Of a stretch of 64,000 nucleotides of DNA, positions 1 to 64,000 are shown in pieces. The translations under genes were made by a program, and so were the position numbers. The DNA comes from Eledone cirrhosa (lineage: Eukaryota), in the NCBI GenBank assembly GCA_964016885.1, contig CAXHJY010000001.1, positions 558,001-622,000 of the forward strand, written 5' to 3'. The first letter of the stretch is position 1. The number at the start of each line of letters is the position of its first letter. A model generated the notes under the pieces. That model worked only from the letters and a program-made list of their open reading frames with translations, made no database searches and was not told the DNA's origin.

Positions 1-556
1 ATGCTCTATAAATTATATCCTTCTATCACTTCAGAGGTCTGCTCTATGGCAGTTTAGCAAAAAATGCATTCTTATAGGACTTATAAGAAAGTAACAGTAT
101 GAGATAATAGAGAATACTTAAAATGCAGGGATAGATTTAACAGTGGAAATTTTACGTTTTCACCATATTTCCTAGCATCAAAGACATTACTTTTTCCCTA
201 ATATAAGTCCAAAATATCTACCATATGTCCTGGAGGCCGAAGGTTGATTATTATTTTTTTTCAAAAATTGGTCGTCATTGGCACCAGTAAGTACGGTACA
301 TTGGTAAACTGTAGAAATATACCTGCGTCAGATTTACTTATTCATATAAACTAGCTACACCATCACTATAGCCCCTAGTACAGGGCCCCAAAACTGTGGT
401 AACCTCGTGAGATGAGTTTGGAGCAGCTGACTGGCTACCCCCTCCTCACAATGGTGCCACCCAGTACCAGGCCCCCCAAAATTATAGTTCCACTGTGAGA
501 TGAGTTCAGTGCAGCCAACTGGCCTGTCCCTCCTCATAACAGAGCCATCCAGTTCC

Positions 557-885
557 ACACTGTAAACATGGTTGATGTTAGGAAGGGAATCCAGCTGTAA
601 AATACCCCACCAAATTTACAGACCTCACCTGAGCAAGGTGCGACACATGGCCAACCCTGGCCAGACTTGCCTCCTGGTGTGAATGACCCGTCTAACCCAT
701 GCAAGAATGGAAAAATGGACGCTAAATGGTGATGATATATACATACACATATATATATATCTCACCCACACTGGACGTGTAGAAGACAGCAAAAAAGCAT
801 CCAGCCCACACTTGCCTCTAAATGGGACCCGTCTAACACATGCTAGTGTGGAAGATGGACGTTAATTGAAGATGATGATGATGAT
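557..885 (+). mobile_element. Two fragments of the RTE/SINE 3' tail
   Basis: CACACTGTAAA..GGTTGATGTTAGGAAGGG..CCAGCTGTA, then CCCATGC..GGACGTTAA and (GAT)n. The same tail follows the RTE ORF at 60105-60490. Confidence 0.7.
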
Positions 886-1085
886 ATATAATTAAATGTT
901 GTAGTTTGTTTGAAGCATTCTATATAAAATATAACGTTGAAAGAGATAGAAGGCTAAACAATGCAAAATGGACAATAAGATGAGGTAAGGAAAAGTAAAA
1001 GTTACCTGGTAATCTTTGTTTTGTTTTTTTGTTGTTGTTCTTTTATCTGTCCAATATTTCGGGACCTAAAAGTCCTTTCTTCAGG

Positions 1086-1564
1086 GTTTAAGCCTTTAAC
1101 ATTTACATTATTCTATATATACTATTATATTTCCATGGTAATGTCTTTATCTCACATAACATTTACATTACTCTATATATACTATTATATTTCCATGGCA
1201 AAGTCTTTACCTCACATAATATCGAATCTGATATTATTTATATTGAGAACAATACTTTAACATCAGTATGAGTGGCCAGTTACGAGTGGTTTAAAAAGAA
1301 AAAGAGGACAGAACTCTGGCCAGTTATTGCCGGTTTAAATGTTAAAGGGTTAACCCTTTAGCATTCACATTATTTTATATATACTATTATATTTTCATGG
1401 TAAAGGCTTTATCTCACATAATATTGAATCTATCAGATTTTGAAAGTATTTATTTTGAGAACAATACTTTAACATCAGTCTGAGCAACCAGTTACAACGA
1501 GTTTCAACAGAAAGAGGTAGAGAATTCTGGCCAGTTTGGGCTGGTTTGTACACTAAAGGGTTAA
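1086..1564 (+). mobile_element. Two head-to-tail TTAA-flanked MITEs (piggyBac-like ends) sharing the TTAA at 1350-1353
   Basis: TTAACCCTTTAGCATT..AAAGGGTTAA termini. The first copy has a 2x60-bp subterminal duplication. Same family as 19177, 19690, 34888 and 39390. Confidence 0.8.
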
Positions 1565-1661
1565 GCAACTTTCAGTGGATAATGTTCCAATTTCCTCTCT
1601 TTGGGATTAATTTTGGATTTTGATTAACATTTTTTCTAAGTTGTTTTCAAGCATTTTATAA

Positions 1662-2336
1662 AATTGATGGAAGCTATGAAGTAGGAAGACCTGGGATGAG
1701 GTGATAATAGCTGACCTGACACAATTGATGGAAGCTATAGAGTAGGAAGACCTGGGATGAGGTGATAAAAGCTGACCTGACACAATTGATGGAAGCTATG
1801 AAGTATGAAGACCTGGGATGAGGTGATAACAGCTGACCTCACACAATTGATGGAAGCTATGGAGTAGGAAGACCTGGGATGAGGTGATAACAGCTGACCT
1901 GACACGATTGATGGAAGCTATAGAGTAGGAAGACCTGGGATGAGGTGATAACAGCTGACCTCACACAATTGATGGAAGCTATAGAGTAGGAAGACCTGGG
2001 ATGAGGTGATAACAGCTGACCTCACACAATTGATGGAAGATATGGAGTAGGAAGACCTGGGATGAGGTGATAAAAGCTGACCTCACACAATTGATGGAAG
2101 CTATGAAGTAGGAAGACCTGGGATGAGGTGATAACAGCTGACCTCACACAATTGATGGAAGCTATGAAGTAGGAAGACCTGGGATGAGGTGATAACAGCT
2201 GACCTCACACAACTGATGGAAGCAATGAAGTAGGAAGACCTGGGATGAGGTGATAAAAGCTGACCTCACACAACTGATGGAAGCAATGAAGTAGGAAGAC
2301 CTGGGATGAGGTGATAACAGCTGACCTCACACAATT
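1662..2336. repeat. Minisatellite, 61-62 bp unit, about 11 copies
   Basis: AATTGATGGAAGCTATGAAGTAGGAAGACCTGGGATGAGGTGATAACAGCTGACCTCACAC in tandem, no spacers. Confidence 0.95.
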
Positions 2337-2479
2337 GCACTTCTCAAAGACAATGACACAGGATCGAGATCTTTGGTGTTATACAGTAATATAGAAGACC
2401 AGCCATCCCTAGCATTGGTATCAATGACTCCCACATGGACATCAATACACATCTATATATACACACCTAACATATCGAA

Positions 2480-2810
2480 GACCTCTGTCGGTCAAGAATG
2501 ACCATGTGATTTGCAACTAGAAAGTTCCCCTCTGAGGCACAAGTCCAGCAGTCACCCAAGTATACCAGTCTACCCTCTCCACGCCACCGATGTTGTCCAA
2601 GGGAAAGGTAATAGCTGATACAGCTTGGTACCAGTTACATCACTACATATATATATACTATATATATATCATATATACACTGTCTACAGTATATATACAC
2701 AATATATATATTATATATACACAGTGTACAATATATATAATACGCTATATATGTTGTCCAAGGGAAAGGCAATGGCTGATACAGCTTGGCACCAGTGACA
2801 TCACAACATA
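2480..2810 (-). mobile_element. SINE fragment with a local duplication
   Basis: GAATGACCAT..CTAGAAAGTTCCCCTC..TGTCCAAGGGAAAGG..GATACAGCTTGGCACCAGTGAC, also present at 33345-33600. Confidence 0.6.
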
Positions 2811-3220
2811 TATATATATAACTTATATCCCAGACTTCCATAGATTATTTCTATTCTACAGCTATCTCTCTTCCCCAATTTCAAAATGTTCTGTTTACAT
2901 TATTATTATTATTATCATTCACTTGTTTCCACAATGTATATACTTCGACCTTGTTTTTGATATAAACCATGTTGGACATTGTGTCTTTCTCTACAAATTC
3001 ATCCCTAACCCCTGCAATTACCTCTCCTTTCTCTCAAAGCTAGGTGACAATCTTCGAAATTCTTGCATATCTGCCTTTTCTAATAGGCCTACTTATATCT
3101 GCTTATTTCCCCCGAATCTCCTGTGATGATATATGTCATGATGGCTACCTATCTCACAATTTCCCACTCACCACCATTGGCTATTTGACCAATCAAACCA
3201 CAGCAACATGTCCTTACCCA

Positions 3221-3760
3221 TTACCAGCCCCAACAAACTCTGCCATTACTACTACTGTCCTTCTAGCCGTTACCAGCCCCAACAAACTCTGCCATTACTA
3301 CTACTGTCCTTCTAGCCGTTACCAGCCCCAACAAACTCTGCCATTACTACTACTGTCCTTCTAGCCGTTACCAGCCCCAACAAACTCTGCCATTACTACT
3401 ACTGTCCTTCTAGCCGTTACCAGCCCCAACAAACTCTGCCATTACTACTACTGTCCTTCTAGCCGTTACCAGCCCCCAACAAACTCTGTCATTACTACTA
3501 CTGTCCTTCTAGCCGTTACCAGCCCCACCAAACTCTGTCATTACTACTACTGTCCTTCTAGCCCTTACCAGCCCCAACAAACTCTGTCATTACTACTACT
3601 GTCCTTCTAGCCCTTACCAGCCCCAACAAACACTGCCATTACTACTACTGTCCTTCTAGCCCTTACCAGCCCCAACAAACTCTGCCATTACTACTACTGT
3701 GCTTCTAGCCCTTACCAGCCCCAACAAACTTTGCCATTACTACTACTGTCCTTCTAGCCC
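3221..3760. repeat. Minisatellite, 49-bp unit, about 11 copies
   Basis: TTACCAGCCCCAACAAACTCTGCCATTACTACTACTGTCCTTCTAGCCG in tandem. Confidence 0.95.
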
Positions 3761-3879
3761 TGCACCAAAGAATACTTTATTACTATTATGTATGGAGGAG
3801 CGAAGGATAAATGGAACAACCCCGAATAAATAAATGAATATGAATCTGCGAGTTACCAAGCACCCATGCAAAGCTTTAA

Positions 3880-5482
3880 TTCAGAGACAGGAAGCATACA
3901 CACTCCCCTGCAAAAATTCACCCTCTCCCACAAATGATGGCAAATGTTCAAAACTCTGAGTTGGCAGCATCAACATAAGCACAATGAAAGGAAGGGAAGG
4001 AGAAATTATAGACATGCTAGAGTGAAAGGATATTGACGTATGCTGTGTGCAAGAGACTAGGTGGAGGGGAGAGTTCGCTAGAGTCCTTGTAGGCAAAAGT
4101 TAGTGCTATAAATTTTTCTGGGTGGGAAATGACAATGGGATGGGTGGTGTAGGTATACTATTAGCTGACAAATGGGTAGATAAAGTAATAACCACACATA
4201 TTGTTAACCAGGTAATACTAGAGGGTGTCATACCAAAGGATTGGTGCAGCAGCATCATCGTCAACTGCTACAAGGGTAAAGTAGATGCACTAGATAGAAT
4301 AAACTATAGAGGTATGAAGCTGATGGACCAGGTCATGAAAGTAATCGAAAGAGTCATAGCACAGTTGATCAGGGAGTGGGTAAAACTAGGTGAGATGCAG
4401 TTTGGGCTTGTGCCAGGAAAAAGCACCACTGATGCTCTCTTCCTTGTGAGGCAGTTACAGGTAAAGTACCTAGCTAAAAGCAAGCCGCTCTACCTGGCTC
4501 TTGTCGATATGGAAAAATTCTTCAACAGAGTGCTCCGTGCTATAATCTGGTGGGCTCTTAGAAAACTAAGAGTAGATTAGTGGCTTGTGAAAGCTGTACA
4601 AGCCATGTATAGGGGAGCAGTCAGCAAAGTTAGAGTTAACAATTACTATAGCGAGGAATCTAGCATACAGGTCGGTGTCCACCAGGGCTCTGTTCTTAAC
4701 CTTCTTCTGTTTATAATAGTATTGCAGGCTATAACAGAGGAGTTTAAGACCTGATGCCCATAGGAACTCCTATATGCGGATGATCTTACACTTATAGCTG
4801 AATCTATGGCAGAACTAAAGAAACAAGCACCACCAAACTCTGGGAGAGATCTGTAGAAACAGTAGACAGCTTTTGCTACCTAGGTGACGAAATGAGCAGC
4901 GGAGGTGGGTGTTCTGAAAGTACAGTAACAGGATTGAAGAAGTTTAGGGAGCTACTGCCACTGCTAGCTGCAAAAGGCTTTTCCCTCAAAATGAAAGGCA
5001 GACAGTATGATGCGTGCATACGAACAGCAATGCTACATGGTAGTGAGACCTGGGCACTGTCTGTAGAAGACTTGCGTAGATTAGAAAGAAACGAAGCTTG
5101 CATGCTCCGATGGACGTGTAATAGTAATATACGCGAACGGCAAAGCATTAACAAATTGAGGGAGAGACTGAACATAAGAGGAATCAAATGCTGTGTGCAG
5201 CAGAGGAGGTTGTGTTGTAGCCCCTGGGTACAAGCTGAAGCACATAGACAATATGCCCCACCCCCTCCCACTGTAAAGTGGCCGTGGAGGTGTCACAACA
5301 AAAAAACACCCATCACTCACTGTGAGGTTGGTGTTAGGAAGGGCATCCAGCTGTGGAAATCAAGCCGAAATCGGTTCCCATCTGAGCAAGACAAGGTCAC
5401 CCTATCTGGCACTGCCCACAACAGGACAACCTGTCTAACCCATACTACCATGGAAGAAGGGACGTAAAACAGTGATGATGAT
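3880..5482 (+). mobile_element. Degenerate, internally deleted RTE-clade LINE
   Basis: APE N-terminus (DVCCVQETRW, LADKWVDK) joined to RT pieces (MQFGLVPGKSTTDA, YADD, AMLHGSETW), with stops and deletions, then the 3' tail ending (GAT)n. Confidence 0.9.
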
Positions 5483-5582
5483 ATAGATATATATACACTG
5501 TGTACAGTATATATACACTATATATATGTGCAAGAGAAAGGTTATGACTGATATAGCTTGGCACCAGTGACATCACAACTCA

Positions 5583-5715
5583 TTTCTACAGCTGAGTAAA
5601 CTGGAGTAACGTGAAATAAAGTGTCTTGCTCAAGGACACAACACAACACCCTGTCCGAGAATCGAACTCACAACCTTTAGATTGCAAGCCCAATGCTTTA
5701 ACCACTAAGCCATGA
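5583..5715 (-). mobile_element. tRNA-derived SINE (family A), partial
   Basis: Minus strand has box A-like TGGCTTAGTGG and box B-like GAGTTCGATTC, followed by CTTGAGCAAGACACTTTATTTCAC. Confidence 0.8.
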
Positions 5716-5929
5716 TACGTTCCAGAAACAACCATGTTACAGAGAGACCAATCTATGAAGGGTTTGTAGTAGATTAGAGCAAAACACAATCAGTAAAACA
5801 ATAATGGAATGAAAATATAAAAATTTGTTCATAATTAAAGCCTTAAGATGTCCCTTCCTTACGATATACTCTTTAATAACATCGAAACTTATTTAATAAG
5901 TTTAAATTTTAAACACTTTTTACTCAGAC

Positions 5930-6080
5930 GTACCGCGATAAGAAAATAGATATGTTCTAACGAATAATCCGCGATGTGGCGAGGATTACCGCGATAGGAA
6001 ATTAGATACGTTCCAAAGAAATATCCGCGATGTAACGGTACTGCGAAAAGTGAACCGCGATATAGCGGGGGATTACTGTA
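5930..6080 (-). mobile_element. One end of a pogo/Tigger-like (Tc1/mariner) DNA transposon
   Basis: Minus strand reads TA|CAGTAATCCCCCGCTATATCGCGG, with repeated CCGCGAT subterminal motifs. The second end was not identified. Confidence 0.6.
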
Positions 6081-6217
6081 TATATACACACACAATATAC
6101 ATTTATCTATATACACTCATAACATTTATTTCGATGTTTGACATTAAAATGTTGACTGAGGGTGCAACAACTGTTTCTTGTGTGAGGTTGTTCCAGTGGT
6201 TGAAATATAGACGGAGG

Positions 6218-6924
6218 TGTAACGGAATATTATGTGTGGTTGTAACGACAAGTGGATGTAACTGTTGGTATGGTGGTTTCGGTGTAAAGAAAAATACCAG
6301 GAGTGTTGTTACAAAGTTTATTTTATTACAACAATATTCAATTTGAATATTGAATGATAAAATAATTGACACAAACTATTCATACAATAATTTGGAGGCT
6401 CTTCAAGCCACGTAAATTCAAATATCACAGAATACGATTATAATACGTGTAAACAGAAATGAATGATACGTGTACAAATGCTGGACTCACTATGAATGCG
6501 TGTGTGCGGCGTATCAGTATATTTACTTATTTGTATTGCAGGAGTCAGCGATCAGCCAGGAAGGTGAGAATAAGTGGTAGACTGGTTTTTCGTGACGAGA
6601 GCTTGTAAAACGTCTTGTCTTGTCTGTATCCCACTTCTTTTCTGTTTTTGGCGTAAACAATCCCTGTCTTTATAAGAGTTGAATTTAGAAGGATAGATAT
6701 ATCCTCTAAACTTTGGTTAGTCTCCCAAGGGATTAGTTTGCCAAGCGTAAACAAGTCATAAAGATGGATATATCCTCTGACCTATTTTCTGTCAGGCGTA
6801 AACACCTCTGACCTGCGTTTAGCCTCTCCCAAGGGGTTAGTCTCTTGGGCGTAAACAAGTTACCACGGCTTGTCCCAGAGGCGGGAAAGCTCAGATTCGG
6901 TTTCGAATCTTCGCCGCCGTTATA
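6218..6924 (-). repeat. 3' LTR of the Gypsy element (about 300 bp longer than the 5' LTR)
   Basis: Aligns with 10138-10542 apart from the extra segment at about 6246-6548. Adjoins the polypurine tract. Confidence 0.85.
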
Positions 6925-7337
6925 GTACCCCCCCTTCCAGTGAGAAAGCTAAGATTGAACGATCTAGGTGCATGTGAAATGAAGATAGGTATGACTAGGT
7001 GTGTTGTTGAAGAAAATCAGTAAAAATAAAAAAACACATGAAAGTCATTTACAAACAGGAGACATGAAAGAAAGCATGCAAACCAAAAGGAATTTATATG
7101 CAGGAAAATGTACTGTGATGTTACATAATATTGAAAATGTTCGTACGAAAAGTTTGTTGATTAAAAGTTTGTTCATTTCATAGAAACGGGAAAATGTTCT
7201 TTTGTCTGTTCTTTTGATGTGGGTGATGCACAGAGTTAATTGGTTTGTGTGTAGCAATAGTTCATGACCACAGAAATTGGCCAATTCGTTGAAATGTACA
7301 AATTAGCCGAAATGTCGACCAGATGCATAATTTGTAC

Positions 7338-9987
7338 TTACCCGATAAACTTGTACGTATCCCATGGCGTGGGCCATCGGACTGTTCTTCCGGATTTGGT
7401 GTGTCGGGGTTGTGCAGAATTTGCCGTGTTTGTGTCGGGCAAAATTGTTGGTGAGTCTGCTGGAGAAACGGTGGGTACTGGTGGCAATTCCTGTTCTATG
7501 AACGCTTTTTTTAAACGATCAATGGAGACGGTATTTCGCTTCCCGTTCAAGTCGAAGACGAAATACTTAGAGCATTTCTGTATCACCTTGTAGGGCCCGG
7601 ACGGAATACGGCGGACGAAGTTGCGATGGAATACCGTCATTTCTAACGAAAACATGCGTCCATGTATCGATGTCTTTTGGTATGTGTGAAGTAACGTGCT
7701 GTTGTTTAGGGGCTGAAGGAGACAGATGCGACATTGATGACCATAAACGGTGCACGTATTTTGTAGGGTCTGGAAGTTCTTGTGGCGAAACAGGAGTGAT
7801 CATTTGTCCGGGTAGAGTGAGTACGGTGCCATACACCATTTCAGCCGGAGAATGTCCGGCTCCCTCTTTAACAGTGGAACGAATACCAAGAAGAATGAGT
7901 GGGAGGTATTCGAACCAGTTAGTGGAGTCTTCGTAAGCCTTGATAGATGCTTTTAGCTGGCGGTGTAAGCGTTCTACCATGCCGTTAGCGGCAGGGTGAT
8001 ACGCTGTTGTACGGATGTGTTTGCACCCGAGGAGACGAGTCAGCTCGGTAAATAGGTTCGAATCGAACTGACGTCCTCTATCCGTAGTGATGGTCACGGG
8101 TGTGCCGAAACGCGAAACCCAGTGAAACACTAACGTTTTGGCGACAGTTTCCGCAGTAATATCCGTCAGGGGAAAAGCTTCTGGCCAGCGAGAAAATCGG
8201 TCGACACAGGTGAGAAGATGAGTGTAGTTTTGAGAAGGGGGAAAAGGTCCAACTATGTCTATATGCACATGTTGGAACCGTGCATCAGGTGTTGCGAAAG
8301 AAGCGATCGGGGCTTTGATGTGCCGGTGAATTTTCGCCTTCTGGCACGCGATGCAGTTCCTAGCCCATTCGCGGGTGTCCTTGTTGATGTTGGGCCACAC
8401 AAAGCGGGCAACCATCAGTTTCTGCGTGGCATAGATGCCAGGATGTGCCAGAGAATGCTGTGTCGAGAAAACGTCGCGTCGATGTTTCCGGGGCACGTAT
8501 GGGCGCTCGCGGCCTGTGGAGATGTCACACCAAATATAACCCGAAGAAGAGGGCAGCGGGCATTCCTTCAATTTCAAGGATGATTTCCGGAGTTGCAGCA
8601 GTTCCTCGTCATTCTGTTGATCCGCTGCAATCTTCTGGAGGTCGATAGTGGCAGTGGTGTGGATTGCGTTAAGCTCCATGCGCGATAGGGCATAAGCTGC
8701 TGAGTTGGTGGCACCCTTAATGTACCGAATATCAGTAGTGTACTGAGAAATGAAGTCCAGATGTCGGACCTCCCTGGGTGAGTGTCGGTCAGGCTTGGCA
8801 TTGAACGCGTACACTAGTGGTTTGTGTCGGTGTATATAGAGAACACACGACCTTTTAGCATGTGTCGAAAATGCTTGACAGCAAGGTATGCTGCCAATAA
8901 TTCACGACTAAATGTGCTGTACTTAGTTTCGGCGGGTTTTAATCGCTTAGAGAAAAAAGATACAGGTCGCCAAATATCGCCAGAGAGTTGTTGAAGCACA
9001 CCTCCAACTCCGAAATCGGATGCATCAGTCAATAAACACATTGGGGCGTCAGGTTTGGGGTAACTCAGCATTGTAGCCTCGGACAACATTTTCTTCAACT
9101 CAGCGAAAGCGGTACCTTCTTTTTCGCTGACCTTGATGTTTGCGTTTTTGGTTGTACGCTGCCGCAGCAAATCTGTGAGTGGTTGGGCTGTCTCTGCACA
9201 GTGGGGTATAAATCTTCTGTAGAAGTTTACCAGGCCAAGAAATTCTCGCAGTTTGCGGAGAGATATAGGTTGTGGAAAATCAATGATGGATTTGACTTTC
9301 TCCTTAAGTGGGCGAATACCATCTTTGTCAATGATGTGTCCCAGAAAATGAAGGGACGCAACTCCGAACTCACATTTGCTGGGGTTGATAACAATTCCAT
9401 ATTCACGCAAACGTGTGAATAGGAGATCCAGGTGTTTCTCATGTGCTTCATCGGAGCTGCTGGCCACCAGTAAGTCGCCAATGTATGCGTATACAAAAGG
9501 TAGACCCCTGGTGACTGTATCATGAATCGCTGGAATGTTTGCGCTGCATTTCGCAAACCGAAAGGCATGCACAGAAATTCGAACATTCCAAAGGGTGTTG
9601 TGACGGCGGTCTTTGGAATATCTGCGGGCTCAACGGGTATCTGATTGTAAGCTCGCACAAGATCGATCTTCGAAAATATGCGAGCCCCGTGCAGCGAGCT
9701 AGAGAGAAGTCCTGTAGATGAGGCACTGGATAAGAGTTAGGAACGGTGCAGTTGTTTAGTGCACGGTAGTCGCCACAGATTCGCCAGTCGTTCGACGACT
9801 TCTTGGGTACACAGTGTATGGGTGAGGACCAGTTGCTGCTGGACGGACGTATGATGCCGAGATCCAGCATGTGCTGAAATTCTTGTTTGACGGACTTCAG
9901 CCGGTCTGGTGGTAGCCTTCTAGGTCGTGCAGCGACAGGTGGGCCGTGTGTTATTATGCGAACTGCGCTTGGATGTGCGCGAACCAC
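7338..9987 (-). pseudogene. pol: Gypsy pol (RT, RNase H, integrase) broken into several frames
   Basis: RT: [38 protein letters not shown]. RNase H: TDASDFGVGGVL, RELLA. Integrase: [28 protein letters not shown]-terminal SGPYKV. Confidence 0.93.
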
Positions 9988-10137
9988 AGTGTTAGATCGT
10001 GCACCCAGAATGGTGGAATTCTTAATGTAAATGCCGCCCTCACTGCCATTTCTGCCGTAGATGAATCGTCGTGTGCTAGAGACATCGTTTGTAGTGGATG
10101 ATCAGAAGTTGTGTGTCTGTTTTACGGGGTCACCAGT

Positions 10138-10542
10138 TGTAACGGAATATGTGGTTGTATCGATCAGCCAGGCAGGAGAGGAAATTAGTGACGGACTGGT
10201 GTATTTCGTGACGAGAGCTTGTAAAGGCCACTTGTGTTGTCTGTATATCACTTCTTTTCTGTCGGGGCGTAAACAACCCCTGTATTTATAAGAGTTGAAG
10301 TTAGAAGGATAGATATATCCTCTGAACTTTGGTTAGCGTCTCCCAAGGGATTAGTTTGCCAAGCGTAAACAACTCAGAAAGATGGATATATCCTCTGACC
10401 TATTTTCTGTCAGGCTTAAACACCTCTGACCTGTGTTTAGCCTCTCCCAAGGGGTTAGTCTCTTGAGCGTAAACAACTTACCATGGCTTGTTCCAGAGGT
10501 GGGAAAGCTCAGATTCGGTTTCCAATCTTTGCCGCCGTTATA
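10138..10542 (-). repeat. 5' LTR of the Gypsy element
   Basis: On the minus strand it is directly followed by PBS TGGTGACCCCG, complementary to a tRNA-Trp-type 3' end. Confidence 0.9.
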
Positions 10543-11010
10543 TATATATAACAAAGGAGGTGTGGTAAGGAACCAGAAGGACCATAATGCACCAGAGTAC
10601 TCAATATATAAATATATATATATCAGTGGCAAAGAGTAACCTGGAAAGCAGGGTATGCAGTCCAATCGCCATGGTGGAAAGTATGAAAGTTGGCCTACTT
10701 TCATACACAATCCTTAGAATTTGCTGTTTAGATTTCACTTTCAACGCTTGACCGGCTCCCCCACTCCCTCATTGCTCTACAGGCAAGTTCAGCCATCCCC
10801 ACCTCCCACCCACTGCCATGATAGACTTAATTGTGTTTACCAGGAATTTTTGACCAATCCTCTTGACAGCTACAATCTTCCCATATAAGGAAGTACCCCT
10901 TGAAAAGTTCGGCTATTTATTTACCAGGCTAAAAATTCTAATTTAGTCCAGAAATAGCCGTCGAAACGGCTTGAGCTCTACTGTCGAGGTCATACATTTT
11001 CCTATATATA

Positions 11011-13540
11011 TCATCATCATCTTCGTTTAACGTCCATTTTCCACGCTAGCATGGGTTAGACGGGAGTTGAGGCAAGGCTGGTCGGGTCTACTCTATTACT
11101 GCATAGTACCAAAGATCTCAGTCCAGAGACATTGTCTTAGAGAGATGTAAGTGTGTAAGGTCGGAATTTATCAGATCATCTCAGGTTTTTCTGGGTTTAC
11201 CTACTCCGTAACTACCATCAATTTTGATCGCCCTGCACTTTTTTATACAACTGTCGTCTTTCATGAGCATCACATGGCCATACCAATGTAGTCTTCTCTC
11301 AAGTAAACAGCATCTGATCCCTCTTATTCCTAATTTCTCACTTAGTTCATATATGCTTTGCCGTTCACGTATATTACTATTACACATCCAACGGAGCATG
11401 CATGCTTCATTCCTTTCCAGCCTACGCAGGTCCTCTGCAGGTAATGCCCATGTCTCACTGCCATGTAGCATTGCTGTTCGTATACATGCATCATACAATC
11501 TGCCTTTCATTTTTAGAGAGAAACCTTTTGTGGCCAACAGCAGTATAAGCACTCTGAACTTTTTCCATCCCGTTCTGACTCTGGCTACTGTACTTTCAGA
11601 ACACCCTCCACCACTGTTGATTTCGTCACCCAGGTAACGGAAAGTGTCTACTATTTCTATAGAACCATCAAGGCAATAGAAGGAGCTAGTATCCTTTGTA
11701 CACTTGCTACTTATTGCACCTGAGCATTGGCCACATATAAAGTCTACGTTCTTAGATAGTTTACCTGTGATCCCACTACATCTTTTATGTACCCATACTT
11801 TGCATTTGGGACATAAAATGGAATTTCTGCCTACTCCTTTCCTACACACTGAGCATGGCCATTTCCTTGAGGGCACCTGTGCCCTATTTTCCTTTCTACA
11901 AACTAGAACTTTAGTCTTAGACAAGTTAACTTTAAGGCCTTTTGATTCTAGGCCATGCTTCCATGTTTCGAATTTCTTCTCTAGTTCAGCCATTGATTCA
12001 ACTATGAGCATTAGATCATCTGCGTATAGGAGTTCCCATGGGCAGCGGGTCTTGAGCTCCTCTGTTATAGCCTGAAGGGCAATAATAAATAAGAGGGGGC
12101 TAAGGACAGAGCCTTGATGAACGCCAACTTTTACACTAAATTCTTCACAATATTCATTGTTAATTCTAACCTTACTGACTGTTTCATTATACATAGCTTG
12201 TATAGCTCTCACCAGCCATTCATCTACATCTAGTTTTCTAAGAGCCCACCAGATAATGGAGCGGGGGACTCTGTCAAAAGCTTTCTCCAAGTCTACAAAA
12301 GCAAAGTAGAGGGGTTTACTTTTAGCTAGGTACTTCTCTTGTAGTTGTCGTACAAGGAAAAGAGCGTCTGTGGTACTTTTACCTGACACAAACCCAAACT
12401 GCATTTCATCTAGATCAATTCGCTCTCTGATTAGTTGCGCTATTACTCTTTCTGTGACCTTCATGACCTGATCAAATAACTTAATGCCTCTATAGTTTCC
12501 CCTATCTAGAGCATCCCCTTTACCCTTGTAGCAGTTAATGATGATGCTGCTACGCCAGTCTTTCGGTATGACCCCATTCTGTATTACTTGGTTAACTATA
12601 CGGGTGACCATAGTGTGTCCCGCCATACCAGATGCCTTCAACATCTCAGCAACTACCTCCGAAGGGCCAGTTGCCTTGCCTGCCTTCATATCTTTGATTG
12701 CCTTACTTATTATACTACCTTTACCTTGCACCGCTGGTCCTTCTATTGGATCGATTTGGGGCAGACTATCTTTTTCCCACTTATTCTCCTCATTTAATAG
12801 TCTCTCGTAGTGACACTTCCAGGCTTATCCAGTATCAGTGAGCGCAAGTACACCATTATCATTACGGACACACTTCTCCCCGACAATATCACGGTTTTCC
12901 TTGACACATTGTCTAGCAATCCTGAACACCTCACGTTTTTGGTCCTCACGTTGCAGAACATGCTTGAACTTTCTATCCTCTGCTACCCTTTTTGCAAGGT
13001 ACACTTGTCTCCTAGCTTCTCTCCTGGCCACTTGATAGTGCTCTCTACTTCCCCCATCCCGCCATTCTTTCCAAGCCTGCTTTTTGGCCTTGATTGTCTC
13101 TTCCACCTCACTGTTCCACTATTCTGTCATTCACTCTATTTACGTCATTACCTTATCTACCCATTTTTCAGCTAACATAATTCCTATACTACCCTGTCCA
13201 TTGTCATTTCCCACCCAGAAAAGTTTATAGCATCGTTCTTTACCCACGATGAATTTGGCAGATCCCCCTCCCCACCTAGCCTCTTGAATACAACAAACAT
13301 CAACTTCTTTACGTTCAAGCATCTCTACAACCTCATTTGAGCGACCTTTCAATGTGCCTACGTTCATGGTACCAACTCTGAAGTTGGGAGGGTGGGATGG
13401 ATGGGTTGGAGGGGCAGGGAGGGGTGTGGGAGACGGGATTTTGTTGGTCATCTGTGTCTGAAATAAAGAGGGGTCCTTGTATTCTCGTCTTGCAGCAGGA
13501 GGTGAATTTGTCTTTGTCTGTGACATTGTCATTGAGTGCC
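11011..13540 (-). mobile_element. RTE-clade LINE with an internal deletion in the endonuclease region
   Basis: APE start (VGTMNVGTL, DVCCIQEARW) at 13140-13400, 516-aa RT ORF at 11181-12731, tail GGACGTTAAAC(GAT)n at about 11011-11060. Confidence 0.93.
11181..12731 (-). pseudogene. RTE reverse transcriptase remnant with a Cys/His finger insert
   Basis: NYRGIKL, QFGF, FVDLEKAFD, GVHQGSVLSP, YADD, CSVC..CPKCKVWVHKRC..CGQC, FRYLG. Confidence 0.9.
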
Positions 13541-13688
13541 ATACGTACATATATATATGTGTGCATGTATGTATATATATATACATACTACTGTACGCCT
13601 GTATACATATATGTATGTATGTATACATACTTTATATTTAAGTAACAGCCGCACTAAGAGTGAGAAATATATATATATATATATATAT

Positions 13689-13880
13689 AGGGGCGGTGAA
13701 TTGGCAGTATCGGTAGAGGGTCGGACGCCATGCTTTCCAGCATAGTTATGTCCCTTTACGGCCTGAGTTCAAATGCCGTCAAGGTTAACTTTGCCTTTCA
13801 TCCTTAGCGGGTCGATAAAATAAAGTACCAGTAATGAACTGTGTAATTGCTGGCCTTGTGCCAAAAGTAGAAACAATTAT
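13689..13880 (+). mobile_element. tRNA-derived SINE (family B)
   Basis: GGGGCGGTGAATTGGCAGTATCGGTAGAG..GAGTTCAAAT..GGTCGATAAAATAAAGTACCAGT; at least ten related copies in the window. Confidence 0.85.
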
Positions 13881-13914
13881 ATATATATTATATATTTATT
13901 ATATATATATATTA

Positions 13915-15237
13915 CTAGCTGGCCTTTACGGCTGGTGTCTGGCTAAGTATACCGGCATTTTATCTTTTCAGGAAAGATACCGCATGCCCTCTCAAGTAAG
14001 CGAGGGGGGGGGGGGGTAATGTGCTCTGGTGTTGGGTTTCAATAGTTTTTAAGATTCCCCACTTCAGCATCCAGTACGTTAAAGAAAATTGATAGTTACA
14101 ACAATAAAGGCTGAACAGAGAACACATTTTTTAACAAACAATAATTTGTACAACCATAATGGAAATTCCAAGTAACAGAAAATATTTAAATTACATTGTT
14201 AGAGACTCAGAGTATAAAATATTTTTTGTTCAGCCCTCCGGAGCAAAGATTGTTTGGTGAGCTAACCCTAGAGCATCCTACATACAATTGACCATGGGAG
14301 AATCACTGATTTCGTAGCTCGTCTCGCAGAGAAGCTCTGTAGACGTTGACCTCTGGACACTCCTGTCAGGAGCAGGCAAGCTGTAGTGGCCTAGAGGCCG
14401 ACCACCAATCTCCAGGACTCTGTTTTCAAGACAAATGAGCGCCTCATTGAAAACGACATTGTATGTTAGGTTTGGATTGTGTCTGCGTGTGCGGTGGAGG
14501 ATGTCCTCAGCTAGACTTTCGCAGTGGTTGTTCCACAGTGCGAGAGGGTCGGCGATATCGCAGTTGTGCAGCATAATAGCAAAAGGTTTTCGCAGCTGAG
14601 AAGGGACTTTAGCTATTTAGTAGGGTGAGGTGTCAATGGCTGTCATCATGTAACATACCACGCATCTGGCAAGCCTAACAGTAAGTGGAACATTGATGGC
14701 CATTGATGGTTCTCAGATCTTGGAAAGACTGTGGTCCTCTAACCTCGAACAGTAACAATGACGATAAGCTGTCTGTGCTTTCATGAAATAAATAGGTTTT
14801 TGTTTTTGTGTATGCAAAAATATCTGTACACGAATATATATATTAAAATAACAGATTAAAGTTTAAGCAAAGAATCGCTGCTTTCACCCTTAACGGGATC
14901 TTCTGAAACTAAAAATATCAGTCTGTGAACGCAGAAGTAAATATTTCGAAAAACGTTATCTAATGCAGACAGCCAGACATACAGACTAAGAAAAAGAGGG
15001 GAATGTTGTGTGACGTCATAAGAAAAGTGAGGAATGACGTATAACCGGAAGTGTTGATGTTTGAAATTTTAAAGAAGTGAATATTTAAATAATGTCTTTA
15101 ATCATTCAGTAGACAAAAATACCCTCACTTTTTTACTTGGAAAAAGTTACATCTATGGAGCAAATTTGGTGCTGTTTGGTCTAGCCGTTTGGCGGAAAGT
15201 TTGTACCTACATACGGCCATCAGCTTTATAGTATAGA
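13915..15237 (-). mobile_element. Non-autonomous, internally deleted Helitron
   Basis: Minus strand starts A|TCTATACTATAAAG and ends ..GGCCAGCTAG|T. It contains RepHel remnants: VRGPQSFQDLRT, DPLALWNNHCESLAED, and PIF1 C-terminal FSHGQLYVGCSRV..TKNILY. Confidence 0.9.
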
Positions 15238-15628
15238 TATATATATATTATATATCTATTATATATATATATTATATATATATTATATATGTATATTATA
15301 TATATATATTATATATATATATATATTATATATATATTATATATGTATATTATATATATATATATTATATATATATATTATATATGTATATTATATATAT
15401 ATATTATATATATATTATATATATATTATATATGTATATTACGGTAAAAACCTCCCAGTCCCACACTGTAAATGTGGTTGGTGTTAGGAAGGGCATCCAA
15501 CTGTAGAAAACCTGCCAGACAGTCCTATGCGAGCAAGACAATCACTCTTGCCTCAAGTGGGAATACCCCCGTCCAAACCCATGCAAGCGTGGAACACGGA
15601 CGTTAAACGTTGATGATGATGATGATGA

Positions 15629-15695
<67 letters not shown>
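15238..15695. repeat. AT-rich microsatellites flanking an RTE-tail fragment (15440-15630)
   Basis: (TA)n runs. The internal fragment matches 60305-60490. Confidence 0.85.
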
Positions 15696-15697
<2 letters not shown>

Positions 15698-15919
15698 CAC
15701 TTCTCATTTCAGAGACAGTTTTGGTATTTTTTGACAAATCTAAGGAACCCTTTTGTAAATCAATATGTACAACCAGACCTTTGAGCTGTTCAGGGGATGT
15801 AAACGCTTGGTCTATTTCTATAAAAGGAGAGGGTACCTGTATCGAAACATTATCATTATCAGGTCTGTTGATCTTTATTCATTCAAACTTTAGTTGTTAA
15901 TCTCTACAAACTGTGACTG

Positions 15920-16915
15920 TTAACCCTTTAGCATTTAAAGCGACTGTATCTGGCTAGAATTCTCTCACCTCTTTCTGTTCAAACTGGCTGTAACCAGCCG
16001 TTCATATTAATGTTAAGATAATTGTTTCTACTTTGGGCACAAGGCCAGCAATTACCCAGTGCATTACTCAGATCGTAAAGGGCCGTAACTCTATGCTGGA
16101 AAGCATGGCGTCCGACCCTCCACTGATACTGCCAACCCACCGCCCTTATTAATGTTAAGATAATGTTCTCAAAATAGATAATATCAAAATCTAATATATT
16201 CAATATTATGTTTCTACTTTTGGGGGCACAAGGCCAGCAATTACCCTAGTGTATTACTGGTACTTTATTTTATCGACCCCCGTAAGGATGAATGGTAAAG
16301 TTATCCTCGACGGGATTTGAACTCAGACCATAATATTAGGTGAGATAATTATGTGAGACTGGCAGTAATCGGTAGAGTGTCAGACACCATTTTTACGGCC
16401 CTTTATGTTCTGAGTTCAAATCCCGCCGAGGTTAACTTTGCCTTTCATCCTTACAGGGGTCGATAAAATAATGTACCAGTAATGCACTGGGGGTAATTGC
16501 TGGATTGGACTGGCAGTAATCCGTAGAGCATCAGACACCATGTTTTGCAGCATAGAATTATGGCCCTTTACGTTCTGAGTTCAAATCCTGCTGAAGTTAG
16601 CTTTGCCTTTCATTCTTACGGAGGTCGATAAAATAAAGTACCAGTAATGCACTGGGGGTAATTGCTGGCTGGCCTTGTGCCAAAAGTAGAAACAATTATT
16701 ATTATTGGATTGGCAGTAATCCATAGAGTGTCAGACACCATGCTTTGCAGCATAGAATTATGGACCTTTACGTTCTGATTTCAAACCCGCCAAGGTTTGC
16801 CTTTCATTCTTATGGGGGGGTCAATAAAATAAAGTTCCAGTAATGCACTGAGGTAATTCAGCAATTACCCCTGTGTATTACTGGTACCTTGTGCCAAATA
16901 GTAGAAACAATTAAC
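15920..16915. mobile_element. Reverse-oriented TTAA MITE interrupted by SINE-B pieces, then three tandem SINE-B copies (about 16358-16915)
   Basis: TTAACCCTTTAGCATTTAAA at 15920, with repeated SINE-B head and core motifs. Confidence 0.75.
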
Positions 16916-16980
16916 TGTAGATGAGAGAGAACTGTGGAAATGTAGTCCATCAGTGTGATAAATTCTAACTTTTAACATAG

Positions 16981-17124
16981 GTTGTGCATCTCAATGGTAT
17001 GGATATACTTGTAACAAGCAATGCCATTGTTTAAACGATGCTGACTGCCATCAACAAACTGGGGCTTGCCCATATGGCTGTGAAGAAGGATGGACCGGAC
17101 CGGATTGCCAAGTAAAAACCTATA
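16981..17124 (+). CDS. Host gene exon: EGF-like module
   Basis: AG|..|GTAAGT, 144 bp, phase 1-1. Translation CASQWYGYTCNKQCHCLNDADCHQQTGACPYGCEEGWTGPDCQVKTY. Confidence 0.9.
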
Positions 17125-17289
17125 GTAAGTAGATTTCTAATTATCATGCCGTTGTTGTTGCTGTCACTGTTGAGGCTGAGGTTGCTATATCATCATCATC
17201 ATCATCATCGTTTACGTCTATCTTCCATGCTAGCATGGGTTAGTCGGGAGTTGTCCCAATTGAGGCAAGATTGGTCGGGTGACCGTGTC

Positions 17290-17585
17290 TCGTTCGTATA
17301 GGACTATACTGTCTCAAGCCTGAAGGCTCATTAGGCCAATGCTTATCCTGGTTTCATGGCATAAAGCGACTGTGAGTACAAGACTTCCTCCTGGACAGGA
17401 CATCAGTCCATTGCAGGGTTACACCCTCCACAGCTATTGCTGGTGCTCATTTTCAGCAGAGTATACTGGAGCAACATGAAATGAAGTGTTTTGCTCAAGA
17501 ACACAACACACAACCCACCCCAGAAATCGAACCCATGACATTATGATTGTAAGTCCAACACACTTAACACTAGGCCACATGCCTC
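17290..17585 (-). mobile_element. tRNA-derived SINE (family A variant)
   Basis: Minus strand GGCATGTGGCCTAGTG..GGGTTCGATTTC. Related to 33835-34085 and 37550-37805. Confidence 0.75.
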
Positions 17586-17755
17586 TACTGGAAATATGGA
17601 ATAATTTAGAGATAACGTAAAAGATATTTCAAAAGTTTAGTATATAGAAAACAATTTGTCTTTTCCCACTGGATCAATCATCATTTCAACTGACTGAGAT
17701 CCATTTCATTTCATAGTAATTGACTTTCATTAAATTTTCTTTCATTCTTTTTCAG

Positions 17756-18013
17756 GAAATATAGCTATTGGTGAAGTAGCTACACAAACCACGACAGACA
17801 AAACAAGCAGTGTAATTCTAATGAAAAACAATGTTTGTCGCAATGAAATGTACTCAATGTCAACTAACCTGGCTGTAGATGGTAACTTCGATCAAAACCC
17901 ACAACACAGATCTTGTTCTCATACAATGAGCTCTCCAACATCATTGTGGACTCTTGAACTCAGACAAACATACGATATTTCCCAACTAAGGATATATTAT
18001 AACTATATTGATA
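17756..18013 (+). CDS. Host gene exon: N-terminal half of an F-type lectin (fucolectin/FTP)-like domain
   Basis: Polypyrimidine-CAG|..|GTAAGT, 258 bp, phase 1-1. NIAIGEVATQTT..AVDGN..SCSHT..LWTLEL..YDISQLRIYY. Confidence 0.88.
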
Positions 18014-18092
18014 GTAAGTTGGTTTTTTTGTTTGTTTGGAAAGATTTTGCCTTCTTGCCTGTTACACTTTACAATTTCACTTCCCTCTAGAA

Positions 18093-18943
18093 CAGAGGTT
18101 CTCAAAGTGGGTGCTACTGCCCCAAGAGGGGTGCTGGGGCTTAAGGATAGGGGTGGAGAGGATATAATAGTATATCAAATATCAAATGATAAATTTTATA
18201 TATAAATAGCTCATGGAGGAGATGTCAAGGAACCGTGACAAATGGAGAGATGCTGTGTTTAATAAGACCTGTCCCACCCTTACAAGCAGGGAAAAGCGGA
18301 TGTAAAATGATGATAATGATGATGATAGTGAAGGCTGAGTGATTAGAGAATCGGATTTGCAATCGTGAGGTTGTGAGGTTGTTCTTTCTACCTGGAGTTG
18401 CAACTGATAGATAGTATTAGCAATTGGAAAGACCAATGGAAGCATTGATTCCGTGGTCCAATTTGATGGAAGTTGATCGACTGTCGATATATTATAGAAG
18501 GTAGGACACCATGCTTTGCAGCATAGAGTTACGGCCCTTTATTATCTGACTTTAAATCCCTCCTAGGTTAATTTTGCCTTTCACCTTTACTGGGTCGATA
18601 AAATACAGTACCAGTAATACACTGGAGTAATTGCTGGCCTTGTGCCAAAAGTAGAAAGAATTATTTATTATATATCAACCATTTTATGTATTATATATTA
18701 TTTACTTTATTTCACGTTGCTCCTTCTACCTGGAGTTGCGACCGATAGATAGTATTAGCAATTGGAAAGACCAACGGAAACATTGTTTCCTCGGTCCGAT
18801 TTGACGAAAGTCAATCGTTCCTTTTTTTTATATTATTTACAATTTGCTTGTAGGTAGGTCTCTCTGGAAATAGGTGTGGTGTTTTAGAGGGTATTACAAG
18901 GCCGTGTGGGGGGCGATGGCCCGAAAAAGTTTGAGAACCTCTG
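18093..18943. mobile_element. hAT (Charlie-like) MITE with nested SINE pieces
   Basis: TIR CAGAGGTTCTCAAA / TTTGAGAACCTCTG; 8-bp TSD CTCTAGAA / TTCTAGAA. Confidence 0.9.
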
Positions 18944-19176
18944 TTCTAGAATGTCACCATTTACTAAAGACATTTATTTATAAATGGCATGAAACACACA
19001 TGTTCCTAATTGTTTAACTGTTTGGATACCAAACTGTCTGAATCAACTCTACCCCTTGAACTTGAACTGGCACTGTCGGTTACAACAATGAGTGTTCCAG
19101 TTGACACTATTACTGGAACAGCCTGTTCATGAAATTAACGTGCAAGTGGCTGAGTATTCCACAGACATGCATACCC

Positions 19177-19405
19177 TTAACCCTTTAGCATTTACATTAC
19201 TCCATATCTAATATTACATTTTTGTGGTAAAGGCTTTATCTTACATAATTATCTCACATAATATCAAATCTATGAGATTTTGATATTATATATTTTGAGA
19301 ACAATACCTTCACATAAGTATGAGCAGCCAGTTATGGCTGGTTTGAACAGAAAGATGTGAGAGAATTCTGGCCGGATATGGCCAGTTTAAATGCTAAAGG
19401 GTTAA
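19177..19405 (+). mobile_element. Unexpanded TTAA MITE (about 230 bp) inserted in a SINE
   Basis: TTAACCCTTTAGCATTTAC..AAATGCTAAAGGGTTAA. The interrupted repeat resembles 45128-45420. Confidence 0.9.
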
Positions 19406-19700
19406 CATAGCTCTCAGGGAGATTCAGCATGACACAGAGTGTGACAAGGCTGACCCTTTGAATTACAGGTACAACTCATTTTTGCCAGCTGAGTGAACTG
19501 GAATAATATGAAATAAAGTGTCTTGCTCAAGGACACAACACTCCGCTGGTAAACAAACTCATGACCTTACGATTGTGAGGCGAATACTCTAAACACAGAG
19601 CCACGCATCTTAGTTTATGATAAAATGTTTATAACTATCTTAAAACCTTCTATCCTAACTTTATGTAAGAACATTTGTTAAGTTATGTTTTAACTCTTTA

Positions 19701-20424
19701 GCATTTACATTACTCTATATATACTATTGTATTGTCACAGTAAAGGCTTTACCTCACATAATACCTCACATAACATTTACATTACTCTATATATACTATT
19801 GTATTTTCACAGTAAAGGCTTTACCTCACATAATATCTCACATAACATTTACATTACTCTATATATACTATTGTATTTTTGTGGTAAAGGCTTTACCTCA
19901 CATAATACCTCACATAACATTTACATTACTCTATATATACTATTGTATTTTCACAGTAAAGGCTTTACCTCACAATATCTCTCACATAACATTTACATTA
20001 CTCTATATATACTATTGTATTTTTGTGGTAAAGGCTTTACCTCACATAATACCTCACATAACATTTACATTACTCTATATATACTATTGTATTTTCACAG
20101 TAAAGGCTTTACTTCACATAATACCTCATATAACATTTACATTACTCTATATATACTATTGTATTTTCACAGTAAAGGCTTTACCTCACATAATACCTCA
20201 CATAACATTTACATTACTCTATATATACTATTGTATTTTTGTGGTAAAGGCTTTACCTCACATAATACCTCACATAACATTTACATTACTCTATATATAC
20301 TATTGTATTTTTGTGGTAAAGGCTTTACCTCACATAATACCTCACATAACATTTACATTACTCTATATATACTATTGTATTTTTGTGGTAAAGGCTTTAC
20401 CTCACATAATATCTCACATAACAT
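19701..20424 (+). repeat. 72-bp satellite, about 10 units
   Basis: ACATTTACATTACTCTATATATACTATTGTATTTTCACAGTAAAGGCTTTACCTCACATAATACCTCACATA; 24-aa periodicity in the ORF track. Confidence 0.95.
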
Positions 20425-20600
20425 CTCGTATACGAGAGACGTGTGTTGATTTACTTACTCAAAAGTGAGTTTTGATTAATTTTTTATACTGTAATATACG
20501 TTAACCCCATGCCTTGGTCGTCAAACTTTGAGTTTATTTATTTTCGCCCCTTTCTGGGGCGAATTTTCCAGTTAAAAATTATTACGGCAAACTAATAGAA

Positions 20601-22094
20601 ATGGATGGAATTTTCACATCTCATCCTAACGAGAAAGCCACGCCCCCTAAGAAAGGTGATGCAGAGAAGCTAGAAGCACAAGGCTCTAAGTCTCCCCTCC
20701 TGACTTCTGCAAAAGAAACATGGAACACGGAATTAAAAGAAAAATTTGTAAAAATGGGTGAAAACCCAGAAAGTCACATAAACGCAGACAAAAACAACAA
20801 CGACAATAACAGCAATAGTCACAACACCAACCAAGGAAAAAATAACGATAACACCAAACAAAGCGAACCCACTACTGGTGCCTCCTTTGCACAGGCGGTC
20901 CGGAAAACACAAACCTGCAAGCAACTGGACATTACAACTCTGTGAGAAAAGATGAAGGAAGCGAAACAGTATGTAACTTTCAAAGAAGGAGGAGACTTCA
21001 CAATCACCTCTCCACAAGAAATCAAAAGAGACACGACGCTAAGAACGATATCTTTCAGAACAATTTCCAACATAACAAGGAAACCAACTCAATTATCCCA
21101 AAAAGAGATTGAGCTGGTCCTAAAAAATGTGTGGAGTGATATATCGTTCATACAAAAAGGGCCACTCTATGGGAATATAACGGTCCTAATGAAGGATCAA
21201 TTGACGGCCAGGAAATACTCTGTGGCGCCAATTGTTTCCAAGCTACATACATTTTTCCCCACATATTTAGGGAAAAGAACGCAGAAGATAAGGGTCTCCG
21301 GAATCCGGCCAAATGCATGCATTTCCTGGGTACTAACAGGATTTTTAGAAGACGAGGACGGAATCCTTTCAGTAGGAGAAGTCACCACAGACGTTTTCGG
21401 CGGTTTGAGCGTGGAGGTTCTGGTCCAAATGAGACCAGAACGAATAGCTAGAATACCACAGAGGGTGTGCCTCGATGGAGAAACATTTATATATATTTCA
21501 GCCGCGGGTAGGAGGCCCATATGTTACTACTGTTCAAGCAGGGGTCATCTAAGGGCTGCTTGTCCTCAATTGACAAAAAAAAAGGCTCTTTTGCCTACAC
21601 CCCACACACCACCACCGCCACCACCACCACCACCACAACAACAACAAAAACAACACGGAAAAATAACACAAGACACGGCCCCACCCAAAACAACTCCCAA
21701 AACACACACAAATACAACAAAACCCCAAAATACACCACTACCCGACAGCACGGACGAGGACCCAGCTGAAACGGCACCTAGTGACGAAGAGGGGGAACCC
21801 TTCCAACCTGTAAAAAGGAAAAAAAGAAAGCACCACTCGAACATAAACGAAACAAACACACAACCACCAACAAAAACAAAACAAACAGAACAAACAAAAT
21901 CCGCCCCACCCCAAAACATAACACATACAACAAAACGTAAGCACACACAAGAACAACAAACAAACACAACACAAATAAAACAGTATACATACATTAACAC
22001 AAATAACAAAGAACTCGTAAAAACAATACACAAAGACCCTTTGGTGGAAACTGAAGGGCAATTCTTTGCAAGCGCGGGAACAAACCGCATTTAA
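20601..22094 (+). pseudogene. Tx1 ORF1 (gag-like, zinc knuckle), in-frame TGA at 20943-20945
   Basis: CYYCSSRGHLRAAC. Copy 2 has AGA at the stop position. Confidence 0.88.
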
Positions 22095-22342
22095 AAATGA
22101 TAAGACTCCCAATGGACACCTATGCAAAACTAAGAGAGAACTTTCCTGAGGACGTGGGGAAAACATGTACTCGACCCTATAACCGCGTCCTCTTGAAACG
22201 TTTCCCCACCCACACCTCACCAAACACCCCCACTCCACCACAGAACAACACCCCACCAAACAACCCCTCCAATACGCCCATGGATATTGTGCAACCTGCT
22301 CCTCAGGAGCCGAACAGGTAGGTCCTTCCTCTTTTAACCAAC

Positions 22343-25300
22343 ATGGCTGATATAAGAGTTGGGTGTCTGAATGTACGCGGCCTGGGACTGTCTTGGAAAC
22401 AAGGCAAACTTTTAAACGATCTCAGGTCGCATAGAATGGATGTAATGGCTATTTGCGAGTCCAGGATCAGCAGCGAGCACCAACTGGCGCCCCTCTTCGA
22501 CGACTTTGAGATCTTCGCATCTCTCTGTCAACCGGGGGGTGGGGGTGGAGTTGTCGTTCTGCTGCGAAAACACCTGGGCCTCGCCATACAGAAGGTGCAC
22601 CTGGACCCGGAGGGTCGACTGGTGGTTTTAGACGTCGGCAGTAGTGAAAGTGGAGCCCTTAGACTAATAGCTGTGTACGCCTCTTTTTGGGCAGCACGGC
22701 CGGAATACTTCCAACGTCTGGAAACTTTTCTGGGAACGTCCCGCTCCTTGCTTTTAGTGGGGGACTGGAATGGTATCCTGGATGCACGTTGGGACTATGT
22801 AGGGGCATGTGCCAATAGAGGGGGGTGTAAAAGCCTCAAAAGGTTAATCGGCCGATTTGACCTGGCCGATAGATATCGACTAGATTTTCCGACTGTACCA
22901 CTATGGACGTAGACCAATCACAGCGGAACATCTAGGTCGTACCTAGATAGGGTCCTAGTTAGAGAGAAGGATAGGGACACATTTAGCTGTCCAAAAATGT
23001 TCATGGTTGACTATTCGGATCACAAGTTAGTGACTTGCATAGCCAACCTTGATAGAACCCATAGACAGGGACCCGGTTACTGGAAGCTGAACTTGTCCTT
23101 ACCGCGAAGCAAAGCTTACAGTAAACGGATTAGCTCGTTAGTTAAGCAGAGTTTGACAGGGGCAATTGTCAACAACAGGTGGTGGAGCTCTCTTAAGAGA
23201 GCAATTAGAATAGAATCGATAGGTTTTAGTCAGGAATTAGCAAGGGATAGGAACAAGACGGAAAGGGAATTAGTAGATAGAGTAGAAGAGGCGATTAGGT
23301 GTGGCAATGTAGCCGGCGTGCTGGCATCAAGAATGGCCTTAGACCAGTTCTTTGAGGTGAAGCATGAAGGCTGCGTTGTCAGGAGTAAAATACGTGCTCT
23401 GGGTAATGAGGGAGCCAAAGCTGTGAGCTGGGCCCAAGTGACAGAGGCAAAAAGTGGGAACAAGTCCACGATTCGGTCTTTGAAGGACCAGGATGGGCGT
23501 GTGATCCTTGAACCTGGGCAGATGTGTGCGGCCTTTCAGCGGCACTTTGCACGACTGTTCGAGAGGGGCGGCGCGCCGGGTGAGACTATGGATTTCAATC
23601 CATACCTCGACGGTCTGCCGCGCCTCTCGGACGCGGAGGCGAAGTCCTGCGAAAGGCCGATTTCAGCTGCTGAGATAGGGGCGGCGCTGAGCCAATGCGG
23701 CAAACGCAAATCCCCGGGTCTCGATGGTCTACCATACGAGCTATATGTAGCGATGCCGGACTTGTTCTCCGATATCCTCGAAGTGGTCTACTGCAACTGG
23801 CAGCAGAACGGGAGAATTCCCAGTTCTGTGACCAAGGGCGTAGTTACACTGGTGAGGAAGGATGAGAACAAGGGGGATGACATAAGTAACTTCAGGCCCA
23901 TAACTCTGCTAAATACAGAGTTAAAGATTTTGGCCAAGGTGTTAGCGAAGAGGTTGGCGCTTGTCGTCGGAAACCTGGTGAGAGAAGCGCAGACATGCGC
24001 AATCCCTTCCAGGTCCATTCACGACAATCTCCACCTTATGCGATACATCATAGAGAGGGTAGGGAATGAACCCGGCTTTGGTGGGGCCCTGATCAACTTG
24101 GATCAATCTAAAGCTTTCGATAGGGTTGACCATCGTTACCTGGATGCAGTGCTCGCGGCGGCAGGCTTCGGACCCGTTTTCAGGGGTTGGATTGCTGCGA
24201 TGCACAGCAGCAACGTCTGTTCAAGGGTCAAGGTGAACGGCCACCTCTCGGAGCCGTTCCAAATCATGCAATCCATCCAACAGGGATGCCCTCTCTCCTC
24301 CCTACTGTATGTGCAGGCTCTTGAGCCACTACTGCGGAAGTTGGAGCGGTTGCAGGGCATCCCTTTGGAACCGGGATTGCAGAAAGCGGCGTCGGCCTAC
24401 GCCGATGACGTGACAGTAATGGTGTCGAAAACCTCGCAAATCGGTGAGATCGGCACCTTACTGGAGGAATATGAAAGGTTTACAGGAGCCAAGCTGAACC
24501 GGGACAAGTCCGTCGGTTTGCAACTCGGAACATGGAGAGGCAAACCGATGCCCTCCAACGACGTCGTCGGACGCTGGACGGAGGGCCCGGTGGAGCTGCT
24601 TGGGGTCTGGTTCGGACCAGACCTCCAGGTGGAGAAAAACTGGAACGAGTTAACGGCCAGGGTGTGGGCCCAGTGCAAACTATCCCTGAAAGGTCGAGCG
24701 GAGGTGGCGAATACTTATATAGCATCCGTCATCTACTACCGCTTGACCGTCGTGCCTTGCCCAGTGAAAAGACTCGCCAAAATGGAGTGCGCGCTGTTCC
24801 AATTTCTTTGGAACAAGCGGACCCCTTTGGTGAGGAGATCCATCTGCTGTCAACACCCTTCGAAAGGAGGGCTGGGGATGCCGTGGCTACAGATGCGTAA
24901 ACACGCATTAAGGCTATGGCACCTCCAGATATTCCTCACCGGTCAACCGGCGTGGGCCCCGTTTGTGAGGCGAGCCTTTCCCAGACTCGTCTCGCTCACC
25001 GAGCTGCAATCCTGGGTCAAGCAAAGACCGAGAAAAGTGGGCGACTGGCACATTGAATGTGCCCATGCGCTCACGGCCCTCTGGAAAGCGGACCCGGCAA
25101 TCAGTGGAGACTCCACCTCGACATTCTATAGAGGGTTGGTACGCAGCAGGTGCGACGATGCTCTCGGAGAAGCTCTAGGCATGGAGGAAGATGAACTGGC
25201 CAGTCTGTTTGGTAGGACGTTTGGCCCTGGACCGATGGACAACTTCCAAAAGTCCCTGGCTTGGCAGTGCTACCGAGGGGCTCTACCCGTTCAAGACAAG

Positions 25301-25762
25301 CTCCACAGGCATGGGAGCCTGCGTAGAGATCCTTTGAATAAGATCTGTCCGAGATGCGTGCATGATGACGAAACCGTTGCGCACGCATTCGTACACTGCC
25401 CAGGCATTGCTGACCTGTGGGGCTATGTGGAACGACTACTGTCGAGGGTGGGACCAATCCGGTTGACCACCGAGTCCATTGTTACGATCAAACCGCCTCC
25501 CCCTTTCAAAAACGAAGGAGAGGCGGTTTTTCTCTGTGTGATAGCCATAGCTAAAGAAGTTGTATGGTGGACGAGGCTGAAAGGGCTGAGGTCAGACACC
25601 TTTCTCTCCGGCCAACAACTGGTCCCCTTTTTCAAATACCATTTTAAAAGAAGGATCAGAATGGAGAGAGAGGTGCTCTACCCCAGCAAGTTTTATGAAA
25701 GGTGGGTGAAAGTAGGGAGAATGGCCAGAGTGAATGGGTCTTCTCTCTATATCAGCCTGTAG
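22343..25762 (+). pseudogene. Tx1 ORF2 (APE endonuclease + RT + C-terminal Cys finger), one in-frame TAG at 22910-22912
   Basis: CLNVRGL, GDWNG, YLDRVL, SDHKL; KSPGLDG, FRPITLLN, DQSKAFD, QGCPLS, YADD; CPRC..HAFVHC. Copy 2 has TGG at the stop. Confidence 0.93.
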
Positions 25763-25999
25763 GTGAAAGAAGAGGAAAAAGAGGAGACGAGGGAAGCACC
25801 TACTCTTTGTGCTCCTGAGGAGAGGGGTTGCACATTTTTTCCGGGGTATGTGCGACCCATGTTAATGCCCCCTCCCTATTGAGGACTTCGTTTGTTGTTG
25901 TTATTTCATTGTTATATTTTTGTACTCGTTAATTATATGTAAACTTCCCCCCTTGTATCTGTCCCTACCTTTTGTGCCCTAGTGGCAAATAAAGAAACC

Positions 26000-26136
26000 A
26001 CTCTATATATACTATTGTATGGTCACAGTAAAGGCTTTACCTCACATAATATCTCACATAACATTTACATTACTCTATATATACTATTGTATTTTCACAG
26101 TAAAGGCTTTACCTCACATAATATCTCACATAACAT
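26000..26136 (+). repeat. 72-bp satellite, about 2 units, between the two LINEs
   Basis: Same unit as 19701-20424. Confidence 0.95.
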
Positions 26137-26344
26137 CTCGTATACGAGAGACGTGTGTTGACGTGTGTGAACAAGCTCGGCTACCGAGTTGGATTTACTT
26201 ACTCAAAAGTGAGTTTTGATTAATTTTTTATACTGTAATATACGTTAACCCCATGCCTTGGTCGTCAAACTTTGAGTTTATTTATTTTCGCCCCTTTTTG
26301 GGGCGAATTTTCCAGTTAAAAATTATTACGGCAAACTAATAGAA

Positions 26345-27849
26345 ATGGATGGAATTTTCACATCTCATCCTAACGAGAAAGCCACGCCCCCTAAGAAAGG
26401 TGATACAGAGAAGCTAGAAGCACAAGACTCTAAGTCTTCCCTCCTCACTTCTGCAAAAGAAACATGGAACACGGAATTAAAAGAAAAAATTGTAAAAATG
26501 GGTGAAAACCCAGAAAGTCACATAAACGCAGACAAAAACAACAACGACAATAACAGCAATAGTCACAACACCAACCAAGGAAAAAATAACGATAACACCA
26601 AACAAAGCGAACCCACTACTGGTGCCTCCTTTGCACAGGCGGTCCGGAAAACATAGACCTGCAAGCAACTGGACATTACAACTCTGAGAGAAAAGATGAA
26701 GGAAGCAAAACAGTATGTAACTTTCAAAGAAGGAGGAGACTTCACAATCACCTCCCCACAAGAAATCAAAAGAGACACGACACTAAGAACGATATCTTTC
26801 AGAACAATTTCCAGCATAACAAGGAAACCAGCTCAATTATCCCAAAAAGAAAATTGAGCTGGTCCTAAAAAATGTGTGGAGTGATATATCGTTCATACAA
26901 AAAGGGCCACTCTATGGGAATATAACGGTCCTAATGAAGGATCAATTGATGGCCAGGAAATACTCTGTGGCGCCAATTGTTTCCAAGCTACATACATTTT
27001 TCCCCACATACTTAGGGAAAAGAACGCAGAAAATAAGAGTCTCCGGAATCCGGCCAAATGCATGCATTTCCTGGGTACTAACAGGATTTTTAGGAGATGA
27101 GGACGGAATCCTCTCAGTAGGAGAAGTCACCACAGACGTTTTCGGCGGTTTGAGCGTGGAGGTTCTGGTCCAAATAAGACCAGAACGAATAGCTAGAATA
27201 CCACAGAGGGTGTCCCTTGATGGAGAAACATTTATATACATTTCAGCCGAGGGTAGGAGGCCCATATGTTACTACTGTTCAAGCAGGGGTCATCTAAGGG
27301 CTGCCTGTCCTCAATTGACAAAAAAAAAGGCTCTTTTGCTTACACCCCACACACCACCACCGCCACCACCACCACCACCTCCACCACCACCACAACAACA
27401 ACAAAAACAACACGGAAAAATAACACAAGACACGGCCCCACCCAAAACAACTCCCAAAACACACAAACTCAACAAAACCCCAAAATACACCACTACCCGA
27501 CAGCACGGACGAGGACCCAGCTGAAACGGCACCTAGTGACGAAGAGGGGGGACCCTTCCAACCTGTAAAAAGGAAAAAAAGAAAGCACCACTCGAACATA
27601 AACGAAACAAACACACAACCACCAACAAAAACAAAACAAACAGAACAAACAAAATCCGCCCCACCCCAAAACATAACACATACAACAAAACGTAAGCACA
27701 CACAAGAACAACAAACAAACACAACACAAATAAAACAGTATATATACATTAACACAAATAACAAAGAACTAGTAAAAACAATACACAAAGACCCTTTGGT
27801 GGAAACTGAAGGGCAATTCTTTGCAAGCGCGGGAACAAACCGCATTTAA
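26345..27849 (+). pseudogene. Tx1 ORF1, copy 2 (stop at 26654 and frameshifts)
   Basis: ORF fragments 26345-26656 and 26874-27524, the latter with the CCHC knuckle. Confidence 0.85.
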
Positions 27850-28097
27850 AAATGATAAGACTCCCAATGGACACCTATGCAAAACTAAGAGAGAACTTTC
27901 CTGAGGACGTGGGGAAAACATGTACTCGACCCTATAACCGCGCCCTCTTGAAACGTTTCCCCACCCACACCTCACCAAACACCCCCACTCCACCACAGAA
28001 CAACACCCCACCAAACAACCCCTCCAATACGCCCATGGATATTGTGCAACCTTCTCCTCAGGAGCCGAACAGGTAGGTCCTTCCTCTTTTAACCAAC

Positions 28098-31000
28098 ATG
28101 GCTGCTATAAGAGTTGGGTGTCTGAATGTACGCGGCCTGGGACTGTCTTGGAAACAGGGCAAACTTTTAAACGATCTCAGGTCACATAGAATGGATGTAA
28201 TGGCTATTTGCGAGTCCAGGATCAGCAGCGAGCACCAACTGGCGCCCCTCTTCGATGACTTTGAGATTTTCGCATTTCTCTGTCAACCGGGGGGTGGGGG
28301 TGGAGTTGTCGTTCTGCTGTGAAAACACCTGGGCCTCGCCATACAGAAGGTGCACCTGGACCCGTAGGGTCGACTGGTGGTTTTAGACGTCGGCAGTAGT
28401 GAAAGTGGAGCCCTTAGACTAATTGCTGTGTACGCCCCTTTTTGGGCAGCGCGGCCAGAATACTTCCAACGTCTGGAAACTTTTCTGGGAACGTCCCGCT
28501 CCTTGCTTTTAGTGGGGGACTGGAATGGTATCCTGGATGCACGTTGGGACTATGTAGGGGCATGTGCCAATAGAGGAGGGTGTAAAAGCCTCAAAAGGTT
28601 AATCGGCCGATTTGACCTGGCCGATAGATATCGACTAGATTTTCCGACTGTACCACTATGGACGTGGACCAATCGAAGCGGAACATCTAGGTCGTACCTA
28701 GATAGGGTCCTAGTTAGAGAGAAGGATAGGGACACATTTAGCTGTCCAAAAATGTTCCTGGTTGACTATTCGGATCACAAGCTAGTGACCTACATAGCCA
28801 ACCTTGATAGAACCCATAGACAGGGACCCGGTTACTGGAAGCTGAACTGGTCCTTACCGACAAGCAAAGCTTACAGTAAACGGATTAGCACGTTAGTTAA
28901 GCAGAGTTTGACAGGGGCAATTGTCAACAACAGGTGGTGGAGCTCTCTTAAGAGAGCAATTAGAATAGAATCGATAGGTTTTAGTCAGGAATTAGCAAGG
29001 GATAGGAACAAGACGGAAAGGGAATTAGTAGATAGAGTAGAAGAGGCGATTAGGTGTGGCAATGTAGCCGGCGTGCTGGCATCAAGAATGGCCTTAGACC
29101 AGTTCTTTGAGGTGAAGCATGAAGGCTGCGTTGTCAGAAGTAAAATACGTGCTCTGGGTAATGAGGGAGCCAAAGCTGTGAGCTGGGCCCGAGTGACAGA
29201 GGCAAAAAGTGGGAACAAGTCCACGATTCGGTCTTTGAAGGACCAGGATGGGCGTGTGATCCTTGAACCTGGGCAGATGTGTGCGGCCTTTCAGCGGCAC
29301 TTTGCACAACTGTTCGGGATGGAGGGCACGCCGGGTGTGACTATGGATTTCAATCCATACCTCGACGGTCTGCCGCGCCTCTCGGACGGGGAGGCGAAGT
29401 CCTGCGAAAGGCCGATTTTAGCTGCTGAGATAGGGGCGGCGCTGAGCCAATGCGGCAAACGCAAATCCCCGGGTGTCGATGGTTTACCATACGAGCTATA
29501 TGTAGCAATGTCGGACTTGTTCTCCGATATCCTCGAAGCGGTCTACTGCAACTGGCAGCAGAACGGGAGAATTCCCAGTTCTGTGACCAAGGGCGTAGTT
29601 ACGCTGGTGAGGAAGGACGAGAACAAGGGGGATGACATAAGTAACTTCAGGCCCATAACTCTGCTAAATGCAGAGTTAAAAATTTTGGCCAAGGTGTTAG
29701 CGAAGAGGTTGGCGCTTGTCGTCGGAAACCTGGTGGGAGAAGCGCAGACATGCGCAATCCCGTCCAGGTCCATTCACGACAATCTCCACCTTATGCGATA
29801 CATCATAGAGAGGGTAGGGAATGAACCCGGCTTTGGTGGGGCCCTGATCAACTTGGATCAATCTAAAGCTTTCGATAGGGTTGACCATCGTTACCTGGAT
29901 GCAGTGCTCGCGGCGGCAGGCTTCGGACCCGTTTTCAGGGGTTGGATTGCTGCGATGCACAGCAGCAACGTCTGCTCAAGGGTCAAGGTGAACGGCCACC
30001 TCTCGGAGCCATTCCAAATCATGCGATCCATCCGACAGGGATGCCCTCTCTCCTCCCTTCTGTATGTGCTGGCTCTTGAGCCACTACTGCGGAAGTTGGA
30101 GCGGTTGCAGGGCATCCCTTTGGAACCGGGATTGCAGAAAGCGGCGTCGGCCTACGCCGATGACGTGACAGTAATGGTGTCGAAAACCTCGCAAATTGGC
30201 ACCTTACTGGAGGAATATGAAAGGTTTACAGGAGCCAAGCTGAACCGGGACAAGTCCGTCGGTTTGCAACTCGGAACATGGAGAGGCAAACCGATGCCCT
30301 CCAACGACGTCGTCGGACGCTGGACAGAGGGGCCGGTGAAGCTACTTGGGGTCTCGTTCGGACCAGACCTCCAGGTGGAGAAAAACTGGAACGAGGTAAC
30401 GGCCAGGGTGTTTGCACTCACCCAGAAGTGGGCCCAGTGCAAACTATCCCTGAAAGGTCGAGCGGAGGTGGCGAATACTTATATAGCATCCGTCATCTAC
30501 TACCGCTTGACCGTCGTGCCTTGCCCAGTGAAAAGACTCGCCAAAATGGAGTGCGCGCTGTTCCAATTTCTTTGGAACAAGCGGACCCCTTTGGTGAGGA
30601 GATCCATCTGCTGTCAACACCCTTCGAAAGGAGGGCTGGGGATGCCATGGCTACAGATGCGTAAACACGCATTAAGGCTACGGCACCTCCAGGTATTCCT
30701 CACCGGTCAACCGGTGTGGGCCCCGTTTGTGAGGCGAGCCTTTCCCAGACTCGTCTCGCTCACCGAGCTGCAATCATGGGTCAAGCAAAGACCGAGAAAA
30801 GTGGGCGACTGGCACATTGAATGTGCCCAGGCGCTCACGGCCCTCTGGAAAGCGGACCAGTGGAGACTCCACCTCGACATTCTATAGAGGGTTGGTACGC
30901 AGCAGGTGCGACGATGCTCTCGGAGAAGCTCTAGGCATGGAGGAAGATGAACTGGCCAGTCTGTTCGGTAGGACGTTTGGCCCTGGACCGATGGACAACA

Positions 31001-31518
31001 TCCAAAAGTCCCTGGCTTGGCAGTGCTACCGAGGGGCTCTACCCGTTCGAGACAAGCTCCACAGGCATGGGAGCTTGGGTAGGGATCCTTTGAATAAGAT
31101 CTGTCCGAGATGCGTGCATGACGACGAAACCGTTGCGCACGCATTCGTACACTGCCCAGGCATTGCTGACCTGTGGGGCTATGTGGAACGACTACTGTCG
31201 AAGGTGGGACCAATCCGGTTGACCACCGAGTCCATTGTCACGATCAAACCGCCTCCCCCTTTCAAAAACGAAGGAGAGGCGGTTTTTCTCTGTGTGATAG
31301 CCATAGCTAAAGAAGTTGTATGGTGGACGAGGCTGAAAGGGCTGAGGTCAGACACCTTTCTCTCCGGCCAACAACTGGTCCCCTTTTTCAAATACCATTT
31401 TAAAAGAAGGATCAGAATGGAGAGAGAGGTGCTCTACACCAGCAAGTTTTATGAAAGGTGGGTGAAAGTAGGGAGAATGGCCAGAGTGAATGGGTCTTCT
31501 CTCTATATCAGCCTGTAG
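28098..31518 (+). pseudogene. Tx1 ORF2, copy 2 (two early stops, 8-bp frameshift deletion near 30857)
   Basis: Fragments 28098-28322, 28377-30887 and 30817-31518 are collinear with copy 1. Confidence 0.92.
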
Positions 31519-31652
31519 GTGAAAGAAGAGGAAAAAGAGGAGACGAGGGAATCACCTACTCTTTGTGCTCCTGAGGAGAAGGGTTGCACATTTTTTCCGG
31601 GGTGTGTGCGACCCATGTTAATGCCCCCTCCCTATTGAGGACTTTGTTTGTT

Positions 31653-32406
31653 GTAAAGGCTTTACCTCACATAATATCTCACATAACATTTACATTACTC
31701 TATATATACTATTGTATTGTCACAGTAAAGGCTTTACCTCACATAATACCTCACATAACATTTACATTACTCTATATATACTATTGTATTTTCATGGTAA
31801 AGGCTTTACCTCACATAATATCTCACATAACATTTACATTACTCTATATATACTATTGTATTTTTGTGGTAAAGGCTTTACCTCACATAATATCTCACAT
31901 AACATTTACATTACTCTATATATACTATTGTATTGTCACAGTAAAGGCTTTACCTCACATAATATCTCACATAACATTTACATTACTCTATATATACTAT
32001 TATATTTTTGTGGTAAAGGCTTTACCTCACATAATAACTCACATAACATTTATATTACTCTATATATACTATTGTATTGTCACAGTAAAGGCTTTACCTC
32101 ACATAATATCTCACATAACATTTACATTACTCTATATATACTATTGTATTGTCACAGTAAAGGCTTTACCTCACATAATATCTCACATAACATTTACATT
32201 ACTCTATATATACTATTGTATTTTCACAGTAAAGGCTTTACCTCACATAATACCTCACATAACATTTACATTACTCTATATATACTATTGTATTGTCACA
32301 GTAAAGGCTTTACCTCACATAATATCTCACATAACATTTATATTACTCTATATATACTATTGTATTTTCACAGTAAAGGCTTTACCTCATAATTATCTCA
32401 CATAAT
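31653..32406 (+). repeat. 72-bp satellite, about 10 units
   Basis: Same unit as 19701-20424. Confidence 0.95.
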
Positions 32407-32622
32407 GGTTTTTTATATAGGCACAAGGCCAGCAATTTTGGGGTAGGGCGAACGTCGATTAAATCGACCCTAGTGAGTAACTGGTACTTTATTTTATCAA
32501 CCCCATAATGATGAAAGGCAAAGTTAACCTCGGCGGGATTGAACTCAAATCATAAAGGGCCGTAACTCTATGCGGCAAAGCATGGCGTCTGACCCTCTAC
32601 CGATACTGCCAATCCACCGCCC
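32407..32622 (-). mobile_element. SINE-B with an ~20-bp target-site duplication
   Basis: TCATAATTATCTCACATAAT on both sides (32387-32406 and 32623-32642). Confidence 0.9.
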
Positions 32623-33016
32623 TCATAATTATCTCACATAATATCGAATCTATGAGATTTTGATGTTATTTATCTTGAGAACAATACCTTAATATAAGTA
32701 TGAGTGTCCAGTTACAGCCAGTTTGAATAGAAAGAGTTGAGAAAATTCTGGCCGAATACAACCGATTTAAATGCTAAAGGGTTAATTCTAAATTTGGCAC
32801 AATTTTTTATGATGAATTTTTTACGAGTAAGAGGCCTCATAACATAACTAGCACAGGGCTTCATGTGCCTTAAATCTTGCACTGGTCCAAGCCCATGTTT
32901 GCCAATCAGTTTTTGACTAAACTTTACCCAAACCTCCCTCCTCACCACCATTTCCACCATCACCACCACCACCAAATACCATTGCTATTTGTTTTTTGTT
33001 TTAACTTTCTTACCAG

Positions 33017-33217
33017 GTTTTTCTGCAGCACAAAATAAATTCTCAATAATAGTGTTGGTATCAAATGACAAAAAACACAGAATATGTGAGAAGATTTCCA
33101 ATCTAGAGAAGACAAAAGTTATTGATGTGCAATGTTCTAGTCCTGTTAAGGGCAACAAAATCACAATAATTCTGCTGTCAGGACCTAGCCTTAGCATGTG
33201 TGAAGTGGAGGTCTTTT
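33017..33217 (+). CDS. Host gene exon: C-terminal half of the F-type-lectin-like domain
   Basis: CAG|..|GTAAGT, 201 bp, phase 1-1. ..RICEKI..DVQCSSPVKGNKITII..LSMCEVEVF. An in-frame alternative acceptor exists at 33029. Confidence 0.85.
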
Positions 33218-33339
33218 GTAAGTATATAGATACCTTTATACCTTTAACATAAATCAGGATAGAACCAGTTTAAAACTAGTTAGACCATTACTGAACAGAG
33301 TATTCGATACATGGGTTAGTAAGGGTAAAAGGTAAAGAG

Positions 33340-34520
33340 ATCCTTCGGTCACGAATGACCATAGAATTTGAGTCTAGAAAGTTCCCCTCCAAGGCACAAG
33401 TCTGGGCAAGGTTGTTTTGTGGAAGACCAGCAGTAGCCCATGCATAACAGCCTCCCCTCTCTATGCCACTGATATTGTCCAAGGGAAAGGCAATGGACGA
33501 TACAGCTTGGCACCAGTGACATCGCAACCCATTTCCACAGCTGAGTGAACTGGAGCAACGTGAAATAAAGTGTCTTGCTCAAGAACACAACACAAAGCCC
33601 GCGGTAGTAGAGCATGGCTATTTTATAAAGAGCAAGAGCTCAGCCAGCAGGTCCTTTCTCTTTATAATATACCTTTAACATATATACATATATATTAGGG
33701 TGTTTCATATTTATAGGGAAACAGGTTTTAGTTGAAATCATCTCATGTCGATTATGCTCTGAATTCATTTGACATAAAAACTACAAAAACACAAACACGA
33801 GGAGATACAAAAATATTTAGGAGTTGCACAGTTTGGTGCATTGCCTAGTGGTAAGGGTGTTGGACTTAGAATCATAATGTCATGGGTTCAATTCCTGAGC
33901 TGGGTTAGATGTTGTGTTCTTGAGCAAAACACTTCACTTCACATTGCTCCAGTATACTCAGCTGAAAATGAGTACCAGTAATAGCTGGAGGTTTAACCCT
34001 GTGATGGACTGGTGTCCTGTCCAGGGGGGAATCTTGTACTCCCAGTCGCTTCACGCCATGAAACAGAGATAAGCACCAGCCTAACGAAAAATATATTGTA
34101 TTATATAGCTGAAAATGAGTACCAGTAATAGCTGGAGGTTTAACACTGTGATGGACTGGTGTCCTGTCCAGCGAGGTTGTTGTTGTTACAGCTCACACAT
34201 ATGCAGGTTTAGCTGGCCTCCTCCAAGGTATATCTCGTTGGAGGTGTCTAGGGTAATTTAATGATAGGGACCCCAGTCCTATCATTTCATTTCTACAGCT
34301 GAGTAAACTGGAGCAATGTGAAATAAAGTGTCTTGCTCAAGGAAACAACACATCACCTGGTCCGAGAATTGAACTCACAACCTTTCGATTGCAAGCCCAA
34401 TGCTCTAACCACTAAGCCATGTGCCTTCACAGTAAGGTGTCTTGTACTTCAAGTTGCTTCATGCCATGAAACCGAGATAAGCATTGGCCTAACAAGCCTT
34501 CTGGTTTAAGACAGACTTTT
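33340..34520. mobile_element. Cluster of tRNA-derived SINE copies and fragments (33340-33600 -, 33835-34085 +, 34265-34430 -)
   Basis: Box A/B motifs and the shared CTTGAGCAA..TTCAC..TGCTCCAG core. Confidence 0.75.
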
Positions 34521-34887
34521 TTAGACACTGTGATGCTTTTCCAATGCCATGCCAAAAAAAAAAAAAATGAAAAAGATTTTACTTGTTGATTATAACCAGT
34601 TTGAATTTTTGTGCATTTTCATCCATTTTCATCTATGTTCTTGCAGGAGACAATTCTAAATGAAAAAGAAATGAACCGTAAACTTAAAGTGGAATAAGGG
34701 CAGTTTCAGGTGGTTTGGAATGTAACTTAACAAAGGTTCTTACATGAAATTAGATGGAAGATTTTTAGATAATATAAAGGCTTTGGAATAAACAATTTTG
34801 TAGCATAGAACTTGGGGCAGTTTCAGGTGGTTTGGAATATAACTTAACAAAGGTTCTTACATGAAATTATAATGGAATGTAAACAGT

Positions 34888-35696
34888 TTAACCCTTTAGC
34901 ATTTAAACTGGCCATATCCGGCCAGAATTCTCTAACCTCTGTTCAAATCAGCTGCAACTGGCCACTCATACTGATGTTAAGGTTTTCTTCTCAAAATAAA
35001 TAATATTAAAATCTTGTAGATTCAATATTATGTGAGATAATTATGTGAGGTAAAGCCTTTACCATGAAAATACAATAGTAAATACAGAGTAAGATAAATG
35101 TTATGTGAGATAATTATGTGAGGTAAAGCCTTTACCATGAAAATACAATAGTAAATACAGAGTAAGGTAAATGTTATGTGAGATAATTATGTGAGGTAAA
35201 GCCTTTACCATGAAAATACAATAGTAAATACAGAGTAATGTAAATGTTATGTGAGATAATTATGTGAGGTAAAGCCTTTACCATGAAAATACAATAGTAA
35301 ATACAGAGTAATGTAAATGTTATGTGAGATAATTATGTGAGGTAAAGCCTTTACCATGAAAATACAATAGTAAATACAGAGTAATGTAAATGCTATGTGA
35401 GATAATTATGTGAGGTAAAGCCTTTACCATGAAAATACAATAGTAAATACAGAGTAATGTAAATGCTATGTGAGATAATTATGTGAGGTAAAGCCTTTAC
35501 CATGAAAATACAATAGTAAATACAGGGTAATGTAAATGTTATGTGAGATAATTATGTGAGGTAAAGCCTTTACCATGAAAATACAATAGTAAATACAGGG
35601 TAATGTAAATGTTATGTGAGATAATTATGTGAGGTAAAGCCTTTACCATGAAAATACAATAGTAAATACAGGGTAATGTAAATGCTAAAGGGTTAA
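34888..35696 (-). mobile_element. TTAA MITE with an independent 73-bp x ~9 subterminal expansion
   Basis: TTAACCCTTTAGCATTTAAA..AATGCTAAAGGGTTAA; array at 35028-35685. Confidence 0.92.
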
Positions 35697-35724
35697 AATA
35701 AACAGCATTGTCAAAGTGCAGATT

Positions 35725-36152
35725 GAAATAATTGTTTCTACTGTTGGCACAAGGCCAGCAATTTGAAGGGAAGTGGGAAAGTCGATTTAAATGACCCCAG
35801 TGTGTGACTGGTACTTTATTTTATCAACCCCGTAAGGATGAAAGGCCAAGCTAACTTTGGCAGGTTTTGAACTCAGAATGGAAAGGGTCGTAACTCAATA
35901 CCGCAAAGCATGGTGTTCGACACTCTAACGATACTGCCAATCCACCGCCCTTGATTAAAATAATTGTTTCTACTTTTGGCACAAGGCCAGCAATTACCCA
36001 GTGCATTACTGGTACTTTATTTTATCGACCCCGTAAGGATGAAAGGCAAAGTTAACCTCGGCGGGATTTGAACTCAGATCATAAAGGGCCATAACTTTAT
36101 GCCGCAAAGCATGGTGTTCGATGCTCCACCGATTCTGCCAATCCACTGCCCT
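35725..36152 (-). mobile_element. Two tandem SINE-B copies
   Basis: Each ends (plus strand) in ..TGCCAATCCACYGCCC. Confidence 0.85.
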
Positions 36153-36189
36153 AGATTGAAATAATGACTAAGATTGTTTGTCTTTCTAG

Positions 36190-36324
36190 AATGTCTCCCT
36201 GGATTCTATGGAAGAAATTGTAAAGAAGAGTGCAACAACTGCAGAAAGACATGTGATCAATTGACTGGCAAATGTGTGACTGGATGTAAAGATGGATATA
36301 TTGATGTGAATAACACTTGTAAAG
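36190..36324 (+). CDS. Host gene exon: EGF-like module
   Basis: TAG|..|GTGAGT, 135 bp, phase 1-1. CLPGFYGRNCKEECNNCRKTCDQLTGKCVTGCKDGYIDVNNTCK. Confidence 0.85.
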
Positions 36325-36980
36325 GTGAGTGGTGGTGGTGGAGTGTAGGTGGTTGTCATGGTTATAGTGGGAGTGGAGTGTTGGTGGCTGTCGTGGTTAT
36401 AGTGGGAGTGGAGTGGAGGTGGCTGTCATGGTTATAGTGGGAGTGGAGTGTAGGTGGTGCTGGAGTGGAGGTGTTGGTGGTGCTGGAGTGTAGGTAGTTG
36501 TGATGGTGGTGGAGTGTAGGTGGCTGTTGTGGTTTTAGTGGGAGTGGGGTGTAGGAGGTGGTGGTGACGGTGGTGGTGGAGTGTAGGTAGTTGTGGTGGT
36601 GAGGATGGTGTTGGTGGAGTGTAGGTGGCTGTCGTGGTTATAGTGGGAGGGGAGTGTAGGTGGTGGTGGTGGTGGAGTGTAGGTAGTTGTGCTGGTGGTG
36701 GTGAGGATGGTGTTGGTGGAGTGTAGGTGGCTGTCGTGGTTTTAGTGGGAGTGGAGTGTAGGTGGTGGTGGAGTGGAGGTGTTGGTGGTGGTGAGGATGA
36801 TGTTGGTGTTGGTGGTGGTGGAGTGTAGGTGGTGATGGTGGTGGTGGAGTGGAGGTAGTTGTGGTGGTGAGGAGGATGCTGGTTTTGTTGTTGGTGTGGT
36901 GGTGGTGGTGGTGCTGCTGCTGGTGGTGATAGTGGTAGTGGTGGTGGTATTGCATATTGTAGTAGGTATTGTTGATGTTG
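36325..36980. repeat. G/T-rich low-complexity repeat
   Basis: (GGT)n and GGAGTGTAGGT variants. Confidence 0.9.
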
Positions 36981-37038
36981 TTTAGCCCCAGGTAAGCCAA
37001 CATCCAACAGACCTGCCAAGAGTGGTCTCAGATGGTGC

Positions 37039-37250
37039 TTGGAACATAACTTAACAAAGGTTGTTAGTATTGTAAGAACAAGGTCCACATCTGGCAGTTT
37101 GGTATCAAAAGGGTTAAGATGGTATTTGGAACATAACTTAACAAAGGTTGTTAGTATTGTTAGAACAAGGTCCACATCTGGCAGTTTGGTATCGAAACGG
37201 TTAAGATGGTATTTGGAACATAACTTAACAAAGGTCCTTAGTATTGTAAG
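37039..37250. repeat. 87-bp tandem repeat, about 2.5 copies
   Basis: TTGGAACATAACTTAACAAAGG..AAAGGGTTAAGATGGTAT. Confidence 0.85.
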
Positions 37251-37362
37251 GGTTGATTAATCCTATTAATCCTTTGTATTCTTACTCAGTTGAACCTCAT
37301 TTTTTTTACAAATGTTTAGTGAGATAAAAGAGCAGAGGTTTTCTCATGATCTTTCATTGTAG

Positions 37363-37500
37363 AATGACCAGAGGGGAAATTTGGACCAAACTGTGGCAAC
37401 ACATGCCCCTGTGCTGACAACAGCAGATGTAACAAACAGACAGGTGTGTGTTCAAGTGGAGGATGTGCTGCTGGTTATGAAGGTAGCAACTGTCAGACAG
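37363..37500 (+). pseudogene. EGF-like exon with an in-frame TGA at the first Cys (37365-37367)
   Basis: TAG|..|GTAAGT, 138 bp. *PEGKFGPNCGNTCPCADNSRCNKQTGVCSSGGCAAGYEGSNCQT. Confidence 0.85.
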
Positions 37501-37549
37501 GTAAGTGGTGTAGTATAGCTTTTTTTGTAACATAATATATTGTGTCCAG

Positions 37550-37805
37550 ACAATAGTAGGTGCTTATCCCATTTTTATGGTGTGAAATGACTGAGAGTAC
37601 AAGACTCCTCCCTGGACAGGACGCCAATCCATCGTGGGGTTAAAACCCCAGCTATTGCTGGTACTCGTTTTCAACTGAGTATACTGGAGCAGCGTGAAAT
37701 GAAGTGTTTTGCTCAAGACTACAACACACAACTCAGCCCAGGAATCGAACCCATGACATTATGATTGTAAGTCCAACACCCTTACCACTAGGCCACACAC
37801 CTCCA
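37550..37805 (-). mobile_element. tRNA-derived SINE (family A variant)
   Basis: Minus strand TGGCCTAGTGG..GGTTCGATTCC. Confidence 0.8.
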
Positions 37806-37891
37806 CTATGCATGTGCATCTGTCTGTATAATTGTCTCTTCTTCTTCTTCATCCTCATGTTTTCTGTTGTTGTTGCTTTATTCCATTGCAG

Positions 37892-38029
37892 TGTGTGCAT
37901 CTGGTTCATTTGGTCCTAACTGCAAGTATATGTGCCACTGTGCAGACAACAGTAAATGTAATATAGTGTCAGAGATATGTTCAAGTGGAGGATGTGCAGT
38001 TGGTTACAAGGGAAGTAACTGCCAGACAG
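37892..38029 (+). CDS. Host gene exon: EGF-like module (intact)
   Basis: CAG|..|GTTAGT, 138 bp. CASGSFGPNCKYMCHCADNSKCNIVSEICSSGGCAVGYKGSNCQT. Confidence 0.85.
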
Positions 38030-38165
38030 GTTAGTAACCTACCACCAGATAGCGTTGTTTACACAACCATCCCTTCATACAACAACACTGTTTAAATGTT
38101 GAGAATCAATGAGTCCTTAATTTTTTTTTACTTCAAACCACATAAGACTGCCCCTGCTTCTAGGG

Positions 38166-38461
38166 CAGGGGCATGTAGCAGGTGGCCCGTGGGCCACAAT
38201 CCGCCCTGCCAGACCAGTCAAAGTTGCCCGCGGTGACCATTTTAAATGTTTACCTTGTAGGCTTATTTACAATTTTCTGTTAGTTGACCTATACTAAAGG
38301 GCTTCACTGATAGGGTTATGTGTGTTATACTTTCCCAGTTCCATGTTATGGAAAGAAGTTGTGGTGAATCTTTGGAATAGTGCTTAATAAATATTAATAG
38401 CCCTAATAATTGTTCCAATGTTCAAAAGTGGCCCCCCAATGGAATATGTTTCACACCCCTG
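38166..38461. mobile_element. hAT (Charlie-like) MITE
   Basis: CAGGGG..CCCCTG ends with a perfect 8-bp TSD TTCTAGGG. Confidence 0.9.
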
Positions 38462-38949
38462 TTCTAGGGTACAAAATTGTTTAGTTTAAGGTGGTTATGT
38501 ATGTATGTATGTATATATGTATGTATGTATATATGTTTATAATTTCGGTTTCTTCTGTAGCTACAACTGAATAAAGTTTGATTACCTTCTTTGTTATTTG
38601 TCTTCGATACTTCCTTAATTTTCTTGTTGATGTTGTGTTCAGCCATGCTGTTTGTAGCAAATCCTTGTAAAATGAATTATGTATTTAGTCGGATATCTCT
38701 ACGAATTTGAATAAAAGGTGTCTTCAGAAGGGATAGTTAGAAGAATAACCAGTTATTCAACCTGGCTGTAGTTGTGACATTACTGTCGGAGATAGTATTC
38801 ATCTTAAATTTAATAAATAGTCTCCCACGCCAAAATATGCGACTGATCGCGTTGACTGATGGAATGTATGTATGTATATATGTACATATGTATGTTAAAT
38901 GGTACAATCAGCACTCATTTAACTGGATAGACAGAAGAAGAAGCACAGC

Positions 38950-39120
38950 GCTAAAAGTTTCACGGCACAGGCATTGCTTTATATCTGGAGATCTCTCTGT
39001 ACAGGAATTTTCAAGTCGCTGGCTGGACTAAAAAGTCACTTTTGTTCAGCGCATCGGTAGGGGTTCTCCTACATGGATATAAAGTAGTGGCCGTACTCGA
39101 AAACGAGTTGGCAGCCACCA
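38950..39120 (+). mobile_element. 3' fragment of a second RTE-like retroposon
   Basis: Matches 43315-43550; flanked by an ~65-bp direct repeat. Confidence 0.6.
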
Positions 39121-39389
39121 TGTACATATGTATGTATGTTAAATGGTACAATCAGCACTCATTTAACTGGATAGACAGAAGAAGAAACACAGCACTATCC
39201 GAAATTATGCTAAATCATAAGGAGGCTAAAACAGAACCAGGTACAGTACTCGTTTTCTTGGCGTATTCTCACAAATGCATTTCCATATTTATGCGAATCC
39301 TTTTTCATGTGGCTGTGATCTCTGTACAACGGAAGCTCAACACATTATTAATAGGAGACAGGAAGTAATTAACAAAGGCTCTGACCACT

Positions 39390-39610
39390 TTAACCTTTAG
39401 CATTTAAACCGGCCATATCCGGCCAGAATTCTCTCACCTTTTTCTGTTCAAACCAGCCGTAACTGGCTGCTCATACTTATGTTAAGGTATTGTTCTCAAA
39501 ATAAATAATATCAAAATCTTGTTGATTTGATATTATGTGAGATTATTATGTGAGGTAAAGACTTTACAGAGAAAATACATTACAGAGTAATGTAAATGCT
39601 AAAGAGTTAA
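39390..39610 (-). mobile_element. Unexpanded TTAA MITE
   Basis: TTAACCTTTAGCATTTAAA..AATGCTAAAGAGTTAA. Confidence 0.9.
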
Positions 39611-40186
39611 TACTTGTATGCATAAAATATCTAAAACTTTTCTAAGATTAGATAGTTAACACGTTCCATGCTAACTTCCACCTAGAGCTGAACATAATGA
39701 CTAAATCTATACATTTAATGCATCCTTACATAGTTACACAAGAATCACCCTCTCTAATAATACACAGCCTGGATATATAGCTATGTAGTTCAAACAAATA
39801 AACAAAGTTCAAATAAACAAAAAAATAAGTAGATTATTCGAACAAATTCTTTAACATATAGGAACGGGGGGTGGGGTGATGACTGACCCCTCTGGTAATT
39901 TGATACCTTAACCTACTTACCATCCCTAGTATGTCAGCAACAATAGCACCTCCTGCTTCATATCTGCCTACTAGAATAACCATCCAAACCATATAACAAC
40001 TGAACAGGAATACAAACACAACTCTAACCCCCAATCCTTGGTAGCATATCAAAAACAAAATAAAAGAACACAAATTTCATGCCTGACCGATTTAACTCAC
40101 TCAATATGCAAATTAGGCTGCTCAGCCGTTAATTTTCATAAGGAAAGTATATACTTTCGAACGTTCAACTATCTGGCAGATGGGTA

Positions 40187-40231
40187 AACGGTGCTGATGA
40201 TAGCTAACAAGCTTGAAACTAGTACATCGTT
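40187..40231 (+). ncRNA. Minimal type I hammerhead ribozyme motif (Penelope-type)
   Basis: AACGGTG-CTGATGA-T-AGCT-AACA-AGCT-T-GAAA-CTAG-TA-CATCGTT: 7-bp stem I, conserved core, palindromic stem III, GUA site. Confidence 0.75.
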
Positions 40232-40382
40232 CCTGTGTCAGTGTTGAACAAAAAGGTGACGTGGTTGCCTTAACACTGTATGGCATAAATTCAGGCTGTT
40301 CAGTTTGTTGACAAACGAACAAAGCGGCGTTATAATAAGCGTCCGCTAAACTGATGCGTGCATATATGTATGTGTACCTGTA

Positions 40383-40440
<58 letters not shown>

Positions 40441-40662
40441 TGCTACTGTACATCCGTATACATATATGTATGTACGTATACATACATACTTACATTTAAG
40501 TAAGTGCCATACTAAGAGTGAGAAATGAAATTTCGTTTTCATTTTTTTCAACTTATATATATATACATATATATATATATATAACTCTTATCTTATTGAG
40601 CCCTCTCCAGATTTTGGTGTTTGTATTTATTATTAACTACTCTCTCACTTCTCTCTCTCTCT

Positions 40663-41000
40663 ATGGCTTAGTGGTTAGAGCATTGGCCTTGCAATCGAAA
40701 GGTTGCGAGTTCAATTCTCAAACCGGGTGATGTGTTGTTTTCTTGAGCAAGACACATTATTTCACATTGCTCCAGTTTACTCAGCTGTAGAAATGAGATG
40801 ATAGGGACTTGGGCCTCTATCATTCCACTGCAAAGTGGTCGTGGAGGTGCCACAGCAAAAAAGCACCCAGCACTCACTGTAAATGAGGTTGGTGTTAGGA
40901 AGGGCATCCAGCTGTAGAAATCAAACCAGAATCAGTTTCCGTCCCACCCTCGCAAGCAGGGAAAAGTGGACGTAAAATGATGATGATGATGATGATGATA
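40663..41000 (+). mobile_element. SINE-A with RTE-type tail
   Basis: tRNA-like head, core, GGTGTTAGGAAGGGCATCCAGCTG..GGACGTAAAA(TGA)n. Confidence 0.9.
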
Positions 41001-41001
41001 C

Positions 41002-41032
<31 letters not shown>

Positions 41033-41325
41033 CATAAAACTCTTATCTTATTGAGCCCTCTCTAGATTTTGGTCTTTGTATTTATTATTAACTACTCTCT
41101 CTCTTCTCTCTCTCTCTCTCTTCTCTCTCTTCTCTCTCTCTCTCTCTCTCTGTATATATATATATATGTGTGTGTGTGTGTGGTGCTGCTGACATTCTTA
41201 ATGATAAAGAAGAAGATATACATTTCATTTTTTAATGTTTTCTTTAATGTTTTCTTACAGTGTCACATGAAGCAATTTCTCTGGTCTCACATTTTCAAAA
41301 TTCAAATAATGTCTACCATGTAAAA

Positions 41326-41565
41326 TATTATTATGTAATAAACAAGATAAGGCAATTATTCCATTTACCAGTGGTTTCTTAAAAGCAAAAGGTTTTGCTT
41401 TCAATCCTCAGAATGAAAAAATCCTGGTTTGTTTATTGAATTTGGATTTTAAAAAACAAAAATGCAAACTATATGAAAGTGAGGCTGGAGAAGGAAGAAG
41501 GAAAGGAAAAATAAAATAAAACTACACATGCAAACACACACACAAAAAAACACAAAAGCATACAT

Positions 41566-41598
<33 letters not shown>

Positions 41599-41715
41599 CA
41601 TATATACATATACACATATATATATACATACACAAATATACACATACACATACATACACATATACACATACATACACTCATACATACACATACACATACA
41701 CACACACATATACAT

Positions 41716-41776
<61 letters not shown>

Positions 41777-42106
41777 TACATATATTCACACAATCATACA
41801 TATATACATACGTACATACATACACATACATAAATGCACTCCTCTACATATTCACACACGCAAATAAATATATATATATATTAAAACATTTTTTTGACAC
41901 CGTTACATAAGGCAGCTAACTGGACAGACACGCGTGGTAAGTAATACGCACAAATGCACGTATACATACGTACGAAATCGTAAACACATACACACACTCT
42001 CACACATAAATATACATATACAAATACATAAAAACATACATGCACATACATGCACAAATACGCACACGTATACAATATATACACACACATATGTATATGT
42101 ACTTAT

Positions 42107-42173
<67 letters not shown>

Positions 42174-42680
42174 CATAAATATAAACGCACACACACACAC
42201 ATACGTATACATACACACACATATACATACATAGCTAAACAATTATACACAACCAAATACGTACATATCATAAACACGCACAACCAAATACAAACACAAA
42301 CACACACACACATACATATATACATACACACGCATACATATACACACATATATATATATATACATATATATATATACACATACATATATATATATATATA
42401 CATACATACATATATATACACATGCATACACATACACACACACATACATGTGTGTATGTGTAAAACTCAGTCTTAGATAATTCATATGAACCTTACATAT
42501 ACGTATATATAGTAGTAAAGTAATAAAGCAACATAAGGCAATTATTCCATTCACCAGTGGTTTCTTAAAAGCAAAAAATTTTCCTTCAATCTTCAGAATG
42601 AAAAAAACCCTGGTTTATCCACATATACATACACACACACAAATATATACATATATATACACACATACACATACACACAC

Positions 42681-42772
<92 letters not shown>

Positions 42773-43060
42773 ATATATATATATATACATACATATATAC
42801 ATATATATACACACAAATATACATACACATACACATAGGTATGTGAAGGGCAAGGCAAAAAGAATATATAGGGGGGGGGGGGGCATAAGAAAAGGTAAAA
42901 TATAAGGGGAGGTAAGGGAGAAAAAAATAAGTAAATATACAAGAGTACAGAACGTAGAATCAGCAAAATAAAAACCGTAGCAGAAGTAAAGAGCAGGAAA
43001 GGAGTTCAAGGCTGTTGATTTATCATAGGAGTGTCAATGTTTCTTTTTAATATATATGTG

Positions 43061-43092
<32 letters not shown>

Positions 43093-43811
43093 CACAAAGG
43101 GCAAAGGAGCTCTTAAGAGTCAATGGCCATCCAAAATCACCGGGAGAGATGACCCCTTAGCCTTTGTCAAGGCAGAATTCTAGGAGAAGGAAAACTCTGA
43201 TATAACACCTGCAACCCTGATGGTATCCAATGATGTTGACTTATTCTTCTTTTTGGTAAATATCAACTCGGGTTAAGAGAGTGGGACTGGCTTTGTGCAG
43301 TGCCTTTGCTCACTATAAAAGCTTCACGGCACAGGCATTGCTTTGTATCTGGAGATCTCTCTACACTTGTCGTCACATGGTACCAAGGCCCCAACACTGT
43401 GTCAATAATTGTCACAGGTGTAGTGTTTGTACCAGAGTTTTCAAGTCGCTGGCTGGACTAAAAGTCACACTTGTTTAGCGCATCGGTAGGGGTTCTCCTA
43501 CATGGATATAAAGTAGTGGCCGTACTCGAAAACGAGTTGGCAGCCACCATATATATATGTATGTATGTGTATGTATGCTTTTGTGTTTTTGTGTGTGTGT
43601 TTGCATGTGTAGTTTTATTTTATTTTTCCTTTCCTTCTCCCTTCTCCAGCCTCACTTTCATATAGTTTGCATTTTTGTTTTTTAAAATCCAAATTCAATA
43701 AACAAACCAGGATTTTTTCATTCTGAGGATTGAAAGCAAAACCTTTTGCTTTTAAGAAACCACTGGTAAATGGAATAATTGCCTTATGTTGTTTATTACA
43801 TAATAATAATT
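41326..43811. repeat. Segment bounded by ~245-bp inverted repeats, with internal (TA/CA)n microsatellites
   Basis: 41326-41570 is the reverse complement of 43565-43811; a partial direct copy lies at 42520-42617. Confidence 0.85.
43097..43550 (+). mobile_element. Short RTE-derived element (5' UTR-like part joined to a 3' end)
   Basis: CTAGGAGAAGGAAAACTCTGA motif (RTE 5' UTR-like) and a CSVCTRVFKSLAGLK finger remnant. The tail is shared with 38950-39120. Confidence 0.55.
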
Positions 43812-43868
43812 AAGCTCTGTTGCCTACATAGAGCACTCTTTTTTCCTGGACTTTTCCGACGGAATTAC

Positions 43869-43916
<48 letters not shown>

Positions 43917-44429
43917 AGCCGTAGAGCAACTATTGATTAAAATAATGAGTTTCAGAAGATCCCGTTAAGGTTGAAAGCAGCTATTTTTTGTTTAAAGAGA
44001 GAGAGAAGGAGAATGATATTTTGACGGTCTTCGAGTTTATTCCGAAGTCTGTGCAAAGGACTTGCTGTTGATTTCATAACTAAACTTTGGATATTTTAAA
44101 CAAAAAAACGAAGTTGTAATGGATAATATCGCTGCTATTTCTAGCAGTTAGAAAGACTACGTAGAGGTTTTGTAAGGTGGCATTGCAGGTCTAAATTCCA
44201 TAGTTGTAATAGAATCTGATGTCAGAGGTGGTGGAGATGGTACATTTTGGTCTTCAACAGTGAAAATGCCTCCATTTCTTTCAGTAATGAATTCTGTGCA
44301 TTTCTTGGGTCGTCAGTAACCTGGCTTGTGTGGAGATTGTGAAGAGGACCAACTGAAGAGTGAGGTCTCTGCTTTGAATGTACATATTTCCAGAACACCA
44401 TACTGTCAGGGTTGGATGCTATGTGCAGT

Positions 44430-45121
44430 TAAGATAATGTAGTCTTAGATACACTATGCCTGATAGCCACTAATACTAACTACTGTACTGTATATTAGAT
44501 AATGTAGTCCTAGATACACTATGCCTGATAGCCACTAATACTAACTACTGTACTGTACATTAGATAATGTAGTCCTAGATACACTATGTCTGATAGCCTC
44601 TAATACTGATTACTGTACTGTACATCAGGTAATGTAGTCCTAGATACACTATGTCAGATAGCCACTAATACTAACTACTACACTGTACATTAGATAATGT
44701 AGTCCTAGATACACTGTCTGATAGCCACTAATACTAACTACTGTACTGTACATTAGATAATGTAGTCCTAGATACACTATGTCTGATAGCCACTAATACT
44801 AACTACTGTACTGTACATTAGATAATGTAGTCCTAGATACACTATGTCTGATAGCCACTAATACTAACTACTGTACTGTACATTAGATAATGTAGTCCTA
44901 GATACACTATGCCTGATAGCCACTAATACTAACTACTGTACTGTACATTAGATAATGTAGTCCTAGATACACTATGCCTGATAGCCTCTAATACTAACTA
45001 CTATATTGTACATTAGGTAATGTAGTCCTAGATATACTATGCCTGATAGCCACTAATACTAACTACTGTACTGTACATTAGATAATGTAGTCCTAGATAC
45101 ACTATGTCTGATAGTCACTAG
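44430..45121. repeat. Minisatellite, 65-bp unit, about 10.5 copies
   Basis: TAGATAATGTAGTCCTAGATACACTATGTCTGATAGCCACTAATACTAACTACTGTACTGTACAT. Confidence 0.95.
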
Positions 45122-45974
45122 TTTTTACGTAGTTCTCAGGGAGATTCAGCGAGACAGAACGTGTGACATGCCTTCCTTTTTAAATACATATAGAATCCAT
45201 CTTATATTATAATGCGTCTGGGTATTTCATTGACACGTGTACCGTTGACATTGTTCTCAGGGAGATTCAGTGTGACAATTCTATGTAACAACGTTACCCT
45301 GTAATTACAGGTACAACTTATTAGTTTTGCCAGCTGGGAGAAATGTCTTGTTCAAGGGGCCAACGCACAGACCACCCGGTCTGGGATTCGAACTCACGAA
45401 CCATACGTTCTTGAATTACGCGCTATCACCGCGTAAACCCGGTTTCCTCCACACAAAATACACCAGAATAATTTAATCAGGATTAATTCACGAACAAGAA
45501 TTACAATAAGTCGCTGAGAGTGATCTCCCTTGGCTGACTTTAAAATCTTTACTACTTCCATTAGACATTAATTTGTTTCATGTCCGATTGAAAGACTCTG
45601 GAGTTTTTACCTGTCTTGGGTTTAATTAATGAGGAATTTTGAGGTATTTATAACAATTAATAATTATTTCATTACTGAGATATCATTGGAAGGATTTACT
45701 AAAGTTTTTAATTATTAATTATTTTATTAGTAACTTAACATGTGGTTCTTGTATAAAATTATGTTGGAAGACTTTTAGGAAGAAGATATGTAACCGGACC
45801 CCGTAAAATAGAATCCATAGCTATGTAGCCGGTAAGAGTGTCAGACTCCATGTGTTGCGGCCCTTTATGGTCTGAGTTAAGACAATTTAAAATCTTTTCC
45901 ACCATCACTTGTTAAAAAACAAGTTAAAGTCATTTTGTCGTCCATTTTAACTTACGTTACACTTTAGTTATATA

Positions 45975-46760
45975 TACATCTACTATGTTACATACACACA
46001 CATCTACTGTCTTACATACACACACATCTACTGTTACATATACACACATCTACTGTGTTACATACACACACCTACTGTGTTACATACACACACATCTACT
46101 GTGTTACATATACACGCACATCTACTGTGTTACATACACACATCTACTGTGTTATATACACACACATCTACTGTGTTACATACACACAATCTACTGTGTT
46201 ATATACGCACACACATCTTCTGAGTTACATGCACACACATAAACTGTGTTACATACACACATCTACTGTGTTACATACACACACATCTACTGTGTTACAT
46301 ACACACACATCTACTGAGTTACACACATCTACTGAGTTACATACACACACATCTACTGTGTTACATACACACACATCTACTGGGTTACATACACACATCT
46401 ACTGAGTTACATACACACACATCTACTGTGTTACATACACACACATCTACTGTTATATACACACACATCTACTGTGTTACATACACACATCTACTGTGTT
46501 ACATACACACATCTACTGGGTTACATACACACACATCTACTGAGTTACATACACACACATCTACTGTGTTACATACACACACAGCTACTGTATTACATAC
46601 ACACACATCTACTGAGTTACATACACACATGTACTGTGTTATATACACACAGATCTACTGTGTTACATACACACACATCTGCTGAGTTAGATACACACAC
46701 ATCTACTGGGTTACACACACACACATTTACTGGGTTACACACACACACACATCTACTCAT
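45975..46760. repeat. Variable 18-26 bp minisatellite
   Basis: CATCTACTGTGTTACATA(CA)n units. Confidence 0.9.
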
Positions 46761-47290
46761 ACATTTAATAAATAGACACACAATACAAAATATTTATTAC
46801 ATACACACACATCTATGTAATGATTGAGGAATGAATTGGCTGGTGAAACGCTATAGCGATGTGTGTGTTGCGTACCTTTCAGGTTTACTGGCTACGTAGC
46901 CTATTCGAAGATTTTATTATAATTATGAACCTCGTATTTCAATTAATTATGAATAATGTTGGGCTATTTATCACAATTGTTAGTTAATTACTAACATAGT
47001 AACATAACATATGGTTGTTATATAGAATTTCGTTGGAAGACTTTAATTTAGATAGAAACCATTTCCATAGAACGAGAACCAATTTTGGCTGGGTTTCTAC
47101 CAAAAGGGTTAATGAAGAATTTTGAACAATTTACTAAAATTATTATTTCATTACTAAGATAATATGTGAATACACAATTATATGTGTATATATATATATA
47201 TATAGTAATAATAATAAAATTGAAGACTAAAATCCAAAGAGGGCTCAATAAGGATAAATATATATCAAATATATAAGAACCGTAGAGAAA

Positions 47291-47863
47291 ATATTTATTA
47301 AAATAACAGATTAAAGTTTAATCAAAGAATCGCTGCTTTCACCCTTAACGGGATCTTCTGAAACTAACAAAGTCAATCTGTAAACGCAGAAGTGGATATT
47401 TCAAAAAACGTTGCAACCGGAGGAAGACAGGAAGACGATACTTTGGTTCGTTTGAAATGTTCGCTGGCAAAGAACGGGAAAAAACGAATATAATACGTCA
47501 TTATGTGGAGCGGTGAAAAACAATTACGCGCAAAGACAGAGCCACGTTTATGGTATAAAAGAGGTCGTAGACTAATGTTCTCTTTGGTGGTTCATAGAGA
47601 CGTTCTCTGGCAATGAACGGAAAAAACGAAGATAATATGTCATATGTGGAGCGTGGAGAACAATAGCACGCAAAGACAAAACCACGTAAATGGTATAGCT
47701 GAAGTCGTAGACTAAAATTCTAACTAGGAAACCAAATGAATCTCCGCTTCAGAGTTAAGAATAAAGTAAATAAAATACAGAGGTGATAGAAATTAAATAA
47801 ATACATACACGCATGCAAATAGCGATTCTTTTCTTAAACTTGAGTCTGTTATTTTAATAAATA
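47291..47863. mobile_element. Putative TIR element with an internal ~140-bp direct repeat
   Basis: ATATTTATTAAAATAACAGATTAAAGTTTAA..GAATCGCT is inverted at 47821-47863. Related sequence lies at 14836-14960 and 43937-43995. Confidence 0.6.
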
Positions 47864-48599
47864 TATATATATATATATATATATAAACAGTGTATATATA
47901 GAATATATATACAATACACAAAAGATGTAGTGGGACAATGAGTAGTCTTAAGACAAGTCAGTCCAGATAGCTGCGCTGTAACTTACACTTATTGGGACTG
48001 TGTGTTGGCTAGCAGGCCTGTATTTTGGGATCTAGCTGATCCATTATGAGGGAGGTCTGGTTAGTTGGCAGCACCATGCCTTACTTGTGGTATATGTATG
48101 TATAGAAATAAGTTATTGTATATGTATAACTGTCCAACTTTATGTATACATGTATGTTTAAGTAACTTTTTACATACATATATACATTATCAGATGTATA
48201 CACGTAAGAGTATATATATCTTTATATCTATCTATATATATATATACATACATATCTATATATATATATATATATACATATATGTATATATATAAATATA
48301 TAAATATACATATGATCATGGTCAGACCACTTCTACGAAATGTAATGTATAAATAACATTTTCTTCTTGTCTCCCACCCTTCGGTTCATTCATCCATATA
48401 TCTATAATCGCCCAGAATCCAAATCCTACTTCATAATTGCTATTCTATAATTCTGTCTGACTGTTCTAAATAATCTTCTCCTCGTTAACTACCCCATACC
48501 CCTTCCGCCCGCCCCCACTCTCCACCTTTATTATTTGGACCAATCACAAGTCAACGGCCTATGCCTGGTTGCTTTTCGATATGATGGATGGACTAAGGA

Positions 48600-51118
48600 A
48601 TTTCTGGAGAGTCTGAAGAATCTGGACACTCGAAGACAATGCCAAAGATAACGACAAATTCACGTCATGCTGCCAGACGAAAGGGCAAGGGCCCCTCCTC
48701 TTTGTTGCGGCCGCGGATGGCCAACAAAACCCCAACCCCCTCCCCCTCCCCCCTCCCTGCGCCCTACCCACCAAACGCAATCCAAAACTTCAGAGTTGGT
48801 ACCATGAATGTAGGCACCTTAAAAGGCAGCTCTAACGAGGTTGTAGAAATGCTTAAACGTAAGGAGGTTGATGTTTGCTGTATCCAAGAGACCAGGTGGA
48901 GGGGCGGGTCTGCTAGATTCATTGTGGGTAAAAACGATGCTATAAGCTTTTCTGGCTGGGAAATGACAATGGGCTGGGTGGGGTAGGAATCATGTTAGCA
49001 GAAAAATGGGTGGATAAGATAATAGACGTAAATAGAGTGAATGACAGAATAATTAAAATAAGACTTGTTCAAAATAGTACTACTGTGACAGCAATATCTG
49101 CGTACGCGCCCCAATCCGGACTGCCTGGCGCTATAAAAGACAGATTCTATGAGACACAGATGCTCACTACCTCCCAAATAACTGACAGTGACTATATAAC
49201 TATTGCTGGCGACCTAAATGGTCACATTGGACAACATTGTGACGGTTATGACGGAATCCACGGAGGCTATGGATTTGGTACTAGAAATGAGGAAGGCTCC
49301 AGAACCCTGGAATTCTGTGACGCAAATAGGCTAACTATCTGTAAGGACAAGACGTACTCGACAGCAGAAGAGGACTATCCTCAGGAGAAAAATATGGAAG
49401 CTAAAGGACCCCACAGCCAGAAATAAATTTAAAAGCATATTACTTGATGCTTTCGACAGTAAGAAAGATCATTTAGAGTCGTACAATATAGAGGAACAGT
49501 GGGAATTCCTGAAAGCAAACCTGCTGATGGCGGCAGACGAAGTCTGTGGCCGGAGCAGGCCTATAGGCAGGAGGAGAGTAACATGGTGGTGGAACAGTAA
49601 GGTGGAGGAGTCGATTAAGGCCAAAAAGCCGGTGTTGATGAATGGCTTGTGAGAGCTATACAAGCCATGTATAAAGAAACAGTCAGCAAGGTTAGAATTA
49701 ACAACGAATATAGTGAAGAGTTTAGCATAAAATTTGGTGTTCATCAGGGCTCCGTTCTTAGCCCTCTACTATTTATTATTGCCCTTCAGACTATAACAGT
49801 GGAGTTCAAGACCGGCTGCCCATGGGAACTCCTATACGCAGATGATCTAACGCTCATAACTGAATCAATAGCCGAACTAGAGAAGAAATTCCAAACATGG
49901 AAGCATGGCCTAGAATCAAAAGGCCTTAAAATTAACCTGTCTAAGACTAAAGTTCTAGTTTGTAGGAAGGAAAATAGGGCGCCGGTCCCATCCGGGAAAT
50001 GGCCATGCTCAGTGTGTAGGAAAGGAGTAGGTAGAAACTCCATTTTATGTCCCAAATGCAAAGTATGGGTGCATAAAAGATGTAGTGGGATCACAAGTAA
50101 GCTAACTAAGAACATAGATTTTACATGTGGCCGGTGCTCTGGTGCAATAAGTAGCAGCAAGTGCCCACAGAATACTAGCTCATTCCATTGCACAGATGGT
50201 TCTATAGAAATAGTGGACAGTTTCCGTTACCTGGGTGACAAAATCAGCAGTGGGGGAGGGTGCTCTGAAAGTACAGTAGCTAGAGTCAGAACTGGATGGA
50301 AAAAGTTCAGAGAGCTTATACCACCATTAACCGCTAAAGGGTTCTCCCTAAAAATTAAAGGCAGGTTATACGATGCCTGCATACGAACAGCAATGCTGCA
50401 TGGCAGTGAGACCTGAGAGGAACGAAGCTTGCATGCTCCGCTGGATGTGTAATAGTAATATATGTGAACGGCAAAGCATAAACGAACTAAGGGAAAAATT
50501 AGAAACAAGAGGGATCAGATGTTGTTTACTCGAGAGAAGGCTACGTTGGTATGGTCACGTGATGCGCATGAAAGACGACAGCTGTATAAAAAAGTGCAGA
50601 GCACTCAAAGTTGAAGGGAGCTATGGAGATGTTGGAAGAGTTGGGATGAGTTGATAAAAGCTGACCTTGCACAATTGCACCTCTCAAAGGGTATGACACA
50701 GGACCATGATCTCTGGCACTATGCTATCATACAGAAGATCCACCTTCCCATATGAAGGGGCTGAGGCATACATCTAGTATGCACCACCTTCCATCCCATA
50801 GACCTTCCACGTTGTAGTCACCCCACCCTTATATCTACCTCCTCAATTCCCCATGCATCTCACCCACCCAAGTCCCCAAACAACACTATATAAGTGGTCA
50901 GCTTGGCGCCACGACAATGAGTGCCCAATCGACACTGGAAAGTGGTCGTGTTGGTAACATGACAAAAAGCACCCAGTACACATTGTTGTTGGCATTAGGA
51001 CAACCAGACATAGAAATGAAGCCAAAATCAGTTCTGTGTGAGCAAAACATGGTCCTCTGACATGGCTCATCTAACCCATGCTAGCGTGGAAAATGGACGT
51101 TGAATGATGAAGATGATA
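48600..51118 (+). mobile_element. RTE-clade LINE with internal deletions and 3' tail
   Basis: APE (VGTMNVGTL, SAYAPQ, AGDLNGH) and RT C-terminal half (YADD, Cys finger, FRYLG), then a UTR ending GGACGTTGAATGATGA. Confidence 0.92.
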
Positions 51119-51128
51119 TCTGCATACA

Positions 51129-53046
51129 CAGGGTCGGTGACAGACTAGCTGGCACCCTAGGCAAGCTGACAATCTGGCACCCTCAAAGGAAAATATCAAT
51201 TTCAAAATTTATAAACAAAAAAATATTTGTTTTATATTTTCACCATGTATTTGTCCCTGTATGAAATAAAACTGAAATATATCTATTTATTTATTTTTTT
51301 TAAATTGTTTAATTGGAGAAATGCCCCACTTGAAATTAGTGCCCTAGGCAGCTCCACTTGAAATCAATGCCCTAGGCAGTGCCACTTGAAATCAGTGCCC
51401 TAGGCAGAGCCACTACAAATCAGCGCCCTAGGCAGTGCCACTTGAAATCAGCGCCCTAGGCAGTGCCACTTGAAATCAATGCCCTAGGCAGCTCCACTTG
51501 AAATCAGTGCCCTAGGCAGTGCCACTTGAAATCAATGCCCTAGGCAGTGCCACTTGAAATCAGTGCCACTTGAAATCAGTGCCCTAGGCAGTGCCACTTG
51601 AAATCAATGCCCTAGGCAGTGCCACTTGAAATAAGTGCCACTTGAAATCAGTGCCCTAGGCAGTGCCACTTGAAATCAGTGCCACTTGAAATCAATGCCC
51701 TAGGCAGTGCCACTTGAAATCAATGCCCTAGGCAATGCCACTTGAAATCAGTGCCACTTGAAATCAATGCCCTAGGCAATGCCACTTGAAATCAGTGCCA
51801 CTTGAAATCAATGCCCTAGGTAGTGCCACTTGAAATCAATGCCCTAGGCAGTGCCACTTGAAATCAGCGCCCTAGGCAGTGCCACTTGAAATCAATGCCC
51901 TAGGCAGCTCCACTTGAAATCAGTGCCCTAGGCAGTGCCACTTAAATTCAGCGCCCTAGGCAGTGCCCCTTGAAATCAGCGCCCTAGGCAGTGCCACTTG
52001 AAATCAATGCCCTAGGCAGTGCCACTTGAAATCAGTGCCCTAGGCAGTGCCACTTGAAATCAGCGCCCTAGGCAGTGCCACTTGAAATCAATGCCCTAGG
52101 CAGCTCCACTTGAAATCAGTGCCCTAGGCAGTGCCACTTAAATTCAGCGCCCTAGGCAGTGCCCCTTGAAATCAGCGCCCTAGGCAGTGCCACTTGAAAT
52201 CAATGCCCTAGGCAGTGCCACTTGAAATCAGTGCCCTAGGCAGTGCCACTTGAAATCAATGCCCTAGGCAGTGCCACTTGAAATCAATGCCCTAGGTAGT
52301 GCCACTTGAAATCAATGCCCTAGGCAGTGCCACTTGAAATCAGTGCCCTAGGCAGTGCCACTTGAAATCAGTGCCCTAGGCAGTGCCACTTGAAATCAAT
52401 GCCCTAGGTAGTGCAACTTGAAATCAATGCCCTAGGCAGTGCCACTTGAAATCAATGCCCTAGTCAGTGCCACTTGAAATCAGTGCCCTAGGCAGTGCCA
52501 CTTGAAATCAATGCCCTAGGCAGTGCCACTTGAAATCAATGCCCTAGGTAGTGCCACTTGAAATCAATGCCCTAGGCAGTGCCACTTGAAATCAGTGCCC
52601 TAGGCAGTGCCACTTGAAATCAATGCCCTAGGTAGTGCCACTTGAAATCAATGCCCTAGGCAGTGCCACTTGAAATCAGTGCCACTTGAAATCAGTGCCC
52701 TAGGCAGTGCCCCTTGAAATCAGTGCCCTAGGCAGTGCCCCTTGAAATCAGCGCCCTAGGCAGTGTCCCTTGAAATCAATGCCCTAGGCAGTGCCACTTG
52801 AAATCAATGCCCTAGGCAGTGCCACTTGAAATCAGTGCCACTTGAAATCAATGCCCTAGGCAGTGCCACTTGAAATCAGTGCCACTTGAAATCAGTGCCC
52901 TAGGCAGTGCCCCTTGAAATCAGTGCCCTAGGCAGTGCCCCTTGAAATCAGCGCCCTAGGCAGTGCCCCTTGAAATCAATGCCCTAGGCAGTGCCACTTG
53001 AAATCAGTGCCCTAGGCAGTGCCACTTGAAATCAGTGCCCTAGGCA
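51129..53046. repeat. 28-bp satellite (~60 units, 51335-53046) extending from a CAGGG-started MITE-like leader
   Basis: GCCACTTGAAATCAGTGCCCTAGGCAGT units; the leader CAGGGTCGGTG..GCACCCTAGGC carries the same core. Confidence 0.9.
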
Positions 53047-53059
53047 CTTTGTTTCATTG

Positions 53060-53706
53060 GTATGTGTGTGATTGCACCTATGTAAATACCTGACGTGTGT
53101 GTACATGTATATATATATATATATATATGTGTGTGTGATTGCACCTATGTAAATACCTGACGTGTGTGTACATGTATATATATATATATGTGTGTGTGTG
53201 TGATTGCACCTATGTAAATACCTGCCGTGTGTGTACATGTATATATATATGTGTGTGTGTGTGTGATTGCACCTATGTAAATACCTGACGTGTGTGTACA
53301 TCATCATCATCATTTTACGTCCACTTTTCCCTGCTTGCAAGGGTGGGACGGGAACTGATTCTGGCTTGATTTCTACAGCTGGATGCCCTTCCTAACACCA
53401 ACCTCATTTACAGTGAGTGCTGGGTGCTTTTTTTTACCGTGGCACCTCCACGACCACTTTGCAGTGGAATGATATGGACCCCAGTCCCTATCATCTCATT
53501 TCTACAGCTGAGTAAACTGGAGCAATGTGAAATAAAGTGTCTTGCTCAAGGAAACAACACATCACCCGGTCTGAGAATTGAACTCACAACCTTTCGATTG
53601 CAAGGCCAACGCTCTAACCACTAAGCCATGTGCCTCCATATATGTATATATATATATGTGTGTGTGTGTGTGATTGCACCTATGTAAATACCTGACGTGT
53701 GTGTAC

Positions 53707-53747
<41 letters not shown>

Positions 53748-54072
53748 ATTGCACCTATGTAAATACCTGACGTGTGTGTACATGTATATATATATGTGTG
53801 TGTGTGATTGCACCTATGTAAATACCTGACGTGTGTGTACATATATATATATATGTGTGTGTGTGTGATTGCACCTATGTAAATACCTGCCATGTGTGTA
53901 CATGTATATATATATGTGTGTGTGTGTGTGTGTATCTGTTACATTGACGTAAGTTGAAAAACCTCTGTATAGTTTAGTCTTTGTCTGTGATGAGTCACCA
54001 GTAAAGATAGATATCAATCTATGTATATATATATACATACACACACGCACATATATATATATATATATACAT

Positions 54073-54112
<40 letters not shown>

Positions 54113-54208
54113 ACACACACACACATATATATATATATACATACACACATACACACATATATATATATATATATACATACACACACACACATATATATAT
54201 ATATACAT

Positions 54209-54241
<33 letters not shown>

Positions 54242-54244
54242 CAT

Positions 54245-54275
<31 letters not shown>

Positions 54276-54308
54276 CATACACACACACACATATATATAT
54301 ATATACAT

Positions 54309-54341
<33 letters not shown>

Positions 54342-54374
54342 CATACACACACACACATATATATATACATACAT

Positions 54375-54405
<31 letters not shown>

Positions 54406-54462
54406 CATACACACACACACATATATATATATATATACACACACACACATATATATATACAT

Positions 54463-54495
<33 letters not shown>

Positions 54496-54530
54496 CATAC
54501 ACACACACATATATATATATATTTATACAT

Positions 54531-54561
<31 letters not shown>

Positions 54562-54672
54562 CATACACACACATATATATATATATATATACACATACAC
54601 ACACATATATATATACATACACACACACACACATATATATATGTGTGGGTGTGTCTGTGTATGCATATACAC

Positions 54673-54740
<68 letters not shown>
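53060..54740. repeat. Compound minisatellite GATTGCACCTATGTAAATACCTGACGTG+(TA)n(TG)n and (TA/CA)n tract
   Basis: Direct reading; a SINE-A is inserted at 53300-53638 (-). Confidence 0.9.
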
Positions 54741-54744
<4 letters not shown>

Positions 54745-54786
54745 AATGAAAAAGTATAGAAATTATTATATATTATATATATATAC

Positions 54787-55420
54787 ATGGAGGCACATGG
54801 CTTAGTGGTTAGAGCAATGGACTGGCAATCGAAAGGTTGTGAGTTCAATTCTCAGACCGGGTGATGTGTTGTTTCCTTGAGCAAGACACTTTATTTCACA
54901 TTGCTCCAGTTTACTCAGCTGTAGAAATGAGATGATAGGGACTGGGGTCCATATCACTGTAAAGTGGTCGTGGAGGTGTCACGGAGAAAAAGCACCCAGC
55001 ACTCACTGTAATGAGGTTGGTGTTAGGAAGAGCATCCAGCTGTAGAGATCAAGCCAGAATCAGTTCCCGTCTCACCCTTGCAAGCAGGGAAATGTGGACG
55101 TAAAATGAAATGATGATGATGATATATTATCGGTAGAGGATTGGACGCCATGCTTTCCAATAGTTACCTCCAGCATAGTTACCTCCCTTTATGATCTGAG
55201 TTCAAATCCTGTCGAGGTTAACTTTACCTTTCATCCTTACGGGGTCGATAGAATAAAGTACCAGTAATACACTGGGATAATTGCTGGCCTTGTGCCAAAA
55301 GTAGAAACAATTATATATCTATAGGAGAATAAATGGGAGAAAGACAGTCTTCCCCACATCGACCCAATAGAGGGACCAGCAGTGTTAGTCGAAGGTAGTA
55401 TAATAAGTAAGGCAATCAAA
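54787..55420 (+). mobile_element. SINE-A, SINE-B and a short RTE fragment
   Basis: Same order as 57551-58146 (tandem duplication). Confidence 0.85.
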
Positions 55421-55580
55421 GCACCCAGTACACATTGTTGTTGGCATTAGGACAACCAGACATAGAAATGAAGCCAAAATCAGTTCAGTGTGAGCAAAAC
55501 ATGGTCCTCTGACATGGCTCGTCTAACCCATGCTAGCGTGGAAAATGGACGTTGAATGATGAAGATGATATATGCATACA

Positions 55581-56293
55581 CAGGGTCGGTGACAGACTAC
55601 CTGGCACCCTAGGCAAGCTGACAATCTGGCACCCTCAAAGGAAAATATCAATTTCAAAATTTTTAAATAAAAAAATATTTGTTTTATATTTTCACCATGT
55701 ATTTGTCCCTGTATGAAATAAAACTGAAATATATCTATTTATTTATTTTCTTAAATTGTTTAATTGGAGAAATGCCCCACTTGAAATTAGTGCCCTAGGC
55801 AGCTCCACTTGAAATCAGTGCCCTAGGCAGCTTCACTTGAAATCAGTGCCCTAGGCAGCTCCACTTGAAATCAGTGCCTTAGGCAGTGCCACTTGAAATC
55901 AGTGCCCTAGGCAGTGCCACTTGAAATCAGCGCCCTAGGCATTGCCGCTTGAAATCAGTGCCCTAGGCAGTGCCACTTGAAATCAATGCCCTAGGCAGCT
56001 CCACTTGAAATCAGTGCCCTAGGCAGCTCCACTTGAAATCAGTGCCCTAGGCAGTGCCACTTGAAATCAGTGCCCTAGGCAGTGCCACTTGAAATCAGTG
56101 CCACTTGAAATCAGTGCCCTAGGCAGTGCCCCTTGAAATCAGTGCCCTAGGCAGTGCCCCTTGAAATCAGAGCCCTAGGCAGTGCCACTTGAAATCAGTG
56201 CCCTAGGCAGTGCCACTTGAAATCAGTGCCCTAGGCAGTGCCACTTGAAATCAATGCCCTAGGCAGTGCCCCTTGAAATCAGTGCCCTAGGCA
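55581..56293. repeat. Second copy of the leader and 28-bp satellite (~18 units)
   Basis: Duplicate of 51129-53046 with a shorter array. Confidence 0.9.
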
Positions 56294-56351
56294 CTTTGTT
56301 TCATTGGTATGTGTGTGATTGCACCTATGTAAATACCTGACGTGTGTGTAC

Positions 56352-56383
<32 letters not shown>

Positions 56384-56618
56384 TTGTGATTGCACCTATG
56401 TAAATACCTGACGTGTGTGTACATGTATATATATATATATGTGTGTGTGTGTGATTGCACCTATGTAAATACCTGACGTGTGTGTACATGTATATATATA
56501 TATATGTGTGTGTGATTGCACCTATGAAAATACCTGCCATGTGTGTACATGTATATATATATATATATGTGTGTGTGTGTGATTGCACCTATGTAAATAC
56601 CTGACGTGTGTGTACATG

Positions 56619-56651
<33 letters not shown>

Positions 56652-56756
56652 ATCTGTTACATTGACGTATGTTGAAAAACCTCTGTATAGTTTAGTCATT
56701 GTCTGTGATGGGTCACCAGTAAAGATAGATATCAATCTATGTATATATATATACAT

Positions 56757-56815
<59 letters not shown>

Positions 56816-56912
56816 CATACACACACACACACATATATATATATACATACACACACACACGCATATATATATATATATAGATACACACACGCATATATAT
56901 ATATATATAGAT

Positions 56913-56943
<31 letters not shown>

Positions 56944-57172
56944 CATACACACATATATATATACATACACACACACATATATATACATACACGCACACAC
57001 ATATATATACATACACACACACACACATATATATATATATACATACACACACATATATATATATATATATACATACACACACACACATATATATATATAT
57101 ACATACACACACACACACATAGACGTGTGTGTGTGTCTGTGTATGCATATACTCATATATATATATATATAC

Positions 57173-57207
<35 letters not shown>

Positions 57208-57433
57208 GTAAAGTTATATTTAAAATTGTCTGATGAAGGCATAGCATATTGTTAATATGATATCCCCGAAATATATATAATGAAATAAATATGGTTTTAT
57301 AAATATAGTTTTCCATTTATGTAATATTGTATATATATATATATATATTATATAAATGAAAAAGTATAGAAATTATTATATATTATATATAATTAACAAC
57401 AAAGAACGCTTAGAGCATAGGTATATCTTTACT

Positions 57434-57479
57434 TGCTGACAGTGTTTCGTCCACACTATAAGTGGGAGTCATCAGAGCA
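57434..57479 (-). ncRNA. Minimal type I hammerhead ribozyme motif
   Basis: Minus strand: TGCT-CTGATGA-CTCCCACT-TAT-AGTGTGGAC-GAAA-CACTG-TC-AGCA; GUC site. Confidence 0.7.
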
Positions 57480-57550
57480 TAAGAGTGGATAAGTGGTGTG
57501 TTACACACTCCTGATCCTCTCCCTTATATACTATATATTATATATATATA

Positions 57551-58045
57551 CATGGAGGCACATGGCTTAGTGGTTAGAGCATTGGCCTTGCAATCGAAAG
57601 GTTGTGAGTTCAATTCTCAGACCAGGTGATGTGTTGTTTCCTTGAGCGGGACACTTTATTTCACATTGCTCCAGTTTACTCAGAAATGAGATGATAGGGA
57701 CTGGGGTCACTATCATTCCACTGCAAAGTGGTCGTGCAGGTGTCACGGAAAAAAAAGCACCCACCACTCACTGAGAATGAGGTTGGTGTTAGGAAGAGCA
57801 TCCAGCTGTAGAGATCCAGCCAGAATCAGTTCCCGTCTCACCCTTGCAAGCAGGGAAAAGTGGACGTAAAATGAAATGATGATGATGATATATTATCGGT
57901 AGAGGATTGGACGCCATGCTTTCCAGCATAGTTACCTCCCTTTATGATCTGAGTTCAAATCCTGTCGAAGTTAACTTTGCCTTTCATGCTTACGGGGTCG
58001 ATAGAATAAAGTACCAGTAATTCACTGGAATAATTGCTGGCCTTT
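57551..58045 (+). mobile_element. SINE-A followed by SINE-B
   Basis: Box A/B heads and family cores. Confidence 0.85.
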
Positions 58046-60490
58046 ATAGAAGAATAAATGGGAGAAAGACAGTCTCCCCCACATCGAACCAATAGAGGGA
58101 CCAGCCGTGTTAGTCGAAGGTAGTATAATAAGTAAGGCAATCAAAAACATGAAGACGGGTAAGGCGGCTGGGCCTTCAGAAATAGTTGCTGAAACGCTGA
58201 AAGCTTCTGGAACGGTGGGACACACCATGGTCACCCGGATAGTAAACCAAATCATACAGAATGAGGTTGTTCCGAAGGACTGGCGTAGCAGCATCATCAT
58301 TAACTGCTACAAGGGTAAAGGAGATGCCCTAGATAGGAGTAACTATAGAGGCATTAAATTAATCGACAAGGTCATGAAGGTCACAGAAAAAGTAATAGCG
58401 CAACTAATCAGAGAGAGAATTGATCTAGATGAAATGCAGTTCGGGTTTGTGTCAGGTAAAAGTACCACAGACGCTCTTTTCATTGTACGACAACTACAGG
58501 AGAAGTACCTAGCTAAAAGTAAACCCCTGTACTTAGCTTTTGTCGACTTGGAGAAAGCCTTCGACAGAGTTCCCCATTCCATTATCTGGTGGGCTCTTAG
58601 AAAACTCGGTGTTGATGAATGGCTTGTGAGAGCTATACAAGCCATGTATAAAGAAACAGTTAGCAAGGTTAGAATTAACAATGAATATAGTGAAGAGTTT
58701 AGCATAAAAGTTGGTGTCCATCAAGGCTCTGTTCTTAGCCCCCTACTATTTATTATTGCCCTTCAGGCTATAACAGAGGAGTTCAAGACCGGCTACCGAT
58801 GGGAACTCCTATACGCAGATGATCTAACGCTCATAGCTGAATCAATGGCCGAGCTAGAGAAGAAATTCCAAACATGACCTAGAATCAAAAGGCCTTAAAA
58901 TTAACCTGGCTAAGACTAAAGTTCTAGTTTGTAAGAAAGAAAATAAGGCGGCGGTCCCTTCCGGGAAGTGGCCATGCTCAGTGTGTAGGAAAGGCGTAGG
59001 TAGAAACTCCATTTTATGTCCCAAATGCAAAGTATGGATGCATAAAAGATGTAGTGGGATCACAGGTAAGCTAACTAAGAACATAGATTTTACATGTGGC
59101 CGGTGCTCTGGTGCAATAAGTAGCAGCAAGTGCCCACAGAATACTAGCTCTTTCAATTGCGCAGAGGGTTCTATAGAAATAGTGGACAGCTTCCGTTACC
59201 TGGGTGACAAAATCAGCAGTGGGGGAGGGTGCTCTGTAAGTACAGTAGCTAGAGTCAGAACTGGATGGAAAAAGTTCAGAGAGCTTATACCATATAGCGT
59301 AGATACTGGGTTGTATGAATGTAACAAGGAGACATGGTTTGTGTGTATAATATTTAATTAACAATTATGGATATATATAGAACAGTATAGTTGACATGTC
59401 AAAGTAATAGATGATAGAATGAAGCAAAGTTAGTAGTTACCGTTTTGATTGCCAGGCAAACGCGAGACGCCTGGCGAAGGCCAGGCGCCGGAAGGGCAAA
59501 TGAGAGAATGAGAACTTAAAGTTGTTAGTTTTATAGGGTTCTGACCAGAAGTTACAGAAAGGGTTCTACTTCCCGTCTAGATGTTGTTAATCTATTGGGG
59601 TTGTGAGTCACAACAAGGGAGACAACCGCTACAACCACTATTAGCCGCTAAAGGGTTCTCCCTAAAAATGAAAGGCAGGTTGTATAATGCCTGCATACGA
59701 ACAGCAATGTTGCATGGCAGTGAGACCTGAGCATTGTGTGTAGAGGATATACGCAGACTAGAGAGGAACGAAGCTTGCATGTTCCGCTGGATGTGTAATA
59801 GTAATATACGTGAACGGCAAAGCATAAACGAACTAAGGAAAAAATTAGAAATAAGAGGGATCAGATGTTGTTTACTCGAGAGAAGGCTACGTTGGTATGG
59901 TCACGTGATGCGCATGAAAGACGACAGCTGTATAACAAAGTGCAGGGCAATAAAGATAGACGGTAGCCACGGAGTAGGCAGACCCAGAAAAACCTGGGAC
60001 GAGCTGATAAATTCCGACCTCACACACTTACACCTCTCCAAGACAATGTCACTGGACCGAGACCTTTGGCGGTACTCAGTAATAGAGAAGACCCACCTTA
60101 CCTAAATACAAAGTAAAACCTACTACAGTCAGTAGGCATATCTAACAAAATTCACCCCCGTCCCACCCCCCACCCCATCCACACCGCCCCTTTCCATGTA
60201 AAGTTATGTTGGTGCCACAACATCCAGGCCGAAACAAATGAGATCGTGTAGGTGTCACGACAAAAAAACACAGTCCACGCTGTAATGTGGCCGTGTAGGC
60301 AACACGGTAAAAACCTCCCAGCCCCACACTGTAAATGTGGTTGGTGTTAGGAAGGGCATCCAGCTATAGAAAACCCGCCAGACAGTCCTATGCGAGCAAG
60401 ACAACCACTCTTGCCTCAAGTGGGAAAACTCCCGTCCAAACCCATGCAAGCGTGGAACACGGACGTTAAACGTTGATGATGATGATGATA
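58046..60490 (+). mobile_element. 5'-truncated RTE LINE with complete 3' UTR, interrupted by a solo LTR
   Basis: RT fragments 58107-58877, 58981-59290 and 59634-60105 (GRPRKTW); UTR ends GGACGTTAAACGTT(GAT)n. Confidence 0.93.
59293..59633. mobile_element. Solo LTR
   Basis: TATAGCG..CGCTACA short inverted termini and a 4-bp TSD ACCA; the RTE coding sequence resumes exactly after it. Confidence 0.8.
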
Positions 60491-60494
60491 TATA

Positions 60495-61036
60495 TATATA
60501 ACTCTTATCTTATTGAGCCCTCTCCAGATTTTGGTGTTTGTATTTATTATTAACTACTCTCTCACTTCTCTCTCTCTCTATGGCTTAGTGGTTAGAGCAT
60601 TGGCCTTGCAATCGAAAGGCTGTGAGTTCAATTCTCAAACCGGGTGATGTGTTGTTTCCTTGAGCAAGACACTTTATTTAACATTGCTCCAGTTTACTCA
60701 GCTGTAGAAATGAGATGATAGGGATTGCGGTCCCTATCATTCCACTGCAAAGTGGTCGTGGAGGTGCCACAGCAAAAAAGCCCCCATCACTCACTGTAAA
60801 TGAGGTTGGTGTTAGGAAGGGCATCCAGCTGTAGAAATCAAACCAGAATCAGTTTCCGTCCCACCCTCGCAACCAGGGAAAAGTGGACGTAAAATGATGA
60901 TGATGATGATACATATATATGTATATATATATATACATAAAACTCTTATCTTATTGAGCCCTCTCTATATTTTGGTCTTTGTATTTATTATTAACTACTC
61001 TCTCTCTCTTCTCTCTCTTCTCTCTCTCTCTCTCTG

Positions 61037-61070
<34 letters not shown>

Positions 61071-61222
61071 GTGCTGCTGCTGCTGACATTCTTAATGATA
61101 AAGAAGAAGATATACATTTCATTTTTTTAATGTTTTCTTTAATGTTTTCTTACAGTGTCACATGAAGCAATTTCTCTGGTCTCACATTTTCAAAATTCAA
61201 ATAATGTCTACCATGTAAAATA
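60495..61222 (+). repeat. Near-identical duplicate of 40575-41325 (contains a SINE-A)
   Basis: Direct comparison. Confidence 0.9.
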
Positions 61223-61286
61223 TGAAAATATCAGAAATTAATGTGAATTATTAAATATATTTAGACTTCCATATTTTTATTTTCAG

Positions 61287-61424
61287 TCTGTAAAACAGGT
61301 AAATTTGGAGCCAACTGTAAATACACATGTCACTGCGCAGATAACAGCAGGTGTAACAAAGAGACAGGTGTGTGTTCAGGTGGAGGATGTGCTGCTGGTT
61401 ATGAAGGTAGCAACTGTCAAACAG
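61287..61424 (+). CDS. Host gene exon: EGF-like module (intact)
   Basis: CAG|..|GTAAGT, 138 bp. CKTGKFGANCKYTCHCADNSRCNKETGVCSGGGCAAGYEGSNCQT. Confidence 0.85.
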
Positions 61425-61689
61425 GTAAGTACTGTAGTACAGATTTGTTTCTAACTTGATATATGAAACAAAACAACAGCAGGTGTAAAAAAACAGACAG
61501 AGACAGGTGTGATGCTGGTTATGATGATATAGATATAATACAGATGATATAGATATAATACAGATGATATAGATATCATATAGGTTGTAGAGATATAGTA
61601 TAGATGATATCACTATATCATAGATGACAACACTATAATATCATCATCTTCGTTTAACGTCCATCTTCCACACCAGCATGGGTTAGGCT

Positions 61690-61975
61690 CATCATCATTT
61701 TACGTCCACTTTTCCCTGGTTGCGAGGGTGGGACGGAAACTGATTTTGGCTTGATTTCTACAGCTGGATGTCCTTCCTAACACCAACCTTATTTTCAGTG
61801 AGTACTGGGTGCTTTTTTGGCACCTCCACGACCACTTTCTACAGCTGAGTAAACTGGAGCAATGTGAAATAAAGTGTCTTGCTCAAGGAAACAACACATC
61901 ACCCGGTCTGAGAATAGAACTCACAACCTTTCGATTGCAAGGCCAATGCTCTAACCATTAAGCCATGTGCCACCA
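61690..61975 (-). mobile_element. SINE-A
   Basis: Reverse complement of the 40663-41000 type, with a small deletion. Confidence 0.85.
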
Positions 61976-62067
61976 TATATATAGATGATATAATTATGAT
62001 ATTTATTATCTTGTATAGTGTTATATGTTGCTATAATTGTCATTGTTCTCATATGTTATACCCACAG

Positions 62068-62205
62068 TGTGTAAAACAGGTAAATTTGGACCCAACTGTA
62101 AATACACATGACACTGTGCTGATAACAGCAGGTGTAACAAAGAGACAGGTGTGTGTTCTAGTGGAGGATGTGCTGTTGGTTATGAAGGTAGCAACTGTCA
62201 GACAG
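62068..62205 (+). pseudogene. EGF-like exon copy with in-frame TGA at a Cys (62109-62111)
   Basis: CAG|..|GTAAGT, 138 bp. CKTGKFGPNCKYT*HCADNSRCNKETGVCSSGGCAVGYEGSNCQT. Confidence 0.85.
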
Positions 62206-62368
62206 GTAAGTGGTGTAGTATAGCTTTGTTTCTAACTTAATATATTGGGTTATTACATGGAAGGGAAACATGTATGCTACATGTGTTAGAAGTGACATGA
62301 TTTATCGGAGCAAGGAGCTGTCCTTCGACCGCATACTCATGCAGAACATTCCATATTTTTATTTTCAG

Positions 62369-62560
62369 GGTGTAAAACAGGTAAATTTGGACCTAACTGT
62401 AAACACACATGTTACTGTACTAACAACAGCAGGTGTAACAAACAGCTAGATGTAACACAGAGACAGGTGTGTGTTCCAGTGAAGTGTGTGGTGATGGTTA
62501 TGAAGATAGCAACTGTAAGACAGGTGTGTTACAGTAGAGGGTGTGGTGCTGGTTATGAAG
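62369..62560 (+). pseudogene. Degenerate EGF-like exon copy with internal duplication and frameshift
   Basis: CKTGKFGPNCKHTCYCTNNSRCNKQ, then an extra AGATGTAACACAG. Confidence 0.75.
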
Positions 62561-62582
62561 AAGTGGTACATAGTTTCTGTTA

Positions 62583-63190
62583 CTTGCAGTGGAGGAAGGT
62601 GTTCTGAAAGCACAATAGCCAGTGTGAGAATGGGTTGAAGAAAGTTCAGTGAGCTACTAAATCCCCACCCCTCACCCATGCCCCTAAATCTACCTCCTCA
62701 ATCCCCATGCAACTGCCCCACTCAAGTCCCCAGTCCACACTGTAAAGTGGTTGTGATAGTGCCACAACGAAAATGCCCAGCCCACACTATAAAGTGGTGA
62801 TGTTGGTGACACAAAATGTGCCCAGCCCTCATTGTAAAGTGGTTGTGATAGTGCCACAACAAAAATGCCCAGCCGACACTGTAAAGTGCTTGTGATAGTG
62901 CCACAACAAAAAGTGCCCAGCACACACTGTAAAATGGTTGTGATAATGCCACAACAAAAAGTGCTCAGCTCTCATTGTAAAGTGGTCAAGTTGGTGACAC
63001 AACAAAAAGTGCCCTGTCCACACTGTAAAGTGGTTGGCATTTGGAAGGGCATCCAGCCATCAAAACCAATCCCAAATCAGTTCTGCATAAGCAAGACATG
63101 GCCATCTGACCCAACTTTTCTCACAATGGGACAGTATATCTAACCCATGCTAGCATAGAAAATGGACATTATATGGTAATGATGAGGATG
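62583..63190 (+). mobile_element. RTE fragment and 3' UTR with an internal ~49-bp tandem expansion
   Basis: AGTGGAGGAAGGTGTTCTGAAAGCACA.., repeated CACACTGTAAAGTGGTTGTGATAGTGCCACAAC, then the tail. Confidence 0.7.
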
Positions 63191-63257
63191 ATGATTATCT
63201 TGTATAGTGTTATATGTTGTTGTTGTTGTCATTGTTCTCATATTTTTATTTCCACAG

Positions 63258-63394
63258 TCTGTAGAAATGGTATATTTGGAGCCAATGTGGCAACACATGC
63301 CACTGTGTTGACAACAGTAAATATAACAAACAGACAGGTGTGTGTTCTAGTGGAGGATGTACTGCTGGTTATGAAGGTAGCAACTGTCAGACAG
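63258..63394 (+). pseudogene. EGF-like exon copy with a 1-bp deletion
   Basis: CAG|..|GTAAGT, 137 bp; GCC AA- TGT versus GCC/CCA AAC TGT in paralogous exons. Confidence 0.85.
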
Positions 63395-63442
63395 GTAAGT
63401 GGTGTAGTATAGCTTTGTTTATAACTTAATATAGTGGGTCAA

Positions 63443-63654
63443 GACAACAGCAGGTGTAACATACAGAGAGGTGTAACAAACAGCGAGATGTAACACAGCG
63501 ACAGGTGTGTGTTCCAATGAAGTGTGTTGTGTAGTATAGCTTAGTCTGTAGCTTAATATATTGAAACAAAACAACATCAGGTGTAACATAGAGACAGGTG
63601 TATGTTCTAGTGGAGGATGTGCTGCTGGTTATGAAGGTAGCAACTGTCAGAGAG
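63443..63654 (+). pseudogene. Partial EGF exon fragments
   Basis: 3' halves of the exon, the last followed by GTAAGT. Confidence 0.65.
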
Positions 63655-63670
63655 GTAAGTAGTATAGTAA

Positions 63671-64000
63671 TTAAACTTCCTATTACCATATTTCTAATGA
63701 AAGACACTGTATATGTCATTAACCCTTTCATTACCATATTTCTAATGAAAGACACTGTCTATGTCATTAACCCTTTCATTACCATATTTCTAATGAAGGA
63801 CACTGTATATGTCATTAACCCTTTCATTACCATATTTCTAATGAAGGACACTGTATATGTCATTAACCCCTTCATTACCATATTTCTAATGAAAGACACT
63901 CTATGTCATTAACCCTTTCATTACCATATTTCTAATGAAAGACACTGTCTATGTCATTAACCCTTTCATTACCATATTTCTAATGAAGGACACTGTATAT
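63671..64000. repeat. 48-bp tandem repeat running off the window
   Basis: TTAACCCTTTCATTACCATATTTCTAATGAAAGACACTGTATATGTCA. Confidence 0.95.

Follow-up and report, generated by a model that had tools for sequence, protein, structure and literature searches.

A very young Tx1-like LINE at a fixed position in the satellite of a piggyBac-type MITE of Eledone cirrhosa

Two LINEs in the same orientation begin at the same base of a 72-bp satellite unit inside a transposon of the octopod Eledone cirrhosa. This raises the question of whether a LINE has become specific for one position of a repeat carried by a DNA transposon, or whether a single insertion was multiplied by duplication of the surrounding array. 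We addressed this question in the window, that is, the whole stretch of 64,000 nucleotides that was analysed (contig CAXHJY010000001.1, positions 558,001 to 622,000), and in further copies of the LINE across the genome.

Layout of the composite and coding state of the LINE

The composite is bounded by TTAA at 19690-19693 and 32782-32785, spans 13,096 bp and has MITE terminal repeats at its ends. An earlier note on this DNA described it as a TTAA MITE expanded to 13.1 kb by a 72-bp array; the TTAA ends and the array stand, but the bulk consists of two LINEs (~11.1 kb). On the left, the TTAA duplication and left terminal repeat of a piggyBac-type MITE (19690..19701, plus strand; a single C>T substitution in the latter) are followed by the internal tandem array that is the target of the LINE (19702..20424, plus strand; 10.0 units). 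LINE copy A (20425..25999, plus strand) has lost 32 bp of its 5' UTR and ends in AATAAAGAAACC at 25999 without poly(A); its ORF1, from about 20601, encodes a CCHC knuckle and contains a stop and a frameshift, and its ORF2 (22343-25762), with an APE-RT-zf layout, has one in-frame stop (22910-22912). A satellite spacer of 137 bp (26000..26136, plus strand; 65+72 bp, or 1.9 units), beginning at the fixed 3' junction ACTCTATAT, separates copy A from copy B (26137..31652, plus strand), which has a complete 5' UTR, is frameshifted in ORF1 and ORF2, and lacks its last ~100 bp, the remaining end being joined to unit position 29. The array then resumes (31653..32406, plus strand; 10.5 units over 31653-32405), and its last unit contains a dispersed repeat of 215 bp (32407..32621, minus strand) flanked by a 21-bp target duplication (32386-32406 and 32622-32642); from its resemblance to tRNA-headed SINEs we take this insert to be SINE-like and to lie on that strand. 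The composite closes with the MITE's right arm and its terminal repeat, the last bases being TTAA (32622..32785, plus strand).

Copies A and B both lie on the plus strand and start directly after CTCACATAACAT, as had been noticed earlier, and their identification as APE-RT elements was borne out by Pfam matches above cut-off to Exo_endo_phos, RVT_1 and zf-RVT. The two short copies of the MITE, each with a single unit and no LINE, were likewise recovered at 19177..19405 (plus strand) and 39390..39610 (minus strand, 88% identical), and a further MITE without a LINE contains a 9-unit array of 73-bp units (34888..35697, minus strand). A copy of the window that is 98-99.5% identical is present on C27, and the outer flanks are common to loci on C23, C27 and C16.

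Intact copies of the LINE contain two ORFs, of 573 aa (ORF1) and 1145 aa (ORF2), the latter with matches to PF03372, PF00078 and PF13966, which place the APE at the N terminus, the RT after it and a zinc-binding region at the C terminus. Both ORFs are open in 22/102 copies and the APE catalytic motifs are intact. A CCHC zinc knuckle in ORF1 is a feature of the Tx1 clade; here the zf-CCHC match in ORF1 (E=0.0045-0.007) falls under the curated cut-off, with the motif CYYCSSRGHLRAAC visible. With phmmer, ORF2 scored 280-360 bits against ten proteins of vertebrates and corals, several of which carry the automatic labels TX1 or YTX2, and lower against human L1 ORF2p (182 bits) and R2 (60-82 bits). 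As far as protein names given by automatic labelling indicate, ORF2 is thus nearer to proteins of the Tx1 type than to those of L1 proper or of R2. No L1-proper reference stood out among the relatives, as P0236, P0107 and P0108 all scored 240-262 bits against PDB; further relatives at 42-44% identity exist. The RT phylogeny proposed in the earlier note was obtained as a quick tree of 67 rows, with neither L1 proper nor Xenopus Tx1L among them and with a single long-branch RT from the window as outgroup. It places the element in a clade of its own (24 rows, SH-aLRT 100) and leaves membership of the Tx1 clade open at a basal fork beside the named TX1 clade; the fish elements Kibi and Koshi form a clade apart from the octopod group. 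The single ORF and restriction-like endonuclease of the R2 clade were not found, the element having an APE and two ORFs. Target specificity, the two-ORF APE-RT-zf layout and the ORF2 scores fit a Tx1-like LINE.

A fixed target site in old MITEs

Genome-wide, CACATAACAT directly precedes 292 of 302 exact 5' ends of the LINE, and YCACTCTAT directly follows 277 of 347 exact 3' ends. Among 102 full-length copies, of which 34 were chosen from the on-target 3' list and 68 by LINE sequence alone, 98 have the exact 12-nt 5' flank and all 102 have ACTCTAT (at most one mismatch) at the 3' junction. Exact array junctions number 32,602 in 3.0 Gb, or ~1 in 10^5 positions, and the pattern is therefore not due to chance. 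The target site is TTACATT|ACTCTAT of the 72-bp internal repeat, a site that nearly all copies occupy in a single orientation and with precision to the base at either end. Site-specific targeting of one satellite position by the LINE is thus strongly supported, and tabulation of the genomic flanks upheld the proposal that a sequence-specific Tx1-like LINE has as its target a satellite in a TTAA MITE. The family has about 300 copies, most of them (about 85%) full-length. No copy of this family outside the MITE target was found among those examined, a few disrupted flanks resembling later rearrangements, and 22 of the 24 off-site exceptions examined belong to a sister family, about 81% identical, which sits in (TATC)n at 22/22 loci examined. 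Full-length copies show a net loss of 7 bp, and a duplication of fixed length at both ends was not found in them; the 5'-truncated copies (n=7) have the same 3' junction and short variable duplications of 1-16 bp, once of about 41 bp. Spacers between tandem LINE copies measure exactly 65+72n in 13/23 cases, with some copies just 65 bp apart. Single-unit MITEs make up 22/30 of those sampled. The listed LINE copies cluster distally on the largest chromosomes.

The copies are very young and their spread is very recent: three of them (L088, L195, L204) show no mismatch and lie on three chromosomes in different array types. Copies A and B are 2.06% divergent and are far from being nearest relatives, B ranking only 84/89 among the relatives of A, and A 56/90 among those of B. 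A single insertion followed by tandem duplication in the window, the caveat raised in the earlier note, was rejected on these ranks. Among pairs from one cluster or of paralogous loci for which a ranking was possible, the partner was the nearest relative in 0/6, in either direction.

The MITE arms beside the LINEs are a median of 16.6% apart (minimum 5.4%, 56 loci) compared with 1.3% for the LINE bodies (Mantel p=0.17), and LINE pairs listed at 0.15-0.3% divergence have arms 10-23% apart, which indicates that the LINE invaded MITEs that were already old. Further LINE copies were found in MITEs with different outer flanks, and near-identical composites of arms, array and LINE at different TTAA sites were absent among the 56 loci. 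The suggestion that the composite itself might move is not supported by the distances between arms, and with a minimum arm distance of 5.4% composite transposition was rejected as the main route. A Tx1D-like host is, by contrast with that suggestion, corroborated: at 21/22 nt the intact end of the MITE agrees with a piggyBac of 2.57 kb from the same genome that carries DDE_Tnp_1_7, the terminal 16 bp being common to both. This piggyBac family is young (copies up to 99.9% identical, 561-aa open frame). We propose that the MITE serves as a passive landing pad for the LINE.

The 5' junction and how it may form

In copy A the sequence is ATAATACCTC in the units upstream but ATAATATCTC in the junction unit, which marks unit positions 41-65 ahead of the LINE (20400..20424, plus strand, possibly beginning at ~20396) as non-local; we infer that this target-derived head is borne by the element. 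The corresponding head of copy B is formed by the last 25 nt of the spacer (26112-26136, plus strand). Across copies, positions 1-36 of the junction unit carry the array-wide variants in 21/30 cases (baseline 374/503, p=0.67), whereas positions 41-65 carry them in 0/12 (baseline 126/218, p=5e-5), the 12 events being partly dependent because L165 and L166 share one array. L165 and L166 have a long-type junction unit although every other unit, 17 for the one and 29 for the other, measures 58-60 bp. The absence of local variants from the last 25-29 nt before the LINE, together with long-type sequence even among short units, makes an element-borne target head likely. The uniform 5' junction is thus likely to be due to this head and not to a fixed second cut, and the functional 5' end of the LINE likely lies 25-29 nt upstream of the junction named in the earlier note. 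Truncated copies have no head. Counting against a head are the short-type junction units, like the downstream unit, of L087, L092 and L105 (3/102), which would require pairing within the last 12 nt. In L117 the head is joined to an internal LINE position; we read this copy as an internal deletion, but it fits a fixed top-strand cut as well.

Ribozyme searches lent no support to the R2 route of head formation. With Rfam no ribozyme family was recovered, the three matches obtained lying far under the threshold, the full HDV-like descriptor had 0 hits at the 5' end in 3/3 sequences (a divergent ribozyme could escape it), and a loose partial descriptor gave only 7 unconvincing hits; a hammerhead core was also not found.

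Taking together the fixed junctions, the independent insertions into old MITEs, the recent spread and the non-local last 25 nt, we consider it probable that this young two-ORF APE-RT LINE is fixed at TTACATT|ACTCTAT by the nick of its endonuclease and that its 5' end is joined by pairing of the head. The APE is predicted to nick the bottom strand either exactly at ACATT|ACTCT or a few bases to its right, and so to prime reverse transcription of an RNA that would end just after AATAAA and may extend a few bases into the target. The start of this RNA would fall near unit position 37-41 and would be due either to a promoter within the satellite, for which TATATATA about 30-35 nt upstream of the putative start is a candidate box, or to the processing of a read-through transcript, and the head would be the satellite bases ahead of CTCGTATACG on the LINE RNA. 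Three contig runs, of which two from one study cover all 30 bins and the third gave 15 weak pieces, are uninformative on starts and strand. After complete reverse transcription, the cDNA of the head may pair with an upstream unit, overwrite the last 25-29 nt of that unit, drop TTACATT (7 bp) and prime the second strand; this would need at least two units and would account both for the uniformity of the junction and for the full length of about 85% of the copies. An early stop of reverse transcription would leave no head and a short variable duplication, and could also occur in single-unit MITEs. An ancestor that targeted (TATC)n, shared with the 81%-identical sister family, is the likely source of the present specificity. 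A wider reading, which we put forward tentatively and regard as somewhat doubtful in its entirety, is that precise integration in the manner of R2, but with no ribozyme, evolved independently in an active APE LINE, that a TATA-like box in the target satellite gives rise to the 25-29 nt head, that full-length integration is efficient only in arrays of at least two units, so that the LINE depends on the expanded satellite of a dead piggyBac MITE and does not spread beyond it, and that the switch from (TATC)n was recent, in keeping with endonucleases that are still 73% identical.

The same uniform junction and 65+72n tandem spacing (13/23 exact) would be predicted without any head if sequence-specific cuts at bottom ACATT|ACTCT and top CATAACAT|TTACATT deleted the 7 bp and only perfect units were cut, which would also make positions 41-65 look uniform, and the shortened copy L117 has the same 5' junction. 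However, the 7 truncated copies skip the top-strand site, two being without an upstream unit and others having variants there, and the long-type junction units of L165 and L166 lie inside all-short arrays; two fixed cuts are therefore improbable. A widely staggered cut with a long target-site duplication (36-65 bp), for which one unit would suffice, could account for tandem copies just 65 bp apart and for the private variants found on both sides up to positions 28-36 in L171, L190, L130 and L204; L171, L130 and L204 are equally compatible with this reading and with a head. In the 23 youngest copies, however, a difference between positions 1-36 and the first unit downstream is present in 16/18 informative cases, on which grounds duplications of 65 bp or 36-50 bp were rejected, and although 22/30 MITEs are single-unit, at most 1/102 full-length copies (L171) is derivable from one. 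We regard such a duplication as very improbable.

Spread of the composite from one or few insertions, whether carried along by piggyBac or through unequal crossover and duplication, would fit the young piggyBac that shares the terminal 16 bp, the predominance of full-length copies, and the window copy on C27 with its outer flanks shared with C23, C27 and C16. Against this, no arm pair among the 56 loci is less than 5.4% apart (Mantel p=0.17), identical LINEs are surrounded by arrays with different unit counts and variants, truncated copies have junctions of their own, A and B are not nearest relatives, and segmental duplication accounts for a minority of copies only; we give this route almost no credence. 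Loose targeting to AT-rich or TATC-like DNA, with the pattern arising from selection against copies at other places or from a chromatin preference for distal arrays, draws on the (TATC)n sites of the sister family, the similar target core TCTATAT and the distal clustering of listed copies, but is hard to reconcile with single-base precision in one orientation at both ends of nearly all copies and with the absence of family copies outside the MITE target among those examined, and we hold it to be highly improbable. Integration by a nick and head pairing remains our preferred explanation.

Comparison with known targeting systems

In Xenopus, Tx1L occupies an internal tandem repeat, and its insertions are flanked by a duplication of constant length, about 23 bp. 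Tx1L is described as an APE-type LINE at a specific sequence of the non-autonomous piggyBac element Tx1D (PMC4494074, PMC1950540). The octopod LINE is likewise an APE element at a fixed site of a non-autonomous piggyBac-type element with a TTAA duplication; it differs in its invertebrate host, its unrelated target and a 7-bp loss plus head instead of a fixed duplication. Its origin is likely to be separate from that of Tx1L, known here from descriptions, because the nearest relative found targets (TATC)n. A microsatellite target is shared by this sister family with Kibi and Koshi, described as targeting (TC)n and (TTC)n (PMC4494074), but the repeat unit is different. The endonucleases of the LINE and its sister are 72-73% identical, with just two differences in the hairpin-loop region, and the pair, (TATC)n versus ACATT|ACTCTAT, is a natural one for the study of changes in APE specificity, a question answered only in part by the loop-graft experiments described for distant enzymes (PMC1950540).

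Crocodilian Tx1 families (Tx1-Mar, Tx1-9_AMi, SINEU-3/SINEU-2B) are described as favouring the DNA transposons Mariner-N4_AMi and Harbinger, with tandem insertions and with hitchhiking tested through truncated copies, and SINEU-2B has a 42-nt 5' extension resembling its Mariner target (PMC4494074). As described there, the SINEU preference is 13-90% in old copies, whereas the octopod LINE is near-absolute in its preference, precise to a single base, young and autonomous, with a head on nearly every full-length copy. The mollusc MITE DTC84 of Donax has a variable internal array and an AA duplication, and its abstract mentions no targeting LINE (PMC3879986); the octopod MITE is like it, as far as that abstract goes, in its array cassette and unlike it in its TTAA and piggyBac ends.

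R2 elements have a single ORF. In springtail and silkmoth R2, the RNA is described as retaining 13-36 nt of 28S sequence from upstream of the site, whose annealing to the target is given as the reason for uniform 5' junctions, with a uniform 7-bp deletion in the springtail (PMC3774820). The octopod LINE resembles R2 in a uniform 5' junction with element-borne target sequence, but R2 has a restriction-like endonuclease, an rDNA target and an HDV-like ribozyme, whereas the LINE combines an APE with two ORFs, inserts into the satellite of a dispersed transposon and gave no ribozyme in the searches made. Among the matches listed from a mostly open-access body of papers, we found no report of a uniform junction with element-borne target for an autonomous APE element. 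The head and the about 85% of full-length copies bear on second-strand synthesis of LINEs and on how 5' truncation is avoided. Transposon-targeting Tx1-type LINEs are already known from frogs and crocodilians, to which this strict and very young invertebrate case with intact copies adds an apparent separate origin. We conclude that the system is a variation on targeting of the Tx1L/Tx1D type with an R2-like 5' junction.

Targeting of a MITE satellite by the LINE family

The MITE of the window is bounded by TTAA at 19690 and 32785 and holds 72-bp arrays of 10.0, 1.9 and 10.5 units together with two same-strand LINEs, copies A and B, which start at 20425 and 26137, each directly after CTCACATAACAT. 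Copy A, which has no poly(A), passes from AATAAAGAAACC to ACTCTATAT at its 3' junction (25999); the last ~100 bp of copy B are missing, and both copies contain stops or frameshifts. The overall anatomy, including the common 5' junction, is as the earlier note described, and its proposal of a site-specific LINE with a MITE-borne satellite as target is supported by flank counts across the 3.0 Gb genome. The 5' 21-mer of the LINE has 302 exact matches, preceded by CACATAACAT in 292, and the 3' 24-mer has 347, followed by YCACTCTAT in 277. Among 24 of the 70 3' exceptions that were inspected, 22 (two sets of 7 and 20 loci, 5 common to both) belong to a sister family and all run into (TATC)n-like sequence; the other two, L135 and L062, are the satellite LINE family itself with a variant target. 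A set of 102 full-length copies with both flanks (68 selected by LINE sequence alone, 34 from the on-target list) shows the exact 12-nt 5' flank in 98 and ACTCTAT (at most one mismatch) at the 3' junction in all. The target is plentiful yet makes up a tiny fraction of the genome: exact matches number at least 9,249 for the MITE left end and 32,602 for the array junction, and ~1% of these junctions are occupied by the LINE. We are confident that the feature is real, and targeting of a fixed site in the MITE satellite is well supported.

On the two largest chromosomes (C1 and C2), the listed copies are confined to the distal ~30 Mb while MITE ends extend inward; multi-unit arrays may be distal on chromosomes. 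Five to six copies are stacked in one array region at C1:4.22-4.26 Mb and at C10:40.72-40.75 Mb. The window has two exon-like frames (32917-33252 and 36432-37256), one ending SLSMCEVEVF with no Pfam match and the other a minus-strand Pro/Thr/His-rich repeat; the MITE may lie within an intron of a duplicated gene. The window also contains decayed copies (11184-12824 on the minus strand, 49619-50413, 58050-58874 and 4193-5464) of a further RT-coding LINE that shares 25-26% identity with ORF2 of the satellite LINE and is, from its motifs, presumably RTE-like, and an LTR-type pol-like frame (7570-9629, minus strand). Further minisatellites occur at 1662-2337 (61 bp), 3221-3759 (49 bp), 44432-45120 (65 bp), 51326-53046 (28 bp) and 63682-64000 (48 bp). 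The last of these units matches the terminus of a second piggyBac family; internal tandem expansion may thus be a general property of TTAA elements in this genome.

Retrotransposition versus duplication

The earlier note recognized that one insertion followed by tandem duplication would make copies A and B closest relatives. They differ by 2.06%, B ranking 84 of 89 among relatives of A and A 56 of 90 among relatives of B, which rules out this origin for the pair. Of 16 same-cluster or paralogous pairs tried, 6 were unrankable and 4 were comparisons with the window copies; in none of the 6 rankable pairs was the partner copy the closest relative. Larger duplications are present: window 11.5-40.8 kb has a 98-99.5% identical counterpart at C27:15.40-15.43 Mb (L097-L099), and the outer flanks recur at C23, C27 and C16 loci with different LINE numbers. 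As contig C16 is only 811 kb, the C27 counterpart may represent either the other haplotype or a segmental duplication. Duplication occurs but accounts for few LINE copies.

Three copies (L088, L195 and L204) on three chromosomes, in arrays of different variant type, have zero mismatches over >4.8 kb (one gap). Both ORFs are kept in 22 of the 102 copies, with APE catalytic motifs in place. Seven 5'-truncated copies have a common 3' junction and individual left junctions after 1-16 bp (once ~41 bp) of ACTCT..., a short duplication that reads as the usual mark of target-primed insertion. When 40 on-target 3' ends were chosen by position, 34 extended to the 5' end and 6 were truncated.

A putative element-borne head at the 5' junction

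The unit abutting the LINE 5' end is a chimera of local and non-local sequence. Variants common to both neighbouring units were present in this junction unit in 21/30 cases at positions 1-36 (baseline 374/503, p=0.67) and in 0/12 at positions 41-65 (baseline 126/218, p=5e-5; L165 and L166 not independent), the baseline being 810 LINE-free unit triples. Positions 41-65 are modal in 85/102 junction units versus 43/88, 46/100 and 39/74 neighbouring units, and in L165 and L166 the junction unit is long-type although all other units are 58-60 bp. Local variants extend to position 36 (L102, L190), so a target-derived head carried by the element would begin at ~37-41 and end at 65.

Our initial reading was a long target duplication, with which three copies are compatible. 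Of the 23 youngest copies, however, 18 are informative (the other 5 are not), and in 16 of these positions 1-36 are unlike the first downstream unit, which speaks against this reading and argues that the junction unit is the upstream unit, its end replaced by the head at full-length insertion with 7 bp lost. Such replacement is predicted to need two units. This fits the rarity of full copies in single-unit MITEs: these made up 22/30 in a non-random sample taken from the start of C1, only L171 of the 102 full-length copies possibly derives from one, and the truncated copy L172 sits in one. Three short-type junction units and L117, together with the three duplication-compatible copies, count against the head, which we nevertheless regard as probable.

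A candidate element for RNA initiation is the TATATATA box that occupies unit positions 5-12 and so precedes the inferred start by ~30-35 nt. Base pairing is predicted between the head and the first 35 nt of the UTR (z=-4.6 for the whole 223-nt region), and no ribozyme was detected in the 5' region by Rfam and descriptor scans. All three families retain a 5' UTR hairpin (window 26270-26312; L205, L206, L213) with a C-rich and G-rich stem, a T-rich loop and compensatory changes, and each also has a GTRAGT motif that lies ~65-75 nt from the 5' end; the conserved feature could be an RNA element or splice donor.

Relatives, host element and known systems

Among named homologs of ORF2, the closest (68%) comes from Argonauta, which points to an octopod host. 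Scores were 280-360 bits for Tx1-labelled proteins, 182 bits for human L1 and 60-82 bits for R2. Architecture and scores put the satellite LINE in the L1 group, closer to Tx1-labelled proteins than to human L1 or R2. A quick tree, made without L1 or Tx1L rows, unites it and the sister family in a supported clade, together with 18 unnamed proteins and two octopod-level relatives; this clade adjoins the named TX1 clade in an open fork. The LINE is best called Tx1-like, not a proven Tx1-clade member. The sister family is 72-73% identical in endonuclease, 77-87% in RT and ~81% in ORF2 DNA. Both targets have a TCTAT core, so the likely history is a switch between them, presumably from the microsatellite to the MITE satellite. 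Sister copies L205-L224 (C1-C3) have two 5' UTR types and in-phase insertion in (TATC)n; they are often stacked with other related families, and listed copies lie in chromosome interiors.

A transposase search gave 125 piggyBac matches. A 2.57-kb family (15 of 20 fetched loci, among L256-L274), whose youngest copies are 99.7-99.9% identical with a 561-aa open frame, matches the MITE left end at 21/22 nt, which identifies the MITE as a non-autonomous piggyBac; a second family with related ends was found at L265, L268, L270 and L272. A transposase source is present, but the piggyBac subterminal repeats differ from those of the MITE. The mobile composite suggested earlier left no sign of movement and is unsupported: at the 56/102 loci whose right arm lay within reach, the median difference between arms is 16.6% (minimum 5.4%) versus 1.3% for LINE 3' 2-kb segments (Mantel r=0.11, p=0.17), and LINE-bearing MITEs differ in outer flanks and unit counts.

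In the searches of openly accessible article text, we found neither a cephalopod LINE targeting a piggyBac MITE nor a head-bearing autonomous Tx1. The Octopus vulgaris repeat paper reports 13 recently active L1-Tx1 families, and the words 'target' and 'satellite' are absent from its main text. A partial precedent for the head comes from SINEU-2B, which carries a 42-nt extension derived from Mariner (PMC4494074). In target choice the satellite LINE behaves like Tx1L, and its host MITE fits the description of Tx1D in the same text (PMC4494074) as a non-autonomous piggyBac. The satellite LINE is not an R2, yet it works like certain R2s at its 5' end. According to PMC3774820, retention of 13-36 nt of upstream target on R2 RNA was proposed as a model for uniform 5' junctions, and a springtail R2 has a uniform 7-bp deletion; the satellite LINE shares the 7-bp loss and probably the target-derived 5' sequence with such elements, and the same model probably applies to it.
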